From assembly GCA_965250085.1 (NCBI GenBank), contig OZ252287.1, positions 1,280,001-1,344,000 of the forward strand: a DNA stretch of 64,000 nucleotides. The letters are read 5' to 3'. A program made the translations under genes and the position numbers. Below are positions 1-64,000 of this stretch, piece by piece (the first letter of the stretch is position 1; each line of letters opens with the position of its first letter). A model generated the notes under the pieces. That model saw only the letters and a program-made list of their open reading frames with translations, was not told the DNA's origin and did not search any database. Source of the stretch: Candidatus Altimarinota bacterium. GTDB taxonomy: Bacteria > Patescibacteriota > Gracilibacteria > CAIRYL01.

Positions 1-456
1 TTTTTTCGGCGAAAAAATGCCGCTGATTTTGCCACTCCAAATGAAGGTGAACCACTGGACGATATGGCATTCCAAAGTCTTCTGAGGAGTGCCGATGTTC
101 GTTTTCAAGACCCTACTGGAAATACTCTTAATGATCGAGAAGTGGCAACGCTCAATCCTTTTGGTTTTTATGAAATTCCAGAGATTCCAGATCACCCACT
201 CAAGCCTATAATTGAAGCCTTTGCAGAACAATATCGCGAATTATGCAGCACTCATGGCATGAGAGCAGTAAGTTGTCCCACAGATACCTCATTTAATGCT
301 TTGTTACCGCGTATTATACAAAGTGTACGGGCTGTTTTGCGTACAGCTGATGCGAGCAGTGCTGAGGGCTATGTTATTGCGCTTGATAAAGCATTGAACG
401 AAGGTGGGCAACAAGGATTTTTAGAAAAAACACAAGAAATTTTTGACCTCCTGTAG
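1..456 (+). CDS. hypothetical protein, probably 5'-truncated by the window edge
   Basis: Frame 1 is open from base 1 (FFRRKNAADFATPNEGEPLDD-M) into the 64..456 ORF. It ends 14 bp before the next gene. Confidence 0.7.
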   Translation, partial: FFRRKNAADFATPNEGEPLDDMAFQSLLRSADVRFQDPTGNTLNDREVATLNPFGFYEIPEIPDHPLKPIIEAFAEQYRELCSTHGMRAVSCPTDTSFNALLPRIIQSVRAVLRTADASSAEGYVIALDKALNEGGQQGFLEKTQEIFDLL

Positions 457-470
457 TATATTTCCTCCCT

Positions 471-2198
471 ATGACTCAATTCGAACACGAATGGCAAGAC
501 CTGGCAACCGGCTTAGAGCAGTTACAAACTGTTTATCTAGGTTATGAAGAAGACCTGGAAGATCTGGCATTTGATATGCGAAACAGGGCATTGGGAAAAG
601 AGAGCCCTCTGCGTTTGAATATTGATGGCGCCAGATTGCGCATTAATCAGCGGGAAGAAGAAGTAACAATGATTGAGCAGGTTGCGCAGTTTATTCATAT
701 TCTTTATGAGAAGCTGGGAGATGCAGATAAGGCTTCTGTCAATGGCGAGCTCATGGAGCGTGTAGCTGCTATTGCTAGCAACATTCGCACCGGTATTCGT
801 GATCGCATTGAACCATTGGTACCAGAGATAGGAAAACTCCGTTGGCGTGATGTAAATGTGGAGATCGTGAGGATCAAGCATGCTTTTCGTGGTGAACAAC
901 TTGGAGCAGGTATGACCAAATTGCGCCAAATTATCCATCGGAGGGAATTGGGGCAGGAGGATTACACTTTGGAGCACGAAGATATTCATTTGGATATTAA
1001 AAAAGAAGACTCAGATGAAGTTATGTTACAAAAACTCGCAACATTTAGCCGCGCAATTCAGCGAAAGTGTGATGAAAAATTTCCAGAACCAATGGAGCGT
1101 GAGGTGGAACAATTTCCAAGTAGCGCAGTATATTGGACAGAGGTGGCAACCGGTTTCATGCAACTCAAGGAACAGTTTCGTGGCTCCGATCTTGGAGCAG
1201 AATTTTCTAGTCTCAAAAACCTTATTGACTCTGAAAGAATTAAAGAAGCCGGTTACCACATTGAAACCGAGTGGGCTACGCTGCAGATAGAACCAGACAC
1301 GCCATACTACCAAATGGCTGACCAAATAGCTGAATTTGTTGAAATAGTCCAAAAAGGGAATCCTGACAAATTCCCTGAACCGTTTACTGTTGCTGAGGCA
1401 AAAAAAGCACTTGATGCTCAAAAATTCCATTGGCGTGATGCTATTGCGGCAATAGATCATCTCCAAAGCTCTGCTTACCCAGCAAATGAGTATCCGGCTC
1501 TTCAGGAACTCAAGGCAAGAATGGAAGCCGGGACACTCGGAGTTGATTCAGATATGGCGATTTATATCGGTCCCATTCGTTTGAATATCAAAAAAACAAA
1601 TAGCGACACTGATATTCAACATAAAGTAGCCGTGTTTATTGGTGAGCTCAAACAAGTCGTACCAGATGAAAAGACGTCGACTACAGAACCACTTGATCCA
1701 AAATTGGATCAGACTTTCTGGCGAGATATTGAAGCGGCTTTGATCAGCTTAGAAGATGTATATGGCACGAATAAAACATTTCGAAAGCTGGTTTTCTTTA
1801 TAAAGGAAGGTATCTTGGGGGCGAATGATTTTACTGCCAACGTAGGTGGACACACTTTAGAGATAAAAAGTACTGATAGTGATTTGGAAATGCGCGATAA
1901 GCTCAATACATTCATTCGTGAACTCAATGAAGGCAGAATTGTAGAACTTGATCGTAAGGCAATGGAGCGAATACAAGAACTTGAGAGAAATCAAATAGAG
2001 CTCGAAGAAGAATATCGTAGACAAACACAACGAGCACGATTAGAGTTTGAAGAGCAAAGACAAACTGCCAGACGTGTTACTGAACAGAAGGAACAAAGCA
2101 TAGAGCAACTCGAAAATGAACTCAGAAGAGTGCGGATGAGGCCGACCCCAGCACCAAGACCGGCTCCGGTTCGTCCGGTTCGTTCTTATAGCGGGTAG
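471..2198 (+). CDS. hypothetical protein with five tandem ~95-aa repeats and a C-terminal coiled coil
   Basis: 575 aa. Recurring W(R/Q/T)(D/E) motifs at W8, W125, W222, W321 and W417, each followed by L.I....SD.EM..K.A.FI-like segments. E/Q/R-rich coiled coil after about aa 490. Confidence 0.8.
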   Translation: MTQFEHEWQDLATGLEQLQTVYLGYEEDLEDLAFDMRNRALGKESPLRLNIDGARLRINQREEEVTMIEQVAQFIHILYEKLGDADKASVNGELMERVAAIASNIRTGIRDRIEPLVPEIGKLRWRDVNVEIVRIKHAFRGEQLGAGMTKLRQIIHRRELGQEDYTLEHEDIHLDIKKEDSDEVMLQKLATFSRAIQRKCDEKFPEPMEREVEQFPSSAVYWTEVATGFMQLKEQFRGSDLGAEFSSLKNLIDSERIKEAGYHIETEWATLQIEPDTPYYQMADQIAEFVEIVQKGNPDKFPEPFTVAEAKKALDAQKFHWRDAIAAIDHLQSSAYPANEYPALQELKARMEAGTLGVDSDMAIYIGPIRLNIKKTNSDTDIQHKVAVFIGELKQVVPDEKTSTTEPLDPKLDQTFWRDIEAALISLEDVYGTNKTFRKLVFFIKEGILGANDFTANVGGHTLEIKSTDSDLEMRDKLNTFIRELNEGRIVELDRKAMERIQELERNQIELEEEYRRQTQRARLEFEEQRQTARRVTEQKEQSIEQLENELRRVRMRPTPAPRPAPVRPVRSYSG

Positions 2199-2255
2199 CA
2201 GTGAGTGGTAAACAATAACGAAAATCTTGGTACCTCATAATCATTGAGGATCATA

Positions 2256-4337
2256 TTAAGATTCACCATTCGCCTTATGTAACAAGTTATCTCTAAATTC
2301 GGAAATTCCCCGCCGCCCCTTTGTGAGAGTTTTTACAAGATCAAGATCACCCACTGGTTTTCCCATAAGTAGCAATTGACCATACTCATCAGGCGCTGGC
2401 TTATCTCTTTTACCGGCATATGGCGTTGGTTTTAAATGTACAGGGATGCTTTGTATCGTGTCACTATCGGTGTCCAAAGCATGGAGAACGCCGGCACTAA
2501 TTCCATTTTGTGCAGTGATGTCTTGAGGGTCAATTTCCCCATCTGCCCATTGATAGTGCCTATGGTAAAAAGCGTCTGCAAAACGAACCTTTACTCCACC
2601 ATTTTCATCTGTAGTGAGCAAGAGATTCATAGTATGATCCTCCACCTCTTCTGGACCTTCAGAGTTCATCAGATATTCACCCTCTTCCGAACGGCGAGCA
2701 TCGTATTTCCCATTCATTTGAATTGGTGCATTAACCACAAAATCAAAGGTTCTCAGCTCATATCTCTGAATCTCCTCAACCTGTGAAAGTAAATATTGAT
2801 ACTGCTCAAAATCACCACTCGCAATCTCGTCATATGCCTGTCGTAATAGTTTATTCACATGGACCTTTTGCCACATGTCAAACAGCAACTGTTTCGCCTG
2901 AGCATGATGACGACAATCCCCTAATCCAAGAGCCAGACTCGTAGAAATATTTGTACGAGAATCTACTCCCTTTTTTGCACCATCAGCTACACCTCCTGTT
3001 TGTACCAGGCCTCTCAGTGTTTTGTCATAAACTTTATGTCCATCACTTTGAAGATTTTCTAAGTCAAGTTTCTCTGTTTCAAAAGTAGATCGGAGGAATA
3101 TATCCACAATCTTCAAAAATTGGTCAATATCAGCAACATCCATCAAAGATGCTGGAGCTCCAGAAAGTATTTGTCTTGCCTCCTCTTGAGAATACTTCAA
3201 ACAACTCAAATCTATCATTTCGGCAATTGGGGTTGAAAGTAGAGTTTCGATTTGGCCACGATCAGTACGATTGATAGCGTGATCGCTAAGATCTCCTCCA
3301 AAATCAAAATTCCCACCCACAAAGTTAGAGCTCAGTCCTCTGTAGCTAAAAGAATTTGCGCGCCACATTTCTGGAAGAAAATTCTTTTCTATTGTTGTTG
3401 TTGCAAAATCTTTTCCAAGACGACTTTGTTTTTCTTGCAATTGCTCTTGTGAGAAATTCTTAATGTCATCTAGATGTTGTCGCAAGGCATCAATAGCCTC
3501 TCGGTTCGCACTATTTGGAGGGGCAAGTTTTTCCAAATTAGATAATGTCGACTCAATCTCCCATGTTGCCGTGGCAACGGATAAGACTTTTGTTGTGATA
3601 TCTTTAATTGCTGTAGCGTCTTTTTCAGCGATACAAGCCAACTCTAACATTGTAACAACACACCAGTAGTCTTCTGACTCAACACCACCATCACGTTCGC
3701 AGGAGAGGTAGACCATTTGTGCCACTCTCTTTGCACGTTCCACTTGTCCCAATTCCAGGAGACGATATACCACATTAACGCCAGGATAGTAGTCAAAATC
3801 CATAAGATATCCATTTTCATAAGCCTCAAGAGACTTCTCGGTTTCTCTTTTTACTAAATGTGCCTTTCCCATCGCTCCATAAACTTCTCCATTTACTTGT
3901 CCTTCTTTCACAAGATCATTGCAGAGTTCAAGGGTTCTGTCAGGCTGATTCGTTTTATTACAAGCCACCGCACAAAATTCACAAACAATGCTTGAAGAAC
4001 GAAATTCATCATTCTCACATTGTTCATACACTCGAAGCATATTTTCAAATGATCCAAGAGCCTTAAAATGATTAAAAATCATCATAAGGGTGGAAGGTGG
4101 AAAATCGATCAGATCATTTTCATCAAAAGCATAGTGCTCCAAGCGACTGATTTTTTTGTCTTTTTCTTCTGTCTCACTCCGATGAGAAAGACATTCTGCC
4201 ATAGCTCCATGTTGTTTTCTCTGCAGGTCAATTATGCCTCTATTTTGGGTTGTTGCTAGATCAAGGTCTATCTCTGCCGGATTAGTGCTAAATTTTTGAA
4301 ATTCGAGGACGGGTACGGATGTATTAGAAGATGACAT
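2256..4337 (-). CDS. TPR-S/DUF4071 (MAP3K TRAF-binding-like) domain fused to an EDR1/transglutaminase-like putative Cys enzyme domain
   Basis: N-terminal motifs EVYGAMGK, YYPGVN, DYWCVVTMLE and WEIESTLSNL are typical of DUF4071/TPR-S. C-terminal GDCRHHAQAKQLLFD...HTMNLL...FADAFY resembles the EDR1 GxCRHRALLFKxLxD...HxxN...D motif. Confidence 0.65.
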   Translation of the reverse strand: MSSSNTSVPVLEFQKFSTNPAEIDLDLATTQNRGIIDLQRKQHGAMAECLSHRSETEEKDKKISRLEHYAFDENDLIDFPPSTLMMIFNHFKALGSFENMLRVYEQCENDEFRSSSIVCEFCAVACNKTNQPDRTLELCNDLVKEGQVNGEVYGAMGKAHLVKRETEKSLEAYENGYLMDFDYYPGVNVVYRLLELGQVERAKRVAQMVYLSCERDGGVESEDYWCVVTMLELACIAEKDATAIKDITTKVLSVATATWEIESTLSNLEKLAPPNSANREAIDALRQHLDDIKNFSQEQLQEKQSRLGKDFATTTIEKNFLPEMWRANSFSYRGLSSNFVGGNFDFGGDLSDHAINRTDRGQIETLLSTPIAEMIDLSCLKYSQEEARQILSGAPASLMDVADIDQFLKIVDIFLRSTFETEKLDLENLQSDGHKVYDKTLRGLVQTGGVADGAKKGVDSRTNISTSLALGLGDCRHHAQAKQLLFDMWQKVHVNKLLRQAYDEIASGDFEQYQYLLSQVEEIQRYELRTFDFVVNAPIQMNGKYDARRSEEGEYLMNSEGPEEVEDHTMNLLLTTDENGGVKVRFADAFYHRHYQWADGEIDPQDITAQNGISAGVLHALDTDSDTIQSIPVHLKPTPYAGKRDKPAPDEYGQLLLMGKPVGDLDLVKTLTKGRRGISEFRDNLLHKANGES

Positions 4338-4367
4338 GCTCTATTAAGATAAAATTTGATAACTTAG

Positions 4368-5793
4368 GGGAGCGTACCAATTTGGGGGCCTGTGATTTAA
4401 GAATAACGGCTTGAGGTAAAGCTCTGGAGAAAGTTATCGAGATAAAGTAGAATATTTCTTCTTTTTTTCTTTAATTTATTTATGACAAATACAAAAAAAA
4501 CTTCGATGTCCTGTATGTGAAGGACTCAACACTATAAGAAAAGGGCGTCACCGGAACCATCTTCGTATTTACTGCCATGATTGCGGCAAGAAAATAACTC
4601 TCAACGACAAAAACAAAAAAGCAGAAGAAATCCTGAAGGCTCATCTCAACAGAAACTCATGCCGTATTCTCGCCGTAGAAAATGAGATGGATAAAAAGAC
4701 GATTTGCAAAATCATAAACAAGACAACGCCAAAACTAATTGATTCCAATGAGCTGACTCGTTTGATGTGTCCTCAGAATTATTGTGGGATTGTTTTGGTT
4801 GATGGTAAGTGTATTGGAGTAAAGGATTCCAAGCAGACTGTCACCGGAAGAAAAGCGAAGACAAAGAAGGGGCTTGTAGACATATCCTTCATGGATTATG
4901 AATCTCACGATATTCCTGTTCATATTTTGGCAGCTTCAGAGAATATGCATGATATTGAGCAAGGATTTTTAATGCTCAGGGAGATTGGCTATCCGCTGAA
5001 GGTGGTTGTTTGTGATGAGAGCATGGGAGAGACGATGAGTGTGGCGAAGAGAATCTTTCCCGATGTTATTGTTCAGCTCTGCCTTACTCACTATAGTGCT
5101 GCATTAGATAGGAATATGAAGGTGAACAGTGCCAAAAGAAAAATATCTTCCTTGGAGAAAAAACTAGCTCATCTCGGTAAGAGCATTCTCATATCTTCTC
5201 ACAAGTATAATAAGAATAAGGCTGTGGAATTGAGCAATCAATTAGCAGATATTGAACATGAATACCACTACCTGATTACTGTTCAGCATATTTTACAGAA
5301 AATATTTTGGTCGGCAATGACGACAGAAGACCTCAATAAATTAGAAGACGAGCTCAATATCGCTATTGCTGGAATGGATTTAAAGAAATATCCACATGCT
5401 CAAAAAATACGAGATGCTTATGATAACTACTACAAGAAAAGAGATTTGATTATTGCCTCTATCAACCATCCTGAGCTTGATATTCCAAGAACTACAAATC
5501 TCATTGAAGGCTATCACAGCACCTCTGTGGAGATTAGGCTCAGTGGTATTCGTGGGTTTGAGCATGAAGAAACTGCTGCCAATTATATAAATGCTCTTAT
5601 TCTCAGGAGAAGATTCTGGAAATTCACCGACTGTAAAACAAAATTCAAGCACTTGAATGGTCAATCTCCTCTTCAAGCTGCTCATCCAAAAAACCTATTT
5701 GGCTTCGACTTCCATTCTCATGATTGGATTCCTTTTTGTATCAATCTCAACCGCAAAAAATGACAGAACAGGTCCCCAAATTGGTACGCTCCC
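4368..5793 (+). mobile_element. IS256/Mutator-like insertion sequence, 1426 bp
   Basis: IRL GGGAGCGTACCAATTTGGGGGCCTGT (4368-4393) and IRR ACAGGTCCCCAAATTGGTACGCTCCC (5768-5793) match at 25/26. A 9-bp direct repeat ATAACTTAG flanks it at 4359-4367 and 5794-5802. Confidence 0.93.
4482..5763 (+). CDS. DDE transposase (IS256-like) with an N-terminal Zn ribbon; ATG 4482 is out of frame at an A8 run
   Basis: Motifs VLVDGK, VVCDES, VQLCLTHY and RTTNLIEGYH. The frame is open upstream of 4687 and encodes CPVC...CHDC from 4501. Confidence 0.85.
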
Positions 5794-5907
5794 ATAACTT
5801 AGTGTATTATTGTACACCTTTATATGTAAAAAGCAAATCTAAATGACATCGTTATAAAACAGTGATACCCTGCAGGATGGCTTTTTTTAGTGTCTTTTAG
5901 AAGTATT

Positions 5908-7323
5908 ATGAGAAAATTAGAAGTTCTCCTTATTCATCTCCCGCGTAAATCTAAAATTATTCCGCGTATCACTCTGATGCCCATGGGTATCTTTGCTATA
6001 GCTGATTATCTGGACTCAAATGGCACACCTGTACAAATTATCCACGAAGGGCTTGAAAAACAGATCAATCCAAAATTCTCATTATTACGATATGTTCGTA
6101 AAAACAACATACACATCTGCGCATTTGCTTTACATTGGCATCAGCAAGCTCGCAGGGTCATACAGATGGCTCGAAAATTGAAGGCAAAAATACCTCAAAT
6201 GACCATTATTATTGGCGGTGTGACTGCTTCTATTTTTGCTGATGAAATTCTCGAAAAGCATCCAGAAATTGATTTTGTGATCAAAGGAGACTCAGAAATA
6301 CCAATGCATCAACTCTGCACGGCATTACAAGCAGATAAACTAGATATTTTACCAACTATTCCCAATTTGATGTGGAGAAGTGCAAAAGGTGAAATTCAAA
6401 AAAATGACGACTATCAATTAGACAATACACAGGTACGGGAGATTTCTTTCACAAATTTTAAACTTCTGAAAAATTATAGAAGATACCTTTCTTTTCGCCA
6501 TAACCAGCCTCTTATCTGTGGTCAAAAAGCGTTTTCTTTTAGTGCCGGAAGAGGTTGTAATGCCGGGTGTCCCTACTGTGCTGGTTCACGCCGAGCAGAG
6601 CAAAAATACTACAATCGAACTAAAGTACAACTTTTCCCGCATGGCTACGTAATTAGGCAACTGGAAGGAATGATACAAAACGGCGTTCATACTTGGAACT
6701 CATGTTTTGATCCCGATCCGAAATCGGACTATTATATTAAGTTATTTCGGGAAATCAGAAAAAAAGACCTTACAATAACTCATTTTTTTGACTGTTTTGG
6801 CTTGCCAACAAAACAATTTTTAGATGAATTTCGAAAAACATTTACAAAAAAATCGGCTATCAATATTTCTCCCGAAACCGGATCGGATGAGCTCCGCAAA
6901 AAAATTCGCACCTTTTACTATACCAATAAGGAACTTTTGGAGATCTTAGCATATATTATAAGACAGCGAATGAATTGCTCAGTGTATTTTTCCACAGGGC
7001 TCCCATTTGAAAAAAAAGAAGACTTGTTGCAATCTTTTAAACTCATAGATACTATTCGCAACAAATTTCCAAAAGTGAGAATTTATTCAGGTGTTATCGA
7101 TTTGGAACCCGGATCAGCACTATTTGACTATCAATCCAGACTAGGGGTGCGGAGTAAGATTCGTAACTTCGAAACTTTATTGGAAGTGCAAAAGAAAACT
7201 TTAGAGGTAAATTATTCAACGAGAGAATTTTCACGAAGACAAATTGAGAAGCACTGTGATCTTTTGAAGATTGAAGCACAATGCCGTAAAAAGAAATCAT
7301 TTTTTTTTACAAGATTTTTGTAA
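5908..7323 (+). CDS. B12-binding domain / radical SAM protein
   Basis: N-terminal PMGIFAIADYL, IIIGGVTAS and IDFVIKGDSE (cobalamin-binding domain) plus GRGCNAGCPYC (CxxxCxxC). ATG 5908 preferred over GTG 5890. The C-terminus may be truncated by a T9 frameshift. Confidence 0.9.
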   Translation: MRKLEVLLIHLPRKSKIIPRITLMPMGIFAIADYLDSNGTPVQIIHEGLEKQINPKFSLLRYVRKNNIHICAFALHWHQQARRVIQMARKLKAKIPQMTIIIGGVTASIFADEILEKHPEIDFVIKGDSEIPMHQLCTALQADKLDILPTIPNLMWRSAKGEIQKNDDYQLDNTQVREISFTNFKLLKNYRRYLSFRHNQPLICGQKAFSFSAGRGCNAGCPYCAGSRRAEQKYYNRTKVQLFPHGYVIRQLEGMIQNGVHTWNSCFDPDPKSDYYIKLFREIRKKDLTITHFFDCFGLPTKQFLDEFRKTFTKKSAINISPETGSDELRKKIRTFYYTNKELLEILAYIIRQRMNCSVYFSTGLPFEKKEDLLQSFKLIDTIRNKFPKVRIYSGVIDLEPGSALFDYQSRLGVRSKIRNFETLLEVQKKTLEVNYSTREFSRRQIEKHCDLLKIEAQCRKKKSFFFTRFL

Positions 7324-7449
7324 AAGAAAAAAACTCCCAGTGCACTTATACAGTGTGGCGAAGAAAGCGTGCCAGCAGTGTAGGTATTTCAAAGAATGCT
7401 ATCAGTCGAAATAAGCATGGTAAGGAGCAATTTTGTTTAATGGAATTTC

Positions 7450-8445
7450 TTATCCAAATGTTGCCAGTTTTGCTTCCTTAAGCGTCTCTAGCGCTTGTCC
7501 GCAAGCGGCCTTGTGTCTTATTTCTTCATCAATTGCAGGCGCATATGCATATGAGAATCCAGTTTCATCGAGATTCTCCAATATCCCTTGCAAGCTCTGA
7601 CTAGAGAGTGCTTCTTTATAAAGCACATCTTCTTCTCGAAGCAAGCCGCGAAATCCTTGCTGCTCAGCATTTTCTGTCATGTTGAGCGGTGAAAGGCGAA
7701 TATAAATATCTTCCATGCCAAAATAATCTTTAAGTTTTCTAAAATCATATTGCCTTCCCTCAAATAAAATTACATTCAAAGAAACTTTCCTCGGATTAAG
7801 CTTGCGAAATTCTTTTACCCATTTACCCATTTCTGGAAGACTCATAATGGCTCCGATATTTTTCATGTCGAAGAGCGCGGCTCTTGTTTCTTCGTCAGTG
7901 CCATGAGCACTGAACTGCATCATGATGTGCTTTGCAATCTCAGGATGATCAAGAAATTTCTCTACCCCCTGCCGCCAACCAATAGTACTCATGCCAATTT
8001 TGACATGAGGATAGCGATCGGCAAGTTCATAAATCGATCCGAGCACATTCTCAATATTGAGACATGGCTCACCCATACGTGTATAGAGCACATGAAACTC
8101 TTTGCTTTCGAGAGGATCCGTAGAACGCCCATACGCTTTTCCCTGTTCCAAAAGGTAGTCTATTTGTCCAACAAGTTCTCCAGCGGTGAGATTGCGCTTG
8201 AAGCTCCTTCGTACCGCACAAAATTTGCACCCCATAGAGCATCCGAGCATCGAACAGATAGTAAGAACCCGTTTGTGCATATCGCTCACATTTCCGAAAT
8301 CTCGAAATCGATATGGTCTGGTGCCTGCTTCGTTTTCATTTGGCAAAAAGACGTCACCCATTTCTAAAAACTCACCTTTGCCAAGCTCGGCAACATACGC
8401 TTGCCCGCATTCCATCTCAATAGCCTTTATCGTTTTCATATGCAT
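7450..8445 (-). CDS. divergent RlmN/Cfr-like radical SAM protein
   Basis: GCSMGCKFC, RNLTAGELVGQI, MGEP and C-terminal AACGQ. Lacks the RlmN N-terminal helical domain. Confidence 0.82.
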   Translation of the reverse strand: MHMKTIKAIEMECGQAYVAELGKGEFLEMGDVFLPNENEAGTRPYRFRDFGNVSDMHKRVLTICSMLGCSMGCKFCAVRRSFKRNLTAGELVGQIDYLLEQGKAYGRSTDPLESKEFHVLYTRMGEPCLNIENVLGSIYELADRYPHVKIGMSTIGWRQGVEKFLDHPEIAKHIMMQFSAHGTDEETRAALFDMKNIGAIMSLPEMGKWVKEFRKLNPRKVSLNVILFEGRQYDFRKLKDYFGMEDIYIRLSPLNMTENAEQQGFRGLLREEDVLYKEALSSQSLQGILENLDETGFSYAYAPAIDEEIRHKAACGQALETLKEAKLATFG

Positions 8446-8508
8446 CTTCCATTTGGAAAAACGTTATTGCTACTATACGCTATTTATACTCACAGTTTCA
8501 ATTTCTCA

Positions 8509-9396
8509 ATGACCAAAAATACCTCTCCATTAGAGTTTTTAGAAAATGTTTTACAGAGCCGAAAATATTCCGAGTTAGAGAAAAAAAGGGTACTCAAGGA
8601 TTTAGAAGTTTTCTGTACGAGGCTTAAAAAGGGTGAATATAAGAAGACCGATTTTGCTGGAAACAAATTTAACATCCCCGAGCGAACACAGGAATTTTTA
8701 ATCTATCTTGAGCTATACTGTTACAATGCTCAGACATGGGCAAAAATACTAAAACCACTCAAGATTCATAGGTACAAGCGCATTGTTGATCTCTGTCCGG
8801 GCTGGACACCAAAGATCGAATTGGCATTATTTTATCTTTCCTATACAGGCGAGGTTTTGATTCTCGACAAGGAAGCGGACTCAAGTGAGCGGGTCATAAA
8901 ATTTATGGAACTTTTTCATCCGCAATACACAATCCAAAAGAAAGAGCAGGATCTTTTTGAGCCGATCAAAGAAAGTTACGAAGTTGTTATCGCAAACCAT
9001 ATTGTTGACGATTTGGTGCTGCATTACTTTGCAAAAAAAATGGACATCAAACCGAAAGATATTTATGAGAAAGAAGGAATATTTGAAGATCTTTGGAAAA
9101 AAATATTGAGAAAAAAGGAAAATCATATGCAAGAAATATTACCTATACTTATTGAAATATTCTCAAAAATTGTATGCAAAGGAGGTATTGTATTGCTTTC
9201 GCAGTATAAGAGTTATATTGAGAATCTCCTCGATTTAGACGAAGCAGTAGAATTTACGGTCGTACTGCTCAGGAAAGTAACGACGAAACTTTGTGAAGAA
9301 GGTTTTGAACATTTGGATGATATTACCAAAAAAGCCCTGAAGGGTTTTAAGGGGCATTTTGAAGCAGAACAGTGTTTTGTATTGAAGAAACGATAA
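8509..9396 (+). CDS. putative class I SAM-dependent methyltransferase
   Basis: IVDLCPGW (motif I-like), VLILDKE (motif II), YEVVIANHIVDD, and IVCKGGIVLL. ATG 8509 avoids overlap with the divergent gene. Confidence 0.6.
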   Translation: MTKNTSPLEFLENVLQSRKYSELEKKRVLKDLEVFCTRLKKGEYKKTDFAGNKFNIPERTQEFLIYLELYCYNAQTWAKILKPLKIHRYKRIVDLCPGWTPKIELALFYLSYTGEVLILDKEADSSERVIKFMELFHPQYTIQKKEQDLFEPIKESYEVVIANHIVDDLVLHYFAKKMDIKPKDIYEKEGIFEDLWKKILRKKENHMQEILPILIEIFSKIVCKGGIVLLSQYKSYIENLLDLDEAVEFTVVLLRKVTTKLCEEGFEHLDDITKKALKGFKGHFEAEQCFVLKKR

Positions 9397-9402
9397 TTCT
9401 CA

Positions 9403-10107
9403 TTACTGATACGACACTCTCGTTGCATCCGTAGAGTACAGTTGTTCGGGAAAATTACAGAGACGAATATGAATTCTCGGATGGCCAAGGGGAGTCTTTT
9501 CACGCTTCACTGCTTCAGTTTTCACTTCTAATACCTTTTCGAGCGAACTGATAATTTCTTGCTCTTTTGTCTGTAAATCATTTTTCTTAAGACGCAGAAT
9601 GCTGGAGAGGACATGAGCTGCCCCCTTCTGAATCTCATTTCTAATGTCCACTTCTCCAGCAGGAAATGTGATACGTACTGAAGCAATTGCTCCACGTTTC
9701 CATCCCCCCACTGGCGGGGGGAAAGACGGCGGACCAGTGAGAATGCGGTAGGGAATGTTTTTTTCTTTCAGACGAAGGCATACTTGTGCAAGAAGTGGAG
9801 AAAGAGTTGGAAATTTTTTAAGAAATCCACGAAGAAACTCCTTTTTTTGTTCTGGAGTTGTTTTTTGAGAATCTTTTTTTGAGGACTTTTTGTTTTTTTT
9901 GATAGTAATATTTCTTTTTTTGAGAGCCTTTTGGAGATATGAGTAAACTTTATCTTCAGTGGTACATGCTTCCAGATACACTATTTTCGGCGTTATTTTG
10001 ATACGTATAAGTGGCTCAATTTCATCAATGAGTTCTCCTTCTAGCTCAAAGAGTTGACGGGTATTCAAATCAACTTTTCCGGAGATTTGAAATTCTTTTA
10101 CAAGCAT
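9403..10107 (-). CDS. hypothetical basic protein
   Basis: Long ORF that converges on the methyltransferase gene with a 6-bp gap. Likely start MLVKEF at 10107. Confidence 0.65.
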   Translation of the reverse strand: MLVKEFQISGKVDLNTRQLFELEGELIDEIEPLIRIKITPKIVYLEACTTEDKVYSYLQKALKKRNITIKKNKKSSKKDSQKTTPEQKKEFLRGFLKKFPTLSPLLAQVCLRLKEKNIPYRILTGPPSFPPPVGGWKRGAIASVRITFPAGEVDIRNEIQKGAAHVLSSILRLKKNDLQTKEQEIISSLEKVLEVKTEAVKREKTPLGHPRIHIRLCNFPEQLYSTDATRVSYQ

Positions 10108-10243
10108 ATGATTTGGCCAAAGGTTGAAATTTCGAAGCGAATAAAGGTATAAATAAATTCTCGATTTTGTAAACTTATTATATCTCAATATTGGTTTTGG
10201 ACAGTATCTTTATTGTGTGACATGTTTTTATGAGTGTATCACT

Positions 10244-10275
10244 AAAAAGCGGAGGAAATCTTCCTCCACTTTTTT
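10244..10275. terminator. intrinsic terminator
   Basis: AAAAAGCGGAGGAA-ATC-TTCCTCCACTTTTT hairpin with A/T tails, just past the stop of 10293..10979. Confidence 0.75.
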
Positions 10276-10292
10276 AACTTGTTAGATAAATT

Positions 10293-10979
10293 CTAATTAT
10301 TCTCCCAGAACATCAGCAGTTTTTCCTTTATTGCTTCCACATCTTCTTCTAAATCCGCCTTTTCAATCACCTCGTATGTTTTATCAAATTCGCCTTGCTC
10401 AAGCCCATATCCGGCATCTGCAAGATATCCACCCTTGTAGACTTCCTGTCCATCAAGACTCCAGTCGACTGCAATGGTTGCACTTGATGCATCGGAATCG
10501 CCACAAAGAATTTTCATGACCCTGCCATCAATCTTGAGAACCTGATTAGTTGCAGTTTTTTTGTAAGGAGCAAATTCAGCACTGGGTTCTACGCCATAAT
10601 TCTCCAGCCAAGTATCTCTGGGCTGTGTCCAGTCATTATAAAATTCTTTGCCGTCTACATTACCAAGAGGAGTTGGATTGCGTGAAATAACACGATCATC
10701 AGTAATCGTACTTCTAGATTCTACGACAATAAAACCATCTTCTACTTCATAGACCTCATCGTCATATCCTTCGGTACGCATTTTTTCAAAATCAGGTTTT
10801 GATTTCTTAACATAGGAAATTACTTCTTGTCCAAGTTCGTCAGATGACGGCGTTCGAGCAAGGGTTTTGGCACTCTTGCGAACCGTAATGCCTTCAGATC
10901 GTAGAAGCTCCTGCAATTGTGAATTTTGCTTCACATCAACGAGTTCGTGTTGGGAAGCGCTTTGTTGTACGTCGACCAT
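10293..10979 (-). CDS. hypothetical protein, weakly PGDYG-like C-terminus
   Basis: Acidic ORF ending GGYLADAGYGLEQGEFDKTYE. Likely start MVDVQQ. Followed by a terminator. Confidence 0.65.
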   Translation of the reverse strand: MVDVQQSASQHELVDVKQNSQLQELLRSEGITVRKSAKTLARTPSSDELGQEVISYVKKSKPDFEKMRTEGYDDEVYEVEDGFIVVESRSTITDDRVISRNPTPLGNVDGKEFYNDWTQPRDTWLENYGVEPSAEFAPYKKTATNQVLKIDGRVMKILCGDSDASSATIAVDWSLDGQEVYKGGYLADAGYGLEQGEFDKTYEVIEKADLEEDVEAIKEKLLMFWENN

Positions 10980-11230
10980 AATAAATAGTATAAAATAATA
11001 AAAATAATCCAAATTCTTCATTATTATAACTTTAAATAACTTAAGTGTCAATAATTCTGTGTCAGAATTATAAAACAATAAATAAGGCTATATCTTAGCG
11101 AAGAATAGAGAGTATTGTATAACATATTTGATCATACATTTATTATACGATCTTCTTGTTTTCCTAATTTTGTAAAGAAAAAGTGAACTTTAAAAATCTG
11201 TATTTTGTATTGTAAAGTGTACTAAAATTT

Positions 11231-12238
11231 TTACATCTTCCCCCCTGATGTTTCCGGAAAAATCAAATCAATAAGCGCTTTTGGGAAATCACGAGACTGT
11301 CCTTCTCCTGGATGGGTATGCAAGGAAATACCTGGAGCAGGATTCAGTTCACAAATATAATAATCTCCTTCCGCAGGTTTTTGGTGAATATCTGGTGCAA
11401 TAAGGTCAATTCCCACATAAGGAAGCTCAGGAATATTTTTGAGTATCTGAAATGCAAAGTTTTTATATTCCGGATGTACGAGTTTAGTAACATCCATACA
11501 ATCAGCTCCGGTTGAAACATTTGTGTTTGAGCGGAGAAAAACCTGTTCTTTTTTTTGTGGAATATACTCCATGTCTATTCCTTTTTTCGACAAAAAGCGT
11601 TTTGCTTCATTATCTACGTAAATTCGACACAAGCAGTTTTTTTCTTTTTGAGAAAGTAATTTTTTATTCTTTTTATCTACTAATTTTTGCAAAGAAAATT
11701 TGCCATCTCCTATTACACTGGGTGGTATCCTGTAAACAGCCGCAAAAAATTCATTTTTTGTAACAGTAAGTCGAAATTCTCCACCGGAGATCTGTTTTTC
11801 TACCAAAATATCCTGCTGGTTATGAATTTGCATACAGAGGTGTGAAAATTCATCTATAAACTCCTTTGGGGTTTCAATGTTCATTCTGACCTCATAGCCA
11901 TGGGTGCCACTCACTGGTTTTATGACTACGGGAAATCCGATCTTTTGAGCATATTTACAGGCTTTCGCTCGATCTTTTGGATGAAATTTCTTGCCAGGAA
12001 TCACGGGAAAATTGAGGCTTTGTAGGAGTTGTTTTGTCTGCCATTTGTCATCGAGTATATATCTGAGCGAGGCGGGCATTACACTCAGATCAGTGTCATC
12101 AATGATTTCAATATGGCTATTGTATGTAGCTTTAATAATTTTTGTTTCGAGTATGAGTTCGACCTGAATACCTCGCTTTTCGAGTTCTTGCACCAGTAGG
12201 AGGCTGTTAAAGTGAAGTTGAGAGGAGTGGATATTCAT
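11231..12238 (-). CDS. stand-alone ATP-grasp ligase (cyanophycin synthetase N-domain / GshF-like)
   Basis: DDKWQTKQLL, FPVVIKPVSGTHG, ILVEKQISGGEFR, RIPPSVIGDG, NVSTGAD, GIDLI and CELNPAPG. Confidence 0.88.
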   Translation of the reverse strand: MNIHSSQLHFNSLLLVQELEKRGIQVELILETKIIKATYNSHIEIIDDTDLSVMPASLRYILDDKWQTKQLLQSLNFPVIPGKKFHPKDRAKACKYAQKIGFPVVIKPVSGTHGYEVRMNIETPKEFIDEFSHLCMQIHNQQDILVEKQISGGEFRLTVTKNEFFAAVYRIPPSVIGDGKFSLQKLVDKKNKKLLSQKEKNCLCRIYVDNEAKRFLSKKGIDMEYIPQKKEQVFLRSNTNVSTGADCMDVTKLVHPEYKNFAFQILKNIPELPYVGIDLIAPDIHQKPAEGDYYICELNPAPGISLHTHPGEGQSRDFPKALIDLIFPETSGGKM

Positions 12239-12350
12239 AGGATTGAAAATATATTCTTGATTATACTTCGGATGAGTCTGAATCTAGGGGATTTAGCATT
12301 TTCTCGATCTTTTTTTCTGGTATATTATAAACAATTTTATAAAATTTTAC

Positions 12351-12917
12351 ATGAGTCCTATTGAAATCATCGCCACTATAGTAGGTCTCGTGAGTGTTTA
12401 CCTTACTGTAAAACAGAATATTTGGTGTTGGCCAACTGGAATTGTAATGGTTACCTTGTATATATTCATTTTTTATAACGCGAGGCTCTACTCTGATATG
12501 GGGTTGCAGGTAGTTTATATTTTTATGCAGATATATGGTTGGCATCACTGGCTATATGGTGGCAAAAAAAGGGATGATCTTCCAGTTACATTGCTTTCCA
12601 AAATGAGCAGGATGTTTTGGTTTGGAATTGTTATTCTGGGAACATTTACATTAGGATTTATTATGAGTACGTATACAAATGCCGATTTTGCCTATCAAGA
12701 TGCTTTTACCACGGCAATGAGTCTTGTAGCTCAATTTCTCATGGCTCAAAAAATATTAGAGTCCTGGATATTGTGGGTCACTGTAGATATAGTGAGCATC
12801 GGTATTTATGGACTCAAGGGTTTATATGCAACCACAATACTCTACGCTGTATTTTTAGGACTTGCTACTTTTGGCTTTTTTGAATGGAAAAAATCACTCG
12901 CAAAACAAAAGGCCTAA
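12351..12917 (+). CDS. pnuC: nicotinamide riboside transporter PnuC
   Basis: Multi-TM protein with NIWCWPTG, YGWHHW, DAFTT and KILESWILW motifs. Adjacent to nadR. Confidence 0.93.
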   Translation: MSPIEIIATIVGLVSVYLTVKQNIWCWPTGIVMVTLYIFIFYNARLYSDMGLQVVYIFMQIYGWHHWLYGGKKRDDLPVTLLSKMSRMFWFGIVILGTFTLGFIMSTYTNADFAYQDAFTTAMSLVAQFLMAQKILESWILWVTVDIVSIGIYGLKGLYATTILYAVFLGLATFGFFEWKKSLAKQKA

Positions 12918-13882
12918 TCATTGGCAAGTTTCTTCCTCCTCATCGAGGACATCAATACTTGATAGACTTTGCTCGTCATTATGTTGATGAGCTCACAGTT
13001 TTAGTGTGCTCTCTGAGAGCAGAACCAATTCCCGGAAAATTGAGATATGAATGGATATGTGAAATGTTTCCAGATGTTCATGTCGTTCATCACACTGTGG
13101 AAAATCCGCAAGAACCTCATGAACATGATGATTTTTGGAACATTTGGAAAAAAAGTATTTCTGAACTCGTCCCGGAAGGGGGTGACTATCTCTTTGCCTC
13201 TGAAGAATATGGATTTAAATTAGGAGAAGTATTAGGAATGCAATATATCCCCGTGGATCATCCTCGGCACTTAGTGCCAATCGCGGGCTCTAAAATTCGT
13301 GAGAATCCAATGAAATATTGGGAGTATATCCCTCCAGTAGTGCGACCTTATTATGTAAAAAAAGTATGTATTTTTGGTCCTGAATCTACTGGAAAATCAA
13401 CATTAACAAAGAACCTTGCTGAGCACTTTGATACCGTTTATGTGAGTGAATACGCCCGTGGTCTTTTGGATTTTAAAGATGGAAAAGTTGAATACAATGA
13501 TATTCCATTTATTGCCAAAGGACATATTGCATCTGAAGAGGCGCTCGCAAAACAAGCCAATAAAATTATTTTTAGTGATACAGACTTGATTACCACAACT
13601 GTTTGGAGTGATGTACTTTTTGGAAAATGTCCTGAGTGGATTACTGCTGAAGCAAACAAGCGAGAATATGATCTCTATCTTCTGACTGACATCGATGTCC
13701 CATGGGTAAAAGATAATCAACGATATCTTCCGAATGATCGTAAGGAATTTTTAGAGCGTTGCATTCAGGAGCTAAAATCAAGAGGAAGAAAATATGTGAT
13801 TGTTAATGGCCCTTGGGATGAGCGTTTTCGCAAAGCCTGTGTAGAGGTCGAAAAATTACTCAATGCCTCTGGTGTTGATTGA
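12884..13882 (+). CDS. nadR: NadR-type NMN adenylyltransferase / ribosylnicotinamide kinase (no HTH)
   Basis: GKFLPPHRGH (HxGH), P-loop GPESTGKST, EYAR and DTDLITT. Confidence 0.92.
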   Translation: MEKITRKTKGLIIGKFLPPHRGHQYLIDFARHYVDELTVLVCSLRAEPIPGKLRYEWICEMFPDVHVVHHTVENPQEPHEHDDFWNIWKKSISELVPEGGDYLFASEEYGFKLGEVLGMQYIPVDHPRHLVPIAGSKIRENPMKYWEYIPPVVRPYYVKKVCIFGPESTGKSTLTKNLAEHFDTVYVSEYARGLLDFKDGKVEYNDIPFIAKGHIASEEALAKQANKIIFSDTDLITTTVWSDVLFGKCPEWITAEANKREYDLYLLTDIDVPWVKDNQRYLPNDRKEFLERCIQELKSRGRKYVIVNGPWDERFRKACVEVEKLLNASGVD

Positions 13883-14054
13883 AAATCTTTTCCATCCCTA
13901 ATAACACATTGCTCAATAACTCAGAACAATCTATACCAGTTGCTCTCTGGTATTCGGTAAATTCTTGTATTACCGCTATTCTTAATTCTAGATAGAGTTC
14001 ATGAAGTTTACTGTCCGCATATTCATCATTCATAGAAATTAGAAAAAGAATCAT
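13860..14054 (-). CDS. small hypothetical protein coupled to the recombinase gene
   Basis: ATG at 14054 overlaps the recombinase TGA (ATGA). 64 aa. Confidence 0.4.
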   Translation of the reverse strand: MILFLISMNDEYADSKLHELYLELRIAVIQEFTEYQRATGIDCSELLSNVLLGMEKIFNQHQRH

Positions 14055-15334
14055 TGAAGAAACACCTCTCCGCCTTTCATTACAAGATTTCCCTTGAGAC
14101 ACCTGAGCATATTGCTTTTTTCCTTCGCGTTGCCATGCTGAAGGATAAAACAAATATACTCATGAGCAGTCGTGAGCTTCGCCTTTTCTCCATGTCTCAT
14201 TTGCTCCAGTCTATTTATCTTCTCTACTTCATGTTCAATCTTGCTATGAATATGGAATGAATCTTCTTTAATAGTCTCCACAACACTTGCCACCTCATCA
14301 ATGAGTTTCTCTTCTCTAATGTATTTCTCCTTACATGTTCCGTATCCAGCATACCTGTTACAGCGATAATATGAATATGCCTTTCCGTGTCTGTTTATAT
14401 GTGTTTCTCCAGAAACTCCTGATCCACAATTCCCACACTTGAAAATTTCATTGAAGTAGAACTGTTTTCTGCCCCATTTTCCTTTTAATGATGTCTTCAG
14501 TCGTTCTTGTGCTTCGCTGAAGAGCTTTTTTGTAATAATTGGTTTATATGAACCCTTGTACCAATTCCCTGATCCTGTGGGGTATTCAAATTCTCCATAG
14601 TAGTATGGATTCTTCAAAAGACGATACATCATACTGAAAGTCAGTTTTTTTCCTTTCGAAGTTCTGAATCCTTCATCAGTAAGAAATTCTAAGACTTGCC
14701 TTCCACTGTATTTTTCATTCACCAGATACTCAAATGCTTTCTTCACAAATGGTGCACGTTCTTCGTCTTGAATAACCGTACTCGGATCTTCAAATCGCTT
14801 TCCACGAAGAAGTTTGTATCCTATCGGTGGTGGTCCGGGACGAACTCCTGTTGCACACTTTGCTCGCATTCCTCTTTTGACATTCTTTGATCTATTATCA
14901 TTCTCCAGTTTTGCTTGAGAACAGAGAATCATCAGAAGAAATTTCTCATCAGGAGTATTGGTAAATGTTTGTCCGCTTGTTTGAATTTTTATCAATACTT
15001 GCTGATCCATCAAATCGACGAGTGAACCAAGATCACCAGCATTTCTACTGAGTCTATCTGGTGCCCATGTGAGAATGGCATTGAATCTTCTCTCCCTTAA
15101 TCCTTGGATAAGCTTCTCATAGCCCTTTCTGACTCCCGAGTCCTTAGCTGACTTACTTTCTTGAATTGTTTCTACAATAGAAATTCCTTCCTTTTCTGCC
15201 AACTGACTCATTTCTTTGATTTGGGAATCTATCGAGAGAGCTTGTCTTTCATCTGCTTCAGATGATTTGCGGGCATAGAGACAATACTTTAGTTCTATTT
15301 CTGCCGTTTCTGTGTGTTTTACATCATTCATCAT
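14051..15334 (-). CDS. large serine recombinase (resolvase + recombinase + Zn ribbon)
   Basis: YCLYARKSS catalytic Ser, ESKSAK, WAPDRLSRN, PPIGY, LKNPYYYG and CGNCG...RC...C. Confidence 0.93.
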   Translation of the reverse strand: MMNDVKHTETAEIELKYCLYARKSSEADERQALSIDSQIKEMSQLAEKEGISIVETIQESKSAKDSGVRKGYEKLIQGLRERRFNAILTWAPDRLSRNAGDLGSLVDLMDQQVLIKIQTSGQTFTNTPDEKFLLMILCSQAKLENDNRSKNVKRGMRAKCATGVRPGPPPIGYKLLRGKRFEDPSTVIQDEERAPFVKKAFEYLVNEKYSGRQVLEFLTDEGFRTSKGKKLTFSMMYRLLKNPYYYGEFEYPTGSGNWYKGSYKPIITKKLFSEAQERLKTSLKGKWGRKQFYFNEIFKCGNCGSGVSGETHINRHGKAYSYYRCNRYAGYGTCKEKYIREEKLIDEVASVVETIKEDSFHIHSKIEHEVEKINRLEQMRHGEKAKLTTAHEYICFILQHGNAKEKSNMLRCLKGNLVMKGGEVFLQ

Positions 15335-15482
15335 CTCTATTGATGACGCAGTAAAACCTTCCAGTCTAGGCTTTTTTTTAGATTACTAACTGCAATATTG
15401 TATAAATTATTTATACACATATGAATCAAAATAAGACACCCTTTTTTATAGTGTCTCATTTGTCTCATTTTGAAACTTCATA

Positions 15483-15634
15483 TATCCTCAAAAGGGTACT
15501 AGACCCGAGTGTCCCGCCACAATTGAATTCGAGACGAACAAAGTGAGTCCGAAGATATTATGTCCCGAGTTTACGAGGGGCTTTGAAAAAAATAGATTAT
15601 TCTCAAAAGGGTACTATGCCCGAGCGCTTCGCCA
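15483..15634 (+). repeat. pair of 37-bp imperfect direct repeats ending CGCCA (possible att-like remnants)
   Basis: TATCCTCAAAAGGGTACTAGACCCGAGTGTCCCGCCA (15483-15519) vs TATTCTCAAAAGGGTACTATGCCCGAGCGCTTCGCCA (15598-15634), 30/37 identical. Confidence 0.8.
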
Positions 15635-15696
15635 GTTTTTATTTCGGATTGTGGGACGATAAAAACCATATTCTTTTTTAAAGAAAGAGAGTCGCA

Positions 15697-17460
15697 TTAT
15701 CCGAATGTGAAAGCATATATCTCAATTCCTGAATCCAAAAATTCCAGAGTGAGAGAATGTTGTTCTGGAGCAGAAAGCTGAATAAGCCGATACAAACGAT
15801 CTTCATCGAGGGTAACAATACCATCCTGCACATCTTCCCCAGCGTATTCGCTTTTTACAACCTCATCATCAAGAAACACTTGCACGCGAGCCCCTTTTTC
15901 CTGAGGACTCATAACCAGATAGACTTCCTGTGCTTCAAAATGAAGTTTCAGGTGGGAATTTGGAGATGGCATAGCTCGCTCTTCTCCAATAGTCCATTCT
16001 CCGCTGTAAGCAAGATTATTGAGAGGAATATTCTCTGGGAAAGAATACAGCGATGATTGATCTTGGAGAATATTTTCTGGCGACACAAAACGCTTGAGGC
16101 GATCATATCCCAAATATGATTCAGGAGTGCGCTGGTGCTTTGGAGTGGTATCTGGCGAACTGGAGATTTCTTCAGTGATATCAGCTCCAGTTTCTTTGAG
16201 AAGCATACGGATAAATTCTTCTGATTCCTGATATTTTCCTTCTCCAAAATGAGTGCGACGCACTTTTCCATTCTTATCGATAAAATATTTTGCCGGCCAG
16301 TAACGATTTTGATAACTGCGCCAGATCTTATAGTCATTATCTTGTACGACAGGATAAACAATATCGTAGTCCTTCATTGCCTTTTGTACATTTTTAGTAC
16401 TTCTCTCAAATTCAAATTCAGGCGTATGAACACCAATAATAACAAGTCCTTCATCTTTATATTTTTCATGCCAAGAGGTTATATATGGCAATGTGCGAAT
16501 ACAATTGATACAGCTGTATGTCCAAAAATCAATCAGCACAACCTTTCCACGCAACTCTTGGAGCGTCAATGGTTCGGAGTTGAGCCACTGGATTGCTCCT
16601 TGAAACTCTGGATTGGGAGCGAAAGAAAAACTGTCACCAGATATCTCTTTTTGCATATCTTTTTTGAGCGCTTCCGTATCTTTTCCACTCGTTTCTGGCA
16701 TATCGGAACTGTCTTCATAGAATTTATCTAGCTGCTTACGAACCACTTCATTTTCTTCCAATTTGGTGAGTCCAACTCCGTATTGTGGGAATGTATCGAG
16801 AATAAAAGTTTGAAATTGGCGGTCCAAATTTAAATATAAAGCGACTGCTAAAAGTACCATAAGGACACCAAATATTTTTTGAATCTTTGCGACATTGCGG
16901 GTCACCCAAGGAATTTTGTACAAGGCTTTTCTTCCGCTATAAATAATAAAAAACATCGGAAGAGCAGTTCCAATAGCATATGAAAGTGTTATCAGAATTG
17001 CTTCCAGAGTAACGGCACTGGTAGCCGCTAAAGTAATCACTGAAGCCAGAATAGGGCCAACACAAGGTGTCCAGAAAAGACCAAGACTGAGTCCAACGAT
17101 GACTCCACCACCAAATCCCTCCTTTTGTGTTTGTTTTGGTCCTTTGCTCGCAATCTTGGACATGAGCTGTTCCATCCACTCTTGAAAATGTGGAAGAAAG
17201 AGGCTAGCCCCAAAGAGTCCGAGTACCACTACTGCAACCAGTCGTAATACTTCAGAAGAAATACCAAAGGCTTTAAAAAGAGCAAAAGAAAAAACTGTAA
17301 AGAAAGTAAAGCTGAGGATAAAGCCCAGCATAATACCAAATGGACGTTTTTTCCCTCCCGTGAGTGAGCCAGAAAGCACGATTGGCAATACCGGAAGAAT
17401 ACAAGGAGAAAGGACAGTTACTATCCCCGCCAAAAAAGCAAAAAGGAGAAGAACGAGCAT
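15697..17460 (-). CDS. dipZ: DipZ-type cytochrome c biogenesis CcdA + thioredoxin fusion
   Basis: VLSPCILPVLP and WTPCVGPIL in the TM domain, then DFWTYSCINC and GVHTPEF, then the C-terminal TPESYLG domain. Confidence 0.92.
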   Translation of the reverse strand: MLVLLLFAFLAGIVTVLSPCILPVLPIVLSGSLTGGKKRPFGIMLGFILSFTFFTVFSFALFKAFGISSEVLRLVAVVVLGLFGASLFLPHFQEWMEQLMSKIASKGPKQTQKEGFGGGVIVGLSLGLFWTPCVGPILASVITLAATSAVTLEAILITLSYAIGTALPMFFIIYSGRKALYKIPWVTRNVAKIQKIFGVLMVLLAVALYLNLDRQFQTFILDTFPQYGVGLTKLEENEVVRKQLDKFYEDSSDMPETSGKDTEALKKDMQKEISGDSFSFAPNPEFQGAIQWLNSEPLTLQELRGKVVLIDFWTYSCINCIRTLPYITSWHEKYKDEGLVIIGVHTPEFEFERSTKNVQKAMKDYDIVYPVVQDNDYKIWRSYQNRYWPAKYFIDKNGKVRRTHFGEGKYQESEEFIRMLLKETGADITEEISSSPDTTPKHQRTPESYLGYDRLKRFVSPENILQDQSSLYSFPENIPLNNLAYSGEWTIGEERAMPSPNSHLKLHFEAQEVYLVMSPQEKGARVQVFLDDEVVKSEYAGEDVQDGIVTLDEDRLYRLIQLSAPEQHSLTLEFLDSGIEIYAFTFG

Positions 17461-17470
17461 GTGAAAAAAT

Positions 17471-17512
17471 AAAAAAGCCTCGAGTGTAAATATACACTCA
17501 AAGCTTTTTTTT
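17471..17512 (-). terminator. intrinsic terminator between trx and dipZ
   Basis: Minus-strand stem AGCUUUGAGUGUA/UACACUCGAGGCU followed by a U-tract, about 10 nt before the dipZ ATG. Confidence 0.75.
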
Positions 17513-17562
17513 GAACAGTTTTCACAAGAAGACCTGTTATCCTCATTACAAATGAATGAGAA

Positions 17563-18093
17563 CTATATATTCTTCAGAATATCGTCAAGAGTGGGGCTTC
17601 CATTCCATTTATTGAGCTGATTTCCATTAGCATCTACGGTTACAAAAGTATGTTGATAGGTCACGCCATGTTTTTCCTTCAAGTCTTTTGAGTTATCGTA
17701 GTCGACTTTCAGAATGGAAATACCATCTGGAATATTTCCGGCATTTTTCTGAATATTAGAATCTGCAGATCGACAAGCAGGGCACCAGTCTGCATGAAAG
17801 AAGAGGACGACTGAACCATCACTGGCCTGAGAGACCAGAGCTGGATCATAATTCGTGTATATTCCAGCAGATGCATCATCCTTCACTACATCATCTTCTT
17901 CCTCCTCTTCCTCCATCATAGTGTCATCTTTCACTCCATCATTATCATCTTCTTCTTCCATCATAGCGTCATCCTCAATTGTGGGTTCGTTGTCTTTTTT
18001 TGTTTCTTCGGGAGCGCCGAATTGACACTTTGTTGCTCCCATGAGAGTAAGCATTATCAGTGCTGTGAATAAGATATATTTAGAATGTTTCAT
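17563..18093 (-). CDS. exported thioredoxin-family protein with an acidic linker
   Basis: Signal peptide, D/E-rich linker, FFHADWCPAC and YQHTFV. Confidence 0.88.
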   Translation of the reverse strand: MKHSKYILFTALIMLTLMGATKCQFGAPEETKKDNEPTIEDDAMMEEEDDNDGVKDDTMMEEEEEEDDVVKDDASAGIYTNYDPALVSQASDGSVVLFFHADWCPACRSADSNIQKNAGNIPDGISILKVDYDNSKDLKEKHGVTYQHTFVTVDANGNQLNKWNGSPTLDDILKNI

Positions 18094-18296
18094 AGTGAAT
18101 AGAAAAAAAAACTGAGAAAAATCTAAGTAATTGTATCCCTCTCTCTTTTTCCGTCAACGGGAAGTGAATGAAGATTGTAGTACGGATTACATTTTCTCTA
18201 TCTAATTTGCATGAAGCACATTACAAAAACCCCTGTCTTCTACTTTTACAACATGACGGGGGTTGAAGTATAGTTCTGATAGTTTTCTTTTTCGTA

Positions 18297-18818
18297 TTGT
18301 CACACGTAGTACTTCTTCAAGGCAGTCTCTCTCCATCTTCTCGAACATCTCTTGTAATAAACCGAGTGATAGAGCATCTGCAAAAGAAAAATATATCATA
18401 TACACTTATTGATCTTCGGGAAATTGACATGCCATTTTGTGATGGTCGAAAACTTGAGGAATATAAAAATCAGGCACTTGAAACAGCCTTCAAAACACTT
18501 TCTGCAGCTGATGGGTATATTATCGGAATGCCAGTGTACAATTATTCTATTTCCGGACCACTCAAAAATTTTCTTGATCTTACAGATAAAGCGATGGTCA
18601 AAAAGCCCGTTGGAATTGTGTGTAACTCTGGAGGAGTGAGATCATACCTTGCTTCTGCAGATCTTATGAAGTGTCTTTCTTTTGAAGTAGAATCTGTTTG
18701 CATCCAGCCCACGGTACACACATGGGCAGGAGATTTTGAAAAAAACGTAATCACAAATGAGCGCATTCCCCAAAAGATTGAGGATATGATAGAGAAGCTA
18801 CTAGCTATTTGCCACTAG
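18297..18818 (+). CDS. NADPH-dependent FMN reductase
   Basis: GSLSPSSRT and ADGYIIGMPVYNYSISGPLKNFLD. Confidence 0.88.
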   Translation: MSHVVLLQGSLSPSSRTSLVINRVIEHLQKKNISYTLIDLREIDMPFCDGRKLEEYKNQALETAFKTLSAADGYIIGMPVYNYSISGPLKNFLDLTDKAMVKKPVGIVCNSGGVRSYLASADLMKCLSFEVESVCIQPTVHTWAGDFEKNVITNERIPQKIEDMIEKLLAICH

Positions 18819-18851
18819 TCTTTCGCCATTGATTTTAATACTGCACAATGA

Positions 18852-19148
18852 AGTCGAGCTATTTCTTTTCCGAAAACAGAGGTCTTTAGGATCACGTCTC
18901 AAATGAGGCGTTCTGCCATCTCTATCCCTAGTAATATCGCAGAGGGAAAAGGAAGAGACTCCGATAAGGATTTCTGCCGATTTTTAAGAATAGCAAAAGG
19001 ATCATGCAATGAATTAGAAACTCAGATTTTAGTTGCTGAAAAACTTGAGTATATTACGAAAAATAATTCTCAAAAACTACAATCAAGATGCGAAGAAATT
19101 CTCAAAATGCTCAGTGGCTTTATAAAAAAGCTAATTGCTAAAAGCTAA
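18852..19148 (+). pseudogene. four-helix-bundle protein (IVP/S23-like), N-terminally truncated
   Basis: The frame reads SFPKTEVFRITSQMRRSAISIPSNIAEG...IAKGSCNELETQ. There is an in-frame TGA just upstream and no first helix. Followed by heptamer repeats. Confidence 0.75.
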
Positions 19149-19165
19149 GGGCTAAAAGCGAATTG

Positions 19166-20710
19166 CTACTTCGCTGTTTCAATATTTCTCGTTTCTCTCA
19201 TTACCATTACTTTGATCTCTCCGGGAAACTGAATATCTGCTTCAAGTTTTCGGGCGATATCCCATGAAAGTTGCTTCGCCTGAAGATCGTCCATATCTTC
19301 TGGATTTACAAAGACGCGGACTTCGCGTCCAGCTTGTATCGCGTAGCATTTTTCTACTCCACCAAATGAGGTAGCAGTGTTTTCAATCGCTTGCATGCGC
19401 TGAATAAATTTTTCAGCAGTCTCACGGCGTGACCCTGGACGCGAAGCGGAAATGGCATCTGCGAGTTGAATAATGACCTTTTCTGTTGTATCAACTGGAA
19501 AATCTTCGTGATGGGCTTCTGCAGTAGTACATACAGCTTCATCTACACTAAATTTTCTCAAGATCTCTCCAGTTAATACGGCATGTTTTCCACCTATCTC
19601 TTGACTTACTGTTTTTCCGATGTCGTGCACGAGCCCTGCTGCTTTACAAACTGCAGCATCCGCTCCCAGCATATTGGCAAGTGATTCAGCAAGAAAGGCT
19701 ACTTCTATGGAATGCTTCAAAACATTTTGTCCATATGAAGTTCTAAATTTGAGCCTTCCCAATATTTTTACAACTTCTGGGGGGAGCATAACTCCGGTTT
19801 CTGTCACCGCTTGTTCTCCAAATTCTTTCACCATTTTGTCCACATCGGCGGTTACTTTTTCCACTGTCTCTTCAATGCGCGGAGGATTGATACGCCCATC
19901 TTCTACAAGTCGTTCCAATGAACGCTTGGCAATATATCGACGCATGAGATCATATCCAGCAAGAATCACAGTATTGGGTGTGTCATCAATAATAATGTCA
20001 CAGCCGGTCATGCGTTCGAGCATTTGAATATTGCGCCCCTCTTTCCCGATTACTCGCCCCTTGAGATCATCGCTGGGCAGTGCAACGGGCGTCACCGTGG
20101 CATCATTGGTAACATCTGTCACCATTCGCTGAATAGCACGAATAATAATTTCCTTTCCTCGTACATCTGCTTCTTCTTTGATGCGATCTTCTGACCGCTT
20201 CATTCGATTTATCATATCCTGTCCAGCTGTTTTTTCTATCTTCTCAAAGAGCATTTCTTTTGCTTCTTCTTTTTTCATGCCTGCAATTTTTTCAAGTTCT
20301 TTCTGCTCAGATTCTAATGTCTTCTGAAGATTTTCCTTCATCTTTACGAGTTCCTCCTTGTCTTTCTCCATTTGCTTCTGGTCTTTTGCTACTTCTTCGA
20401 GTTTTTTTGTAAATTCACCTTCTTTTTGTTCTGCACGAGCAGATTGTTTTTCTACTTCTTGTATTTTTTTTGCTGCCTCATCTTTTGCCTCAAGGACAAT
20501 GGAATGAGCTTTTTCCTTTGCCTGAAGGGCTATATCTTGAGACTTTTTTTCTATTTCGTGAATTTTCTGTTCCGCTTTGCGGATTTTCCGTTCATTTTCA
20601 GCTTCTATCTTGAGTGACTTTGCGCGAACATCCTCACTTTTAAAGAAGTATCCACTCCCGACTCCAACCCCAAGGGCGAGAAGAACGTAAAGAATAACGT
20701 CGAGTCCCAT
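19166..20710 (-). CDS. rny: ribonuclease Y
   Basis: N-terminal TM, coiled coil, KH domain (KGRVIGKEGRNI), RTSYGQNVLKHS, HD motif (LVHDIGK) and DAISASRPG. Confidence 0.97.
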   Translation of the reverse strand: MGLDVILYVLLALGVGVGSGYFFKSEDVRAKSLKIEAENERKIRKAEQKIHEIEKKSQDIALQAKEKAHSIVLEAKDEAAKKIQEVEKQSARAEQKEGEFTKKLEEVAKDQKQMEKDKEELVKMKENLQKTLESEQKELEKIAGMKKEEAKEMLFEKIEKTAGQDMINRMKRSEDRIKEEADVRGKEIIIRAIQRMVTDVTNDATVTPVALPSDDLKGRVIGKEGRNIQMLERMTGCDIIIDDTPNTVILAGYDLMRRYIAKRSLERLVEDGRINPPRIEETVEKVTADVDKMVKEFGEQAVTETGVMLPPEVVKILGRLKFRTSYGQNVLKHSIEVAFLAESLANMLGADAAVCKAAGLVHDIGKTVSQEIGGKHAVLTGEILRKFSVDEAVCTTAEAHHEDFPVDTTEKVIIQLADAISASRPGSRRETAEKFIQRMQAIENTATSFGGVEKCYAIQAGREVRVFVNPEDMDDLQAKQLSWDIARKLEADIQFPGEIKVMVMRETRNIETAK

Positions 20711-21190
20711 GATAATAAAAATAAAATAAAGAAAAGTCTGCAATGGAGACAATTTCTTTAAAGGATGATTTTCTTCCCTGAGACGCAAGCACTACCTCTT
20801 TTTCCTTATTGTAAGGCAAAAGCAAGGTTTATTGCCAAGTTTTGATGAGAGTATACTGTAAGATTTTGACTTTATATAACAGTGAATCCCTGGAAGAAAA
20901 GTGTGGAGAGAACTCAAAAATATATTCTGTATTCGATTTTAATATGCTTTCGTTCTTGAATAGTCTTTTGCGAGTATCTCCAGAAAAATCCTTTTCAGAA
21001 TGCAAGAAAGAATATTCAAAATAGAAAAAAACTTCTTGCACACATCGCTCCGACCAAAAGAATACAGAAAAACAAAAATTCCTGCAAGTTCGAGCACATA
21101 AAAGCCTTAAAGCCATGGAGAGAATTGGTTTTTTTATATTTTTCTTCTTTCAGAACTTTGGTACAATTCTCCCCGATTTTTTGCAAGTAA

Positions 21191-23962
21191 ATGCTTAAAT
21201 TTTTAAACAAAATATTGGGAGATCAAAATGAAAAAGAAGTTCAACGAATTCAAGAAAAAGTGGAACAAATCAACACAGCAGAAACAAAATTGCAAAGCTT
21301 TTCAGATGGTGAGCTCAAAGTAAAAACAGATGAATTTAAAAAACGAATCGAAAAAGGAGAGTCTCCTGACGATCTTCTGGTCGAAGCATTTGCCGTGGTC
21401 AAAAATGCCTGCCGACGTCTCATAGGACAAAAGTTCACTCTTGGAAAAGAGGAAGTGGAGTGGAACATGGTGCCATATGATGTGCAGCTCACAGGAGGAA
21501 TTGTGCTCCATGAAGGGAAGATAGCAGAGATGAAAACCGGTGAAGGAAAAACACTCGTAGCGGTTCTTGCGGTATATCTTAATGCTCTCAGCTCAAAAGG
21601 AGTACATGTTATTACTGTCAATGACTATCTCGCTAGCCGTGATGCTGAGTGGATGGGAAATGTCTACAACTTTCTGGGCCTTACTGTCGGCACTATTGTG
21701 CATGGACTTTCGAACGAAGAACGAAAGACCGCCTATGAATCAGATATTACCTACGGGACAAACAATGAATTTGGATTTGATTATCTGAGGAGTAATATGG
21801 CCACCAAAAAAGAGGACATTGTCCAAAGAGATCTGCACTATGCCATTGTGGATGAAGTGGATTCTATCCTGATTGATGAATCTCGTACTCCCTTGATTAT
21901 TTCAGCTCCTGCGGAAGAGAGTACTGCCAAATATCAACAATATTCTCTGATGGTTGAGAATCTCAAAGAGGATAAACATTATAATATTGATGAAAAACGA
22001 AAGACCGCCATTCTTACGGAGGAAGGAGTCCATAAGATGGAACAACTTTTAAAGATTGACAACATCTACACCGAAAAGGGATTTTTGGAGGTCCATCACA
22101 TAGAGCAGGCGCTCAGAGCTCAGACTGTTTATAAAAAAGATGTGGACTATATGGTCAAAGATGGAGAAGTGATTATTGTGGATGAATTCACTGGACGTCT
22201 GATGCCAGGACGACGATATTCTGAAGGACTCCATCAGGCAATTGAAGCCAAAGAAAGCGTAGAAGTCAAACGTCAGTCCAGAACACTGGCAACAGTAACG
22301 TTTCAAAATTATTTTCGTCTTTACGACAAACTCTCTGGCATGACAGGTACCGCTCTGACGGAAGCAGAAGAATTTGCAAAAACATATGAACTGGATGTAA
22401 TTGCTATCCCCACCAACCAACCAGTGGTCAGAGAAGATAAGCCAGATTTTGTGTATAAAAATGAAAGAGGAAAATATGAAGCGATTGCCAAAGGAGTACA
22501 AGAAAAATACCAGAAAGGACAACCAGTCCTTCTGGGTACTATTTCGATTGAAAAATCAGAAGTACTTTCTCAGATTCTCAAAAGAAATAAAATACCCCAT
22601 GAAGTCCTCAACGCCAAGCATCATGAAAAAGAAGCTGCGATTATTTCTGCAGCAGGTCAAAAAGGAGCTGTAACCATTGCGACCAACATGGCCGGTCGTG
22701 GTACGGATATTAAATTGGGAGAAGGAGTGAAGAATCTGGGCGGACTTGCCATTATCGGCTCTGAACGTCACGAATCCAGACGGATTGATAATCAACTTCG
22801 GGGGAGAGCTGGACGACAAGGAGATCCTGGAGAAACCCAGTTTTTTGTTTCCCTTGAAGATTCTCTCATGCGGCTGTTTGGAAGTGAAAAACTGCAAAAA
22901 ATGATGGAATGGGCCAAAATTCCTGATGATATGCCCATTGAAAATCGTATGATTTCCGGAGCGATTGAAAGTGCTCAAAAAAAGGTAGAAGGGCACCATT
23001 TTGATATTCGAAAGCATCTGCTGGAGTACGATGACGTAATGAATAAACATCGAGAGATTATTTATGCACGTAGGAGAAACGTACTCTTTCACGAAGATTT
23101 GAGTGAAGAGATACAGAGCATGCTGGAAGAAGAAGTGCAAATAACAGTGTTGAACAATACCCTGGGCAAACCACATGAATGGAATTTACAAGAGATAGAA
23201 GAAACTATTTTTGCTGTCTATCATGATGAGAGTGCCCAACTCAAAGTTGCTGACCTGGAAAAATTTGGAGATCCAGAAGAAGTAGTAGCAGCAGTGCTCA
23301 CCTTTCTCAAAACATCATATACAAAGAGAGAAAAATCGCTCCCAGATCCGAAAATGATGCGAGAACTGGAAAAAGCAGTATATCTTCGCACAATTGATAC
23401 TCTTTGGATGGAGCACATTGATGCCATGACATACCTGCGGCAAAACGTATCTTTACGTGCATATGGACAGCGTGACCCGCTCATGGAGTACAAAGATGAA
23501 TCGTATCGCATGTTGGAAACGCTCCTGGCAAAGATTCGATCAGGAACGATCCAGACACTTTTTAAGGTGCAGCTTGAAGTCCAGGAGCAGCCAAAAGTAG
23601 TTCAGGTTATGCCAAAGGTGATCACAACAAATGAAGAAGAAATCGAAGAGAATATTACTGAAGAATTTGGAACTGAGAGCCAAGAGAAAGAGAGCAAGCC
23701 CGAACCCGTTTCCGTAGAAACATCAAAAGAACCACGGAAGAAGGAATCTGTAGAAAAAACTGATTCTTCAGACGCGAAAATCACAGTTATTAAATCAGAT
23801 GCTTCACTCCCACAAGAAAATCTGCAATATTCAGGAGGAGGAGAAACTCAAACGATAAAAGCCGGAGGTACTATACGAAATATAGGCAAAGTCGGTCGCA
23901 ATGAGCCATGTTCATGCGGAAGCGGAAAGAAGTATAAAAAGTGTCACGGAAAATCAGTATAA
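21191..23962 (+). CDS. secA: preprotein translocase subunit SecA
   Basis: AEMKTGEGKT, DEVDSILIDE, ATNMAGRGTDI, and C-terminal SEC-C motif GRNEPCSCGSGKKYKKCHG. Confidence 0.99.
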   Translation: MLKFLNKILGDQNEKEVQRIQEKVEQINTAETKLQSFSDGELKVKTDEFKKRIEKGESPDDLLVEAFAVVKNACRRLIGQKFTLGKEEVEWNMVPYDVQLTGGIVLHEGKIAEMKTGEGKTLVAVLAVYLNALSSKGVHVITVNDYLASRDAEWMGNVYNFLGLTVGTIVHGLSNEERKTAYESDITYGTNNEFGFDYLRSNMATKKEDIVQRDLHYAIVDEVDSILIDESRTPLIISAPAEESTAKYQQYSLMVENLKEDKHYNIDEKRKTAILTEEGVHKMEQLLKIDNIYTEKGFLEVHHIEQALRAQTVYKKDVDYMVKDGEVIIVDEFTGRLMPGRRYSEGLHQAIEAKESVEVKRQSRTLATVTFQNYFRLYDKLSGMTGTALTEAEEFAKTYELDVIAIPTNQPVVREDKPDFVYKNERGKYEAIAKGVQEKYQKGQPVLLGTISIEKSEVLSQILKRNKIPHEVLNAKHHEKEAAIISAAGQKGAVTIATNMAGRGTDIKLGEGVKNLGGLAIIGSERHESRRIDNQLRGRAGRQGDPGETQFFVSLEDSLMRLFGSEKLQKMMEWAKIPDDMPIENRMISGAIESAQKKVEGHHFDIRKHLLEYDDVMNKHREIIYARRRNVLFHEDLSEEIQSMLEEEVQITVLNNTLGKPHEWNLQEIEETIFAVYHDESAQLKVADLEKFGDPEEVVAAVLTFLKTSYTKREKSLPDPKMMRELEKAVYLRTIDTLWMEHIDAMTYLRQNVSLRAYGQRDPLMEYKDESYRMLETLLAKIRSGTIQTLFKVQLEVQEQPKVVQVMPKVITTNEEEIEENITEEFGTESQEKESKPEPVSVETSKEPRKKESVEKTDSSDAKITVIKSDASLPQENLQYSGGGETQTIKAGGTIRNIGKVGRNEPCSCGSGKKYKKCHGKSV

Positions 23963-24032
23963 TCATTCCACTAGCTCTTGCCCTGAGCTTTCCGAAGGGT
24001 GGAATAAACTAAATCTCTTTTTTTATAACAAT

Positions 24033-24290
24033 ATGAAAAAACGATCTATTGCAAAAACACTTGGACGGGGACTGGCGTATTTTCAAGACACGGCTGATCG
24101 AATTGTGACTTTTGGGTTTAAAAAGCTCAAAAGTGCTGGAAATAAGAAGACAAAAAAGAACGCTCATCCAGTACAAAAAGGAGCAAAAAAAACAGTTTCA
24201 TTTATTGGAGAAGTAGGAACTGAGTTTTATGAGACGTATGAAGAGATTAAGAAAGAGCGTGGGGCGAAGAGAAAGGAAAAGAAGAAATAA
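24033..24290 (+). CDS. small basic hypothetical protein
   Basis: MKKRSIAK..., 85 aa. Start placed after the secA stop and the REP element. Confidence 0.65.
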   Translation: MKKRSIAKTLGRGLAYFQDTADRIVTFGFKKLKSAGNKKTKKNAHPVQKGAKKTVSFIGEVGTEFYETYEEIKKERGAKRKEKKK

Positions 24291-24298
24291 TAAATTTT

Positions 24299-25008
24299 GG
24301 CTCTAGAGTAGGAGATTTTAAAAATCTCTGATAATTTTGGACATTATAACAAAAATATCTTGATCTTTATAGTTCCATCGCCACTCACATTCTTTGAGGT
24401 GAAAGTTAAACTTGTGAGAAGCAATTCCGTTAAACTTAGAGAGTCTTCTTTTCGCAAAAGACCAAAAGGATTCAATACCATTTACATGACATTTTCCTCG
24501 TGCAAATTCATTTTCTGAGTGATGAATACGATAGTGATCATATCCATTGAGAATGAGTCCATCATAAGCTCTCCATCCATCAGTATGAATAGTTGATCCT
24601 TCTAGTATTTTTCCTTGAATAATAGGTAGGAGCTCTTTTCTGGAGCAATCTTTTACAATAGAAACAAATACCCTTCCTTCTCTTTGAAGGATTCCAAAGA
24701 CAGGAGTCTTTCCTGCGGCTCCTCTTCCTCTCTTTCCTCTCATTCTCTTTGCTCCAAAGTAACTTTCATCAAGTTCAAATTCTCCAAAACTCTTTGACTG
24801 TGCTAAAGAGAACTTTGCAATCTTTTCTCTAAAAATATTAAAATATCGATCAACCGTTCTCCGATTGAGATCTAGAATATTTGCTGTTTTTGATGCATTG
24901 AGATCTTCACAAAAACACTTCAATATTTTTTTGATCTTATAATTCGATATTTTACTGTGTTTAAGCATGTTAAGAGAATAATTGAAGTAATTATTCTACT
25001 CAAGAGCC
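24299..25008 (-). mobile_element. IS1595-family insertion sequence, copy 1 (710 bp)
   Basis: Terminal IRs GGCTCTAGAGTAG / CTACTCAAGAGCC. 8-bp TSD TAAATTTT at 24291-24298 and 25009-25016. Confidence 0.95.
24318..24968 (-). CDS. IS1595-family DDE transposase
   Basis: FELDESYFG, RGRGAAGKTPVFG, IHTDGWRAY, HVNGIESFWS and HLKECEWRWN. Confidence 0.96.
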   Translation of the reverse strand: MLKHSKISNYKIKKILKCFCEDLNASKTANILDLNRRTVDRYFNIFREKIAKFSLAQSKSFGEFELDESYFGAKRMRGKRGRGAAGKTPVFGILQREGRVFVSIVKDCSRKELLPIIQGKILEGSTIHTDGWRAYDGLILNGYDHYRIHHSENEFARGKCHVNGIESFWSFAKRRLSKFNGIASHKFNFHLKECEWRWNYKDQDIFVIMSKIIRDF

Positions 25009-25055
25009 TAAATTTTTTTAACAAAGAAATAGTAGGAACAACCCTACTGTCAGGG

Positions 25056-25084
25056 TTGACAAAAAATAATATATTTTGTAGTAT
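25056..25084 (+). promoter_or_regulatory. sigma70-like promoter
   Basis: TTGACA (25056-61), 17-bp spacer, TAGTAT (25079-84). Confidence 0.65.
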
Positions 25085-25089
25085 GATAC

Positions 25090-25210
25090 CCCGTTGGTTA
25101 GTCTTCTGGACTGAAACCCTTGTAATTCAGAACGTCCAAGTCAAAAAAACTTGGACAAATGGAATATCGTCAAACGTATAACAACCAGCTTCGAAGGAGA
25201 CTTTTTGTTT
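25090..25210 (+). ncRNA. candidate structured small RNA of unknown family
   Basis: Lies downstream of the promoter. Has the hairpin GUCCAAGU/ACUUGGAC, end pairings AGUCUUCU/AGGAGACU and GUUGGUU/AACCAGC, and a terminal U-tract. Confidence 0.35.
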
Positions 25211-25232
25211 TGAAAACACTGGTTTCCGCATG

Positions 25233-25317
25233 GAATCTCCCCTAACCCCTCTTTATCAAAGAGGAGAAGAAGAAATTATTTTTCCTCCCTTTCTAAAAGG
25301 GAGGCTAGGAGGGATTT
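25233..25317. repeat. double-hairpin palindromic repeat (AATCTCCCC...GGGATTT family)
   Basis: CTCTTT..AAAGAG and CCTCCCTTT..AAAGGGAGG hairpins. Related to 26611, 28018, 40685 and 46895. Confidence 0.8.
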
Positions 25318-25318
25318 T

Positions 25319-27712
25319 TTAATATCCCTTATTCTCAATCAGTTTCTCCAATACTTCTCTTGGGAACATTGGTTTCTTTTCTGCAAGTCCTTGGTGAAAG
25401 AGGACCGTCGACGGAGTGAGTGCGGGGAGCGTATTGGCTTCGATCACAATAATATTTCCAGTATCTATTTGAAGAAAAGCATCAATACGGGCGTAGCCAC
25501 GAATACCCAGTTTTTTAGCGACGAGTTCAATAGATTGTTTTGCTCTTTTTAGAACCTTTGGTTTCACGATTTCCGGAGGTGGGGGAGTAATATTGATTCC
25601 AGTGCCACCTTGGAATTTTTCTTCAACACTGAGCACCTCACCTTCGGCGACGGTAACACTGGGATTCAGTGCGCGCATCTTTTCTTTTTCTTCGAGAACT
25701 CCTGTAGTGATCTCTATCCATCCTGTTTTTTTACGAAAACTGATCCTTTTGCCCCACATACGGAGTGAATCCGTAACGACAAATGCTTCAAACATCAGAT
25801 TTTTAATTTCCCCCAAGGGCATCTCAATGGGAGTTGCTTGATGCAAAAATGTTTCCGGAGGGATACTGGGCATATTTTTTTTTGCAATGAATATATATTT
25901 CTCAAGATCATCTGGTGAAAAAAGTCGCACAATGCCAGATGAACATCCTTCATCTTGAGGCTTCACAATAACCGTCTTCGTCTCAAAATCTGTTGTCATA
26001 TGATCCCAGAACCTCCGTATTGCATCCTTTTTCATCCTTCCTAATAGTTGCAACTTCATTACCTGTTTCGGAGCGGTGAAAATGCCTTGTTTTTTGAGGC
26101 CACTCAATTTCTTCCCTGTTGCAAATTTGTCCATACAAAGTTTAGATGCTTTTGCATCAGATCCGTTGTATTTTATTTTTTTCTGAGAAAGCATTTTTTG
26201 CAATGTCCCATTTTCCCCAATACCACCATGAAGCCCCAAAAAGAGGAACTTTGGTTTTCTATTCAAAAACTTCCGAAGAGATATTTTTTGCGGAACAAAA
26301 AATGGTTCTGACGATTGCCCTTCTTCAAGGGCAAGACGGAGCCGCACTTTTTCTACCAGAAAATGAAGCCGGCTTTCATTCTCTCGTGCAGTGTGACAAT
26401 TCTCTTCTATTTCTTCCACTGTGTGATTGAGCGTAAAAGCATAGGGGAGATGCCATACGTTATGGTTCAGATCAAGAAGATATGGCTCGGGATGATATGC
26501 ACTTGATTCTCGAAGCTTGAGCCATACATTTGTTCCGCTCATAAGAGAAACTTGTCGCTCTGAAGTCTTTCCGCCAAAGAGGACGGGAATTGGCTTTTTA
26601 TTCTTTTTTACCCCCTCTAACTCCCCCTGAAAGGGGGAGGATATGTTGTATCTCCGACATGCATTTCTGACGACAAACTTCAGGAGATCTCGATGACTCA
26701 TGCCAATACGTGCCGATTGCTGAAAGAGAAAGCTGTTTTGTTCCATACCACTGACGGGATTGAAATCCGGAAACCAAATATTTCCATCCTTCATGAGCCA
26801 TCCGTCGAAACGTGCAAAGTCCCGCATTCCCAAAATTGTAAAAAGTTGCTCAGCCTGTACTTGAATCCGTTCTACTATTTCATTTGAAAATCGTGGAGGG
26901 CAATGATATTTCACATGATTTGTCGGCAGATATTTCTTCCGATAGTCAAGGATATGATGTTTTTCTTTGAGTTCTTTTTGTTTTTGAAACATTTCTATTT
27001 CCGTGGGCAATATAGCCACTGGCATTCCAAATCTGTTTTGCAGGATGATCACTGTAAATTCTGTTCCTTCACAGAAAGGCTCTATTACAACTCTGGTATC
27101 AATGCGCTTGGAAAATAAATAATCTACTTTCTCAAGTGCTTCTTGTACACTTGTTACGGCAAACACTCCTATACTTGAGCCACCGGAAGCAGGCTTAATA
27201 ATTGCTTTTTTTAGATGATGATTTTTAAAAAACTTCGTAAGTATTTTTTTATGATCTTTATGATATATTTTCAAAACCTCTGAAGGAAGTGTGTAGAATC
27301 CCTGATCTCGAATATATTCATTAGCAATGTATTTATCAAAAGCACGCTTACATGATGCAGCATTGGATCCGATGTATGGAATACGATGGCGTTCCAAAAA
27401 TCTTTGGAGTTCTCCATCTTCTCCAAATGGTCCATGAATAACGGGAAAGGTAATGTCCGTAGACCTTAGGAGTTCCACAAGTTGTCTCTGAGACAACGGC
27501 TTCGCTGTCTGGCTGAGTTTAAAGTCAAAATCAGAGGGTGTATTGGAATACAGTGCAGAAGGAGAGATATGATATGACCTTTTTTTCTGATCAAAATACA
27601 CGGGAATAATTTCAACTCCATCTCCTTTGAGGTGATCAAGTACTGATCGTGCAGAATTGAGAGAGATGCCACGCTCGAGGGATGGGCCACCAGAGAGGAG
27701 TGCTATGCGCAT
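25319..27712 (-). CDS. ddl: D-alanine--D-alanine ligase, tandem two-module (plant-like) form
   Basis: Module 1: GGPSLERGISLNSARS, HGPFGEDG, KPASGGSSIG. Module 2: GGKTSERQVSLMSG, LHGGIGENG, KPQDEGCSSG, IEANTLP. Confidence 0.9.
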   Translation of the reverse strand: MRIALLSGGPSLERGISLNSARSVLDHLKGDGVEIIPVYFDQKKRSYHISPSALYSNTPSDFDFKLSQTAKPLSQRQLVELLRSTDITFPVIHGPFGEDGELQRFLERHRIPYIGSNAASCKRAFDKYIANEYIRDQGFYTLPSEVLKIYHKDHKKILTKFFKNHHLKKAIIKPASGGSSIGVFAVTSVQEALEKVDYLFSKRIDTRVVIEPFCEGTEFTVIILQNRFGMPVAILPTEIEMFQKQKELKEKHHILDYRKKYLPTNHVKYHCPPRFSNEIVERIQVQAEQLFTILGMRDFARFDGWLMKDGNIWFPDFNPVSGMEQNSFLFQQSARIGMSHRDLLKFVVRNACRRYNISSPFQGELEGVKKNKKPIPVLFGGKTSERQVSLMSGTNVWLKLRESSAYHPEPYLLDLNHNVWHLPYAFTLNHTVEEIEENCHTARENESRLHFLVEKVRLRLALEEGQSSEPFFVPQKISLRKFLNRKPKFLFLGLHGGIGENGTLQKMLSQKKIKYNGSDAKASKLCMDKFATGKKLSGLKKQGIFTAPKQVMKLQLLGRMKKDAIRRFWDHMTTDFETKTVIVKPQDEGCSSGIVRLFSPDDLEKYIFIAKKNMPSIPPETFLHQATPIEMPLGEIKNLMFEAFVVTDSLRMWGKRISFRKKTGWIEITTGVLEEKEKMRALNPSVTVAEGEVLSVEEKFQGGTGINITPPPPEIVKPKVLKRAKQSIELVAKKLGIRGYARIDAFLQIDTGNIIVIEANTLPALTPSTVLFHQGLAEKKPMFPREVLEKLIENKGY

Positions 27713-28017
27713 AAAAATTAAGTAATAAGTGGCAAGTAAACAAGTAGGAATTACGAATGAAGCCTGTCCGCCTTTTTTCGGCATGGTCTGTGGCGGAAAT
27801 TACGGATAAAAAAATAAAATGGATTTTAAATTGCTAACGGCTACAGGCTAAGAGCTAACAGCTCTTAAATCAATATTTTTGCAAAGAGTTTGTATGCTCA
27901 AAATATCGTTTCTATTAAACTATAGAAGGATATCCTTCGCAAGAAAAATGTACGTTTTTTAGATTTTTTGCAAAAATTTATTTTTTATAAAAAAATACAC
28001 AACTCTGTCTTTTTCTC

Positions 28018-28142
28018 AAAATCCCCCTCAATCCCCCTTTTGCAAAGGGGGAGGAAAACTCTACAAATTTCCCTTCTTGCAAAGGAAGAAGAAATCTCTA
28101 TGAGAATCCCCCTCTTTTAAAAAGAGGGGACAGGGGAGATTT
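28018..28142. repeat. multi-hairpin palindromic repeat, same family as 25233
   Basis: AAATCCCCCTCAATCCCCCTTTTGCAAAGGGGG ... CCCCCTCTTTTAAAAAGAGGGGGACAGGGGAGATTT. Confidence 0.8.
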
Positions 28143-28156
28143 GTTATATAGACAAA

Positions 28157-30703
28157 TTACTTCATCCAATCTGGCAGATCTTCTTCAGAAGATTCTGTAT
28201 TATGACGGGGAGGGTCTTCTGTGTTAGATTGTTCACTTGCGATATCGGCAGGTTTGTCTTGAGAGGATTCAGAAACAAATTCTGACTCTGATGCTTCCTG
28301 CGCTGAAGCGTGAATATCTTCTTTTAGCCAGTCGGGCATATCATCTTCTGCGATAGGATAACTTTCAGTTGTGATATTTTGAGGCTCAATTTCTGTTTTT
28401 GCTTCTCCTTCTCCCGCAGATTCTGACAAAGCCTGTCCTGAAGATTTTTTAGAGACAGAAGCTTCTACTCGCGTTTCTTGCAGCCAGTCTGGAACAGGTG
28501 TCGATTCATCCTGCAGAGCAATCTGAGCACTTTGAACTCCTTTTTTAGAAGAGGTGGAAGAATCTTTTTCAAGTTCCTGTCCTTCGGTCTTGAGCCATGT
28601 TGGAGATGGAGATTCATCTTGAACCGTTGAGGCAGTATTCTGGGTACTTTCTTTTTTCGGAGTAGAAGGGACGTCTTCTGTTACTATTTCTGCGGTAGCA
28701 ACTTGCGCTGAAGAAGATTCTGGAACAGGTGCAGCAGATGTTTCAATTTGAGTCACCTGTGCTATCTCGGCATGTTTTTTGTGACGAATACGATCGAAAT
28801 CTTCTAAGACAATTTCTTCAAAAGAAAGATCTGGGTACCGAATTTTTCGAAAGATAAGATAGAAAGCCAGAAGAAGAAGAGGAATACCCAGCAGAAGTAT
28901 GAGGGTCCACCAGAGCCAACCAAGTTTTTTCTTCTCTTTTGCTTCTCCACTTACTTGATCGGAATCTTGTGCAGAATCTTTATCACTTGCGACTTTCTCT
29001 TTGCCACTCTCTTCAGAAGAAGTATCTCCATCGCTACTTTTTGCATCATCAGGCACACTTCCAGGAGCAACAGACGAGATGGCGATATTTTCTGCGGTGG
29101 TAGTACTTCGTCCCACAGCATCTGTCACGGTGAGGATAGTTGTGTACGTTTGAGCTTGGGCATATATGTGCTCAGGATTGACTTCAGAACTCGTTTTCCC
29201 ATCCCCAAAATCCCAAGAGTATGAGAGATCGGTATTCAGCAGTCGATTATCAGCAAATGATTCATCTCCAAATGAAACGGTATTGGTGTTTACAGAGGAA
29301 GAAAACTGCGCTGTAGGAGGAGAGGTCATAATCTCTCGTTCTCTACTAGAGAGCACCGTGATTATTTTTTCTACTTCTGCAATCACTTCCCCGTCTTTGT
29401 GAGCAGTTATTTTGACGGGAAAGATACCGTCATTATTATATTGATACGTATTTCGTGTGCGAATACCTTCATATTCGGACACTCCATCACCATCAAAATC
29501 CCAAGTAATCTGAGCACCTTCAGGGAGTCCAAGAGCCATAAAATCTACACTTTCTCCGGCAAATATTTCCTGCTGACTTATCACCAATTTTTGAGGAAGA
29601 GCAGGAAAAATAGCACCTGATTCTTCATTTTCTTTTGCCAAAACAGTGTCAAAGATTATTTTTCTCTGTACTTTACTTCCTTTGTTTTGATCATTCACCA
29701 CCAGAAGTTCTATGACGACCTCTCCCCACTCTTTTTTAAAATTGGTCGTCCATGATGAGCCGGTACGGAACGAATTGTGTTCTCGATTATCAATGTCGTT
29801 GTCTGGAGTGCCATCTGCATTGGTGTCAAAAAGTGCATTTTTGTCTATGCGGTATTCCACAATATTTCCTTCTGAATTTCCGGCAAAAAATGTGACATTC
29901 CCTTCTTTTCCGGGAAGATAGATGAGTCCATCTTCATTGGCACGGGGAAGCGAGTTCAGTACAGCTTTGAGAGGAAGTGATTTTTGAGCGGTGACACCTG
30001 TTTGGTCAAAAGAGATATCAAGTGTTTTGGATTCTGTCTCTCCAGTAGGATATTTGACGGTAATTTGTGCAGTGCGATTTGGCTTGGATGGATCGTAGGT
30101 ATGACTCCAAGCACTTCCGGTAAAAAACGAGGAATGGGAAGCATTTTCTTTGTCGTTATCAGCAATACCATCTCCATCAGCATCTTCAGTAATATCTGTA
30201 TCAATCCAGTATTCCGAAGGATTTCCACTAGCGTTACCTGGAAAAAATGTGACTTCTGGAGAAGCGGGATCAACGACAAGCACTCCCTCACTATTAAGAG
30301 GTGGAAGAGTCGTAAAAGAAACCTGCTTATCTTCAAAATTTGGATTTAAAATATCTGCTTTTACAAGAGTTATGGTTGTTTGAGTAGCGCCTGATTCGGG
30401 ATCGGTCATGAGGAGGCGCACTTCATACTCTCCCGGTTCCGTAAAGACATGTTCAAATGTTTTTGCACTGGAATTGGTAACACCACTTTCTCCCTGAGGA
30501 ATAATTTCTTCTCCTTTTTTAAGGATCCAGGAATAGTCTACTTTCCCACTCACATTTGATGGCTGAAGATTCAGAGTTTCTCCTATTTTGACATGAACGA
30601 CTCCACTGGCGAGTGTAGTTGAAAGGAGAAAACAAAAAAGAGAAAGAACAACTACAGAGAGAGCTATAAAACTTTGCCAAAGATTTTTAATAAATACAAT
30701 CAT
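28157..30703 (-). CDS. PKD-domain surface protein with a TM anchor and a disordered tail containing P(D/T)W(L/M) motifs
   Basis: Signal peptide, PKD motifs (WDFDGDG, YSWDFGDG), DxDxDG loops, TM segment LWWTLILLLGIPLLLLAFYLIF, and an acidic tail. Confidence 0.88.
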   Translation of the reverse strand: MIVFIKNLWQSFIALSVVVLSLFCFLLSTTLASGVVHVKIGETLNLQPSNVSGKVDYSWILKKGEEIIPQGESGVTNSSAKTFEHVFTEPGEYEVRLLMTDPESGATQTTITLVKADILNPNFEDKQVSFTTLPPLNSEGVLVVDPASPEVTFFPGNASGNPSEYWIDTDITEDADGDGIADNDKENASHSSFFTGSAWSHTYDPSKPNRTAQITVKYPTGETESKTLDISFDQTGVTAQKSLPLKAVLNSLPRANEDGLIYLPGKEGNVTFFAGNSEGNIVEYRIDKNALFDTNADGTPDNDIDNREHNSFRTGSSWTTNFKKEWGEVVIELLVVNDQNKGSKVQRKIIFDTVLAKENEESGAIFPALPQKLVISQQEIFAGESVDFMALGLPEGAQITWDFDGDGVSEYEGIRTRNTYQYNNDGIFPVKITAHKDGEVIAEVEKIITVLSSREREIMTSPPTAQFSSSVNTNTVSFGDESFADNRLLNTDLSYSWDFGDGKTSSEVNPEHIYAQAQTYTTILTVTDAVGRSTTTAENIAISSVAPGSVPDDAKSSDGDTSSEESGKEKVASDKDSAQDSDQVSGEAKEKKKLGWLWWTLILLLGIPLLLLAFYLIFRKIRYPDLSFEEIVLEDFDRIRHKKHAEIAQVTQIETSAAPVPESSSAQVATAEIVTEDVPSTPKKESTQNTASTVQDESPSPTWLKTEGQELEKDSSTSSKKGVQSAQIALQDESTPVPDWLQETRVEASVSKKSSGQALSESAGEGEAKTEIEPQNITTESYPIAEDDMPDWLKEDIHASAQEASESEFVSESSQDKPADIASEQSNTEDPPRHNTESSEEDLPDWMK

Positions 30704-30999
30704 GATGTGGGGTTCAGTATTCGATTTAAATCAGTACGAATTTCTCTAGCTCCTTCAGTCACAGTCGAATCATCCATTTCCTCAATTATTTGTAGGAGTC
30801 TCTCCATTTCTTTTCTTTGTAAGAAAGAGCCTGAAGACCAAAATTTTGCAACAAGACTTCTTGCTTCTTCATTATTTGGAAATGCTAAAGTGGCTTCAAA
30901 TTCAGTCGTTTTCGAGATATTTCTGAAGTTAGCTCCTCGGTCACCATGGAGCTTGTGACCATTTAACCTTTTCCGTGATCGAGTTCTTATTCGTGACAT
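30700..30999 (-). CDS. small hypothetical protein inside the pilin/PKD operon
   Basis: Starts 1 bp after the upstream stop. Its stop overlaps the downstream ATG (ATGA). Confidence 0.65.
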   Translation of the reverse strand: MSRIRTRSRKRLNGHKLHGDRGANFRNISKTTEFEATLAFPNNEEARSLVAKFWSSGSFLQRKEMERLLQIIEEMDDSTVTEGAREIRTDLNRILNPTS

Positions 31000-31000
31000 A

Positions 31001-34000
31001 TTACTCTATAAAAAGTGAAATAATTTCAGATATATCTCCGGAGACAGTATCTTTAGCAGTTGCTTCTATGACGACTCTTCCTTTTCCGAGTCCGGTAATT
31101 TCAGTAAAGGCTTCTCCCAGAAGAGACTCACTCATCTTTTTGCTGAGCTGAGCATTTCCGGAAATAATTTTGAATTCTACAGTTCCTTGAAACAGAGTAT
31201 TATTCGCGTTTTTCACAAAAGCGAGCAGTCGTGTACTTTCTCCAGCAGGAATGACGCCTCGTGCACAAACAAGATCCAAGGTGGTCATTGGATGGCTCGA
31301 TTTCATACGAACAGACTCTACAATACCGGCAAAGAGGCCAGCATTTCCAGAAGATGATACTCCTGTAGCAGATCCAATGCCTGAATTTCCTCCACCAAAT
31401 CCAAATCGGCTTCCGCTTCCGGAAAGGAGCTTCCCACTTTCGAGTACTGGCACATCGCGAGTGACTGTGTCTTGTACTCCCAAACGATCAGTAATAGTAA
31501 GCTTAATTGATCGTTTCCCAAGTTCTTCATAAAAGTGAGAAAAACTTTCACTGGTTTCATCTGTGTCATTTTTACTATCACCATCACCATCAGAATCTAT
31601 CTGGAGATCTAAGTCCCATTCATATGACACTGTGTTATTGGGAACAGAATCGTCTACTTCTGAAGTACTGGCATCAAACTGCACATTGTGTCCCTGGAGT
31701 TGATACAGAAATGCCGCCTTGGGGAGTTCGTGTTTTCTCGCAACAAATACGCTCTTACTCTTACTAGAAGCCAGTCCTCTGTATACGACTTTGAGCCGTG
31801 GGTTATATTCACCAGGTTCGTCATATCGAAAAATTGCCTGAGGTCCAGTACCGATCGCATCAAAGACATTATCGCCATCAAAATCCCACATATAGGCTGA
31901 ATCAGGAATCGTATCTCCAAATGGATCTTCTGCGGTCGCAAAAAAAGTAATAGTGTCTCCTTCGTCCACTGTGGCTTTTTCCATCTCAAAATCTACAAGA
32001 GGACTCCTGTTTTCTCCGTTTTTGGCTTCTACAAAGTTACTGACTCCAAACACTTCTTCAGAGTTTAGAGTTGCCCCAAAGTTATCCATGATTTCAACCA
32101 CAAAGAAATACTTGTGTGTTTCATCAGGGAATCCATGGACTGGAAGAATAAGACTCGTAGAAGGAATTGTTGTGGTATGAAGCCCAACTTTTTCTGTTTC
32201 ATTTTCCCGATACGCCCACCATTTATACTCTACAATATTGCCGTCAGGATCTCTGGCATTTTGCACCTTGAGCGGCACAATAACGGGCGCAGAAGTATTT
32301 TTGGGAAGCGAAACCTGCAATACATCCATTTCGGGTTCCTTGTTTATGATCTTTATCCACAGTGTTTCTGCCGTATCTTTCCGTCCAGTTCTGTCGTCAG
32401 TAATCGTGAGTTCTACTGGATAACATGCTTCTTCGGAGGGGACTTCATCAAATCGTTTGGTCACCATTTTTTTACGGGAAAAAGTTCCGTCGTGAAATAC
32501 CCACTCATACTCCAGTCCACTCCTTCCAGCAACACTTTGGAGTGTTTCTTTTGCCTCTGTTGCATCAATAGAAGCAGAGGCGTCAAGGGTGATTTTGTCA
32601 GCACGAGAGATTTCAATTCCATGTTTTCCACTCCCACATATATCATCCTGAATGATATAGAGAATATTGCCCTGTCGCACATCATATGCAGCCACTGGCA
32701 TGTCTCTTTCTCCAATATACACGGTACGTGATGTCATGTTCTCTTCGTCATCCACATCAAATGCTGTGAGTTTGACTTTGTATCTTCCTTTTTCCAAGAA
32801 AGAATGACTCACACTTTCTTCAGTACCCTGTTCATTTGCTCCATCTCCAAAATCCCAGAAAAATGTGATAGCATTCTCTGCCGTAGCATCAAATATGATT
32901 TCTTCATCGGGGTGAGCCACAAATGTGCTGGCAGTAAAATCAACATTAAGGACAGAGTCAATCTCTACCTGCCGTACCGTTTCATCACTTTCTCCGTTTG
33001 TATCAGTCACTTTGAGACGTACATCAAATGCACCAGTCTCGCTATATTCAAACTCTGCTTGAGTAGAAGTGTCATTCTGAATTTCGAATGATCCATCATT
33101 CTGAAAGTCCCATGAATACGCAAGAGCATCACCATCTTTATCCTGGCTCCTGGAGGCATCAAATTTGATGACGGAAGGTTGAGAGGCCTCTTTTGAAGCA
33201 AAGGTAAAATTTGCTTCTGGAGGATTTGATGCAATAACAATTGTTTCAGCAGCAGTAGCTGTTTTGCCCGCTGTATCGGAAACAGTAAGAGATATCTGAA
33301 CGTTGCCACTCTTAGAAAATGTGCGAGCAAATCGTTCTTCTTTGATTTCTTCTTTTTCTCCTTCTGCATCAATAAGGATCCATTCGTGAGAAATGATATC
33401 GCCAAAGCTACTCTCAGAATCTGAACCATCAAAAGTAATTTTTTTCTCCACAAATCGTTCACTGGGACTCACATCAAAACGAGCCACCGTATCCTGTATA
33501 CCAAGAGTTACCTGTTTTTTATAACTCTTTCCCAAATTATCAGTTACCGTTAGCGAAACTTTATATTCTCCAGCGTCTGGATAGATATGCTGCACTACTT
33601 CATCACTTTCAGTTTTCATGCCTGGAGATCCATCACCAAAGTTCCATAAGAATTCTTCTATTTGTTTTTGACCTGTGTTCTGGATATTCGGTTTGAATGT
33701 GATACCTGTCAGAGCGTTACTGAGTGCAAACTGTTGAAAAAACTTAGCGCGCTCACCATTGATCAAAAACTCTACATCCGGATTTGCCGGAAAGATTTCC
33801 ACTGCAAATGTTGCTTCTCCCGCAGAGGTCTCTACTCCATCACTCCGAGGATCAATACGAAGTTTGAAGACAAATCTTCCACTTTCACTGAGCTCTTCTA
33901 CAACAGTATTTCCGGTGCCGAGGTTGATAGTATTCCCCGATGCGTTTACATAACTCCAGTGGTACGAACTATCTGGAATCGTCTGATCATCCTCTGGATA

Positions 34001-34690
34001 TCGAGATCCGAGTCCGGAAAGCTCTACTGTAAGAGGAGCGACACCGGAAGTGTTGCTGCCTGTAATTTTGACAAATATTTCATTTTCACCAGCATTATTG
34101 GTGCGAACAGTGGTTATGGAGGACCCTCCACTTTGATCGATACTGCTTCCACCTGTTCCGGATCCTCCGGATCCATTGATCGGGGTTCCATCAGGATTCA
34201 GCCCGCTTCCTTCTACGGGGGTCAGATTTTCTTGATCCAGATTGAGATCACCTCTGCCGGCATTCACAAAAAATCGAACGATTGCAAAAGAAAGTAAAAT
34301 AAGAATAATCCCCGCTCCTGCCCAAATTACAATTTTTCGCCCCTTCGTAATATTTTCTTCCTCTCCTCCAGAAAAAATCCAGAGGAATCCTCCATAGATT
34401 ACTGCAATCACTGCAGCGAGTCCTGCAAATCCAAGAAAATAATTAATGATGATCAGGAGTCTCTGTCGAAACGTCTGATTTGTATCGTTACACAATGTGG
34501 GATCCACTTCGTCACACGGAGGGGGGACAAAACACCCTTCTGGGGGACATGGATCATCTCGAAAATCAATTCCTGCCAGGAGATCAATATTTTTGATGCC
34601 TTCCATACCTCCTGCTCCAAAAAAAAGAAGGAGTCCTATTGCAAAAGCGCCAAGGAAAAAGAAGAGTCTTTTCATCTTAGACAGAAGCAT
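31001..34690 (-). CDS. VirB2/TrbC-like pilin domain fused to multiple PKD domains
   Basis: IINYFLGFAGLAAVIAVIYGGFLWIFSGGEEENITKGRKIVIWAGAGIILILLSFAIVRF pilin motif, G/S linker, and repeated WNFGDG/WDFGDG/WDFDGD PKD motifs. Confidence 0.88.
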   Translation of the reverse strand: MLLSKMKRLFFFLGAFAIGLLLFFGAGGMEGIKNIDLLAGIDFRDDPCPPEGCFVPPPCDEVDPTLCNDTNQTFRQRLLIIINYFLGFAGLAAVIAVIYGGFLWIFSGGEEENITKGRKIVIWAGAGIILILLSFAIVRFFVNAGRGDLNLDQENLTPVEGSGLNPDGTPINGSGGSGTGGSSIDQSGGSSITTVRTNNAGENEIFVKITGSNTSGVAPLTVELSGLGSRYPEDDQTIPDSSYHWSYVNASGNTINLGTGNTVVEELSESGRFVFKLRIDPRSDGVETSAGEATFAVEIFPANPDVEFLINGERAKFFQQFALSNALTGITFKPNIQNTGQKQIEEFLWNFGDGSPGMKTESDEVVQHIYPDAGEYKVSLTVTDNLGKSYKKQVTLGIQDTVARFDVSPSERFVEKKITFDGSDSESSFGDIISHEWILIDAEGEKEEIKEERFARTFSKSGNVQISLTVSDTAGKTATAAETIVIASNPPEANFTFASKEASQPSVIKFDASRSQDKDGDALAYSWDFQNDGSFEIQNDTSTQAEFEYSETGAFDVRLKVTDTNGESDETVRQVEIDSVLNVDFTASTFVAHPDEEIIFDATAENAITFFWDFGDGANEQGTEESVSHSFLEKGRYKVKLTAFDVDDEENMTSRTVYIGERDMPVAAYDVRQGNILYIIQDDICGSGKHGIEISRADKITLDASASIDATEAKETLQSVAGRSGLEYEWVFHDGTFSRKKMVTKRFDEVPSEEACYPVELTITDDRTGRKDTAETLWIKIINKEPEMDVLQVSLPKNTSAPVIVPLKVQNARDPDGNIVEYKWWAYRENETEKVGLHTTTIPSTSLILPVHGFPDETHKYFFVVEIMDNFGATLNSEEVFGVSNFVEAKNGENRSPLVDFEMEKATVDEGDTITFFATAEDPFGDTIPDSAYMWDFDGDNVFDAIGTGPQAIFRYDEPGEYNPRLKVVYRGLASSKSKSVFVARKHELPKAAFLYQLQGHNVQFDASTSEVDDSVPNNTVSYEWDLDLQIDSDGDGDSKNDTDETSESFSHFYEELGKRSIKLTITDRLGVQDTVTRDVPVLESGKLLSGSGSRFGFGGGNSGIGSATGVSSSGNAGLFAGIVESVRMKSSHPMTTLDLVCARGVIPAGESTRLLAFVKNANNTLFQGTVEFKIISGNAQLSKKMSESLLGEAFTEITGLGKGRVVIEATAKDTVSGDISEIISLFIE

Positions 34691-35081
34691 TTATAAAGAG
34701 ATTGGTAAGTGCGTATGACATGAGGATCACGATGATTCCAATGGCTGCATACACCATTACTTTTTTTGCCTTTTCATTGTTTTCCTCACTGGCAAAAGTA
34801 GTGATATACAAAAATCCTGCCCAAACAAAGGCAACAAAAGCAAAAATACCTGATAAGATCAAAAGAATCTTGATCCAGAACAGAATAGCCACCACCAGGC
34901 TGGCATCACTGGGGATCCCTGTGCCAGGCAGAAGACCTTTCAATATCTCCAGCCCCCTTTCCAGTCCTCCTCCTTCAAAAACTGTTTCATGACCACCACT
35001 ACCTTGCGCAAATGCCCTTGAGTACGGAAGACTTGCAAGCATTGTGAGAGAGAAGGCGAAAAATTTTTGGATTTTCTTCAT
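34677..35081 (-). CDS. VirB2/TrbC-like (T4SS-type) pilin
   Basis: Signal peptide ending AFA, then FVWAGFLYITT...EENNEKAKKVMVYAAIGIIVILMSYALTN. Confidence 0.85.
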   Translation of the reverse strand: MKKIQKFFAFSLTMLASLPYSRAFAQGSGGHETVFEGGGLERGLEILKGLLPGTGIPSDASLVVAILFWIKILLILSGIFAFVAFVWAGFLYITTFASEENNEKAKKVMVYAAIGIIVILMSYALTNLFINASV

Positions 35082-35246
35082 GTATTTGTTTTATTAATCC
35101 CTTCATTCTCTCATAAAATGGATTTTTTTTCAAGCAGAAAAATCTTATTCGAAAGGGTGGCTTCTACCGTTTTTGATCCATATATCGGAGACATGTTGCG
35201 TCTTTTAAGAAAAAATGATTAAATACCCTCCTGTTATAAAAATACT

Positions 35247-36737
35247 ATGTCAAAATCTGTAGCCGAACAATATCCCCATGATACTTCTCGGGAGGTAATA
35301 AAAGTATTTGAAACCTTTTGCGAAATCCCCAGAGCTTCAGGACAAGAGGGTGCAATTGCTCAAAAAGTAAAAGAAATGTTTCCTAGTCATGAGATACGAG
35401 AAGATAGTTTTGGTAACTTTGCTATTGATATACCAGCCTCTGAAGAGTGTGAAAAGGCACCAAGAGTAATGATTCAGGGACATTTAGATATGGTTTGCAA
35501 GGGAGGAAATGATGAAAACCCCACTCATCCATATCTTGATGAAGATGGTTGGATCAAGGCACAGGGAGACACAACACTTGGGGCCGATAATGGAATCGGT
35601 GTTGCTATGGGAATCGCGGCAGCGAAAGATAACAAGTTACGACATGGTCCCCTCACTCTCCTTTTTACCCTTTATGAAGAAGAAGGGCTCAAAGGAGCAA
35701 AGGAATTGGATCCAGTTCTCATACCCGATGACACTGAGATAGGTATTAATTTGGATAGTGAAGATAATGAGATTTTTTATGGATGTGCCGGAGCATCACG
35801 TATTACGGCAGAACTAGACATATCAAACAAAGACCAACTGCCTCCTGATTATCAGTTGTGGGAGATAAAACTTGCAGGGTTATCAGGTGGTCACTCAGGA
35901 TTGGAAATCCATACAAATCCTCTCAATGCTATTAAGCTTTTGAGCGAACTTCTGCAAAAAATATTTCAAGACAATAATGGAGTTCAGCTTATTTCCTTTT
36001 CTGGGGGCACTGCGACCAATAGTGTTCCAAAGGAAGCTATTTCAGTGATTGCAGTGCCAGAGCGTGATGACTTAAAATCAGAAGATTCTCAAGTCCTTGA
36101 AACAATAAGACGATTCCATGGGCAAAAACGAAAAGAAATCCCGGAATACGAAGGACTCCGCATTGATCCAAAAGAAATAAAGAATCAAGCAGTTTGGTCA
36201 ATACGCGGAGTGCAAAGAGATAGATTATTAAACGCAATTTCAGAAATACCTTCAGGACCGCTTGAATGGCTTGATGATAAAGAATCAGTTTCTGTTTCGA
36301 ATAATATTGCTGTTCTTGAGACTTTAGAAAATATCTTCAGACTGCTCTCTATGGTAAGAGCTATGAAGCCTCAGGATTTAGATCGCACAGAGACAGAAAT
36401 CATAGAAATTCTTAATCAGAATAAAATGCAATTCTACGAGCCCAATAAATACTATGGATGGCTTGCAGACAGATCGGAACTGGCTGTAGGACTAGCTGCA
36501 GATGCGTATGAAGAGATCAATGGTCAAGCTGCAGAACCAAAAGTAGTACATGCTGGGCTTGAATGCGGTGTTATATCAGGTCTCTTGGAAAAGATGGGAA
36601 GGAAAATATCAATGGTTTCATTTGGACCAATAATAAAAGGGGCGCATGAGCCTGAGGAGAGAGTGCATGCTGGAACTATTGATAGTAACTACAGGATGCT
36701 GCGACGCATGTTGGAACGAATTACAAATCTTCAGTAA
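35247..36737 (+). CDS. pepD: aminoacyl-histidine dipeptidase (M20C)
   Basis: QGHLDMVC, TTLGADNGIG, EEEGL, INLDSED, GGHSG, VHAGLECG and HEPEER. Confidence 0.92.
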   Translation: MSKSVAEQYPHDTSREVIKVFETFCEIPRASGQEGAIAQKVKEMFPSHEIREDSFGNFAIDIPASEECEKAPRVMIQGHLDMVCKGGNDENPTHPYLDEDGWIKAQGDTTLGADNGIGVAMGIAAAKDNKLRHGPLTLLFTLYEEEGLKGAKELDPVLIPDDTEIGINLDSEDNEIFYGCAGASRITAELDISNKDQLPPDYQLWEIKLAGLSGGHSGLEIHTNPLNAIKLLSELLQKIFQDNNGVQLISFSGGTATNSVPKEAISVIAVPERDDLKSEDSQVLETIRRFHGQKRKEIPEYEGLRIDPKEIKNQAVWSIRGVQRDRLLNAISEIPSGPLEWLDDKESVSVSNNIAVLETLENIFRLLSMVRAMKPQDLDRTETEIIEILNQNKMQFYEPNKYYGWLADRSELAVGLAADAYEEINGQAAEPKVVHAGLECGVISGLLEKMGRKISMVSFGPIIKGAHEPEERVHAGTIDSNYRMLRRMLERITNLQ

Positions 36738-36800
36738 ATGAAGAAAACGAAGCGAGGATACTGGAGATTAAGAAGGGTATTATTTTTTTGACACATCGCC

Positions 36801-37862
36801 ATGGCAAACTACCAAGAACACCTCAAGCTTCTAGATCCTCTGCAAGAAATATCATATTTTTCTGATGTTGGACATTTTTTGGAAGCCCAACATAACATTC
36901 ATCAATTTGTGGAATTTTTCGCAAGTTTTTTGCTGGTAACTGCGGATCGAAATATTGAGTCTTCTGAAAATAAAGAAAAAATAGTTTCGGATATGCAAGA
37001 TGTGCACGCGGTGGTTTCAGAAGGAAGAAAAATTATTAGAAAAGTAATATATTCAGAACTTTCGGGGGAGAAGTACCAAAAGCAAAGGCAAGAGCTAGAA
37101 CTTTATGAGGCGGAATTGATCTTTATAGAAAAAATAATAATTATCCGAAAAGCATATCGGCAAACTGTATCTCCTGATATTTTTGCAGATGATTTTAATA
37201 TCGGAAATGATTACATTCGTTCAGACAGCGATGAGGAATTTCAACGTATAACTTCTCATCTGAGAAAGAAAATGGAGCAAAAATATGAGCCATACATTTA
37301 CCCTTCTGTAAGAAAAGAAGACATACATACAATAGGAGAGGAAATGGAAAGAAAAATACAATGGTGTCTTGAGAATGCACCAATAGTATCTGCAATGAAA
37401 ATGGCTCATACAGTCGACAGAGAAGATGTTGACTCCTTTTATAAGACTGCACAAGAATTAATAAGAGCAAAAACAGGAAAAGATGCAGATTGGTCGATGC
37501 GGAGAGAGAAGGATCGCGAAATATTTAAAAGCACATTTGGATTTTCATTTCAACCAATAGGACATGTTATTCAAGGGATATGTGAGTCAACAGATGGCAA
37601 AAAGGCTCTTGAGCTTTTAAAAAAATTAAAAGAGATTTCAGAACAAATGAATGCAATAGATATGTCGAAAAAACTCATTCAAGGAAGTCGGGCAAAAGAG
37701 ATACAAATGTTTCTCGCTGAGGTAGCTGACTTTTTAAACGCCAAACAAGATGAGTATGTAACAGCTGATACAACCAAACTTGTAAAACTTTTTCACCCCT
37801 TGTGGTATCGATTTTGTCCTGGCATGAAATCTGGAGTAATCACCGGAAGAGAAGAATTTTGA
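36801..37862 (+). CDS. hypothetical helical protein
   Basis: 353-aa ORF with no recognised motif. Confidence 0.7.
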   Translation: MANYQEHLKLLDPLQEISYFSDVGHFLEAQHNIHQFVEFFASFLLVTADRNIESSENKEKIVSDMQDVHAVVSEGRKIIRKVIYSELSGEKYQKQRQELELYEAELIFIEKIIIIRKAYRQTVSPDIFADDFNIGNDYIRSDSDEEFQRITSHLRKKMEQKYEPYIYPSVRKEDIHTIGEEMERKIQWCLENAPIVSAMKMAHTVDREDVDSFYKTAQELIRAKTGKDADWSMRREKDREIFKSTFGFSFQPIGHVIQGICESTDGKKALELLKKLKEISEQMNAIDMSKKLIQGSRAKEIQMFLAEVADFLNAKQDEYVTADTTKLVKLFHPLWYRFCPGMKSGVITGREEF

Positions 37863-37914
37863 CAACAGCTTAGAAAAAAAGATCGAACGCACCTCAGGAA
37901 GAATGAGAACACAT

Positions 37915-38841
37915 TTATACAAATGTCTCCAAAAGCTTGCTCACATCAACATGTTCCACTTCTTCCGTAAGAGCTGTTTTTACCCCTTGTCTCTGCGGTA
38001 ATCGCTCCAAGAAATGCGGTGAATCGGTTTCATAGAGTACTCCCATCGCAATTTCATTCTCCAAATCTTCAGCTACGCGTCGTGCTGTCCAAATATCAGT
38101 TTTATCATAGTCTTTCATCTCTTCCACATGCTTGATGCGCTCCCAAAACCATTCTTGAGAGGTTGCTTTGTTATACGTGGGGCAGACCTGCATGATCTCT
38201 ACAAATGAAAATCCGGGATGATTGATTCCTTTCTGAATCATCTTGGTTATATGCTCTACGTCTCCAGAGAAACTGCGGGCCACAAATGTGGGGTTGAGCG
38301 AGAGCACAAACCGTGCGGCATTCATAGGTTCGAGTGGAGCCCCATCTGGAGCAGAATTCATGGGGTGTCCTTGTCTGGTCATTGAGGATGGCTGTCCAGT
38401 AGTGAGGGCATAGTTTTCATTATTGTGGAGGATAAACGTAATGGGATAATTATTCCGCACGGCATGCACCAAATGATTCACTCCCTCGCTAAAGGTGGCA
38501 CCATCTCCCGCCATGGCAATGACTTTCATCTTCTCATTGGCAATCTTCGCACCGGCGGCCAGTGGCAGGACACGTCCATGGAGTCCATGAATTGTATACC
38601 CGCCTATTTTATCCGATCCATTGCCATTACACCCAATATCAAAACAGAGCAGGACATCTGTATGCCTGAGTTTTTCCAGTGTCAGAGCTCTGATAAGTGC
38701 TTTTTGAATTCCATAGTTTCCACATCCACTACACCACCAGGTGACATTGTCTCCACAGTTTTCGTAGTGTGTGTAGATATCCTCATTTTTTGTGAGGTTT
38801 TTGAGGAGACTCGAATCATGGTGACGGTGACAGTTGCTCAT
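37915..38841 (-). CDS. 2-oxoacid:ferredoxin oxidoreductase beta subunit (TPP-binding)
   Basis: WCSGCGN, DIGC, HGLHGR, GDG...NENYALTTGQ and QVCPTYN. Confidence 0.93.
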   Translation of the reverse strand: MSNCHRHHDSSLLKNLTKNEDIYTHYENCGDNVTWWCSGCGNYGIQKALIRALTLEKLRHTDVLLCFDIGCNGNGSDKIGGYTIHGLHGRVLPLAAGAKIANEKMKVIAMAGDGATFSEGVNHLVHAVRNNYPITFILHNNENYALTTGQPSSMTRQGHPMNSAPDGAPLEPMNAARFVLSLNPTFVARSFSGDVEHITKMIQKGINHPGFSFVEIMQVCPTYNKATSQEWFWERIKHVEEMKDYDKTDIWTARRVAEDLENEIAMGVLYETDSPHFLERLPQRQGVKTALTEEVEHVDVSKLLETFV

Positions 38842-38867
38842 ATAATTTTTTAAAAAGAAAATTTCGC

Positions 38868-40628
38868 TTACTCTTTTTTTACTTTTTGTAAAAAGCGTAT
38901 GACTTCTTCGAGGAAAAAAGGTCTTCCATCGTATTTTAAAAATCGTTCGTAAAATATACACCGCGTTTCTGCTTCCAGTATGTTTCCAAATTGCCCCATA
39001 TAGTTTCCTTCCAGAAGACAGACTTTTTTATTTTCTGCAAAAAACTTCTGAGCTGCTTTTTCCTGCACCGGCCAGAGGTAGTCATAATGCAAATAATTTA
39101 CTTTGATTCCCAATTCTGCACTTTCATCTATCGCGTCCAGCATTATACTTTTCGTACTTCCCCAGCCGATGACGGAGACATCAGCATCTTTTTTGACTCC
39201 GTATATCTTTGGCTCGGGAATTGCTTCTGTTTTCACTGTCTCGAGTTTTCGCATACGCTTTTCCATCATTGCTTTTGAGGGTCTAGCATCTTCGGTCAGG
39301 CTTCCGTCTTCGAGGTGTTCATCGCTATTGGCATAATAAAAGGCCTCACTTGCCCCCGGGAGCCATCTTTTGGAAACACCAGATTTAGTGATTTTATATC
39401 GATCGGTATTTTGTAGTCTTTTCAGTCGTTTTGCGTCAGTCACAATGCCGCGTTCGATAGGAATCTTCTTCTGTTCAAAAGGAGGAATGGTCGTTTTGGT
39501 TTCACAGATCACTTTTTCAGTCAGAACAAGCACGATCATCTGATATTTTTCGGCCATATTGAGCGCATGTTGAGTAAGTTCAAAGCAAGATTTTTGATCA
39601 CTGCATCCAATCACTACTCGTGGAAATTCTCCATGAGCACTGCCGATCGCAAGATTCAAATCTCCCTGACATGTCCAGGTGGGAAGTCCTGTGCCAGGTC
39701 CAGGGCGCTGGCAGATGACACAGACAAATGGACATTCGATGATTCCGGCAAGTGATACGGTCTCGGTCATCAGATCAAATCCGCCGCCGGATGTGGCACA
39801 CAGTGCACGCGTGCCCATATGCATGGATCCCACGACCATTTGGGCAACAGTGATCTCGTCTTCTCCTTGCTTGACTGCGATCCCTGTTTTATGAGCAGTA
39901 TTGGCAAAATAGGTAAGAATAGAACTGGAGGGACTCATGGGATACGCATAATATGCACGTACTCCTCCGTGAATACCTCCCAGTGCAATGGCATCATTTC
40001 CATTGATCACCATGGTTTCTTCTTTTTTCTTTTTCGGTTCGGGCATATCAAATTCTGGGATGTGATCGATTCCTTCAGCTTCGAATCCGGCTTTGAGACA
40101 TTTCAAATCTATTTCCAGCAACTTGGGCTTGGACGCAAAACGGATTTTTACTTCTTCTTCCAAAACATCATACGAAAGATTGAGCACCCTCCAGGCAAGT
40201 CCCAGAAGCACCATGTTTGCCATCAATGCATTCCCTCCGAGTGATTCTGCAATTTTTCTGGCGGGAAGATAGACCAGTTGTACATTTCGTGCCTTCGCTC
40301 GTTTTTCAATACTGGGAAAAATGAGCTTATGTCGCTCGTCTCCATGAATCAAAATGCCCCCTTCTTTGACGCGATCGATATAATCTTTGAGTCCTATTCT
40401 GTCCACCGCCAGAATGAGGTCTATAGTTTCCGAAAGAGCACGAATCGGCTTCACGTCAAAATCAATCTGATAGTTGCCATGACCTCCTTTGATGAGTGAT
40501 GGGTATTCCCGATCGGCATTGAAGTAATATCCTTTTCTCTTGAGTGCTTTCATGATGATTTCTCCCACACTTAGGAGTCCAGATCCACTTTGACCGGCAA
40601 CTTTTATTGAAGTTCTGTTCACTCGCAA
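38868..40628 (-). CDS. 2-oxoacid:ferredoxin oxidoreductase alpha subunit (gamma-alpha fusion)
   Basis: AGQSGSG, YPSLIKGGH, YAYPMSPSS, EDEI, ATSGGGF and QRPGPGTGLPT. Confidence 0.94.
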   Translation of the reverse strand: MRVNRTSIKVAGQSGSGLLSVGEIIMKALKRKGYYFNADREYPSLIKGGHGNYQIDFDVKPIRALSETIDLILAVDRIGLKDYIDRVKEGGILIHGDERHKLIFPSIEKRAKARNVQLVYLPARKIAESLGGNALMANMVLLGLAWRVLNLSYDVLEEEVKIRFASKPKLLEIDLKCLKAGFEAEGIDHIPEFDMPEPKKKKEETMVINGNDAIALGGIHGGVRAYYAYPMSPSSSILTYFANTAHKTGIAVKQGEDEITVAQMVVGSMHMGTRALCATSGGGFDLMTETVSLAGIIECPFVCVICQRPGPGTGLPTWTCQGDLNLAIGSAHGEFPRVVIGCSDQKSCFELTQHALNMAEKYQMIVLVLTEKVICETKTTIPPFEQKKIPIERGIVTDAKRLKRLQNTDRYKITKSGVSKRWLPGASEAFYYANSDEHLEDGSLTEDARPSKAMMEKRMRKLETVKTEAIPEPKIYGVKKDADVSVIGWGSTKSIMLDAIDESAELGIKVNYLHYDYLWPVQEKAAQKFFAENKKVCLLEGNYMGQFGNILEAETRCIFYERFLKYDGRPFFLEEVIRFLQKVKKE

Positions 40629-40684
40629 GTTAAAAGTAAAAAGTTATAAAGTTTGTAAAGTAGGTAGTCAGTAGTTAGCAAATT

Positions 40685-40716
40685 TCCCCATTTGAAAAAG
40701 GGGGTTAGGGGGATTT
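40685..40716. repeat. half copy of the palindromic repeat family
   Basis: TCCCCATTTGAAAAAGGGGGTTAGGGGGATTT. Confidence 0.7.
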
Positions 40717-41176
40717 ATTTTTTAGAATCTTTCAATATCTGGGAAAGTTCTTCCGCCCATTCCTGCACTTTGGTGTTCAGTTGAGAGAGAGGGGATTTGC
40801 TAATTTTCAGAGACGGACACACGCGTTCTCCGCCAGATGCCTTCACGATTTTTTCGAGTATTCGCGCGGATTCAATGTGATACTCCGCATCATATTTATT
40901 ATCTCCCAATCCGATGATTGCAAATCGTTTCCCGCTCAAATCCATTTTTTTGAGTTCCTTCGCAAACGGGATAAAATGATCCTGTATAAGCCCATGTCCA
41001 TATGTAGAGGCGCCTAAAATACACAGATCATTATTTTTTAAATCATCCAGAGAGCTGTTCTCCACTCTTTGGACTGTTACCGTGTGATTTTTAGACTTCA
41101 AAACTTCCGCTACTTTGGTCACTACCAATTCGGTATTTCCACCGGTAGAACCAAAGATGCAGAGAATAGAGCTCAT
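40715..41176 (-). CDS. flavodoxin
   Basis: FGSTGGNTE, GASTYGHG and FAIIGLGD. Confidence 0.92.
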   Translation of the reverse strand: MSSILCIFGSTGGNTELVVTKVAEVLKSKNHTVTVQRVENSSLDDLKNNDLCILGASTYGHGLIQDHFIPFAKELKKMDLSGKRFAIIGLGDNKYDAEYHIESARILEKIVKASGGERVCPSLKISKSPLSQLNTKVQEWAEELSQILKDSKK

Positions 41177-41364
41177 GAAGAAAAGGAAACTTTCGAGCGT
41201 ATTGTATCAAATAGCTCTCTGATGTCACGATGAGAATTTTGACAACGACAGAATAAGATTTTTAAAATATTCTTTTAAAAACAACAAGGTAAACTCGATA
41301 AAAAAGTATTGATTCTGGGCGCTAAAAGTTGTACAAATAATTTGTACCCTCTCTTCACACAACT

Positions 41365-41739
41365 ATGGCAACACCATTAGAAATACCAAACGTCGGTTAT
41401 ACGGAAGTTCCAGAACTACAATTAGTGGAAAAAGCAGAAGCGGATCCAGAGATGAGAGCACAGATACGGCAAACACTAAAATCGTCTTTGCATCCTGGCT
41501 TCGCAAGATCATTTCAAATATTGTCAGGACATCCGATAGGACCAGAAGACATGCAGAACTCATCACACTGCGCCCTGAATGTTCCAAAAGATGAGCTCGA
41601 AAGACAGAGACAACTACTCAACTCTCTTTTTCTCACGGTGTCTCAATATGGAGCCAAAGCTAAAGGACCATCCTGGGAAGAAATCCCAACAACAAATGGA
41701 CACAAAACCTATCATATACGTGTTCCTTTTGTGAGGTAG
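41365..41739 (+). CDS. hypothetical protein
   Basis: 124-aa ORF in an otherwise empty gap, preceded by AT-rich promoter-like DNA. Confidence 0.6.
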   Translation: MATPLEIPNVGYTEVPELQLVEKAEADPEMRAQIRQTLKSSLHPGFARSFQILSGHPIGPEDMQNSSHCALNVPKDELERQRQLLNSLFLTVSQYGAKAKGPSWEEIPTTNGHKTYHIRVPFVR

Positions 41740-41814
41740 ATATTCTTACTTTGATAAACCCACCGAACCTCCCTCCTGTCTGCCGCCAGGCATGGTTCCA
41801 AGGGAGGAAGCATA

Positions 41815-42411
41815 TTATTTCTTCCCAAATAGTTTTTTGACGAAGTATCCAAATCCCATTTTGGCAACATCATCTTTGTAGCTTCCATCACCATCTCTAT
41901 CGAGCAATTTTCCCAGGAATCCCATTTCTTTGCTACCAGATGATCCGGCAACAGCTCCTTGCAGTATACTGGCAAGACCTCCAGCGTTGAGGTTATTTTG
42001 TTTGCGCTGTTTCCCAAGCGCACCCATCACCATTGGAGCCAATGCCTCCATAAGTCCAGAAGCCTGCTTTTTGTCTGTACCACATTCTTGACTGACATAG
42101 TCTTCAACAGCGTCTCTTTTGTTGCCAAAAATATGTTTCAAAATCCCCTTCCCTTCTCCTGATGAAGAATTTTGCAGGAGGGCAGAAAGATTGTCCAAAG
42201 CGCTTCCGTCATGATCTTTTTCTAACGCTTGAAACAAAGAGTCACGACCTTTGTCATTGGATGCATTTTTTGCAAGTGCTCCCAACAGAAGCGGTAGTGC
42301 GCTCTTGGTGGCAGATGAAACTTTTTCTTTGCCCATCCCAAGAGAACTTCCCAACTGGTCCATTGCATTGCCTCCCATTTGTTGCATGAGCATGTTCATC
42401 AAGTCATTCAT
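41815..42411 (-). CDS. DUF937-family protein
   Basis: ALPLLLGAL, HDGS, GKGILKHIFG, LAPMVMGALGK and LLDRDGDG. Confidence 0.88.
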   Translation of the reverse strand: MNDLMNMLMQQMGGNAMDQLGSSLGMGKEKVSSATKSALPLLLGALAKNASNDKGRDSLFQALEKDHDGSALDNLSALLQNSSSGEGKGILKHIFGNKRDAVEDYVSQECGTDKKQASGLMEALAPMVMGALGKQRKQNNLNAGGLASILQGAVAGSSGSKEMGFLGKLLDRDGDGSYKDDVAKMGFGYFVKKLFGKK

Positions 42412-42507
42412 AGTTTTTTGTAAAAAAAAAGGAAACAAAGTGGAGTCATTGTACCCCGAAATTTTTGAGAAAGAAAGAAAGCCCTTCGCAAGTGAGTAAG
42501 TGAACAA

Positions 42508-42815
42508 TTAGCAATGGGCAATGGGCAATGGGCAATGAAGAAGTAAGAAGTAAGGTATCGTCATTCTGAGGCTTCAAGTGATGTGAAATGGAAGAAGAAA
42601 TTCATATAGTTGTGAAAGGTAACAGCCGAAGAATCTGAAGGAAAATTTTAAATTTTGAATGACTAATGGCCAGGAAAGTAGAGAAGGAAGTTTGAGGTAA
42701 GAGGTTGGAAATTGGGTATTGGATATTGAAAACTGGATATTCTCTTCCTTTTTCCCATAACTCGCCTATCCGCCGCCGTGCCTGCCGGCAGGCACGGTAG
42801 CCTTAGGCGAAGGTG
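42508..42815. repeat. intergenic mosaic of short tandem repeats and REP-like palindromes
   Basis: (GCAATGG)n, (AAGTAAG)n, GTCATTCTGAG...GAAGAATCT, (TTGGATA)-like units and CCGTGCCTGCCGGCAGGCACGG. Confidence 0.7.
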
Positions 42816-42883
42816 CAAAATAGATTTCTTGAACTCTTCTTCCTTTCTCGGGTACTATACGGATCGATTTTTTCAAAAGTTCT

Positions 42884-43717
42884 ATGGGAAATTTTACTAT
42901 TGATTTTACTGCAATTGGGAAAGACGTTGGAGGCGCTCTCTGGCAATATGGACCGAAGATTCTCTTGGCGCTTCTGGTGCTTATTTTAGGATTTAAAATG
43001 ATAAAAGTACTCGTCAATAGCATGGAAAAATCACTCAAAAAACATCATATAGAGATCTCTCTTCGAAAATTTTTAGAAAGTCTCATTGCCATTGCTCTGA
43101 AAATATTGGTATTGCTGACAGTGGCTTCTTTGCTGGGAGTAAAACTCACAGCGTTCGTTGCCCTCCTCGGAGCGGCAGGACTGGCGATTGCTCTTTCATT
43201 GAAGGAGAGTCTGGCGAACTTTGTAGGAGGAGTCCTGATCCTGGTATTTAAACCGTTTAAAGTAGGTGATGTCATTGAAGCCCAAGGGCATTATGGAGAG
43301 GTGGAAGCTATTAGAGTATTTAACACCATCCTCCAGACGCCTGATGACAAAACAATTTTTATTCCCAATGGAGATTTGGCAAATAATCCTATCTCGAACT
43401 ATACCAAGACTCCTCTCTATCGATTGGGCACCAAGATTGGAATCGGGTATTCAGATGATATTCAAAAAGCTCGTGAGATTTTGCTTTCTATTGCCACAAA
43501 ACACAAAGACGTCAAAAAAGATCCAGCTCCACAAGTAGTGGTCAAAGAACTGGGAGACAGTTCTGTAAATCTGGAACTCAGAACATGGTGTGAAAGCCCC
43601 ATCTACCTAGGTCTTGAATTTGATATTCTCGAACAGACCAAATTGGCATTTGATAAAGAGGGCGTTTCTATTCCGTTTCCACAGAGAGATGTGCATTTGT
43701 ATCCAGTGAACAAGTGA
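42884..43717 (+). CDS. mscS: small-conductance mechanosensitive channel
   Basis: GAAGLAIALSLKESLANFVGG, KPFKVGDVI, IPNG and IPFPQRDVHL. Confidence 0.95.
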   Translation: MGNFTIDFTAIGKDVGGALWQYGPKILLALLVLILGFKMIKVLVNSMEKSLKKHHIEISLRKFLESLIAIALKILVLLTVASLLGVKLTAFVALLGAAGLAIALSLKESLANFVGGVLILVFKPFKVGDVIEAQGHYGEVEAIRVFNTILQTPDDKTIFIPNGDLANNPISNYTKTPLYRLGTKIGIGYSDDIQKAREILLSIATKHKDVKKDPAPQVVVKELGDSSVNLELRTWCESPIYLGLEFDILEQTKLAFDKEGVSIPFPQRDVHLYPVNK

Positions 43718-43730
43718 GGACAGCGAATAA

Positions 43731-43753
43731 GTAGGGGCGTATTGCATACGCCC
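43731..43753 (+). repeat. GTAG-type REP palindrome
   Basis: GTAGGGGCGTATTGCATACGCCC. Confidence 0.7.
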
Positions 43754-43916
43754 ATGAGTGCACAGTTCCCAGTGCACAGAATTAAGCAATAAGCAGTAAG
43801 CCCTTCCCCCTTATAGGGAGAGCTTAGAAGGTATTCTTCAAAAATACTTTATGAAAAGTGCCCGATCCCGAGAAGACTTTTGAATATTCCAGACGCCCTA
43901 CTCCAAGCTCCCAACT

Positions 43917-44597
43917 CTAATCAACTTTATACTTCTTAAAATTGAGGCAAAAATCCTCTCCTTCTTTTTCGTAAATTTCATGAAGTTGCAGAATTTTTTT
44001 CATCACATGTTCATGATTTTTAGCGACGAGGACATTGTCCATATCGTGAGGGCTGACGTATCCCTGTTTTAAAGGATAGTTCTTAACCCACTGGATAAGC
44101 TCAGCCCACATGTCTCCATAGACAATGATAGGGATATTACAAATATGTTTTACCTGTGTCAGTTGCCAAGAATAGAAGAGCTCCAAACAGGTTCCAATTC
44201 CTCCCGGAGCCACCACAACTGCTTGTGAAAGAGCCATAAAGGTGTCGAGTCGGTTTGAGAATTTATCAAAATGCTTTTTAACATCCAGATGCTTGTTGCC
44301 TTCATTCTCAAATGGCAGGCGAATAGTAAGACCAATAGAATGTGATCCATTCCCATTTGTTTTTTGTCCGGCTTCATGTCCAGCATTGGCTGCTTCCATG
44401 ATACCGGGTCCACCACCGGTTACAATATCAAAGCCATGAAACCCTATCTCTTTGGCAAGAGCAAAAACATCCTGGTACGCCTGATCTTCCGGTTTGATAC
44501 GTGCAGAACCAAAAATGCTCACTCGAAAATGATTTTCGGCAAGCTCCTGATCTACATTTATTGTATCTTTGTTGTTTTGTGTATCGTCTGTACTCAT
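43917..44597 (-). CDS. LOG-family (TIGR00730) protein
   Basis: VSIFGSAR, TGGGPGIMEAAN and PGGIGTCLE. Confidence 0.92.
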   Translation of the reverse strand: MSTDDTQNNKDTINVDQELAENHFRVSIFGSARIKPEDQAYQDVFALAKEIGFHGFDIVTGGGPGIMEAANAGHEAGQKTNGNGSHSIGLTIRLPFENEGNKHLDVKKHFDKFSNRLDTFMALSQAVVVAPGGIGTCLELFYSWQLTQVKHICNIPIIVYGDMWAELIQWVKNYPLKQGYVSPHDMDNVLVAKNHEHVMKKILQLHEIYEKEGEDFCLNFKKYKVD

Positions 44598-44693
44598 ATT
44601 TGTATTTTGTAGAGGGAATAGGAAATGGGCAAGTGCGAGAATTGGAAAAAAAGGATATTTTTCACAAAATTGTACATCATTATGAGGAAAATA

Positions 44694-45524
44694 TCAATTT
44701 CTCTGTTGCTTAAAGTTGCTTACCACATCTTTCCAGTTTTGATTTGAGCAATTAGTAAAGCTTTCACCTGAGTCATTCCACAGAGCGTCAAAAAGAGAAC
44801 GCTCATGATTTGCAATGTTTTGATCCCTGAGTATGGTAACTTTGTTCTCACGGGAAGAATAAAAGCTCAAATTGTCATTCCACACCACCTTGTAGCCATG
44901 CATGATATTGGGATCATCGGGAATAAATTTGCAGAGGAGAGGAGCAGCTGTAGTTTCTTTTACATAGACATCTTCCACATACTTGCGTGCGTATGGAGTA
45001 TCGACAAAAAGAAATCGTGTGGGGAGTCCAATTTCTGCTTTTTTTGGAAAATATATATTTTTGAGATATTTGTTTATCTTTGGCACAAGTTCTTCAATCT
45101 TCACTATTTCAAGCATCTCTGTTTGAGCCGTTTCTAAAATCAAGTCACACCACGTTTCGATCCCCTTGTGTCCGTCAAGTATATTGACTCTATACTCGAG
45201 TGATTCGTGTCGGTGCATCCGCCTGAGCTCTGGAAGATATTCTTCAAACTTGAGCTCTTTTTTTCTCAATTCTCGCTGAGCTCGCTTCAAATTTTCACGC
45301 AAATGATCAGGGCTTCGAGCTGAAATAACACGTTTTACTCCTTTTATACCCTCAATGAGAAAGCCACTCTTCACAAGTTTTTCTGTTACCACGTGTATGA
45401 TACTTCTGTTTAATCGAGCTCTCTTTGCAGCCTGCAAAATAGATCCCTCTCCAAGCTCCAAAAATGCAAAATACACTTTTGCCTCGTTTTTCGTGAACCC
45501 AATTTTTTGAAGTATTTCAATCAT
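44694..45524 (-). CDS. TrmB-family transcriptional regulator
   Basis: LQKIGFTKNEAKVYFAFLELG wHTH, with a C-terminal effector domain (GHKGI...LFDALW). Confidence 0.87.
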   Translation of the reverse strand: MIEILQKIGFTKNEAKVYFAFLELGEGSILQAAKRARLNRSIIHVVTEKLVKSGFLIEGIKGVKRVISARSPDHLRENLKRAQRELRKKELKFEEYLPELRRMHRHESLEYRVNILDGHKGIETWCDLILETAQTEMLEIVKIEELVPKINKYLKNIYFPKKAEIGLPTRFLFVDTPYARKYVEDVYVKETTAAPLLCKFIPDDPNIMHGYKVVWNDNLSFYSSRENKVTILRDQNIANHERSLFDALWNDSGESFTNCSNQNWKDVVSNFKQQRN

Positions 45525-45596
45525 TGTTATAAATACTATAACGTTTTCTTATTTATAAATAAACAAATAACAAAAAATGTTGTTATAGATATAACA
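45525..45596. promoter_or_regulatory. two palindromic operator-like sites
   Basis: GTTATA-AATAC-TATAAC (45526-45542) and TGTTATA-GA-TATAACA (45581-45596) between the divergent genes. Confidence 0.5.
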
Positions 45597-45681
45597 CTTT
45601 TTAGAGCATGTATTTTGCTCCATAAAAAGCCGTATTCATGGAAATAAAAGTGATTTTTTTATAGAAATGTGACAAAAGATT

Positions 45682-47436
45682 ATGTTCCGAGAAAATAAAA
45701 ACACTTTTTACCTTCTTGTGAATATTTGCCTCAATTGCTCCAACAGTTTCTCAATTACTGATACAGATCGAGCATTTTATCAAAAAATAGATGTTTCTGA
45801 GCCGACACTTTGTCCAGACTGCCGTCAACAGAGAAGACTTGCCTGGAGAAATGAAAGACAAATGTATCGTCGCAGGTGTGATGCAACCGGAAAGGAAATT
45901 ATTTCCATGTATCCATCGGATTCTCCATTCAAGGTATACGAGCAAGATGTCTGGTGGTCAGACACATGGAATGCACTCGAGTACGGAAGAGAGTTTGATT
46001 TTTCCCGTCTATTTTTTGAGCAATTTCGAGAGTTGCAGTTGGAAGTCCCAAGATTAGCACTGGTGAACAAACAGAGCGAAAATGCCCACTATACCAATCA
46101 CGCGGCAAAGAATAAAAATTGCTATCTCTCTGGCTGTGTCTTTAACTCCGAAGATCTCTACTATTCAGACTGGGTAATGGGATGCCGCGACCTTGTGGAC
46201 TGCTCATACATGCTTGAAGGATCTGAACTGTGTTATGAGGTGTATTACGCTTGGAACAGCTATGAATGTGCGTTCTGTGATTTTATCAAGCAGTGTCAAA
46301 ACCTCTGGTTCTGCTATGACTGCGTGGGTTCAAGTGATTGTTTTCTCTGTTCGAATCTCAGGAATAAAAAATACTGCATTCGAAACAAGCAGTACACCAA
46401 AGAAGAATATGAAAAAGAGATGAAAAAAATACTGCCATTTTCATATTCCACTCTTCAGAAATATAGAAAAGAATATATTAAAATGAAAGATACCCAGGCA
46501 ATTCGCCCAGCTATGTATTACATGCAAGTAGAGAACTCGAGTGGAGATCTGCTGTTTTCTACCAAAAACTGTCATGCCTCATATGATTCCATCAATGGAG
46601 AAGACTCTAGGTATTGCTATGACGCTATAGACGTAAAAGACGTGATGGATGTCTATCATATAGGATGGGCAGAGCTCATGTATGAATGCCATGCCATTAG
46701 CAATGGATATAATTGCAGATTTTGCCATTTTACATATGATTGTTCTCATGCCACTTACTCAGATGGTGCTCAAAATTGTAAAAATATATTTGGATGTGTG
46801 GGGCTTCATAACGAGGAGTATTGTATTTTGAATAAAAAGTATTCTAAAAAGGAATATGAAGAATTGATGCCGAGAATAATTGAACATATGCGGAAAATCT
46901 CCCCTACCCCCTCTTTACAAAAGAGGGGAACTTCCCCCTTAGAAAAAGGGGGACTCAGGGGGATTTCTGAATACGGTGAATTCTTTCCAATACAATTTGC
47001 TCCATTTGCCTATAATCAGTCTAGGGCTCAGGAATACTATCCGCTCACAAAAAAAGAAGCAGAAGATCAGGGAATTCCATGGTCAGACTACACAGCGCCG
47101 TTGCTGGAAGCATCTAAAATCATTCCTGCTCAAAAACTTCCAGAATATACGGCGGATATTCCAGATGATGTTCTGGATTGGGGAATAGAATGCGAAGTGA
47201 CCGGAAAACCATTTAAGCTTGTACAACGAGAGCTTGAGTTTTACCGAAAAACAGGTCTTCCGATCCCCAGAAGGCATCCAGACCAGAGGTATTCAGATCG
47301 TATGGACCAAAGAAATCCTCGTAAAATTTTGGAATCACATTGCACGAAATGTAACAAAGAGATAGAGACCAGTTTTTCTCCTCAGCAGAAGGCAAAAGTG
47401 TATTGCGAGGCATGTTATCTTAATGCCGTATACTAA
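45682..47436 (+). CDS. Cys-rich hypothetical protein (CPR-type, Zn ribbons plus Cys-periodic repeats) with an in-frame repeat insertion
   Basis: CLNC...PTLCPDCRQQRRLAWRNER, WWSD.W, periodic Cys, LRNKKYCI, GEFFP and VYCEACY. Confidence 0.88.
   Translation: MFRENKNTFYLLVNICLNCSNSFSITDTDRAFYQKIDVSEPTLCPDCRQQRRLAWRNERQMYRRRCDATGKEIISMYPSDSPFKVYEQDVWWSDTWNALEYGREFDFSRLFFEQFRELQLEVPRLALVNKQSENAHYTNHAAKNKNCYLSGCVFNSEDLYYSDWVMGCRDLVDCSYMLEGSELCYEVYYAWNSYECAFCDFIKQCQNLWFCYDCVGSSDCFLCSNLRNKKYCIRNKQYTKEEYEKEMKKILPFSYSTLQKYRKEYIKMKDTQAIRPAMYYMQVENSSGDLLFSTKNCHASYDSINGEDSRYCYDAIDVKDVMDVYHIGWAELMYECHAISNGYNCRFCHFTYDCSHATYSDGAQNCKNIFGCVGLHNEEYCILNKKYSKKEYEELMPRIIEHMRKISPTPSLQKRGTSPLEKGGLRGISEYGEFFPIQFAPFAYNQSRAQEYYPLTKKEAEDQGIPWSDYTAPLLEASKIIPAQKLPEYTADIPDDVLDWGIECEVTGKPFKLVQRELEFYRKTGLPIPRRHPDQRYSDRMDQRNPRKILESHCTKCNKEIETSFSPQQKAKVYCEACYLNAVY
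46895..46966. repeat. 72-bp palindromic repeat inserted in frame
   Basis: AAATCTCCCCTACCCCCTCTTTACAAAAGAGGGG...CCCCCTTAGAAAAAGGGGGACTCAGGGGGATTT, encoding ISPTPSLQKRGTSPLEKGGLRGIS. Confidence 0.85.
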
Positions 47437-47447
47437 GTATTGCCGAA

Positions 47448-47470
47448 GCCCTGAGCTTTATCGAAGGGTG
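47448..47470. repeat. REP-like element
   Basis: GCCCTGAGCTTTATCGAAGGGTG. Similar to 23980 GCCCTGAGCTTTCCGAAGGGTG, and more loosely to about 15562 and 53401. Confidence 0.7.
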
Positions 47471-47495
47471 AATCGTGTTATCTCTCAGAGGTGTA

Positions 47496-48452
47496 CTAAT
47501 TTTCTGAAGCGATATATTTCTTATGAATTCTGACTCCAAAATATCCCACCGCCATCATGGCAAACCCAACGAGCACAAGGGCAAGGGGCCAGCCAAAACT
47601 AGAGGCAAAATATTCATCGGTAATGTAGAGCAGATACCCCATGAGAAAAAGCACTCCAAATGTGAGAAATGATTTGCTCTTGAGTTTTGTGCTGAGAAAG
47701 ATAGTTCCAAAGGTTAAACCGGGATAAAGTATTTCCCAAAAAGCAGAGTCATCTATAAAACTGAAACAAGCTCCCAGTATTCCCAAGATACCAAAACCGT
47801 ACAAAAATCCAGTCAAAGCCTTTCTTTCGGGATGGTCTGCAAAGTGATATCCGAGCAACACATAACTGATACCAGCGGCAAGGGTCTGGTACTCCCAGAT
47901 CTCTCTTATGTGAAAAGCTGAGTTCTCCAAGAGTAATCCTGTAAAGGCAAAAAAGAGCCATGTAGCGAATATGATTCCAAAAAAGAGAAAGGTGTTATTT
48001 TTGTACAGCATATAAGAACTCAAGAACGTGGCGGTTAATATTCCAGATATTGTGCTTTGTGTCTCTCGTGATCCAATGTCCATGCCCGCAATATCAAAAG
48101 CGACATGAAGCCCGAGGGGTAAGAGGAGTGCAGACATGAGGAAAAAAACATATGCCAAACGTTTTGATCTGCCCTCATGAAAAAAGAGAAGCCCAGAAGT
48201 ATAGGCGGCTATTCCAGAGCCAAGAGTAATCAGTATCTTGGTGAGATCGTTCAAAAGATCCCAGTTTTGAGCGACCAGTATGCAAATACCCAAAATCACA
48301 ATTCCTCCACCAATATAAGAGAGAATATCTGACATATGCAGATGCCTTCCTCCTTTTGCACCAGATCGATAGGCATCCAAGATTTCATTCTTTGTCAGAG
48401 ATTTGTCCTGTACTGCATTTTGAATTTGCTGGAGGAGTTCTTGTTTGTTCAT
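47496..48452 (-). CDS. DUF2157-like membrane protein
   Basis: ILSYIGGGIVILGICILVAQNWDLL...TK, followed by about 10 TM helices. Confidence 0.8.
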   Translation of the reverse strand: MNKQELLQQIQNAVQDKSLTKNEILDAYRSGAKGGRHLHMSDILSYIGGGIVILGICILVAQNWDLLNDLTKILITLGSGIAAYTSGLLFFHEGRSKRLAYVFFLMSALLLPLGLHVAFDIAGMDIGSRETQSTISGILTATFLSSYMLYKNNTFLFFGIIFATWLFFAFTGLLLENSAFHIREIWEYQTLAAGISYVLLGYHFADHPERKALTGFLYGFGILGILGACFSFIDDSAFWEILYPGLTFGTIFLSTKLKSKSFLTFGVLFLMGYLLYITDEYFASSFGWPLALVLVGFAMMAVGYFGVRIHKKYIASEN

Positions 48453-48579
48453 AGGAAGAGAAAAAATTTTTAATGTTCAATTTCTAATTTTCAAATAAAT
48501 CCCAATTTCTAATTTTAAAAAATTGGTATTTAGAAATTATTTATAAAATTCAAAAATTAAAAATTATAAAATTGGAAGT

Positions 48580-49110
48580 TTATTCTTCAATCCATCCCAA
48601 AAATTTAAATCCATAGTAATACGATCCATTTCGAGTATTGACATCAATTTTTTTTCCCGCTCCGGATCCATCTTTTTTTCGAATCACATACCCAGAACCT
48701 CTATAACCACCTCCAAAGACTTCACTGAAGAGGCTGTAGTTTCTTCTCGAATTGGTCACTTCAAACCCATCAGGAGAGACGCTGTTGGGATTGAGTTTGA
48801 AATTCTGAGCATCTTCAAAAGAAATAACGGTGCTGGTATTGGTCTCTGCATCATATGTATAGAGTACTGATTCATCGTATCGATATCTATACTGTTCTTT
48901 TTCTTTTTCCGTGGGCTCTCTTTTAACGACTGCACCATCTTCTACCACATATTTGGGAAAGCTATATGAATAGTTGTCTCCAGAGACATAGAGAAAATCA
49001 TACTGAGGATCCAGAAACAACTGCGGCAAATAAATGCTCAGTGCTATAAATAGAGTCATCAATATTGGGATCAGGATCCCGATGAGAAGAGGAATATTCT
49101 TTTTCTTCAT
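48580..49110 (-). CDS. membrane-anchored hypothetical protein
   Basis: N-terminal TM, PQYDFLY, SPDGF and FKFLGWI. Confidence 0.78.
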   Translation of the reverse strand: MKKKNIPLLIGILIPILMTLFIALSIYLPQLFLDPQYDFLYVSGDNYSYSFPKYVVEDGAVVKREPTEKEKEQYRYRYDESVLYTYDAETNTSTVISFEDAQNFKLNPNSVSPDGFEVTNSRRNYSLFSEVFGGGYRGSGYVIRKKDGSGAGKKIDVNTRNGSYYYGFKFLGWIEE

Positions 49111-49217
49111 GGTGTCATGATATGAAATATGTCATTGAGAAGCAAGTACCTCTTTACCAGTTGTCAGTAGATCAGTTGTTCATTTTATTGCCATGATTTT
49201 TGCTGACAACTGACAAC

Positions 49218-50834
49218 TTATTTATTTACAACTTTTTTGAGTCTTTTTTTCACAAATTCTGCATCAAGGACTGAAAGCAAAAATCCGGCTTTTGGTCCCG
49301 AGTCACGTCCAAAGAATGCCTGATAGATGGGAACAAATATTTCCTTGGGAGAAATATTGAGTTTTTCTTTGAGCGTATGTAAAAATCCATGAATGGCTTC
49401 TCCGTCTGGATTTGAGTTTCCTTCAAAAAACTGCAGTATTTCAGCACAAACTTTTTTGTCTCCTTCAGAAAAGGCTCTTGTTATTTCTGGCAGCTCATCA
49501 GAAATTTGAAAGACAAATTGCTCTGGAGCCCAGAGGTCAAGCCATTTTTTGGCATATTCAGACCTTCGTTTTGCTTCAATGATTTCTCTTTCTGTCAGTT
49601 CAGCCCCCTTCATCTCTGTCACTTTTTCCAAAAAATCCATATGCGGCATCTGTACTAAAAATGATACTTCCCGAAATCGAGGAACAAACATCGGACTTAT
49701 TTTTTTTCTGTTTTTTTCCAAATTTGAAACTTCAAAAATACGAGCAAAATCTTCTTTTCCTTCATGAGGCTTAAAATAAAGATCCGCCATTCGATCAAAT
49801 GTATCAAAGAGATTTGGGATCGTGTCTCCTTCAGGGTCAAAGTCAACTGGCTGTCGTGCTTGCTTCCTTAGGAGCAATAAGCGTGTTATTTCTGGAGGGA
49901 GAAGGTCAGAAACCTCTTTGGCACTGGCTCCTTTGCCCTTAGAGCTCGACATTTTTTTGCCGCCAATGACAAAGAATTCATACGGAATATCAAATGGATT
50001 GGGATAATCAAGTATTTCTTCACAAATGCGCTTACTGATATCTCGAGAGCCGCCTTTTGTGTAGTGATCTTTGCCAGCCCCCTCGATGTCTACTCCCATA
50101 ACTTTAAATTTTGCCGCCCATTCCACTTTCCACGGCAATTTCCCATTGCCATCAAAAGGGGAGATGCGGCCTTTTGTCTCGCATCCTTCTGCCCAGGATA
50201 CGAGATTCTTTTTGCACTCAAAGCCAACGGTCTCTCCATCAAAATCAAAAACCATGGTCGTACCAATCTTGCCGCACTTGGGACACGCCACTTGGAGTGG
50301 CATCCAGTCATTTGGTTTTTCACTCTCAGCAACTTCTTTATAAATTTTGCGAATATCATTCGCATGTTCCAAGCATGTCCGAATGGCTTCATTGAATTTT
50401 CCAGACTTGTACTCATCGTGCAACCGATAAAACTGAGCATTGAATCCAATATGCTCTACGACTCCTATGAATTCTTCTGCATACATCTCTGCAAAGTTTT
50501 TTGCCTTTCCATCAGGAGAGGGGACAGAATAGAGAGGCTGCCCCAAATACTGAGTAAACTCCTTCTCGTGCTCAGGCGGCACATCATCCATGGGGTCAAA
50601 ATCATTGATTTCAAAGAGAAATTTTGCGTCTCTTCCTCGCTCTATGAGTATTTGCTCCATAATGCCGTGTACCGCAATTCCCCTCAAAGAACCTACATGA
50701 ACTCGACCGGAGCATGTTTTTTCATCACGAATAATCAGCGACTGACCACTTTTTATTTTTTCCGCATAGAGTTGCTCTATTTCATCACAGATTTGGTCTA
50801 CCCAATACATGGTGCTCTCAGAAAAATCAGACAA
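49218..50834 (-). CDS. lysS: lysine--tRNA ligase, class I
   Basis: SGRVHVGS (HIGH-like), CPKCG, GKLPWKVEWAAKF, GKDH and KMSSSKG. Confidence 0.95.
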   Translation of the reverse strand: MSDFSESTMYWVDQICDEIEQLYAEKIKSGQSLIIRDEKTCSGRVHVGSLRGIAVHGIMEQILIERGRDAKFLFEINDFDPMDDVPPEHEKEFTQYLGQPLYSVPSPDGKAKNFAEMYAEEFIGVVEHIGFNAQFYRLHDEYKSGKFNEAIRTCLEHANDIRKIYKEVAESEKPNDWMPLQVACPKCGKIGTTMVFDFDGETVGFECKKNLVSWAEGCETKGRISPFDGNGKLPWKVEWAAKFKVMGVDIEGAGKDHYTKGGSRDISKRICEEILDYPNPFDIPYEFFVIGGKKMSSSKGKGASAKEVSDLLPPEITRLLLLRKQARQPVDFDPEGDTIPNLFDTFDRMADLYFKPHEGKEDFARIFEVSNLEKNRKKISPMFVPRFREVSFLVQMPHMDFLEKVTEMKGAELTEREIIEAKRRSEYAKKWLDLWAPEQFVFQISDELPEITRAFSEGDKKVCAEILQFFEGNSNPDGEAIHGFLHTLKEKLNISPKEIFVPIYQAFFGRDSGPKAGFLLSVLDAEFVKKRLKKVVNK

Positions 50835-50951
50835 ATTGTAGCAGATTTTAAGGTGTCAAAAAGCGCCATTTGTGACGGGAAAAGATATTTTACTTGACAA
50901 AAATAAATAAACAATGGTGTACTGTGCTAGTATTTTTTAAATTCCCTCATC

Positions 50952-51623
50952 ATGACACACACAGGAAGCCCTTCAGATTCAGGTAGTTTTTTGGATGGAT
51001 ATACTGAAACAGTAGAAAAAGAGCATGCTACTGGGGACGAACAGACAGAGCAAAAAACTCTGGAAAATGGGTTCACGGAAACGATGATTAAGATTCCTTT
51101 TGAGATGGAAGCATTGCCTGACCATAAAAAGACTAAGGCACTAAAAGAGCTCCTTATGGAAAACGGACTTAGACAAGGATTTGATTTTCAGGTTCTTACT
51201 CTTTTCAGTAAGGAACCATCGGTGCGGTTATATGTACACCCAGAGTCATTCGAGAGAGTACAGCGCGCTTTGGACAATTATCGAATACCATCAGAAAATG
51301 CACAGCCCCTCCCTACTAGTGTGGAGGATCTCCAAAAACTTATTGACTGGCTTAATCGCCGAAAGATAAGAAAATCCCGAAAAGATAAATTTGTATTGAT
51401 TGAGGGCATTCGCTATTCACCCATGGAGCTCATTGAAGCATTAAGAACAAGAATAAATATCACCCTTGCTGATAAACTTATAAAAGAGATAGAGGAGCAA
51501 GGATGTGAAAATATCGTTATGGCATTTGATAAGATGATTGAGAGACAAGAAAAAGATTTGCATAGAGAAGAACAAGAAGCAGCATACCAAAATATGGTAG
51601 TTACTTCTGGTGGAGGTCTATAG
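50952..51623 (+). CDS. hypothetical protein
   Basis: 223-aa ORF divergent from lysS, with TTGACA at 50894. Confidence 0.7.
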   Translation: MTHTGSPSDSGSFLDGYTETVEKEHATGDEQTEQKTLENGFTETMIKIPFEMEALPDHKKTKALKELLMENGLRQGFDFQVLTLFSKEPSVRLYVHPESFERVQRALDNYRIPSENAQPLPTSVEDLQKLIDWLNRRKIRKSRKDKFVLIEGIRYSPMELIEALRTRINITLADKLIKEIEEQGCENIVMAFDKMIERQEKDLHREEQEAAYQNMVVTSGGGL

Positions 51624-51712
51624 TTGATTCGCCTTTTGTTGGTTCAAGTTTTCTCCTCTGGCGACGAACAAGTGCAACCTGAATCTTTCAGTTTCAATTA
51701 TTTCTTTATTTT

Positions 51713-52237
51713 ATGTCTCCATCTCATCAACAATCGAATTGTTTAGAACAGCTCACGGCATTTGAGACGGAGATAACAGTGAGTAAAGAGGACTGTAATG
51801 ATATGGAAAGGCAACTCCAGCACTTTCCAGTATTTAATTCAGAATTACAGGATCGCATCCGTAATGTTCGCAAAGAACTAGAGCGCTTAGGTCTTTTGGT
51901 AGAAAAACTCAAAAAATTCCAAGACATTAGAAGTAATAACCTGTGGAATGATCTTGAAGAGGAATTGTTGGAATTGACACCTGTCATGGAAGATTCACAA
52001 GCAGAAAGTGACTTTTCTCAAACAAAAAAAGTCCTTGTGTTGTCAAAGAACAGCAGAGAACAATCTCAAGCGCTAAGGAGTGCGATTCAAGCATTGATAC
52101 AGTCAGGATTAAAAACTTGTGGAAGAGATTTTTCTCAGGTACAGATCGATCTCGCTGGCATAAGGAGATCTATACAGCAAGTGCAAAATAGAGATGAAAG
52201 AGGTAGCACTGGAAGAAAACCCACTTTAGAATCGTAG
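51713..52237 (+). CDS. hypothetical coiled-coil protein
   Basis: 174-aa ORF rich in heptads. Confidence 0.65.
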   Translation: MSPSHQQSNCLEQLTAFETEITVSKEDCNDMERQLQHFPVFNSELQDRIRNVRKELERLGLLVEKLKKFQDIRSNNLWNDLEEELLELTPVMEDSQAESDFSQTKKVLVLSKNSREQSQALRSAIQALIQSGLKTCGRDFSQVQIDLAGIRRSIQQVQNRDERGSTGRKPTLES

Positions 52238-52354
52238 CAAGAGGAGGAAAGCTCGTTTAAACAGAAGAGAGTCTTGGAGCTTTGTGAATGAAAGACACGT
52301 TTTGACTTCGGCGTGTGTTTCGCTACACTGTTTCTGTTTTTAGAAAGAGAAGAC

Positions 52355-53323
52355 ATGAAACGCATTCTTACCGGATTACAACCTAGCGGAGAGTTGCATA
52401 TCGGCAATTATTTTGGCTCTATGAAGCCAAATCTAGAGCTAGCCGAGACACATGAGGCATTTATGACGATTGTAGATCTGCACGCACTGACGACGGTGCA
52501 TGATGCTGCAAAACTTAGGAAATACAGCATTGATACAGCACTAGATTTGTTGGCATGTGGACTGGATCCCCAAAAGACGATCTTATTCTGCCAGAGCGAT
52601 GTTCATGAGCATGCAGAGTTGACATGGATTTTTTCAACGATTACGCCATTAGGGCTTCTCGAAAGATCACATGCTTTTAAGGATAAAAAGGCAAGAGGAC
52701 TAGAAGTAAATACCGGACTCTTTACCTATCCCATACTTATGGCGAGTGATATTTTGCTCTATGATCCACATTACGTACCAGTAGGAAAAGACCAGAAACA
52801 GCATGTGGAAATGGTGCGTGATATTGCACAAAAATTTAACAATACTTTTGGGGAAGCGTTTCCATTGCTTCCGGAGCCTATGATTTCTGAAGAGACCGGT
52901 GTTGTGCCGGGAATAGATGGACAAAAGATGTCCAAAAGTTATGGCAATACGATTGAAATATTTGATGATGAAGACGTTATGGAAAAAAAGATTATGAGCA
53001 TTGTGACCGACTCGAAAGGAGTAGATGAACCCAAAGACCCGGAAACATGTAATGTGTTCCAACTGGCAAAACTCTTCTTTAGCGAAAATGAACTGAGTGA
53101 TTTGGACCAAAAGTACAGAAATGGAGGATTTGGCTATGGTGATGCCAAAAAGTGGCTCTTTGAAAGAACACATGCATACTTCACCCCTTTTCGCACCAAA
53201 AGAGAAGATTTTGAGAAAGAGATAGATGCAGTCCATCGCATTCTGGATGCCGGTGCGCAAAAAGCACGAGATATTGCTGGGGCAAAAATGAAAGTGGTGA
53301 AAGAAATGGTGGGATTACAATGA
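52355..53323 (+). CDS. trpS: tryptophan--tRNA ligase
   Basis: TGLQPSGELHIGNY, YPILMASDIL, VPVGKDQKQH and KMSKS. Confidence 0.98.
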   Translation: MKRILTGLQPSGELHIGNYFGSMKPNLELAETHEAFMTIVDLHALTTVHDAAKLRKYSIDTALDLLACGLDPQKTILFCQSDVHEHAELTWIFSTITPLGLLERSHAFKDKKARGLEVNTGLFTYPILMASDILLYDPHYVPVGKDQKQHVEMVRDIAQKFNNTFGEAFPLLPEPMISEETGVVPGIDGQKMSKSYGNTIEIFDDEDVMEKKIMSIVTDSKGVDEPKDPETCNVFQLAKLFFSENELSDLDQKYRNGGFGYGDAKKWLFERTHAYFTPFRTKREDFEKEIDAVHRILDAGAQKARDIAGAKMKVVKEMVGLQ

Positions 53324-53503
53324 ATTACGAATTATGAATGAAGCACAATATGTATTTTTTTTGAGACATAGTTTTTGAGAAAGATAGAAACCTTGGATTA
53401 CTTCGATTTTACTCAGTACGGGCAAGTCCGTGATGACCATAGGAAAATTCTTTTTGACATTGCTGTATAACTTCCAGTAGCCTTCGCTGCGAAAATTTGG
53501 AAA

Positions 53504-55858
53504 ATGAATATGGCAAAAAACCTAGTTATTGTAGAGTCACCGACCAAGGCAAAGATGCTGACAAAGTTTCTGGGTGATGATTATGTAGTGGAAAGTTCTT
53601 TTGGGCATATCCGTGATTTGCCACAAAAAAAATCAGATCTCACTTCATCTCAAAAAGCACTTCCATATGCGAGTTTGGGAATTGATGTAGACAACAACTT
53701 CAAACCCCTCTATGTAGTGCCACAAAAATCAAAAAAATATGCCACCAAACTACGGCAAAAATTTGGAAGTGAGACGGTGCTCTGGCTTGCAACTGATGAA
53801 GATCGCGAAGGAGAAGCCATTGCATGGCATCTTTTAGAAATTTTAAAACCCAAAAAAGGAAATACTATTCAGAGAATTGTATTTCACGAAATTACAAAGG
53901 ACGCGATTCTTGAAGCGATAAAAAATCCTCGAGAAATAGATATGAATTTGGTAAATGCCCAGCAAGCACGTCGTATTCTCGATAGGCTGGTGGGGTACCG
54001 TTTGTCCCCATTGCTTTGGAAAAAAATAAAGTATGGGCTTTCAGCAGGGAGAGTACAGTCTGTGGCAGTGAGACTTCTGGTAGATCGAGAGCGTGAGATA
54101 AAAGCTTTTGACCCAGAGGAGAGCTGGTCACTCACCGCTCATTTTCAAAAAGATGAAAAAAATTTTACCGCACTCTTTCAAAAAATAGAGGGCAAAAAGG
54201 TCACGCTCAGAGCAGAAGAAGAAGCAAGAGCAGTTCTGGGAGCTCTCAAAGATCAGAAATTTCTCATCAACAGTGTTTCTGAAAAACAAGTCAAGCGAAG
54301 ACCGGCACCACCATTTACAACTTCTACGCTCCAGCAGGAAGCTGCTCGAAAACTCGGATTTTCTGTGCGTAAGACCATGCAATTGGCTCAAAAACTGTAT
54401 GAAGGAATTGATATGGAAGGAGGAGAAGCCGGGGGGCTCATCACGTATATGCGTACCGATTCGGTCAATCTTTCTGAAAAAGCGCTTGCAGATGCTCAAA
54501 GGGTTATTGCTGAAAAATATGGCGCCAAATTTTCTGAAACCAGAGTGTATAAAACAAAATCAAAAGGTGCACAGGAAGCACATGAAGCGGTACGTCCAAC
54601 AGAAATTTCCCGTACACCAGATCAGGTGAATCAGTGGAAAAGCACACTCGATTCTGATGCACGAAAGCTCTATGACTTAATTTGGAAACGTACTATGGCG
54701 AGTCAAATGACAGACGCCGAGTTACTCCAGACCGGTATTGATCTAGATGTGAAAGCACGTGTGGGAGATCAAAAAGTGCATACATTTCGCGCCACCGGTC
54801 AGCGTATTGTGTTTGATGGATTTCTCAAAGTATACGCCGAAGGAAGGGATGATGAAAAAGATGAAAACAAGGAGGACATTCTTCCAAAGCTCACACAAAA
54901 TGAAGAGTTAGGTGCAGAAAAAATTGAAAAGAAGCAACATTTTACAAAACCTCCGCCACGGTATACAGAAGCAAGTTTGGTAAAAAAACTGGAAGCTGAG
55001 GGTATCGGGCGTCCTTCGACATATGCACCCACCATTACCACTATTATGAGAAGAGAGTATGCAGAACGTGAAGGGAAACAGCTTGTTCCAACGGATATTG
55101 CCTTTGTAGTGATCAAACTGCTCGAAAAACATTTTGAACGCATTGTAAGCCTCAAATTTACGGCGGGAATGGAAGAACATTTGGATGAAATTGCAGAAGG
55201 AAAGCTGGAATGGCATGCGATGCTCGAAGATTTTTATGAGGACTTTGACAAGCAAGTAGAAGAAAAAGAAGAAAATATTTCTGTAGAAGAAGCGAGAGCC
55301 GAAAGAATACTGGGCACTGATCCCAAGAGTGGGAAGCCACTCAAAGTACGCATGGGGAGATATGGTCCACACGCTCAAATCGGCAGTCGAGACGATGCGG
55401 AAAAACCAAAATTTGCGGGACTCAGAAAAGGCCAAAGCCTCGATACCATTACCCTAGAAGAGGCGCTTGAACTCTTCAAACTTCCACGAACGCTTGGCGC
55501 GGACTCAGAAGGAAATGAGATAAAAGCAAATATCGGGCGTTTTGGACCATATGTACAGGTGGAAAAACTTTTTGTTTCACTCAAAGAAGACGATCCCATG
55601 GATGTTACTTTAGAACGAGCACTTGAGCTCATTGCTCAAAAAAAGGAGGAAATTGCGAATCGCATTATCAAAGAATTTAAAGACACTGATATTCAAATTC
55701 TCAATGGTCGCTATGGACCCTATATTACTGATGGAAAAAAGAACGCTAAAATTCCAAAAGAACACAAAGACGATCCTGCAAAATTGACTCGAACGGAATG
55801 TGAAAAACTTATCTCCGAAGCTCCAGAAAAAGGGAGGAGATGGAAAAAGAAAAAGTAA
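53504..55858 (+). CDS. topA: DNA topoisomerase I with C-terminal Toprim_C repeats
   Basis: VIVESPTKAK, ATDEDREGE, SAGRVQS, ITYMRTDS and repeated GRYGP/GRFGPY. Confidence 0.98.
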   Translation: MNMAKNLVIVESPTKAKMLTKFLGDDYVVESSFGHIRDLPQKKSDLTSSQKALPYASLGIDVDNNFKPLYVVPQKSKKYATKLRQKFGSETVLWLATDEDREGEAIAWHLLEILKPKKGNTIQRIVFHEITKDAILEAIKNPREIDMNLVNAQQARRILDRLVGYRLSPLLWKKIKYGLSAGRVQSVAVRLLVDREREIKAFDPEESWSLTAHFQKDEKNFTALFQKIEGKKVTLRAEEEARAVLGALKDQKFLINSVSEKQVKRRPAPPFTTSTLQQEAARKLGFSVRKTMQLAQKLYEGIDMEGGEAGGLITYMRTDSVNLSEKALADAQRVIAEKYGAKFSETRVYKTKSKGAQEAHEAVRPTEISRTPDQVNQWKSTLDSDARKLYDLIWKRTMASQMTDAELLQTGIDLDVKARVGDQKVHTFRATGQRIVFDGFLKVYAEGRDDEKDENKEDILPKLTQNEELGAEKIEKKQHFTKPPPRYTEASLVKKLEAEGIGRPSTYAPTITTIMRREYAEREGKQLVPTDIAFVVIKLLEKHFERIVSLKFTAGMEEHLDEIAEGKLEWHAMLEDFYEDFDKQVEEKEENISVEEARAERILGTDPKSGKPLKVRMGRYGPHAQIGSRDDAEKPKFAGLRKGQSLDTITLEEALELFKLPRTLGADSEGNEIKANIGRFGPYVQVEKLFVSLKEDDPMDVTLERALELIAQKKEEIANRIIKEFKDTDIQILNGRYGPYITDGKKNAKIPKEHKDDPAKLTRTECEKLISEAPEKGRRWKKKK

Positions 55859-55868
55859 AACATAGATT

Positions 55869-57389
55869 TTATGCTGCAATTTTTGAAGATTGAGTACCAA
55901 CTTGAGAAAACTGTAGGAGTTCTTGTGAGCATTCTTGAATATAGCGGGGATACTGACACATAATATAAACCGTGGGGACATGCATCGTATGGTTTTTTGT
56001 AGGGGATCTTCCTTTGCCAGAAGTATTTGTCTTGGGAAAGACGATGTATGTATTCCCTTCTGAGTTTGCTGATTCAGCTTTTTGTAACCAATATTCAGAA
56101 AAGTTTTTCCAGTGAAATGATTTTGATTTTCCATGTACATCAAAATATCCCTCCAAAAGTCCCATCATATGCCCTGCTCCTCTGTTGTAAGTAGCAAAAA
56201 TAAGCGCCTCAAAATCATCAGGTGAAATATTTTTCCCCGTTTCATATCCTCTATGAGAAAGGAATTTCCCCATTTCTCTATGTTTCAAGAGATAATATTT
56301 GAGCGCTACAAAGAGATTATCTTCAAAATCCATAAGATCATAACTCCTTTTTTCCTCGCTCAGGGATCTGACGACATCTCCAAAAGCACCATCACCTACT
56401 TGGAATGTACCTTTTTCTCCAGCAGCGCCTGTAATTTTTTCTCGCAGAGAACTTTCTTTGAGTGCCCAAGACAGAATGGTTTCTAGGGAAGGAATGTGAT
56501 CTCTTTCCTGTGGAGTGAATCGAGTTTCTATTACTTCAGTTGCTTGAGCAGCGTACTTTGCCAATGTATCGACTGAAAAAGACTGGGTTTCTTGTTCGAT
56601 TCTAAGACCGCCTTTTTTTCGAAGAACCGGCACTTCTACTTCCACATTTTTCTGAGAAGCAGCTTGCAAGCTTTGCGTAAAATTTACTGGAGTGATGTCA
56701 TGTGATGCAATTGTAGATACCTGATCTCTGAGACTTGAAGCAATACTCCTCGCCTCTTGAGGAAATGAACGGATTGACTCCTGGGCAAGAGTAATTTGAG
56801 CAACTACTTCTTTGTGCAATCCTGACACAGAATGCTGATGAACATATCCAGCGTGAAGAGCAATAGCCAAAACAGTAGCCGTAAGGACCGATCTCTTATG
56901 TGTCCAGAGTTTTTCGCACATCGAGAGTAGCAACGAGCCTATTACTTCTTTCTGTATTCCAGTTGATGAAGTAATATTTTCAAGTTTCTGTTCTATTTTT
57001 TCTTGAACGGCTGGATCAATATCTTGAGCAGAGTTTATTGTCAGGCTCTCGAGTTGATTGCCAAAAGTATTGAGCTCTTTTTGCATATATTCATATTGCT
57101 TCTTTGTAATTCGTTGAAAAGTAGATTCCGCTTTTTCTCCCTGTATTTTGAGTATGACAATTCCTCCAATTTCAAATCCACCAATGACTTCTCGAGCAAC
57201 TTCTCTCTTTCGAATTGCTGGGGAAGAGCCCAGTTGGTCAAGCGCTTTCAGGTATTCAGATTCGTCAACTCTTCGCAGAACCATTTGTCCGCTATCACTC
57301 TCGGCCGTGTAGCTCAAAAAATATTCTCCCAAGTCACTGGTGATAGCGTTCGTAAGTACTCTTTCCGACGGTACTTCGGCAAAATTCAT
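55869..57389 (-). CDS. membrane-anchored lytic transglycosylase (SLT-domain) protein
   Basis: TM-like segment near aa 167-183, then KESSL, GEKGTFQV, NLFVALKYY and ATYNRGAG SLT motifs. Confidence 0.78.
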   Translation of the reverse strand: MNFAEVPSERVLTNAITSDLGEYFLSYTAESDSGQMVLRRVDESEYLKALDQLGSSPAIRKREVAREVIGGFEIGGIVILKIQGEKAESTFQRITKKQYEYMQKELNTFGNQLESLTINSAQDIDPAVQEKIEQKLENITSSTGIQKEVIGSLLLSMCEKLWTHKRSVLTATVLAIALHAGYVHQHSVSGLHKEVVAQITLAQESIRSFPQEARSIASSLRDQVSTIASHDITPVNFTQSLQAASQKNVEVEVPVLRKKGGLRIEQETQSFSVDTLAKYAAQATEVIETRFTPQERDHIPSLETILSWALKESSLREKITGAAGEKGTFQVGDGAFGDVVRSLSEEKRSYDLMDFEDNLFVALKYYLLKHREMGKFLSHRGYETGKNISPDDFEALIFATYNRGAGHMMGLLEGYFDVHGKSKSFHWKNFSEYWLQKAESANSEGNTYIVFPKTNTSGKGRSPTKNHTMHVPTVYIMCQYPRYIQECSQELLQFSQVGTQSSKIAA

Positions 57390-57454
57390 GCAATAAAATA
57401 AAGTCTCTCATCATTATAACACAAAAAATAATATTGACAAACATAATACAGATA

Positions 57455-58164
57455 GGCTCTAGAGTAGGAGATTTTAAAAATCTCTGATAATTTTGGACAT
57501 TATAACAAAAATATCTTGATCTTTATAGTTCCATCGCCACTCACATTCTTTGAGGTGAAAGTTAAACTTGTGAGAAGCAATTCCGTTAAACTTAGAGAGT
57601 CTTCTTTTCGCAAAAGACCAAAAGGATTCAATACCATTTACATGACATTTTCCTCGTGCAAATTCATTTTCTGAGTGATGAATACGATAGTGATCATATC
57701 CATTGAGAATGAGTCCATCATAAGCTCTCCATCCATCAGTATGAATAGTTGATCCTTCTAGTATTTTTCCTTGAATAATAGGTAGGAGCTCTTTTCTGGA
57801 GCAATCTTTTACAATAGAAACAAATACCCTTCCTTCTCTTTGAAGGATTCCAAAGACAGGAGTCTTTCCTGCGGCTCCTCTTCCTCTCTTTCCTCTCACT
57901 CTCTTTGCTCCAAAGTAACTTTCATCAAGTTCAAATTCTCCAAAACTCTTTGACTGTGCTAAAGAGAACTTTGCAATCTTTTCTCTAAAAATATTAAAAT
58001 ATCGATCAACCGTTCTCCGATTGAGATCTAGAATATTTGCTGTTTTTGATGCATTGAGATCTTCACAAAAACACTTCAATATTTTTTTGATCTTATAATT
58101 CGATATTTTACTGTGTTTAAGCATGTTAAGAGAATAATTGAAGTAATTATTCTACTCAAGAGCC
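57455..58164 (-). mobile_element. IS1595-family insertion sequence, copy 2 (710 bp)
   Basis: Same IRs as copy 1. 8-bp TSD TACAGATA at 57447-57454 and 58165-58172. Confidence 0.95.
57474..58124 (-). CDS. IS1595-family DDE transposase
   Basis: Identical to 24318..24968 except KRMRG vs KRVRG. Confidence 0.96.
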   Translation of the reverse strand: MLKHSKISNYKIKKILKCFCEDLNASKTANILDLNRRTVDRYFNIFREKIAKFSLAQSKSFGEFELDESYFGAKRVRGKRGRGAAGKTPVFGILQREGRVFVSIVKDCSRKELLPIIQGKILEGSTIHTDGWRAYDGLILNGYDHYRIHHSENEFARGKCHVNGIESFWSFAKRRLSKFNGIASHKFNFHLKECEWRWNYKDQDIFVIMSKIIRDF

Positions 58165-58202
58165 TACAGATATTACAATACGGTAGATTTCACCATAAAG
58201 GA

Positions 58203-58565
58203 ATGAACAGACAAGAATGGGAAGCTAGGTTTTCAGGTGTTGATTCTCCTCGAGAAGAAATATTCCGTGGGAGAGGACTCGTCCAGCTAGCTTCTCCACT
58301 GAAGGATGAGTTGAGAGAGATGTTTGAAGAACGAGATCCATCTCCACGAACCTGGGATACAACGTTTGTACCCGTTGATGAGATTCCCGATCCAAAAAGC
58401 TTTCAATTATCTCACCCGGGAACGACGAGAGGCTTCTGGCCGGTAGAACAGAAATTAGCGACCAAAATGGATGAAGAAGCAAAAGAAAGAAAAGAAAGGG
58501 AAAGACGAATTGCTGAAGAGCAACTCTTTGCACGAAGAGAGATCAGGTCTCTTCGTTTCGACTAA
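58203..58565 (+). CDS. hypothetical protein
   Basis: AAAGGA precedes ATG 58203, which lies outside the IS. 120 aa. Confidence 0.6.
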   Translation: MNRQEWEARFSGVDSPREEIFRGRGLVQLASPLKDELREMFEERDPSPRTWDTTFVPVDEIPDPKSFQLSHPGTTRGFWPVEQKLATKMDEEAKERKERERRIAEEQLFARREIRSLRFD

Positions 58566-59974
58566 GAAAAACACTGCTCCAAATGCCAGGCGAAATTCAG
58601 AATTGTATCCTCTCCCAGTTGAGGGCCGATTAGCTGCACGCCTGTTGTGATATTACCAATTTTTTCTGTAGGCACGGCAATACCACATACCCCCGCAATA
58701 CTCGGACAGACGGTCAAAGCATCCGCTAAGTACATTTGGAGCGGATCATTTGATTTTTCTCCAAATTTAAATGGCAAAGAAGGGGATACGGGAGTGAGGA
58801 GCACATCTACCTCCTGAAAGATATCCTCATATTCTTTTTTCATAAGTGTACGAACTTTGGCAGCTTTGAGGTAATAGGCATCATAATATCCGGACGAAAG
58901 GACATATGTCCCCATCATAATGCATCGTTTTATTTCATCTCCAAATCCTTCAGATCGAGTTTTTTTGTAGATCTCTCTCAAATCTTTCCCCTTTTTGGAC
59001 AGATGCCCATAACGGATACCATCATATCGGGCGTAATTGGTTGATCCTTCTGCTTTTACGAGCAAGTAGTAGGTAGAGACTCCATATTTTGTAAGTGGTA
59101 ATGAGACTTCCACAACCTGAACTCCTTTTTTTCTGAGAGCCTCTGCGGCATTTTCCACTACTTTCTTTATTTTTGGATCAAGACCTTCTGCCTCCATATA
59201 TTCTTTCACAATTCCCACTTTTTTCCCTGTGATATCTTGGTCCAGGTTTTCAGAGTATTTGGGAACGGGAGCATCAAGGGTCGTGGAGTCCTTTTTGTCT
59301 TTTCCTGCAATGACCTCAAGCACGATGGCCACATCTTCCACTGTTTTTGCAAATGGCCCGATAGTATCAAAACTTGATGCATATGCTAAAGCTCCGTATC
59401 GTGACACACGTCCATAACTGGGCTTGAGGCCCACCACCCCACAAAAGTTAGACGGGAGACGAATAGACCCTCCGGTGTCAGTCCCCAGGGAAAACGCGCA
59501 TTCGCTTGCAGCAACAGCTGCCGCAGATCCACCTGATGATCCTCCGGGAACAAGAGAAGTATCCTGAGGATTTTTTACTGGTTTATATGCAGAGTATTCA
59601 TTAGAGACTCCATTCGCAAATTCGTCACAATTCGTTTTTCCGAGATTTACAAATCCCGCCTTTTTTAGTTTTTTCACCACGGTTGCGTCATAGGGTGGCA
59701 CAAAATTCTCTAATATCTTAGACCCACCAGTGGTGCGAACCCCTTTGGTACAAATCACATCTTTAATACTTCCTGGAATACCAGAGAGGGGCGCAGAAAA
59801 ATCTTTTTTCGTATCTATTTCTTTTGCCTTTTTTAAAGCTTCATTTTTTGTCACGGTCAAAAAAGCACCAAGTTCCCCATCTTTTTTTTCAATGAGTGAG
59901 AGATATTTTTTCGTTTCATTTGTACAAGTAGTTTGGCCTGATTGGTATGCCGATAGAAGTGATGGTATGGACAT
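58562..59974 (-). CDS. gatA: Asp/Glu-tRNA amidotransferase subunit A
   Basis: GKTNCDEFA, PGGSSGGS, GTDTGGSIR and ARYDGIRYG. Confidence 0.97.
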   Translation of the reverse strand: MSIPSLLSAYQSGQTTCTNETKKYLSLIEKKDGELGAFLTVTKNEALKKAKEIDTKKDFSAPLSGIPGSIKDVICTKGVRTTGGSKILENFVPPYDATVVKKLKKAGFVNLGKTNCDEFANGVSNEYSAYKPVKNPQDTSLVPGGSSGGSAAAVAASECAFSLGTDTGGSIRLPSNFCGVVGLKPSYGRVSRYGALAYASSFDTIGPFAKTVEDVAIVLEVIAGKDKKDSTTLDAPVPKYSENLDQDITGKKVGIVKEYMEAEGLDPKIKKVVENAAEALRKKGVQVVEVSLPLTKYGVSTYYLLVKAEGSTNYARYDGIRYGHLSKKGKDLREIYKKTRSEGFGDEIKRCIMMGTYVLSSGYYDAYYLKAAKVRTLMKKEYEDIFQEVDVLLTPVSPSLPFKFGEKSNDPLQMYLADALTVCPSIAGVCGIAVPTEKIGNITTGVQLIGPQLGEDTILNFAWHLEQCFS

Positions 59975-60131
59975 AGATTCAATTACGAATGAACAATTAC
60001 CAAATTACGAATTAAAAAATGACAAGTAGTAAGAATGAAGCGATAAGTAGTAAGTAACAAGGAGGCAAGAGCCCAGTACGTATTCATCTCGGAATTCTAA
60101 ATTTTTGCTTGAGACTGGACTACTTGTATAT

Positions 60132-60416
60132 TTAAAGAACTTCGTTCACTTCAATTTGATGATCCTTGACTTTATGTGGAGATGCTTTCAGAAGTTCGTC
60201 AGAATACCCACACTTATCGACGTGATCTTCTCTGGTGACATTTTTGAGTCCTGTCACTTGAGCAGTTGGCTCTACGCCATCTGTATCCACTTCTTGGAGT
60301 GCATCAAAAAAATCAAGAATATCAGAGAGTTCTCTAGAAAACTTCTGCATCTCCTCATCATTGAGTTCAAGATGAGCAAGGGTGGCAACGCGCCTAATCT
60401 CTTCTTCTGAGATCAT
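60132..60416 (-). CDS. gatC: Asp/Glu-tRNA amidotransferase subunit C
   Basis: ISEEEIRRVATLAHL...LQEVDTDGVEPT...NVTRED. Confidence 0.95.
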   Translation of the reverse strand: MISEEEIRRVATLAHLELNDEEMQKFSRELSDILDFFDALQEVDTDGVEPTAQVTGLKNVTREDHVDKCGYSDELLKASPHKVKDHQIEVNEVL

Positions 60417-60535
60417 GTTGGTCTCCTATAAAAATCGAGCAAAATTGTACCTCAAGGTCAGGCACGTGTCCAAGCTTGCCAGTACACTACTTTTTTTGAA
60501 ACAATACCTCATGATACATATCTTCAAAAAATGAA

Positions 60536-60868
60536 ATGAAATTCCTCCGAGATCTTCATGCTGTCAGCGAGTTTTTCTTCTATGTTTTTGGTTTTATATT
60601 TCTCTTTGCACTCCTTTGCTGGAGGAATGAGTTTTATCCACATATTGCCGAAATGACCCTGAGATACGGAGACTTGCCATTTGCTTTTATTGCGCTGCTT
60701 TTTGCAGGGACGAGTCTCAGGCTTTCACTTACCTATGAAAATATGAAAACAAAAGAGTCAGAAGAAGATACAGAAAATCCTATTATAGACACAGGATTCC
60801 TTGTGGTAGGGACCTTTCTATTCCTTATAGTCGTTTTCGTAGATCTTGTGTTGCCAGATGTTATATAG
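60536..60868 (+). CDS. small three-TM membrane protein
   Basis: Three hydrophobic segments and DLPFAFIALL. Confidence 0.7.
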   Translation: MKFLRDLHAVSEFFFYVFGFIFLFALLCWRNEFYPHIAEMTLRYGDLPFAFIALLFAGTSLRLSLTYENMKTKESEEDTENPIIDTGFLVVGTFLFLIVVFVDLVLPDVI

Positions 60869-60902
60869 ATTGAAAGGAGAAGCTCTCATAGTATAAAAAA
60901 AA

Positions 60903-61727
60903 ATGTTTAGAAAACTTCTCAAGAAAAATCAGCCAATAATTATGGGAGTACTCAACGTAACCCCCGACTCATTTTCTGATGGCGGTGATTTTTTAGATCC
61001 GCAAAAGGCTCTTCAAAAAGCCCAAGAGATGCTGGAGCATGGTGCAGATATTATTGATATTGGAGCTGAGAGCTCTGCTCCAAATTCCAAAGAAGTCTCT
61101 GAACAAGAAGAGTGGAAAAGGCTTGAGAATATCCTTCCGACTTTACAAGAAGCGAATATTCCGTTTTCGATCGACACCTATAAAAGCTCTATTGCTCGCA
61201 AAGCGCTCAAATTTGGAGCTACAATGGTTAATGATGTTACTGCATTAAGAAGGGACTCTCAGATGGCGGAAGTCCTTTCAGAATTTCCGAAAAGTTTCAT
61301 ATGTCTTATGTACAGTAAAGATGCATCAACCCGTACAACATTTGAAAATTCTAAAAAAACAAATATTATCCAAACGATAAGTGATTTCTTTGTTGAGAGA
61401 ATTTATTTTGCGAAAAAGAAAAGGATTTCAGAGAATCGTATTGTCCTTGATCCTGGTATGGGAGCATTCCTCTCTTCCGATCCTTCAAAAAGTTTTGAGG
61501 TTCTCAGAAATCTTGATAAGTTTCAAAAATTTGATTGTCCTCTTCTGGTCGGAACATCACGAAAAAGCTTCCTTCGTGAAATTTCTGACACAAACAATCC
61601 CCAAAACCGCACCATTGCTTCAATCACATCATCTCTTGTGGCTCTCCAAAATGGTGCCCAAATAGTGCGAGTACACGATGTGCAACAAATGAAAGAAGCC
61701 ATAGAAACATGGCAAGCAATAATCTAA
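60903..61727 (+). CDS. folP: dihydropteroate synthase
   Basis: IMGVLNVTPDSFSDGG, SIDTYK, DPGMG, GTSRKSF and VRVHDV. Confidence 0.95.
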   Translation: MFRKLLKKNQPIIMGVLNVTPDSFSDGGDFLDPQKALQKAQEMLEHGADIIDIGAESSAPNSKEVSEQEEWKRLENILPTLQEANIPFSIDTYKSSIARKALKFGATMVNDVTALRRDSQMAEVLSEFPKSFICLMYSKDASTRTTFENSKKTNIIQTISDFFVERIYFAKKKRISENRIVLDPGMGAFLSSDPSKSFEVLRNLDKFQKFDCPLLVGTSRKSFLREISDTNNPQNRTIASITSSLVALQNGAQIVRVHDVQQMKEAIETWQAII

Positions 61728-61733
61728 ATTTGC

Positions 61734-61937
61734 CTACACCACTGCCAAAGTTCCAATTCCTGCAATAACAGCGCCACTCCATTTCTGCATAGTGGCTCTA
61801 TTTTCTCCAATACTTCTTTGTAAACCTGAGGGAGCTATCGCTTCTGCTAAAGCAACCGGTACAGCGCCGATCATTCGAACTCCTGTTTCAAGTGCACCTT
61901 GTATAATTCCCGAAGATGGACGATTTTCTAGCGTCAT
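61734..61937 (-). CDS. small hypothetical protein
   Basis: 67 aa with a hydrophobic C-terminus. Fills the gap in the minus-strand run. Confidence 0.5.
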   Translation of the reverse strand: MTLENRPSSGIIQGALETGVRMIGAVPVALAEAIAPSGLQRSIGENRATMQKWSGAVIAGIGTLAVV

Positions 61938-61954
61938 ACATTGAGAAGAAAGTT

Positions 61955-62242
61955 TTAAAGAGTATTACAAACAGGAGATTGAAGTGCTTCTAGCATTCTA
62001 TGTCGACTATTTGCGTACTGAAGAGGACTGAGTTCTCCTTGTTCAAATCTTTGCAAAAGATCATCCATGGCTTCATCATTATAAACAAAGCCCCGCGAAA
62101 CAGAGGGAAGTAAACGTTCGAAGGCATCTCTGACACCTTCTGTGACGCGTGCGAATACTTGCGAAACACTTCTCAGCAATTTTTCTTTTGGAACGGCAGA
62201 TTTTTGTAGATTTTCACTCATTATCATATAAATTAAAACCAA
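61955..62242 (-). CDS. small hypothetical protein
   Basis: 95-aa ORF; the true start may be MSENL. Confidence 0.55.
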   Translation of the reverse strand: MVLIYMIMSENLQKSAVPKEKLLRSVSQVFARVTEGVRDAFERLLPSVSRGFVYNDEAMDDLLQRFEQGELSPLQYANSRHRMLEALQSPVCNTL

Positions 62243-62291
62243 GGATATAATACTCCCTTTTTTAAAATCTGCAACTTACTGAAGGGCTCTT

Positions 62292-62687
62292 TTATGCTAT
62301 CGCCCCAAACAATCCTCCGTAGTACCCGAGGATGAGTCCAAGTGCAAGAACAATAAGTGCCATAACCCTGAGTGATCCTTCGGTTTTATACATACCCATA
62401 GCCCAATTTAAAAATGCTTTTGGAAACAGGAGGAGTCCAAGTCCCTTGAGAAGGGCCAGCCATCCTACGATGGTAATGATCACCATCCAGCTCTGTTCCC
62501 AGACATTATGATAAGTGACCAAGAGGAATCCAACGACTAGGGCCAAAACACCTCCAAAATAGATTACGAGAGAGTCACCCTTGAAGGCTTTGATCATGCC
62601 CATGTAGTGCTTAGTGTTCATGAGCATTCCCAGACCAACAACGATCCAGACGACAGCAAACAGCTGTGCAATAAGGAGAGTATCCAT
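62292..62687 (-). CDS. four-TM membrane protein
   Basis: HNVW...IITIVGWLALLKG...LLFP. Confidence 0.8.
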   Translation of the reverse strand: MDTLLIAQLFAVVWIVVGLGMLMNTKHYMGMIKAFKGDSLVIYFGGVLALVVGFLLVTYHNVWEQSWMVIITIVGWLALLKGLGLLLFPKAFLNWAMGMYKTEGSLRVMALIVLALGLILGYYGGLFGAIA

Positions 62688-62751
62688 AAAAAAAGGGGGT
62701 AAAAGGAAAAAGATGTTTCTACTGTACTATTTTTGTATACAAAAACACAAG

Positions 62752-63531
62752 TTATTTTCCTTTTGAATTTTGTGAATGCAATACTTCCACCATCACGAAG
62801 CTAATGATCATGAGCAAAAACCATGATCCAAGTTTTGCAAGTGAGACGAGGTGCCACTCGTTTTCTTGACTCGGGTACAGCCATGCTTTGGAAAATGTCC
62901 CAATGTTTTCGGCAAGATAAATAAAAAATGAGATGAGAAAAAACCCCAAAAGCAGTGGCATGCTTCGTTCTTTTGTCGTCACCGTAAATAGGACTTTTGT
63001 TTTCCAAAAGAGCCAAAATGTCCCCAAAAATAAGAGAATGCGAATATCAGGGATATAGTGATGTGTAAAAAAATTGGCATAAATGAGACCAATAAGAATG
63101 ATTGCGAACATTTGCCTTGGATATCCTGGATACTGGAGTTTCATTACTCGCCTGGACCGAGCAATATAGCTTCCCACGGCTGAATACATGAATCCGGAAA
63201 AAAGAGGCACATTGCCAATATGAAAAATAGAAGCTTCTGGATAACTCCACGAACCAATGCCTGATGACGTTTTGAATATTTCCATCACTGTTCCAACAAT
63301 ATGGAACAAAAAAATTACTTTTGCTTCTGAAAGTGTTTCGAATTTGAAAATAATGAGGAGCGCTTGAACGACAATGGCGTAGAGAAACAAAAAATCATAC
63401 CGATAAAATGCAGTCCACTGGAAATATGAAGAAGCAATAATCGCTACTAGCATCAGCCCGCCAAAGAGACATGCCCAGGCTTGTTTTATGCCGAAAGTAA
63501 GGAATTCATGGAAGAAAGATTCAAGGTTCAT
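62752..63531 (-). CDS. DUF817-family membrane protein
   Basis: FGIKQAWACLF, RYDFL, VPLFSGFMYSAVGSY and AENIGTF. Confidence 0.9.
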   Translation of the reverse strand: MNLESFFHEFLTFGIKQAWACLFGGLMLVAIIASSYFQWTAFYRYDFLFLYAIVVQALLIIFKFETLSEAKVIFLFHIVGTVMEIFKTSSGIGSWSYPEASIFHIGNVPLFSGFMYSAVGSYIARSRRVMKLQYPGYPRQMFAIILIGLIYANFFTHHYIPDIRILLFLGTFWLFWKTKVLFTVTTKERSMPLLLGFFLISFFIYLAENIGTFSKAWLYPSQENEWHLVSLAKLGSWFLLMIISFVMVEVLHSQNSKGK

Positions 63532-63542
63532 ATGTGAATATT

Positions 63543-64000
63543 TTATCTGAGTCTTCTTCCAATTTCCCGCTCTATAAAATCACGATCTCGGGCAAATTTG
63601 AGCCTCGACAGCTGACGATATGCCTCAGCAGCTTCTTCGTCTTTTCCGGTAGGATCGTAAATAGTTTTCATCACAAATCCACGAGAAGTGGTGTTGTCGA
63701 TATTGAGTTTGATATAGGCGTAATATTTCTCAATATTGATCAAATCTTGCTCAGTAAAGACCGGCTGAAATTCTTTTGCCATGGTTTCAGCGTCCTGCGC
63801 CCCGATCTTGAAGCACATCATAGTTCCCACATTTCCAAATACAGCATCACGGATACTGGTATCTTCGTGTGTTCCTTTTCCTCCACCATCCATCTTGGTG
63901 ATCTGTGAAATATACTGATGGGCGACAATCAGCCCCAGTCGATACTTTCTCGCCTCAGACAAAATAGAAGTAAATGAATCGGTCACAAAGTTTTGAAACT
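63543..64000 (-). CDS. C-terminus of a TraD/VirD4-like coupling ATPase (cut by the window edge)
   Basis: FQNFVTDSFTSILSEARKYRLGLIVAHQYISQ...AVFGNVGT. The frame is open to the window end. Confidence 0.88.
   Translation of the reverse strand, partial: FQNFVTDSFTSILSEARKYRLGLIVAHQYISQITKMDGGGKGTHEDTSIRDAVFGNVGTMMCFKIGAQDAETMAKEFQPVFTEQDLINIEKYYAYIKLNIDNTTSRGFVMKTIYDPTGKDEEAAEAYRQLSRLKFARDRDFIEREIGRRLR

Follow-up and report, generated by a model that had tools for sequence, protein, structure and literature searches.

Here we describe a two-domain protein, P0001, in which a TPR-S region of the type found in the MAP3 kinase ASK1 is followed by a thiol-enzyme domain with a predicted transglutaminase/papain-like fold. 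The combination of TPR-S with this enzyme domain, which we refer to as the 'GDCR' family, is shown to be an evolutionary unit that keeps its order constant across many lineages. Our best explanation, which we regard as evenly poised between right and wrong, is that P0001 works within the producing cell as a sensor-gated cysteine enzyme that is self-contained; an accessory role there against stress or invaders is likely. The gene lies in a 64,000-nucleotide stretch of DNA, the whole of which is called the window here, and has the following features:

2256..4337, minus strand: whole gene of P0001, a TPR-S / transglutaminase-fold two-domain protein (open reading frame of 693 aa plus stop)
3426..4226, minus strand: ASK1-like TPR sensor region, aa 38-304 (Pfam, structure match, profile comparison with ASK1)
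3531..4100, minus strand: MAP3K_TRAF_bd match within the sensor region, aa 80-269 (Pfam)
2259..3380, minus strand: C-terminal catalytic domain of the 'GDCR' family, aa 320-693, with a predicted transglutaminase-fold Cys-His-Asp site (model, structure matches)
2877..2921, minus strand: nucleophile motif GDCRHHAQAKQLLFD, aa 473-487, with the C475 codon at 2913-2915
2634..2636, minus strand: codon of H568, the predicted general base, in E566-x-H568-T569 (invariance, model strand)
2574..2576, minus strand: codon of D588, the predicted third triad residue, in D588-x-F590-Y591 (conservation, model)

The gene is real: its reading frame is intact and starts with ATG, every motif quoted in a first-pass annotation of this DNA sits at the position given for it, and the residues numbered 475, 568 and 588 prove to be C, H and D respectively. 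The placement on the minus strand had been left unsaid there.

The ASK1-type TPR-S half

TPR-S was reportedly defined by Burroughs and Aravind in 2020. In ASK1, the TPR region positions the substrate kinase of ASK1. We find the N-terminal half of P0001 supported as a specific ASK1-type TPR-S, with a generic TPR excluded. PF13281 (MAP3K_TRAF_bd, the former DUF4071) matches P0001 with an E-value of 2.8e-9 and 36.9 bits (cut-off 24.1), while PF20308 (TPR-S) covers aa 97-190 with 26.5 bits by hmmscan (cut-off 27.6) and 29.2 bits in a six-frame search of the genome. Among 46 homologues, the two models match 19 and 20 sequences respectively at E<=0.01, PF20308 reaching 7.7e-14 at best. In the structural search, the top match is the central regulatory region of ASK1 (5ulm_B), aligned over 255 residues spanning 38..304 of the model with Z 13.3 and an rmsd of 3.9; the best TPR other than ASK1 reaches Z 10.7. 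Comparison of the P0001 family profile with human ASK1 (5ulm_A) yields an E-value of 1.3e-14 in one stretch of about 253 positions, which takes in the F..GIN, YW and W.L.S motifs. In P0001 the N-terminal motifs read YPGVN (184-188), DYW (223-225) and WEIEST (259-264). The assignment of this half to DUF4071/TPR-S in the first-pass annotation is thereby borne out, down to its distinction from a generic TPR.

The TPR array of P0001 is thus homologous to that of ASK1 (MAP3K5; PDB 5ULM / 8QGY), but the two proteins differ in what accompanies it. P0001 has neither the kinase domain nor the thioredoxin-binding domain of ASK1; Pfam finds no kinase domain after the TPR region, and a thiol-enzyme domain follows it instead.

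The 'GDCR' enzyme domain and its relatives

The AlphaFold2 model of full-length P0001 is of high confidence (pLDDT 92.1, pTM 0.93), and a pTM of this height indicates that the two domains are fixed relative to each other; the model of the C-terminal domain reaches a pLDDT of 96.6. In the full-length model helix 475-507 begins with C475; H568, which opens the HTMN motif (aa 568-571), lies within strand 563-576, and D588, inside FADAFY (aa 586-591), stands two residues past strand 582-586, the next strand after that of the histidine. G471, G473, D474, C475, R476, H568 and D588 are invariant in 46 sequences of the family. Across 80 diverse sequences D474, C475, R476 and H568 are again invariant, and conservation of D588 reaches at least 90%. 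A transglutaminase/papain-like fold, predicted from the model and its structure matches and with the predicted triad C475/H568/D588 on canonical secondary-structure elements, is supported for the C-terminal domain; the fold type and the three residues agree with what had been proposed from the DNA alone.

The fold prediction draws on two structural searches. In one of them, each of the 29 matches that reach Z 5.2 or more is a transglutaminase-fold enzyme, after which the score falls to Z 3.3. In the other, which has a top Z of 7.1, the matches with Z of at least 5 are transglutaminase-fold thiol enzymes apart from three exceptions by title, namely the axonemal protein 9fqr_Qy, which we take to be a carrier of a transglutaminase-like domain, menin (3re2, Z 5.0) and Legionella Ceg10 (9b8d, Z 5.0). 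N-acyltransferases and amide synthases score highest (7qi3, Z 7.1, aligned across residues 14-374 of the model; 8oom, Z 6.7), and arylamine N-acetyltransferase 1e2t scores Z 6.2; a small-molecule substrate is therefore possible. The C71 enzyme PeiW and the C93 enzyme LapG are both among the matches of the domain, as are band 4.2 and XPC/Rad4. Foldseek returns only weak matches for the domain model (TGM3, E 0.015) and mostly TPR proteins for the full model. The best ESM Atlas scores, 0.81-0.82, lie below the 0.9 level and give no more than a lead; two of the five matches shown are transglutaminase-like clusters. Structural Z scores of 5-7, each modest by itself, speak to the predicted fold and not to the reaction.

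Judged by these matches, NAT/GdmF, TglA of S. pyogenes (9CRN), TGM2, TGM3 and factor XIII, LapG (BTLCP, MEROPS C93) and vasohibin would have the same fold as the C-terminal domain (Z 5.4-7.1, 141-219 residues aligned) and the same order of triad residues, in which the Cys begins a helix while the His and Asp follow on successive strands. However, their sequence similarity to the domain is undetectable by Pfam and PDB sequence searches. The C-terminal 370 aa of P0001 go unmatched in Pfam, NCBIfam and PADLOC, and the domain finds no match in PDB sequence searches. Neither PF01841 (Transglut_core, searched on P0001 at E<=1) nor the Pfam NAT family matches P0001 or the 46 and 48 relatives scanned. 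The family has instead its own motifs, GDCRHHAQxKQ, ExHT, DxFY and GNFxFGGQLPDH, and about 150 more residues ahead of the Cys than the known transglutaminase-fold enzymes. Kinship of P0001 with a Transglut_core protein encoded in the adjacent operon was also considered and is ruled out (hhalign E 0.26).

The first-pass annotation had assigned the C-terminal half to the family of the EDR1/CTR1 N-terminal domain (PF14381, EDR1_CTR1_ARMC3_pept) and had seen in P0001 a protein that joins two MAP3K-associated domains, a reading that we consider very unlikely. The two domains belong to a common superfamily and have in common the nucleophile motif G-x-C-R-H, and in both the residue 12 positions past the Cys is acidic. 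For example, P0197 (L035:310-1839), a genuine PF14381 protein from a chlamydial genome, contains GVCRHRSLLYKVLAD, which agrees with GDCRHHAQAKQLLFD at 6 of 15 positions (G, C, R, H, one L and the final D), and the best stretch in an hhalign comparison of the family profile with P0197 is exactly this motif. In addition, the accessible part of a JBC survey of 2023 (PMC10318531) puts EDR1 in the transglutaminase cluster near PeiW and LapG, both of them structural matches here. However, the P0197 alignment has an E-value of 0.11 over 18 columns, and comparison with all three available PF14381 proteins gives 0.085 on an unrelated stretch. The PF14381 HMM, which does find P0197 as a positive control (31.3 bits), matches neither P0001 (E<=1) nor anything in its genome (E<=10), and it matches none of 46 family members (E<=0.01) and none of 48 divergent members (E<=0.05). 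The His regions differ as well, with GHAWIE...IDP in PF14381 proteins against EDHTMN...FADAFY in P0001, which also has no kinase fused to it. Kinship with EDR1/CTR1 is accordingly not upheld, and since only the short G-x-C-R-H motif is common to P0001 and PF14381, the joining of two MAP3K-associated domains was an over-reading.

Family distribution and genomic setting

Besides itself, P0001 has 66 homologues at E<=1e-3, the best with 46% identity and an E-value of 4.5e-174, and the family of its C-terminal domain comprises about 200 representative clusters at 50% identity (E<=1e-3), 83 of which reach E<=1e-30. In all 11 of the long proteins in which Pfam sees both, the catalytic domain comes after TPR-S, which is located 150-300 aa upstream of it. 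The module of TPR-S and 'GDCR' domain is also embedded in Ala-rich proteins of 2-5 kaa. NUDIX, cNMP_binding, SLOG, PDEase_I or HD domains occur as single cases among 23 long family members, and we count these nucleotide-linked domains in favour of sensor gating. A literature search for an architecture of TPR-S plus thiol enzyme found nothing, and the accessible text of PMC7159879 mentions neither TPR-S nor ASK1.

Of 32 homologous genome loci, 23 come from gut or rumen Alphaproteobacteria MAGs and 3 from obligate intracellular Chlamydiota; the gut and rumen Alphaproteobacteria are not known to be intracellular. The neighbours of homologues are mostly housekeeping genes (32 flanking ORFs scanned at 12 genome loci and a further 25 at 6 loci from metagenomes, with no TIR or cyclase in either set), and these neighbourhoods differ from typical defence islands. 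No conserved neighbour gene was found at the homologous loci. PADLOC-DB 2.0 holds no family for P0001 (E<=1), the BFVD viral structures give no match at E<=0.001, and 125 pattern matches on IMG/VR contigs include no relative.

By appearance the host is a Peregrinibacteria/CPR bacterium with a tiny genome. In this genome the gene is present as a single copy, flanked by phage and IS remnants, and it is carried by none of 40 relatives from the family, order and class of the host. It is an accessory gene of the host genome, probably gained by horizontal transfer, and the remnants of phage and IS elements lie in the same stretch. A compositional island, on the other hand, is ruled out because the GC content of the gene (0.408) is close to that of the window (0.400). 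The 'island' of the first-pass annotation therefore stands as far as the flanking remnants and the absence from relatives go, but neither base composition nor the housekeeping surroundings of the homologues fit it.

The gene at 471..2198 is convergent with that of P0001, not co-oriented, and its protein, P0002, belongs to no family in Pfam, NCBIfam or PADLOC. Homologues of P0002 and of two upstream operon proteins are found in none of the 32 homologous genome loci. P0002 is ruled out as a partner on this ground, and the role once suggested for it alongside P0001 is not borne out. A promoter and terminator scan is uninformative, with 8 promoter-like sites where 5.8 are expected and no terminator. 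The stretch is present in four listed sequencing runs, all from one sample and one study, with no RNA run among them.

A proposed sensor-gated enzyme and its rivals

If P0001 is a sensor-gated enzyme, the TPR-S region would pack rigidly against the thiol enzyme with its C475/H568/D588 triad, as modelled, in the cytoplasm. The TPR-S would bind a trigger, which may be a protein, a peptide or else a small ligand of nucleotide type such as the one proposed for Thoeris effectors that carry a TPR, and this binding may open or position the active site. Cys475 would then form an acyl-enzyme intermediate, leading to cleavage, deamidation or cross-linking of a protein target inside the producer, presumably as part of an accessory stress or anti-invader response. 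We count for a cytoplasmic, accessory protein that P0001 has no hydrophobic leader, signal peptide or disordered leader in sequence or model, its N-terminus consisting of confidently modelled helices; that a profile search of its own genome gives no match for FHIPEP (type III secretion marker) or VirB4 (type IV secretion marker); and that the 40 relatives do without the gene. Against sensor gating we count that no signal-making partner was found in the genome or the scanned flanks, that the neighbours of homologues are housekeeping genes, and that neither PADLOC nor IMG/VR yields a match or relative.

A parallel is offered by ThsI of type VIII Thoeris, described in the accessible part of a preprint (10.64898/2025.12.03.692087) as an effector that cADPR activates and whose TPR domain had been given a predicted part in TIR signalling by 'Aravind and colleagues'. 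Like P0001, ThsI would combine a presumed-sensor TPR and an effector enzyme in one polypeptide, a likeness of architectural logic and not necessarily of TPR family (PF20308). The effector domain, in ThsI a CMP-hydrolase, is a different one, and P0001 has no TIR gene beside it or, by the TIR_2 profile, in its genome. A stricter form of the sensor-gated reading, which we hold to be distinctly improbable, would make TPR-S plus 'GDCR' a stand-alone immune or stress module: the ASK1-type TPR would directly bind a nucleotide, either cyclic or derived from ADP-ribose, that is supplied in trans or by another cell (an invader or a partner), and so unleash a transglutaminase-fold protease or cross-linker of a new class.

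Three other readings were weighed against the sensor-gated enzyme. P0001 may be an enzyme outside any conflict, whether a NAT-like acyltransferase or a protein modifier whose TPR merely recruits substrate. N-acyltransferases and amide synthases do head the structural matches (7qi3 and 8oom), the homologues lie among housekeeping genes with no conserved defence partner, PADLOC gives no match, and no viral copies were found (BFVD, IMG/VR); we nevertheless find this rather unlikely, given the patchy distribution of a single-copy gene that none of the 40 relatives carries, the phage and IS remnants adjoining it, and the failure of the Pfam NAT and Transglut_core models to match. That P0001 might instead be a pseudo-enzyme without catalysis, serving as a scaffold in the manner of ARMC3, XPC or band 4.2, is barely conceivable: inactive members are common in the transglutaminase fold according to the accessible part of PMC10318531, and band 4.2 and XPC/Rad4 are among the matches here, but the invariance of C475, H568, D474 and R476 in 80 diverse sequences, together with the near-invariance of D588, argues against it.

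CPR bacteria live attached to other cells, and P0001 could by analogy with Legionella and Salmonella papain-fold effectors be secreted or injected, its TPR recognising a molecule of a host or partner cell and its enzyme modifying proteins there. This lifestyle counts for such an effector, as do the homologues at the three chlamydial loci, the ankyrin-repeat genes near homologues at L004 and L039, and weaker structural neighbours that are effectors themselves (Ceg10, Z 5.0; SpvD, Z 3.8; RavJ, Z 3.4). At the chlamydial locus L001, moreover, a gene for a CesT-family type III chaperone (E 4.7e-31) follows 376 bp downstream on the same strand. This adjacency, however, holds at just one of the two chlamydial loci whose flanks were scanned (L001 and L005, with L023 left out). 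The helical N-terminus of P0001 free of signal peptide or disordered leader, the lack of FHIPEP and VirB4 matches, the predominance of gut and rumen Alphaproteobacteria among the loci and the occurrence of the module inside Ala-rich proteins of 2-5 kaa weigh against injection as well, and we judge it unlikely.

The C-terminal domain of P0001 represents a sizeable family of predicted thiol enzymes with strictly conserved active-site motifs that Pfam, NCBIfam and PADLOC leave uncovered, and this 'GDCR' domain is almost always tied to a bacterial counterpart of the ASK1 regulatory TPR. The models are confident enough (pLDDT 92-97) for ligand screens and mutagenesis guided by structure to be designed straight from them. 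Once found, the ligand of the TPR and the target of the enzyme would extend the bacterial sensor-effector repertoire by a new type of effector. The same answers could illuminate what the poorly understood TPR region of ASK1 recognises: if the bacterial module does sense nucleotides, the TPR of animal ASK1 would have a nucleotide sensor as its ancestor, and binding of such a ligand might persist in it.

The ASK1-type and thiol-enzyme domains of P0001

The protein P0001 joins an N-terminal TPR-S region to a C-terminal thiol-enzyme domain and is encoded as follows.

Window 2256-4337, minus strand: intact open reading frame of 693 aa (P0001)

Each motif quoted in the first-pass annotation was found in its place, and residues 475, 568 and 588 are the Cys, His and Asp of the triad that it had proposed. 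At E<=1e-3, 66 other proteins are homologous to P0001 (best 46% identity, E 4.5e-174), most of them over about 90% of its length. Given the intact frame, the motifs and these homologues, the gene is therefore real and conserved.

The N-terminal half is not a generic TPR. PF13281 MAP3K_TRAF_bd (formerly DUF4071) covers aa 80-269 at 36.9 bits, above its cut-off of 24.1, and PF20308 TPR-S matches aa 97-190 with 26.5 bits in hmmscan (cut-off 27.6) and 29.2 bits in a six-frame genome search. Human ASK1 (5ulm_A) is matched by a profile of 80 family members at E 1.3e-14, in one stretch of 253 positions. When the full-length AlphaFold2 model (pLDDT 92.1, pTM 0.93) was compared with 48,161 representative chains, the central regulatory region of ASK1 was the top match (Z 13.3, rmsd 3.9 Å, 255 residues), as against Z 10.7 for the best TPR other than ASK1. 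The family match, the profile match and the structural rank thus define a specific ASK1-type TPR.

The C-terminal domain (aa 320-693), named 'GDCR' from its Cys motif, is without match in Pfam, NCBIfam and PADLOC models, and the equivalent region has none in 46 homologues (E<=0.01) or 48 divergent ones (E<=0.05). Invariant in 46 full-length homologues are G471, G473, D474, C475, R476, Q483, D487, E566, H568, T569, D588, F590 and Y591; no exception to D474, C475, R476 or H568 is seen across 80 more diverse sequences, in which D588 is conserved at 90% or more. A model of the domain alone (pLDDT 96.6, pTM 0.94) starts a 32-residue helix with the Cys and puts the His inside a long strand and the Asp two residues past the next strand. 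This predicted layout is that of the papain/transglutaminase fold and agrees with the first-pass proposal of a transglutaminase/papain-like triad. Foldseek returned weak rows only, transglutaminase 3 first (E 0.015). Exhaustive structural alignment, in which individual Z values are modest, ranked Fusarium NAT1 and S. pyogenes TglA highest (both Z 7.1), followed by GdmF (6.7), TGM3/factor XIII/TGM2 (6.0-6.2), LapG (6.0) and vasohibin (5.4), with TgpA, PeiW/PeiP, PNGase and Rad4 below. Three rows at Z>=5 had no such enzyme title: menin (Z 5.0), Ceg10 (Z 5.0) and an axonemal protein, which presumably carries a transglutaminase-like domain. In a second search all 29 rows at Z>=5.2 were transglutaminase-fold enzymes, the next row standing at Z 3.3.

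A filter-free search with aa 320-693 recovered, at E<=1e-3, 200 representative clusters (50% identity); 152 of these reach E<=1e-10 and 83 reach E<=1e-30. The domain is also embedded in proteins of 2,206 to 4,995 aa; the GDCR motif is present in 15 of 15 long proteins inspected, many of them Ala-rich. Pfam detected TPR-S or MAP3K_TRAF_bd in 19 of 48 divergent members (14 of the other 29 are short, <=486 aa) and in 11 of the 23 long proteins that were scanned; in each of these 11 it precedes the catalytic domain by 150-300 aa. This fixed place, together with the presence in divergent members, argues that the two domains are one module, in which an intact, conserved Cys-His-Asp set sits on a predicted transglutaminase fold and the catalytic domain is held in fixed arrangement relative to the ASK1-type TPR.

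Relation to the EDR1/CTR1 family

The first-pass annotation had likened the C-terminal half to the EDR1/CTR1 N-terminal domain. The EDR1/CTR1/ARMC3 family, PF14381, is mainly eukaryotic apart from bacterial members such as the following.

L035:310-1839, plus strand: P0197, chlamydial PF14381 protein of 509 aa; N-terminal segment hydrophobic, nucleophile motif GVCRHR, GHAWIE...IDP around the His

The EDR1 motif given in the first-pass annotation is genuine, since it is seen in P0197 (GVCRHRSLLYKVLAD), and 6 of 15 positions agree with the P0001 motif GDCRHHAQAKQLLFD. The assignment itself was not supported. PF14381 (now EDR1_CTR1_ARMC3_pept) has no match in P0001 at E<=1, in its 46 or 48 relatives, or in the whole source genome at E<=10; as a positive control, 300 Chlamydiota genomes searched with the same HMM yielded one protein (31.3 bits). 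With hhalign the P0001-family profile met P0197 at E 0.11 over 18 columns, and an alignment of three PF14381 proteins at E 0.085 on an unrelated stretch. Within the length range searched, a collection of 5.8 billion proteins gave only three such proteins. A published survey (PMC10318531) groups EDR1 in the transglutaminase cluster, near PeiW and LapG. Our reading of this weak test, with its three reference sequences, is that the P0001 domain and PF14381 probably share a superfamily but that the P0001 domain lies outside PF14381.

Genomic surroundings and distribution

The source genome is a single contig of 1,368,807 bp, estimated 97% complete, on which the window spans positions 1,280,001-1,344,000. 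Its 16 named SecA homologues (best 67% identity) belong to Candidatus Peregrinibacteria (9), Peribacteraceae (1), Patescibacteria group (4), Gracilibacteria (1) and KSB1 (1), and these taxa indicate a CPR/Peregrinibacteria-like host. The P0001 gene is single-copy and is not anomalous in GC content. A search of 40 relatives (0.6-1.9 Mb; 11 from the same family, 8 from the same order and 21 from the same class) did not find it. A second, weak TPR-S-like match (19 bits, under cut-off) lies in a 469-aa open frame at G000:C1:227911-228159 (+), locus L037. The gene is flanked by the following features, L034 being a locus that reaches from upstream of the window into it.

L034:2882-8246: phage remnant; terminase large subunit (Terminase_6C), small HTH_Tnp_1_2 protein, two N6_N4 DNA methylases (one fused to ParB_N)
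L034:8378-16198 (G000:C1:1274378-1282198; last part window 1-2198), plus strand: three-gene operon converging on the P0001 gene
Window 4687-5763, plus strand: probable transposase remnant, 358-aa ORF with weak IS256/IS1249-type matches (30.7 bits, cut-off 150)

The operon encodes a 1,242-aa Transglut_core protein (E 4.9e-10), a 773-aa AAA_5 (MoxR/dynein-type) ATPase and the 575-aa P0002, which matches no family and bears four spaced W-x-[DE] motifs (about aa 14, 228, 327 and 423). It recalls the peptidase-bearing MoxR systems described by Kaur et al. 2020 (PMC7159879), except that a vWA domain was not observed. The 358-aa ORF directly upstream of the P0001 gene probably encodes a transposase that has decayed or diverged. 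PADLOC recognised nothing around the gene except the methylases.

Elsewhere in the window we observed:

5890-7323 (+): B12-binding radical SAM protein; best TIGR04190, 179 bits, far under the 500-bit cut-off; weak PADLOC PDC-M51A match
14051-15334 (-): large serine recombinase (Resolvase, Recombinase, Zn_ribbon_recom), pointing to a mobile element some 10 kb from the P0001 gene
24318-24968 (-) and 57474-58124 (-): two IS1595-family transposase genes (proteins 99.5%, DNA 99.3% identical over 724 nt), whose near-identity indicates recent IS activity
25319-27784 (-): 821-aa protein in which the D-Ala-D-Ala ligase N and C domains both occur twice, resembling a tandem Ddl fusion
28157-34690 (-): two adjoining large PKD-repeat proteins (848 and 1,229 aa), likely to be surface proteins

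Genome loci carrying P0001 homologues (32 in total)
Alphaproteobacteria, Rhodospirillaceae or Rhodospirillales MAGs, mostly gut or rumen: 23
Chlamydiota: 3
Clostridia MAGs: 2
Obscuribacterales: 1
Bin labelled Limosilactobacillus, flanks like the alphaproteobacterial clade: 1
Archaeal MAG: 1
Unclassified bacterium: 1

A further 25 loci are metagenomic. When flanking ORFs were compared all against all, no neighbour proved common to different clades; common neighbours, such as an upstream P-type ATPase, occur only within the closely related gut alphaproteobacterial group. The gene is stand-alone and patchily distributed.

Possible mechanism and novelty

The TPR-S would serve as input and the thiol enzyme as output, with a protein target cleaved, deamidated or cross-linked via an acyl-Cys475 intermediate. 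That P0001 is such an intracellular sensor-gated enzyme seems to us an even prospect. An exported effector is unlikely. Searches of the source genome for FHIPEP and VirB4 gave no match (a TLC search was silent, as were its controls, and hence carries no weight). Two features hint at dealings with a host: in a Chlamydiae MAG the homologue is followed after 376 bp, on the same strand, by a gene for a CesT-family type III secretion chaperone (L001:11171-11680 (+), E 4.7e-31), and ankyrin-repeat genes lie near homologues at L004 and L039. Flanks at 12 genome and 6 metagenome loci are mostly housekeeping (isoamylase, AlaRS, UvrD, PFK, peptide deformylase, malic enzyme, MgtE, PBP1, ALAD). An enzyme in a non-conflict regulatory or acyl-transfer role is a reading we consider rather doubtful.

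For the sensor-gated enzyme, a nucleotide may be the input, because of the accessory domains of relatives, the definition of TPR-S and a preprint on a Thoeris TPR effector. NUDIX, cNMP_binding, SLOG, PDEase_I, HD, HATPase_c, methyltransferase and FAD/NAD-binding domains each occur once in long family proteins and hint at a nucleotide-signalling context. According to the preprint, the cADPR-activated effector carries a TPR domain earlier predicted to sense TIR products (10.64898/2025.12.03.692087); this TPR may belong to PF20308. No TIR partner was found for P0001: the source genome gave no match to TIR_2, nor was there any TIR or cyclase gene among the flanking genes scanned at those 18 loci, which counts against a classical Thoeris-like arrangement.

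The literature searched yielded no description of the TPR-S and 'GDCR' architecture, nor TPR-S, PF20308 or PF13281 named in bacteria. Burroughs and Aravind 2020 may list TPR-S-linked effectors, so an earlier description may exist. The sensor-plus-effector logic and the fold of the catalytic domain are already known; it is the catalytic family and its obligate pairing with an ASK1-type TPR that appear uncatalogued.
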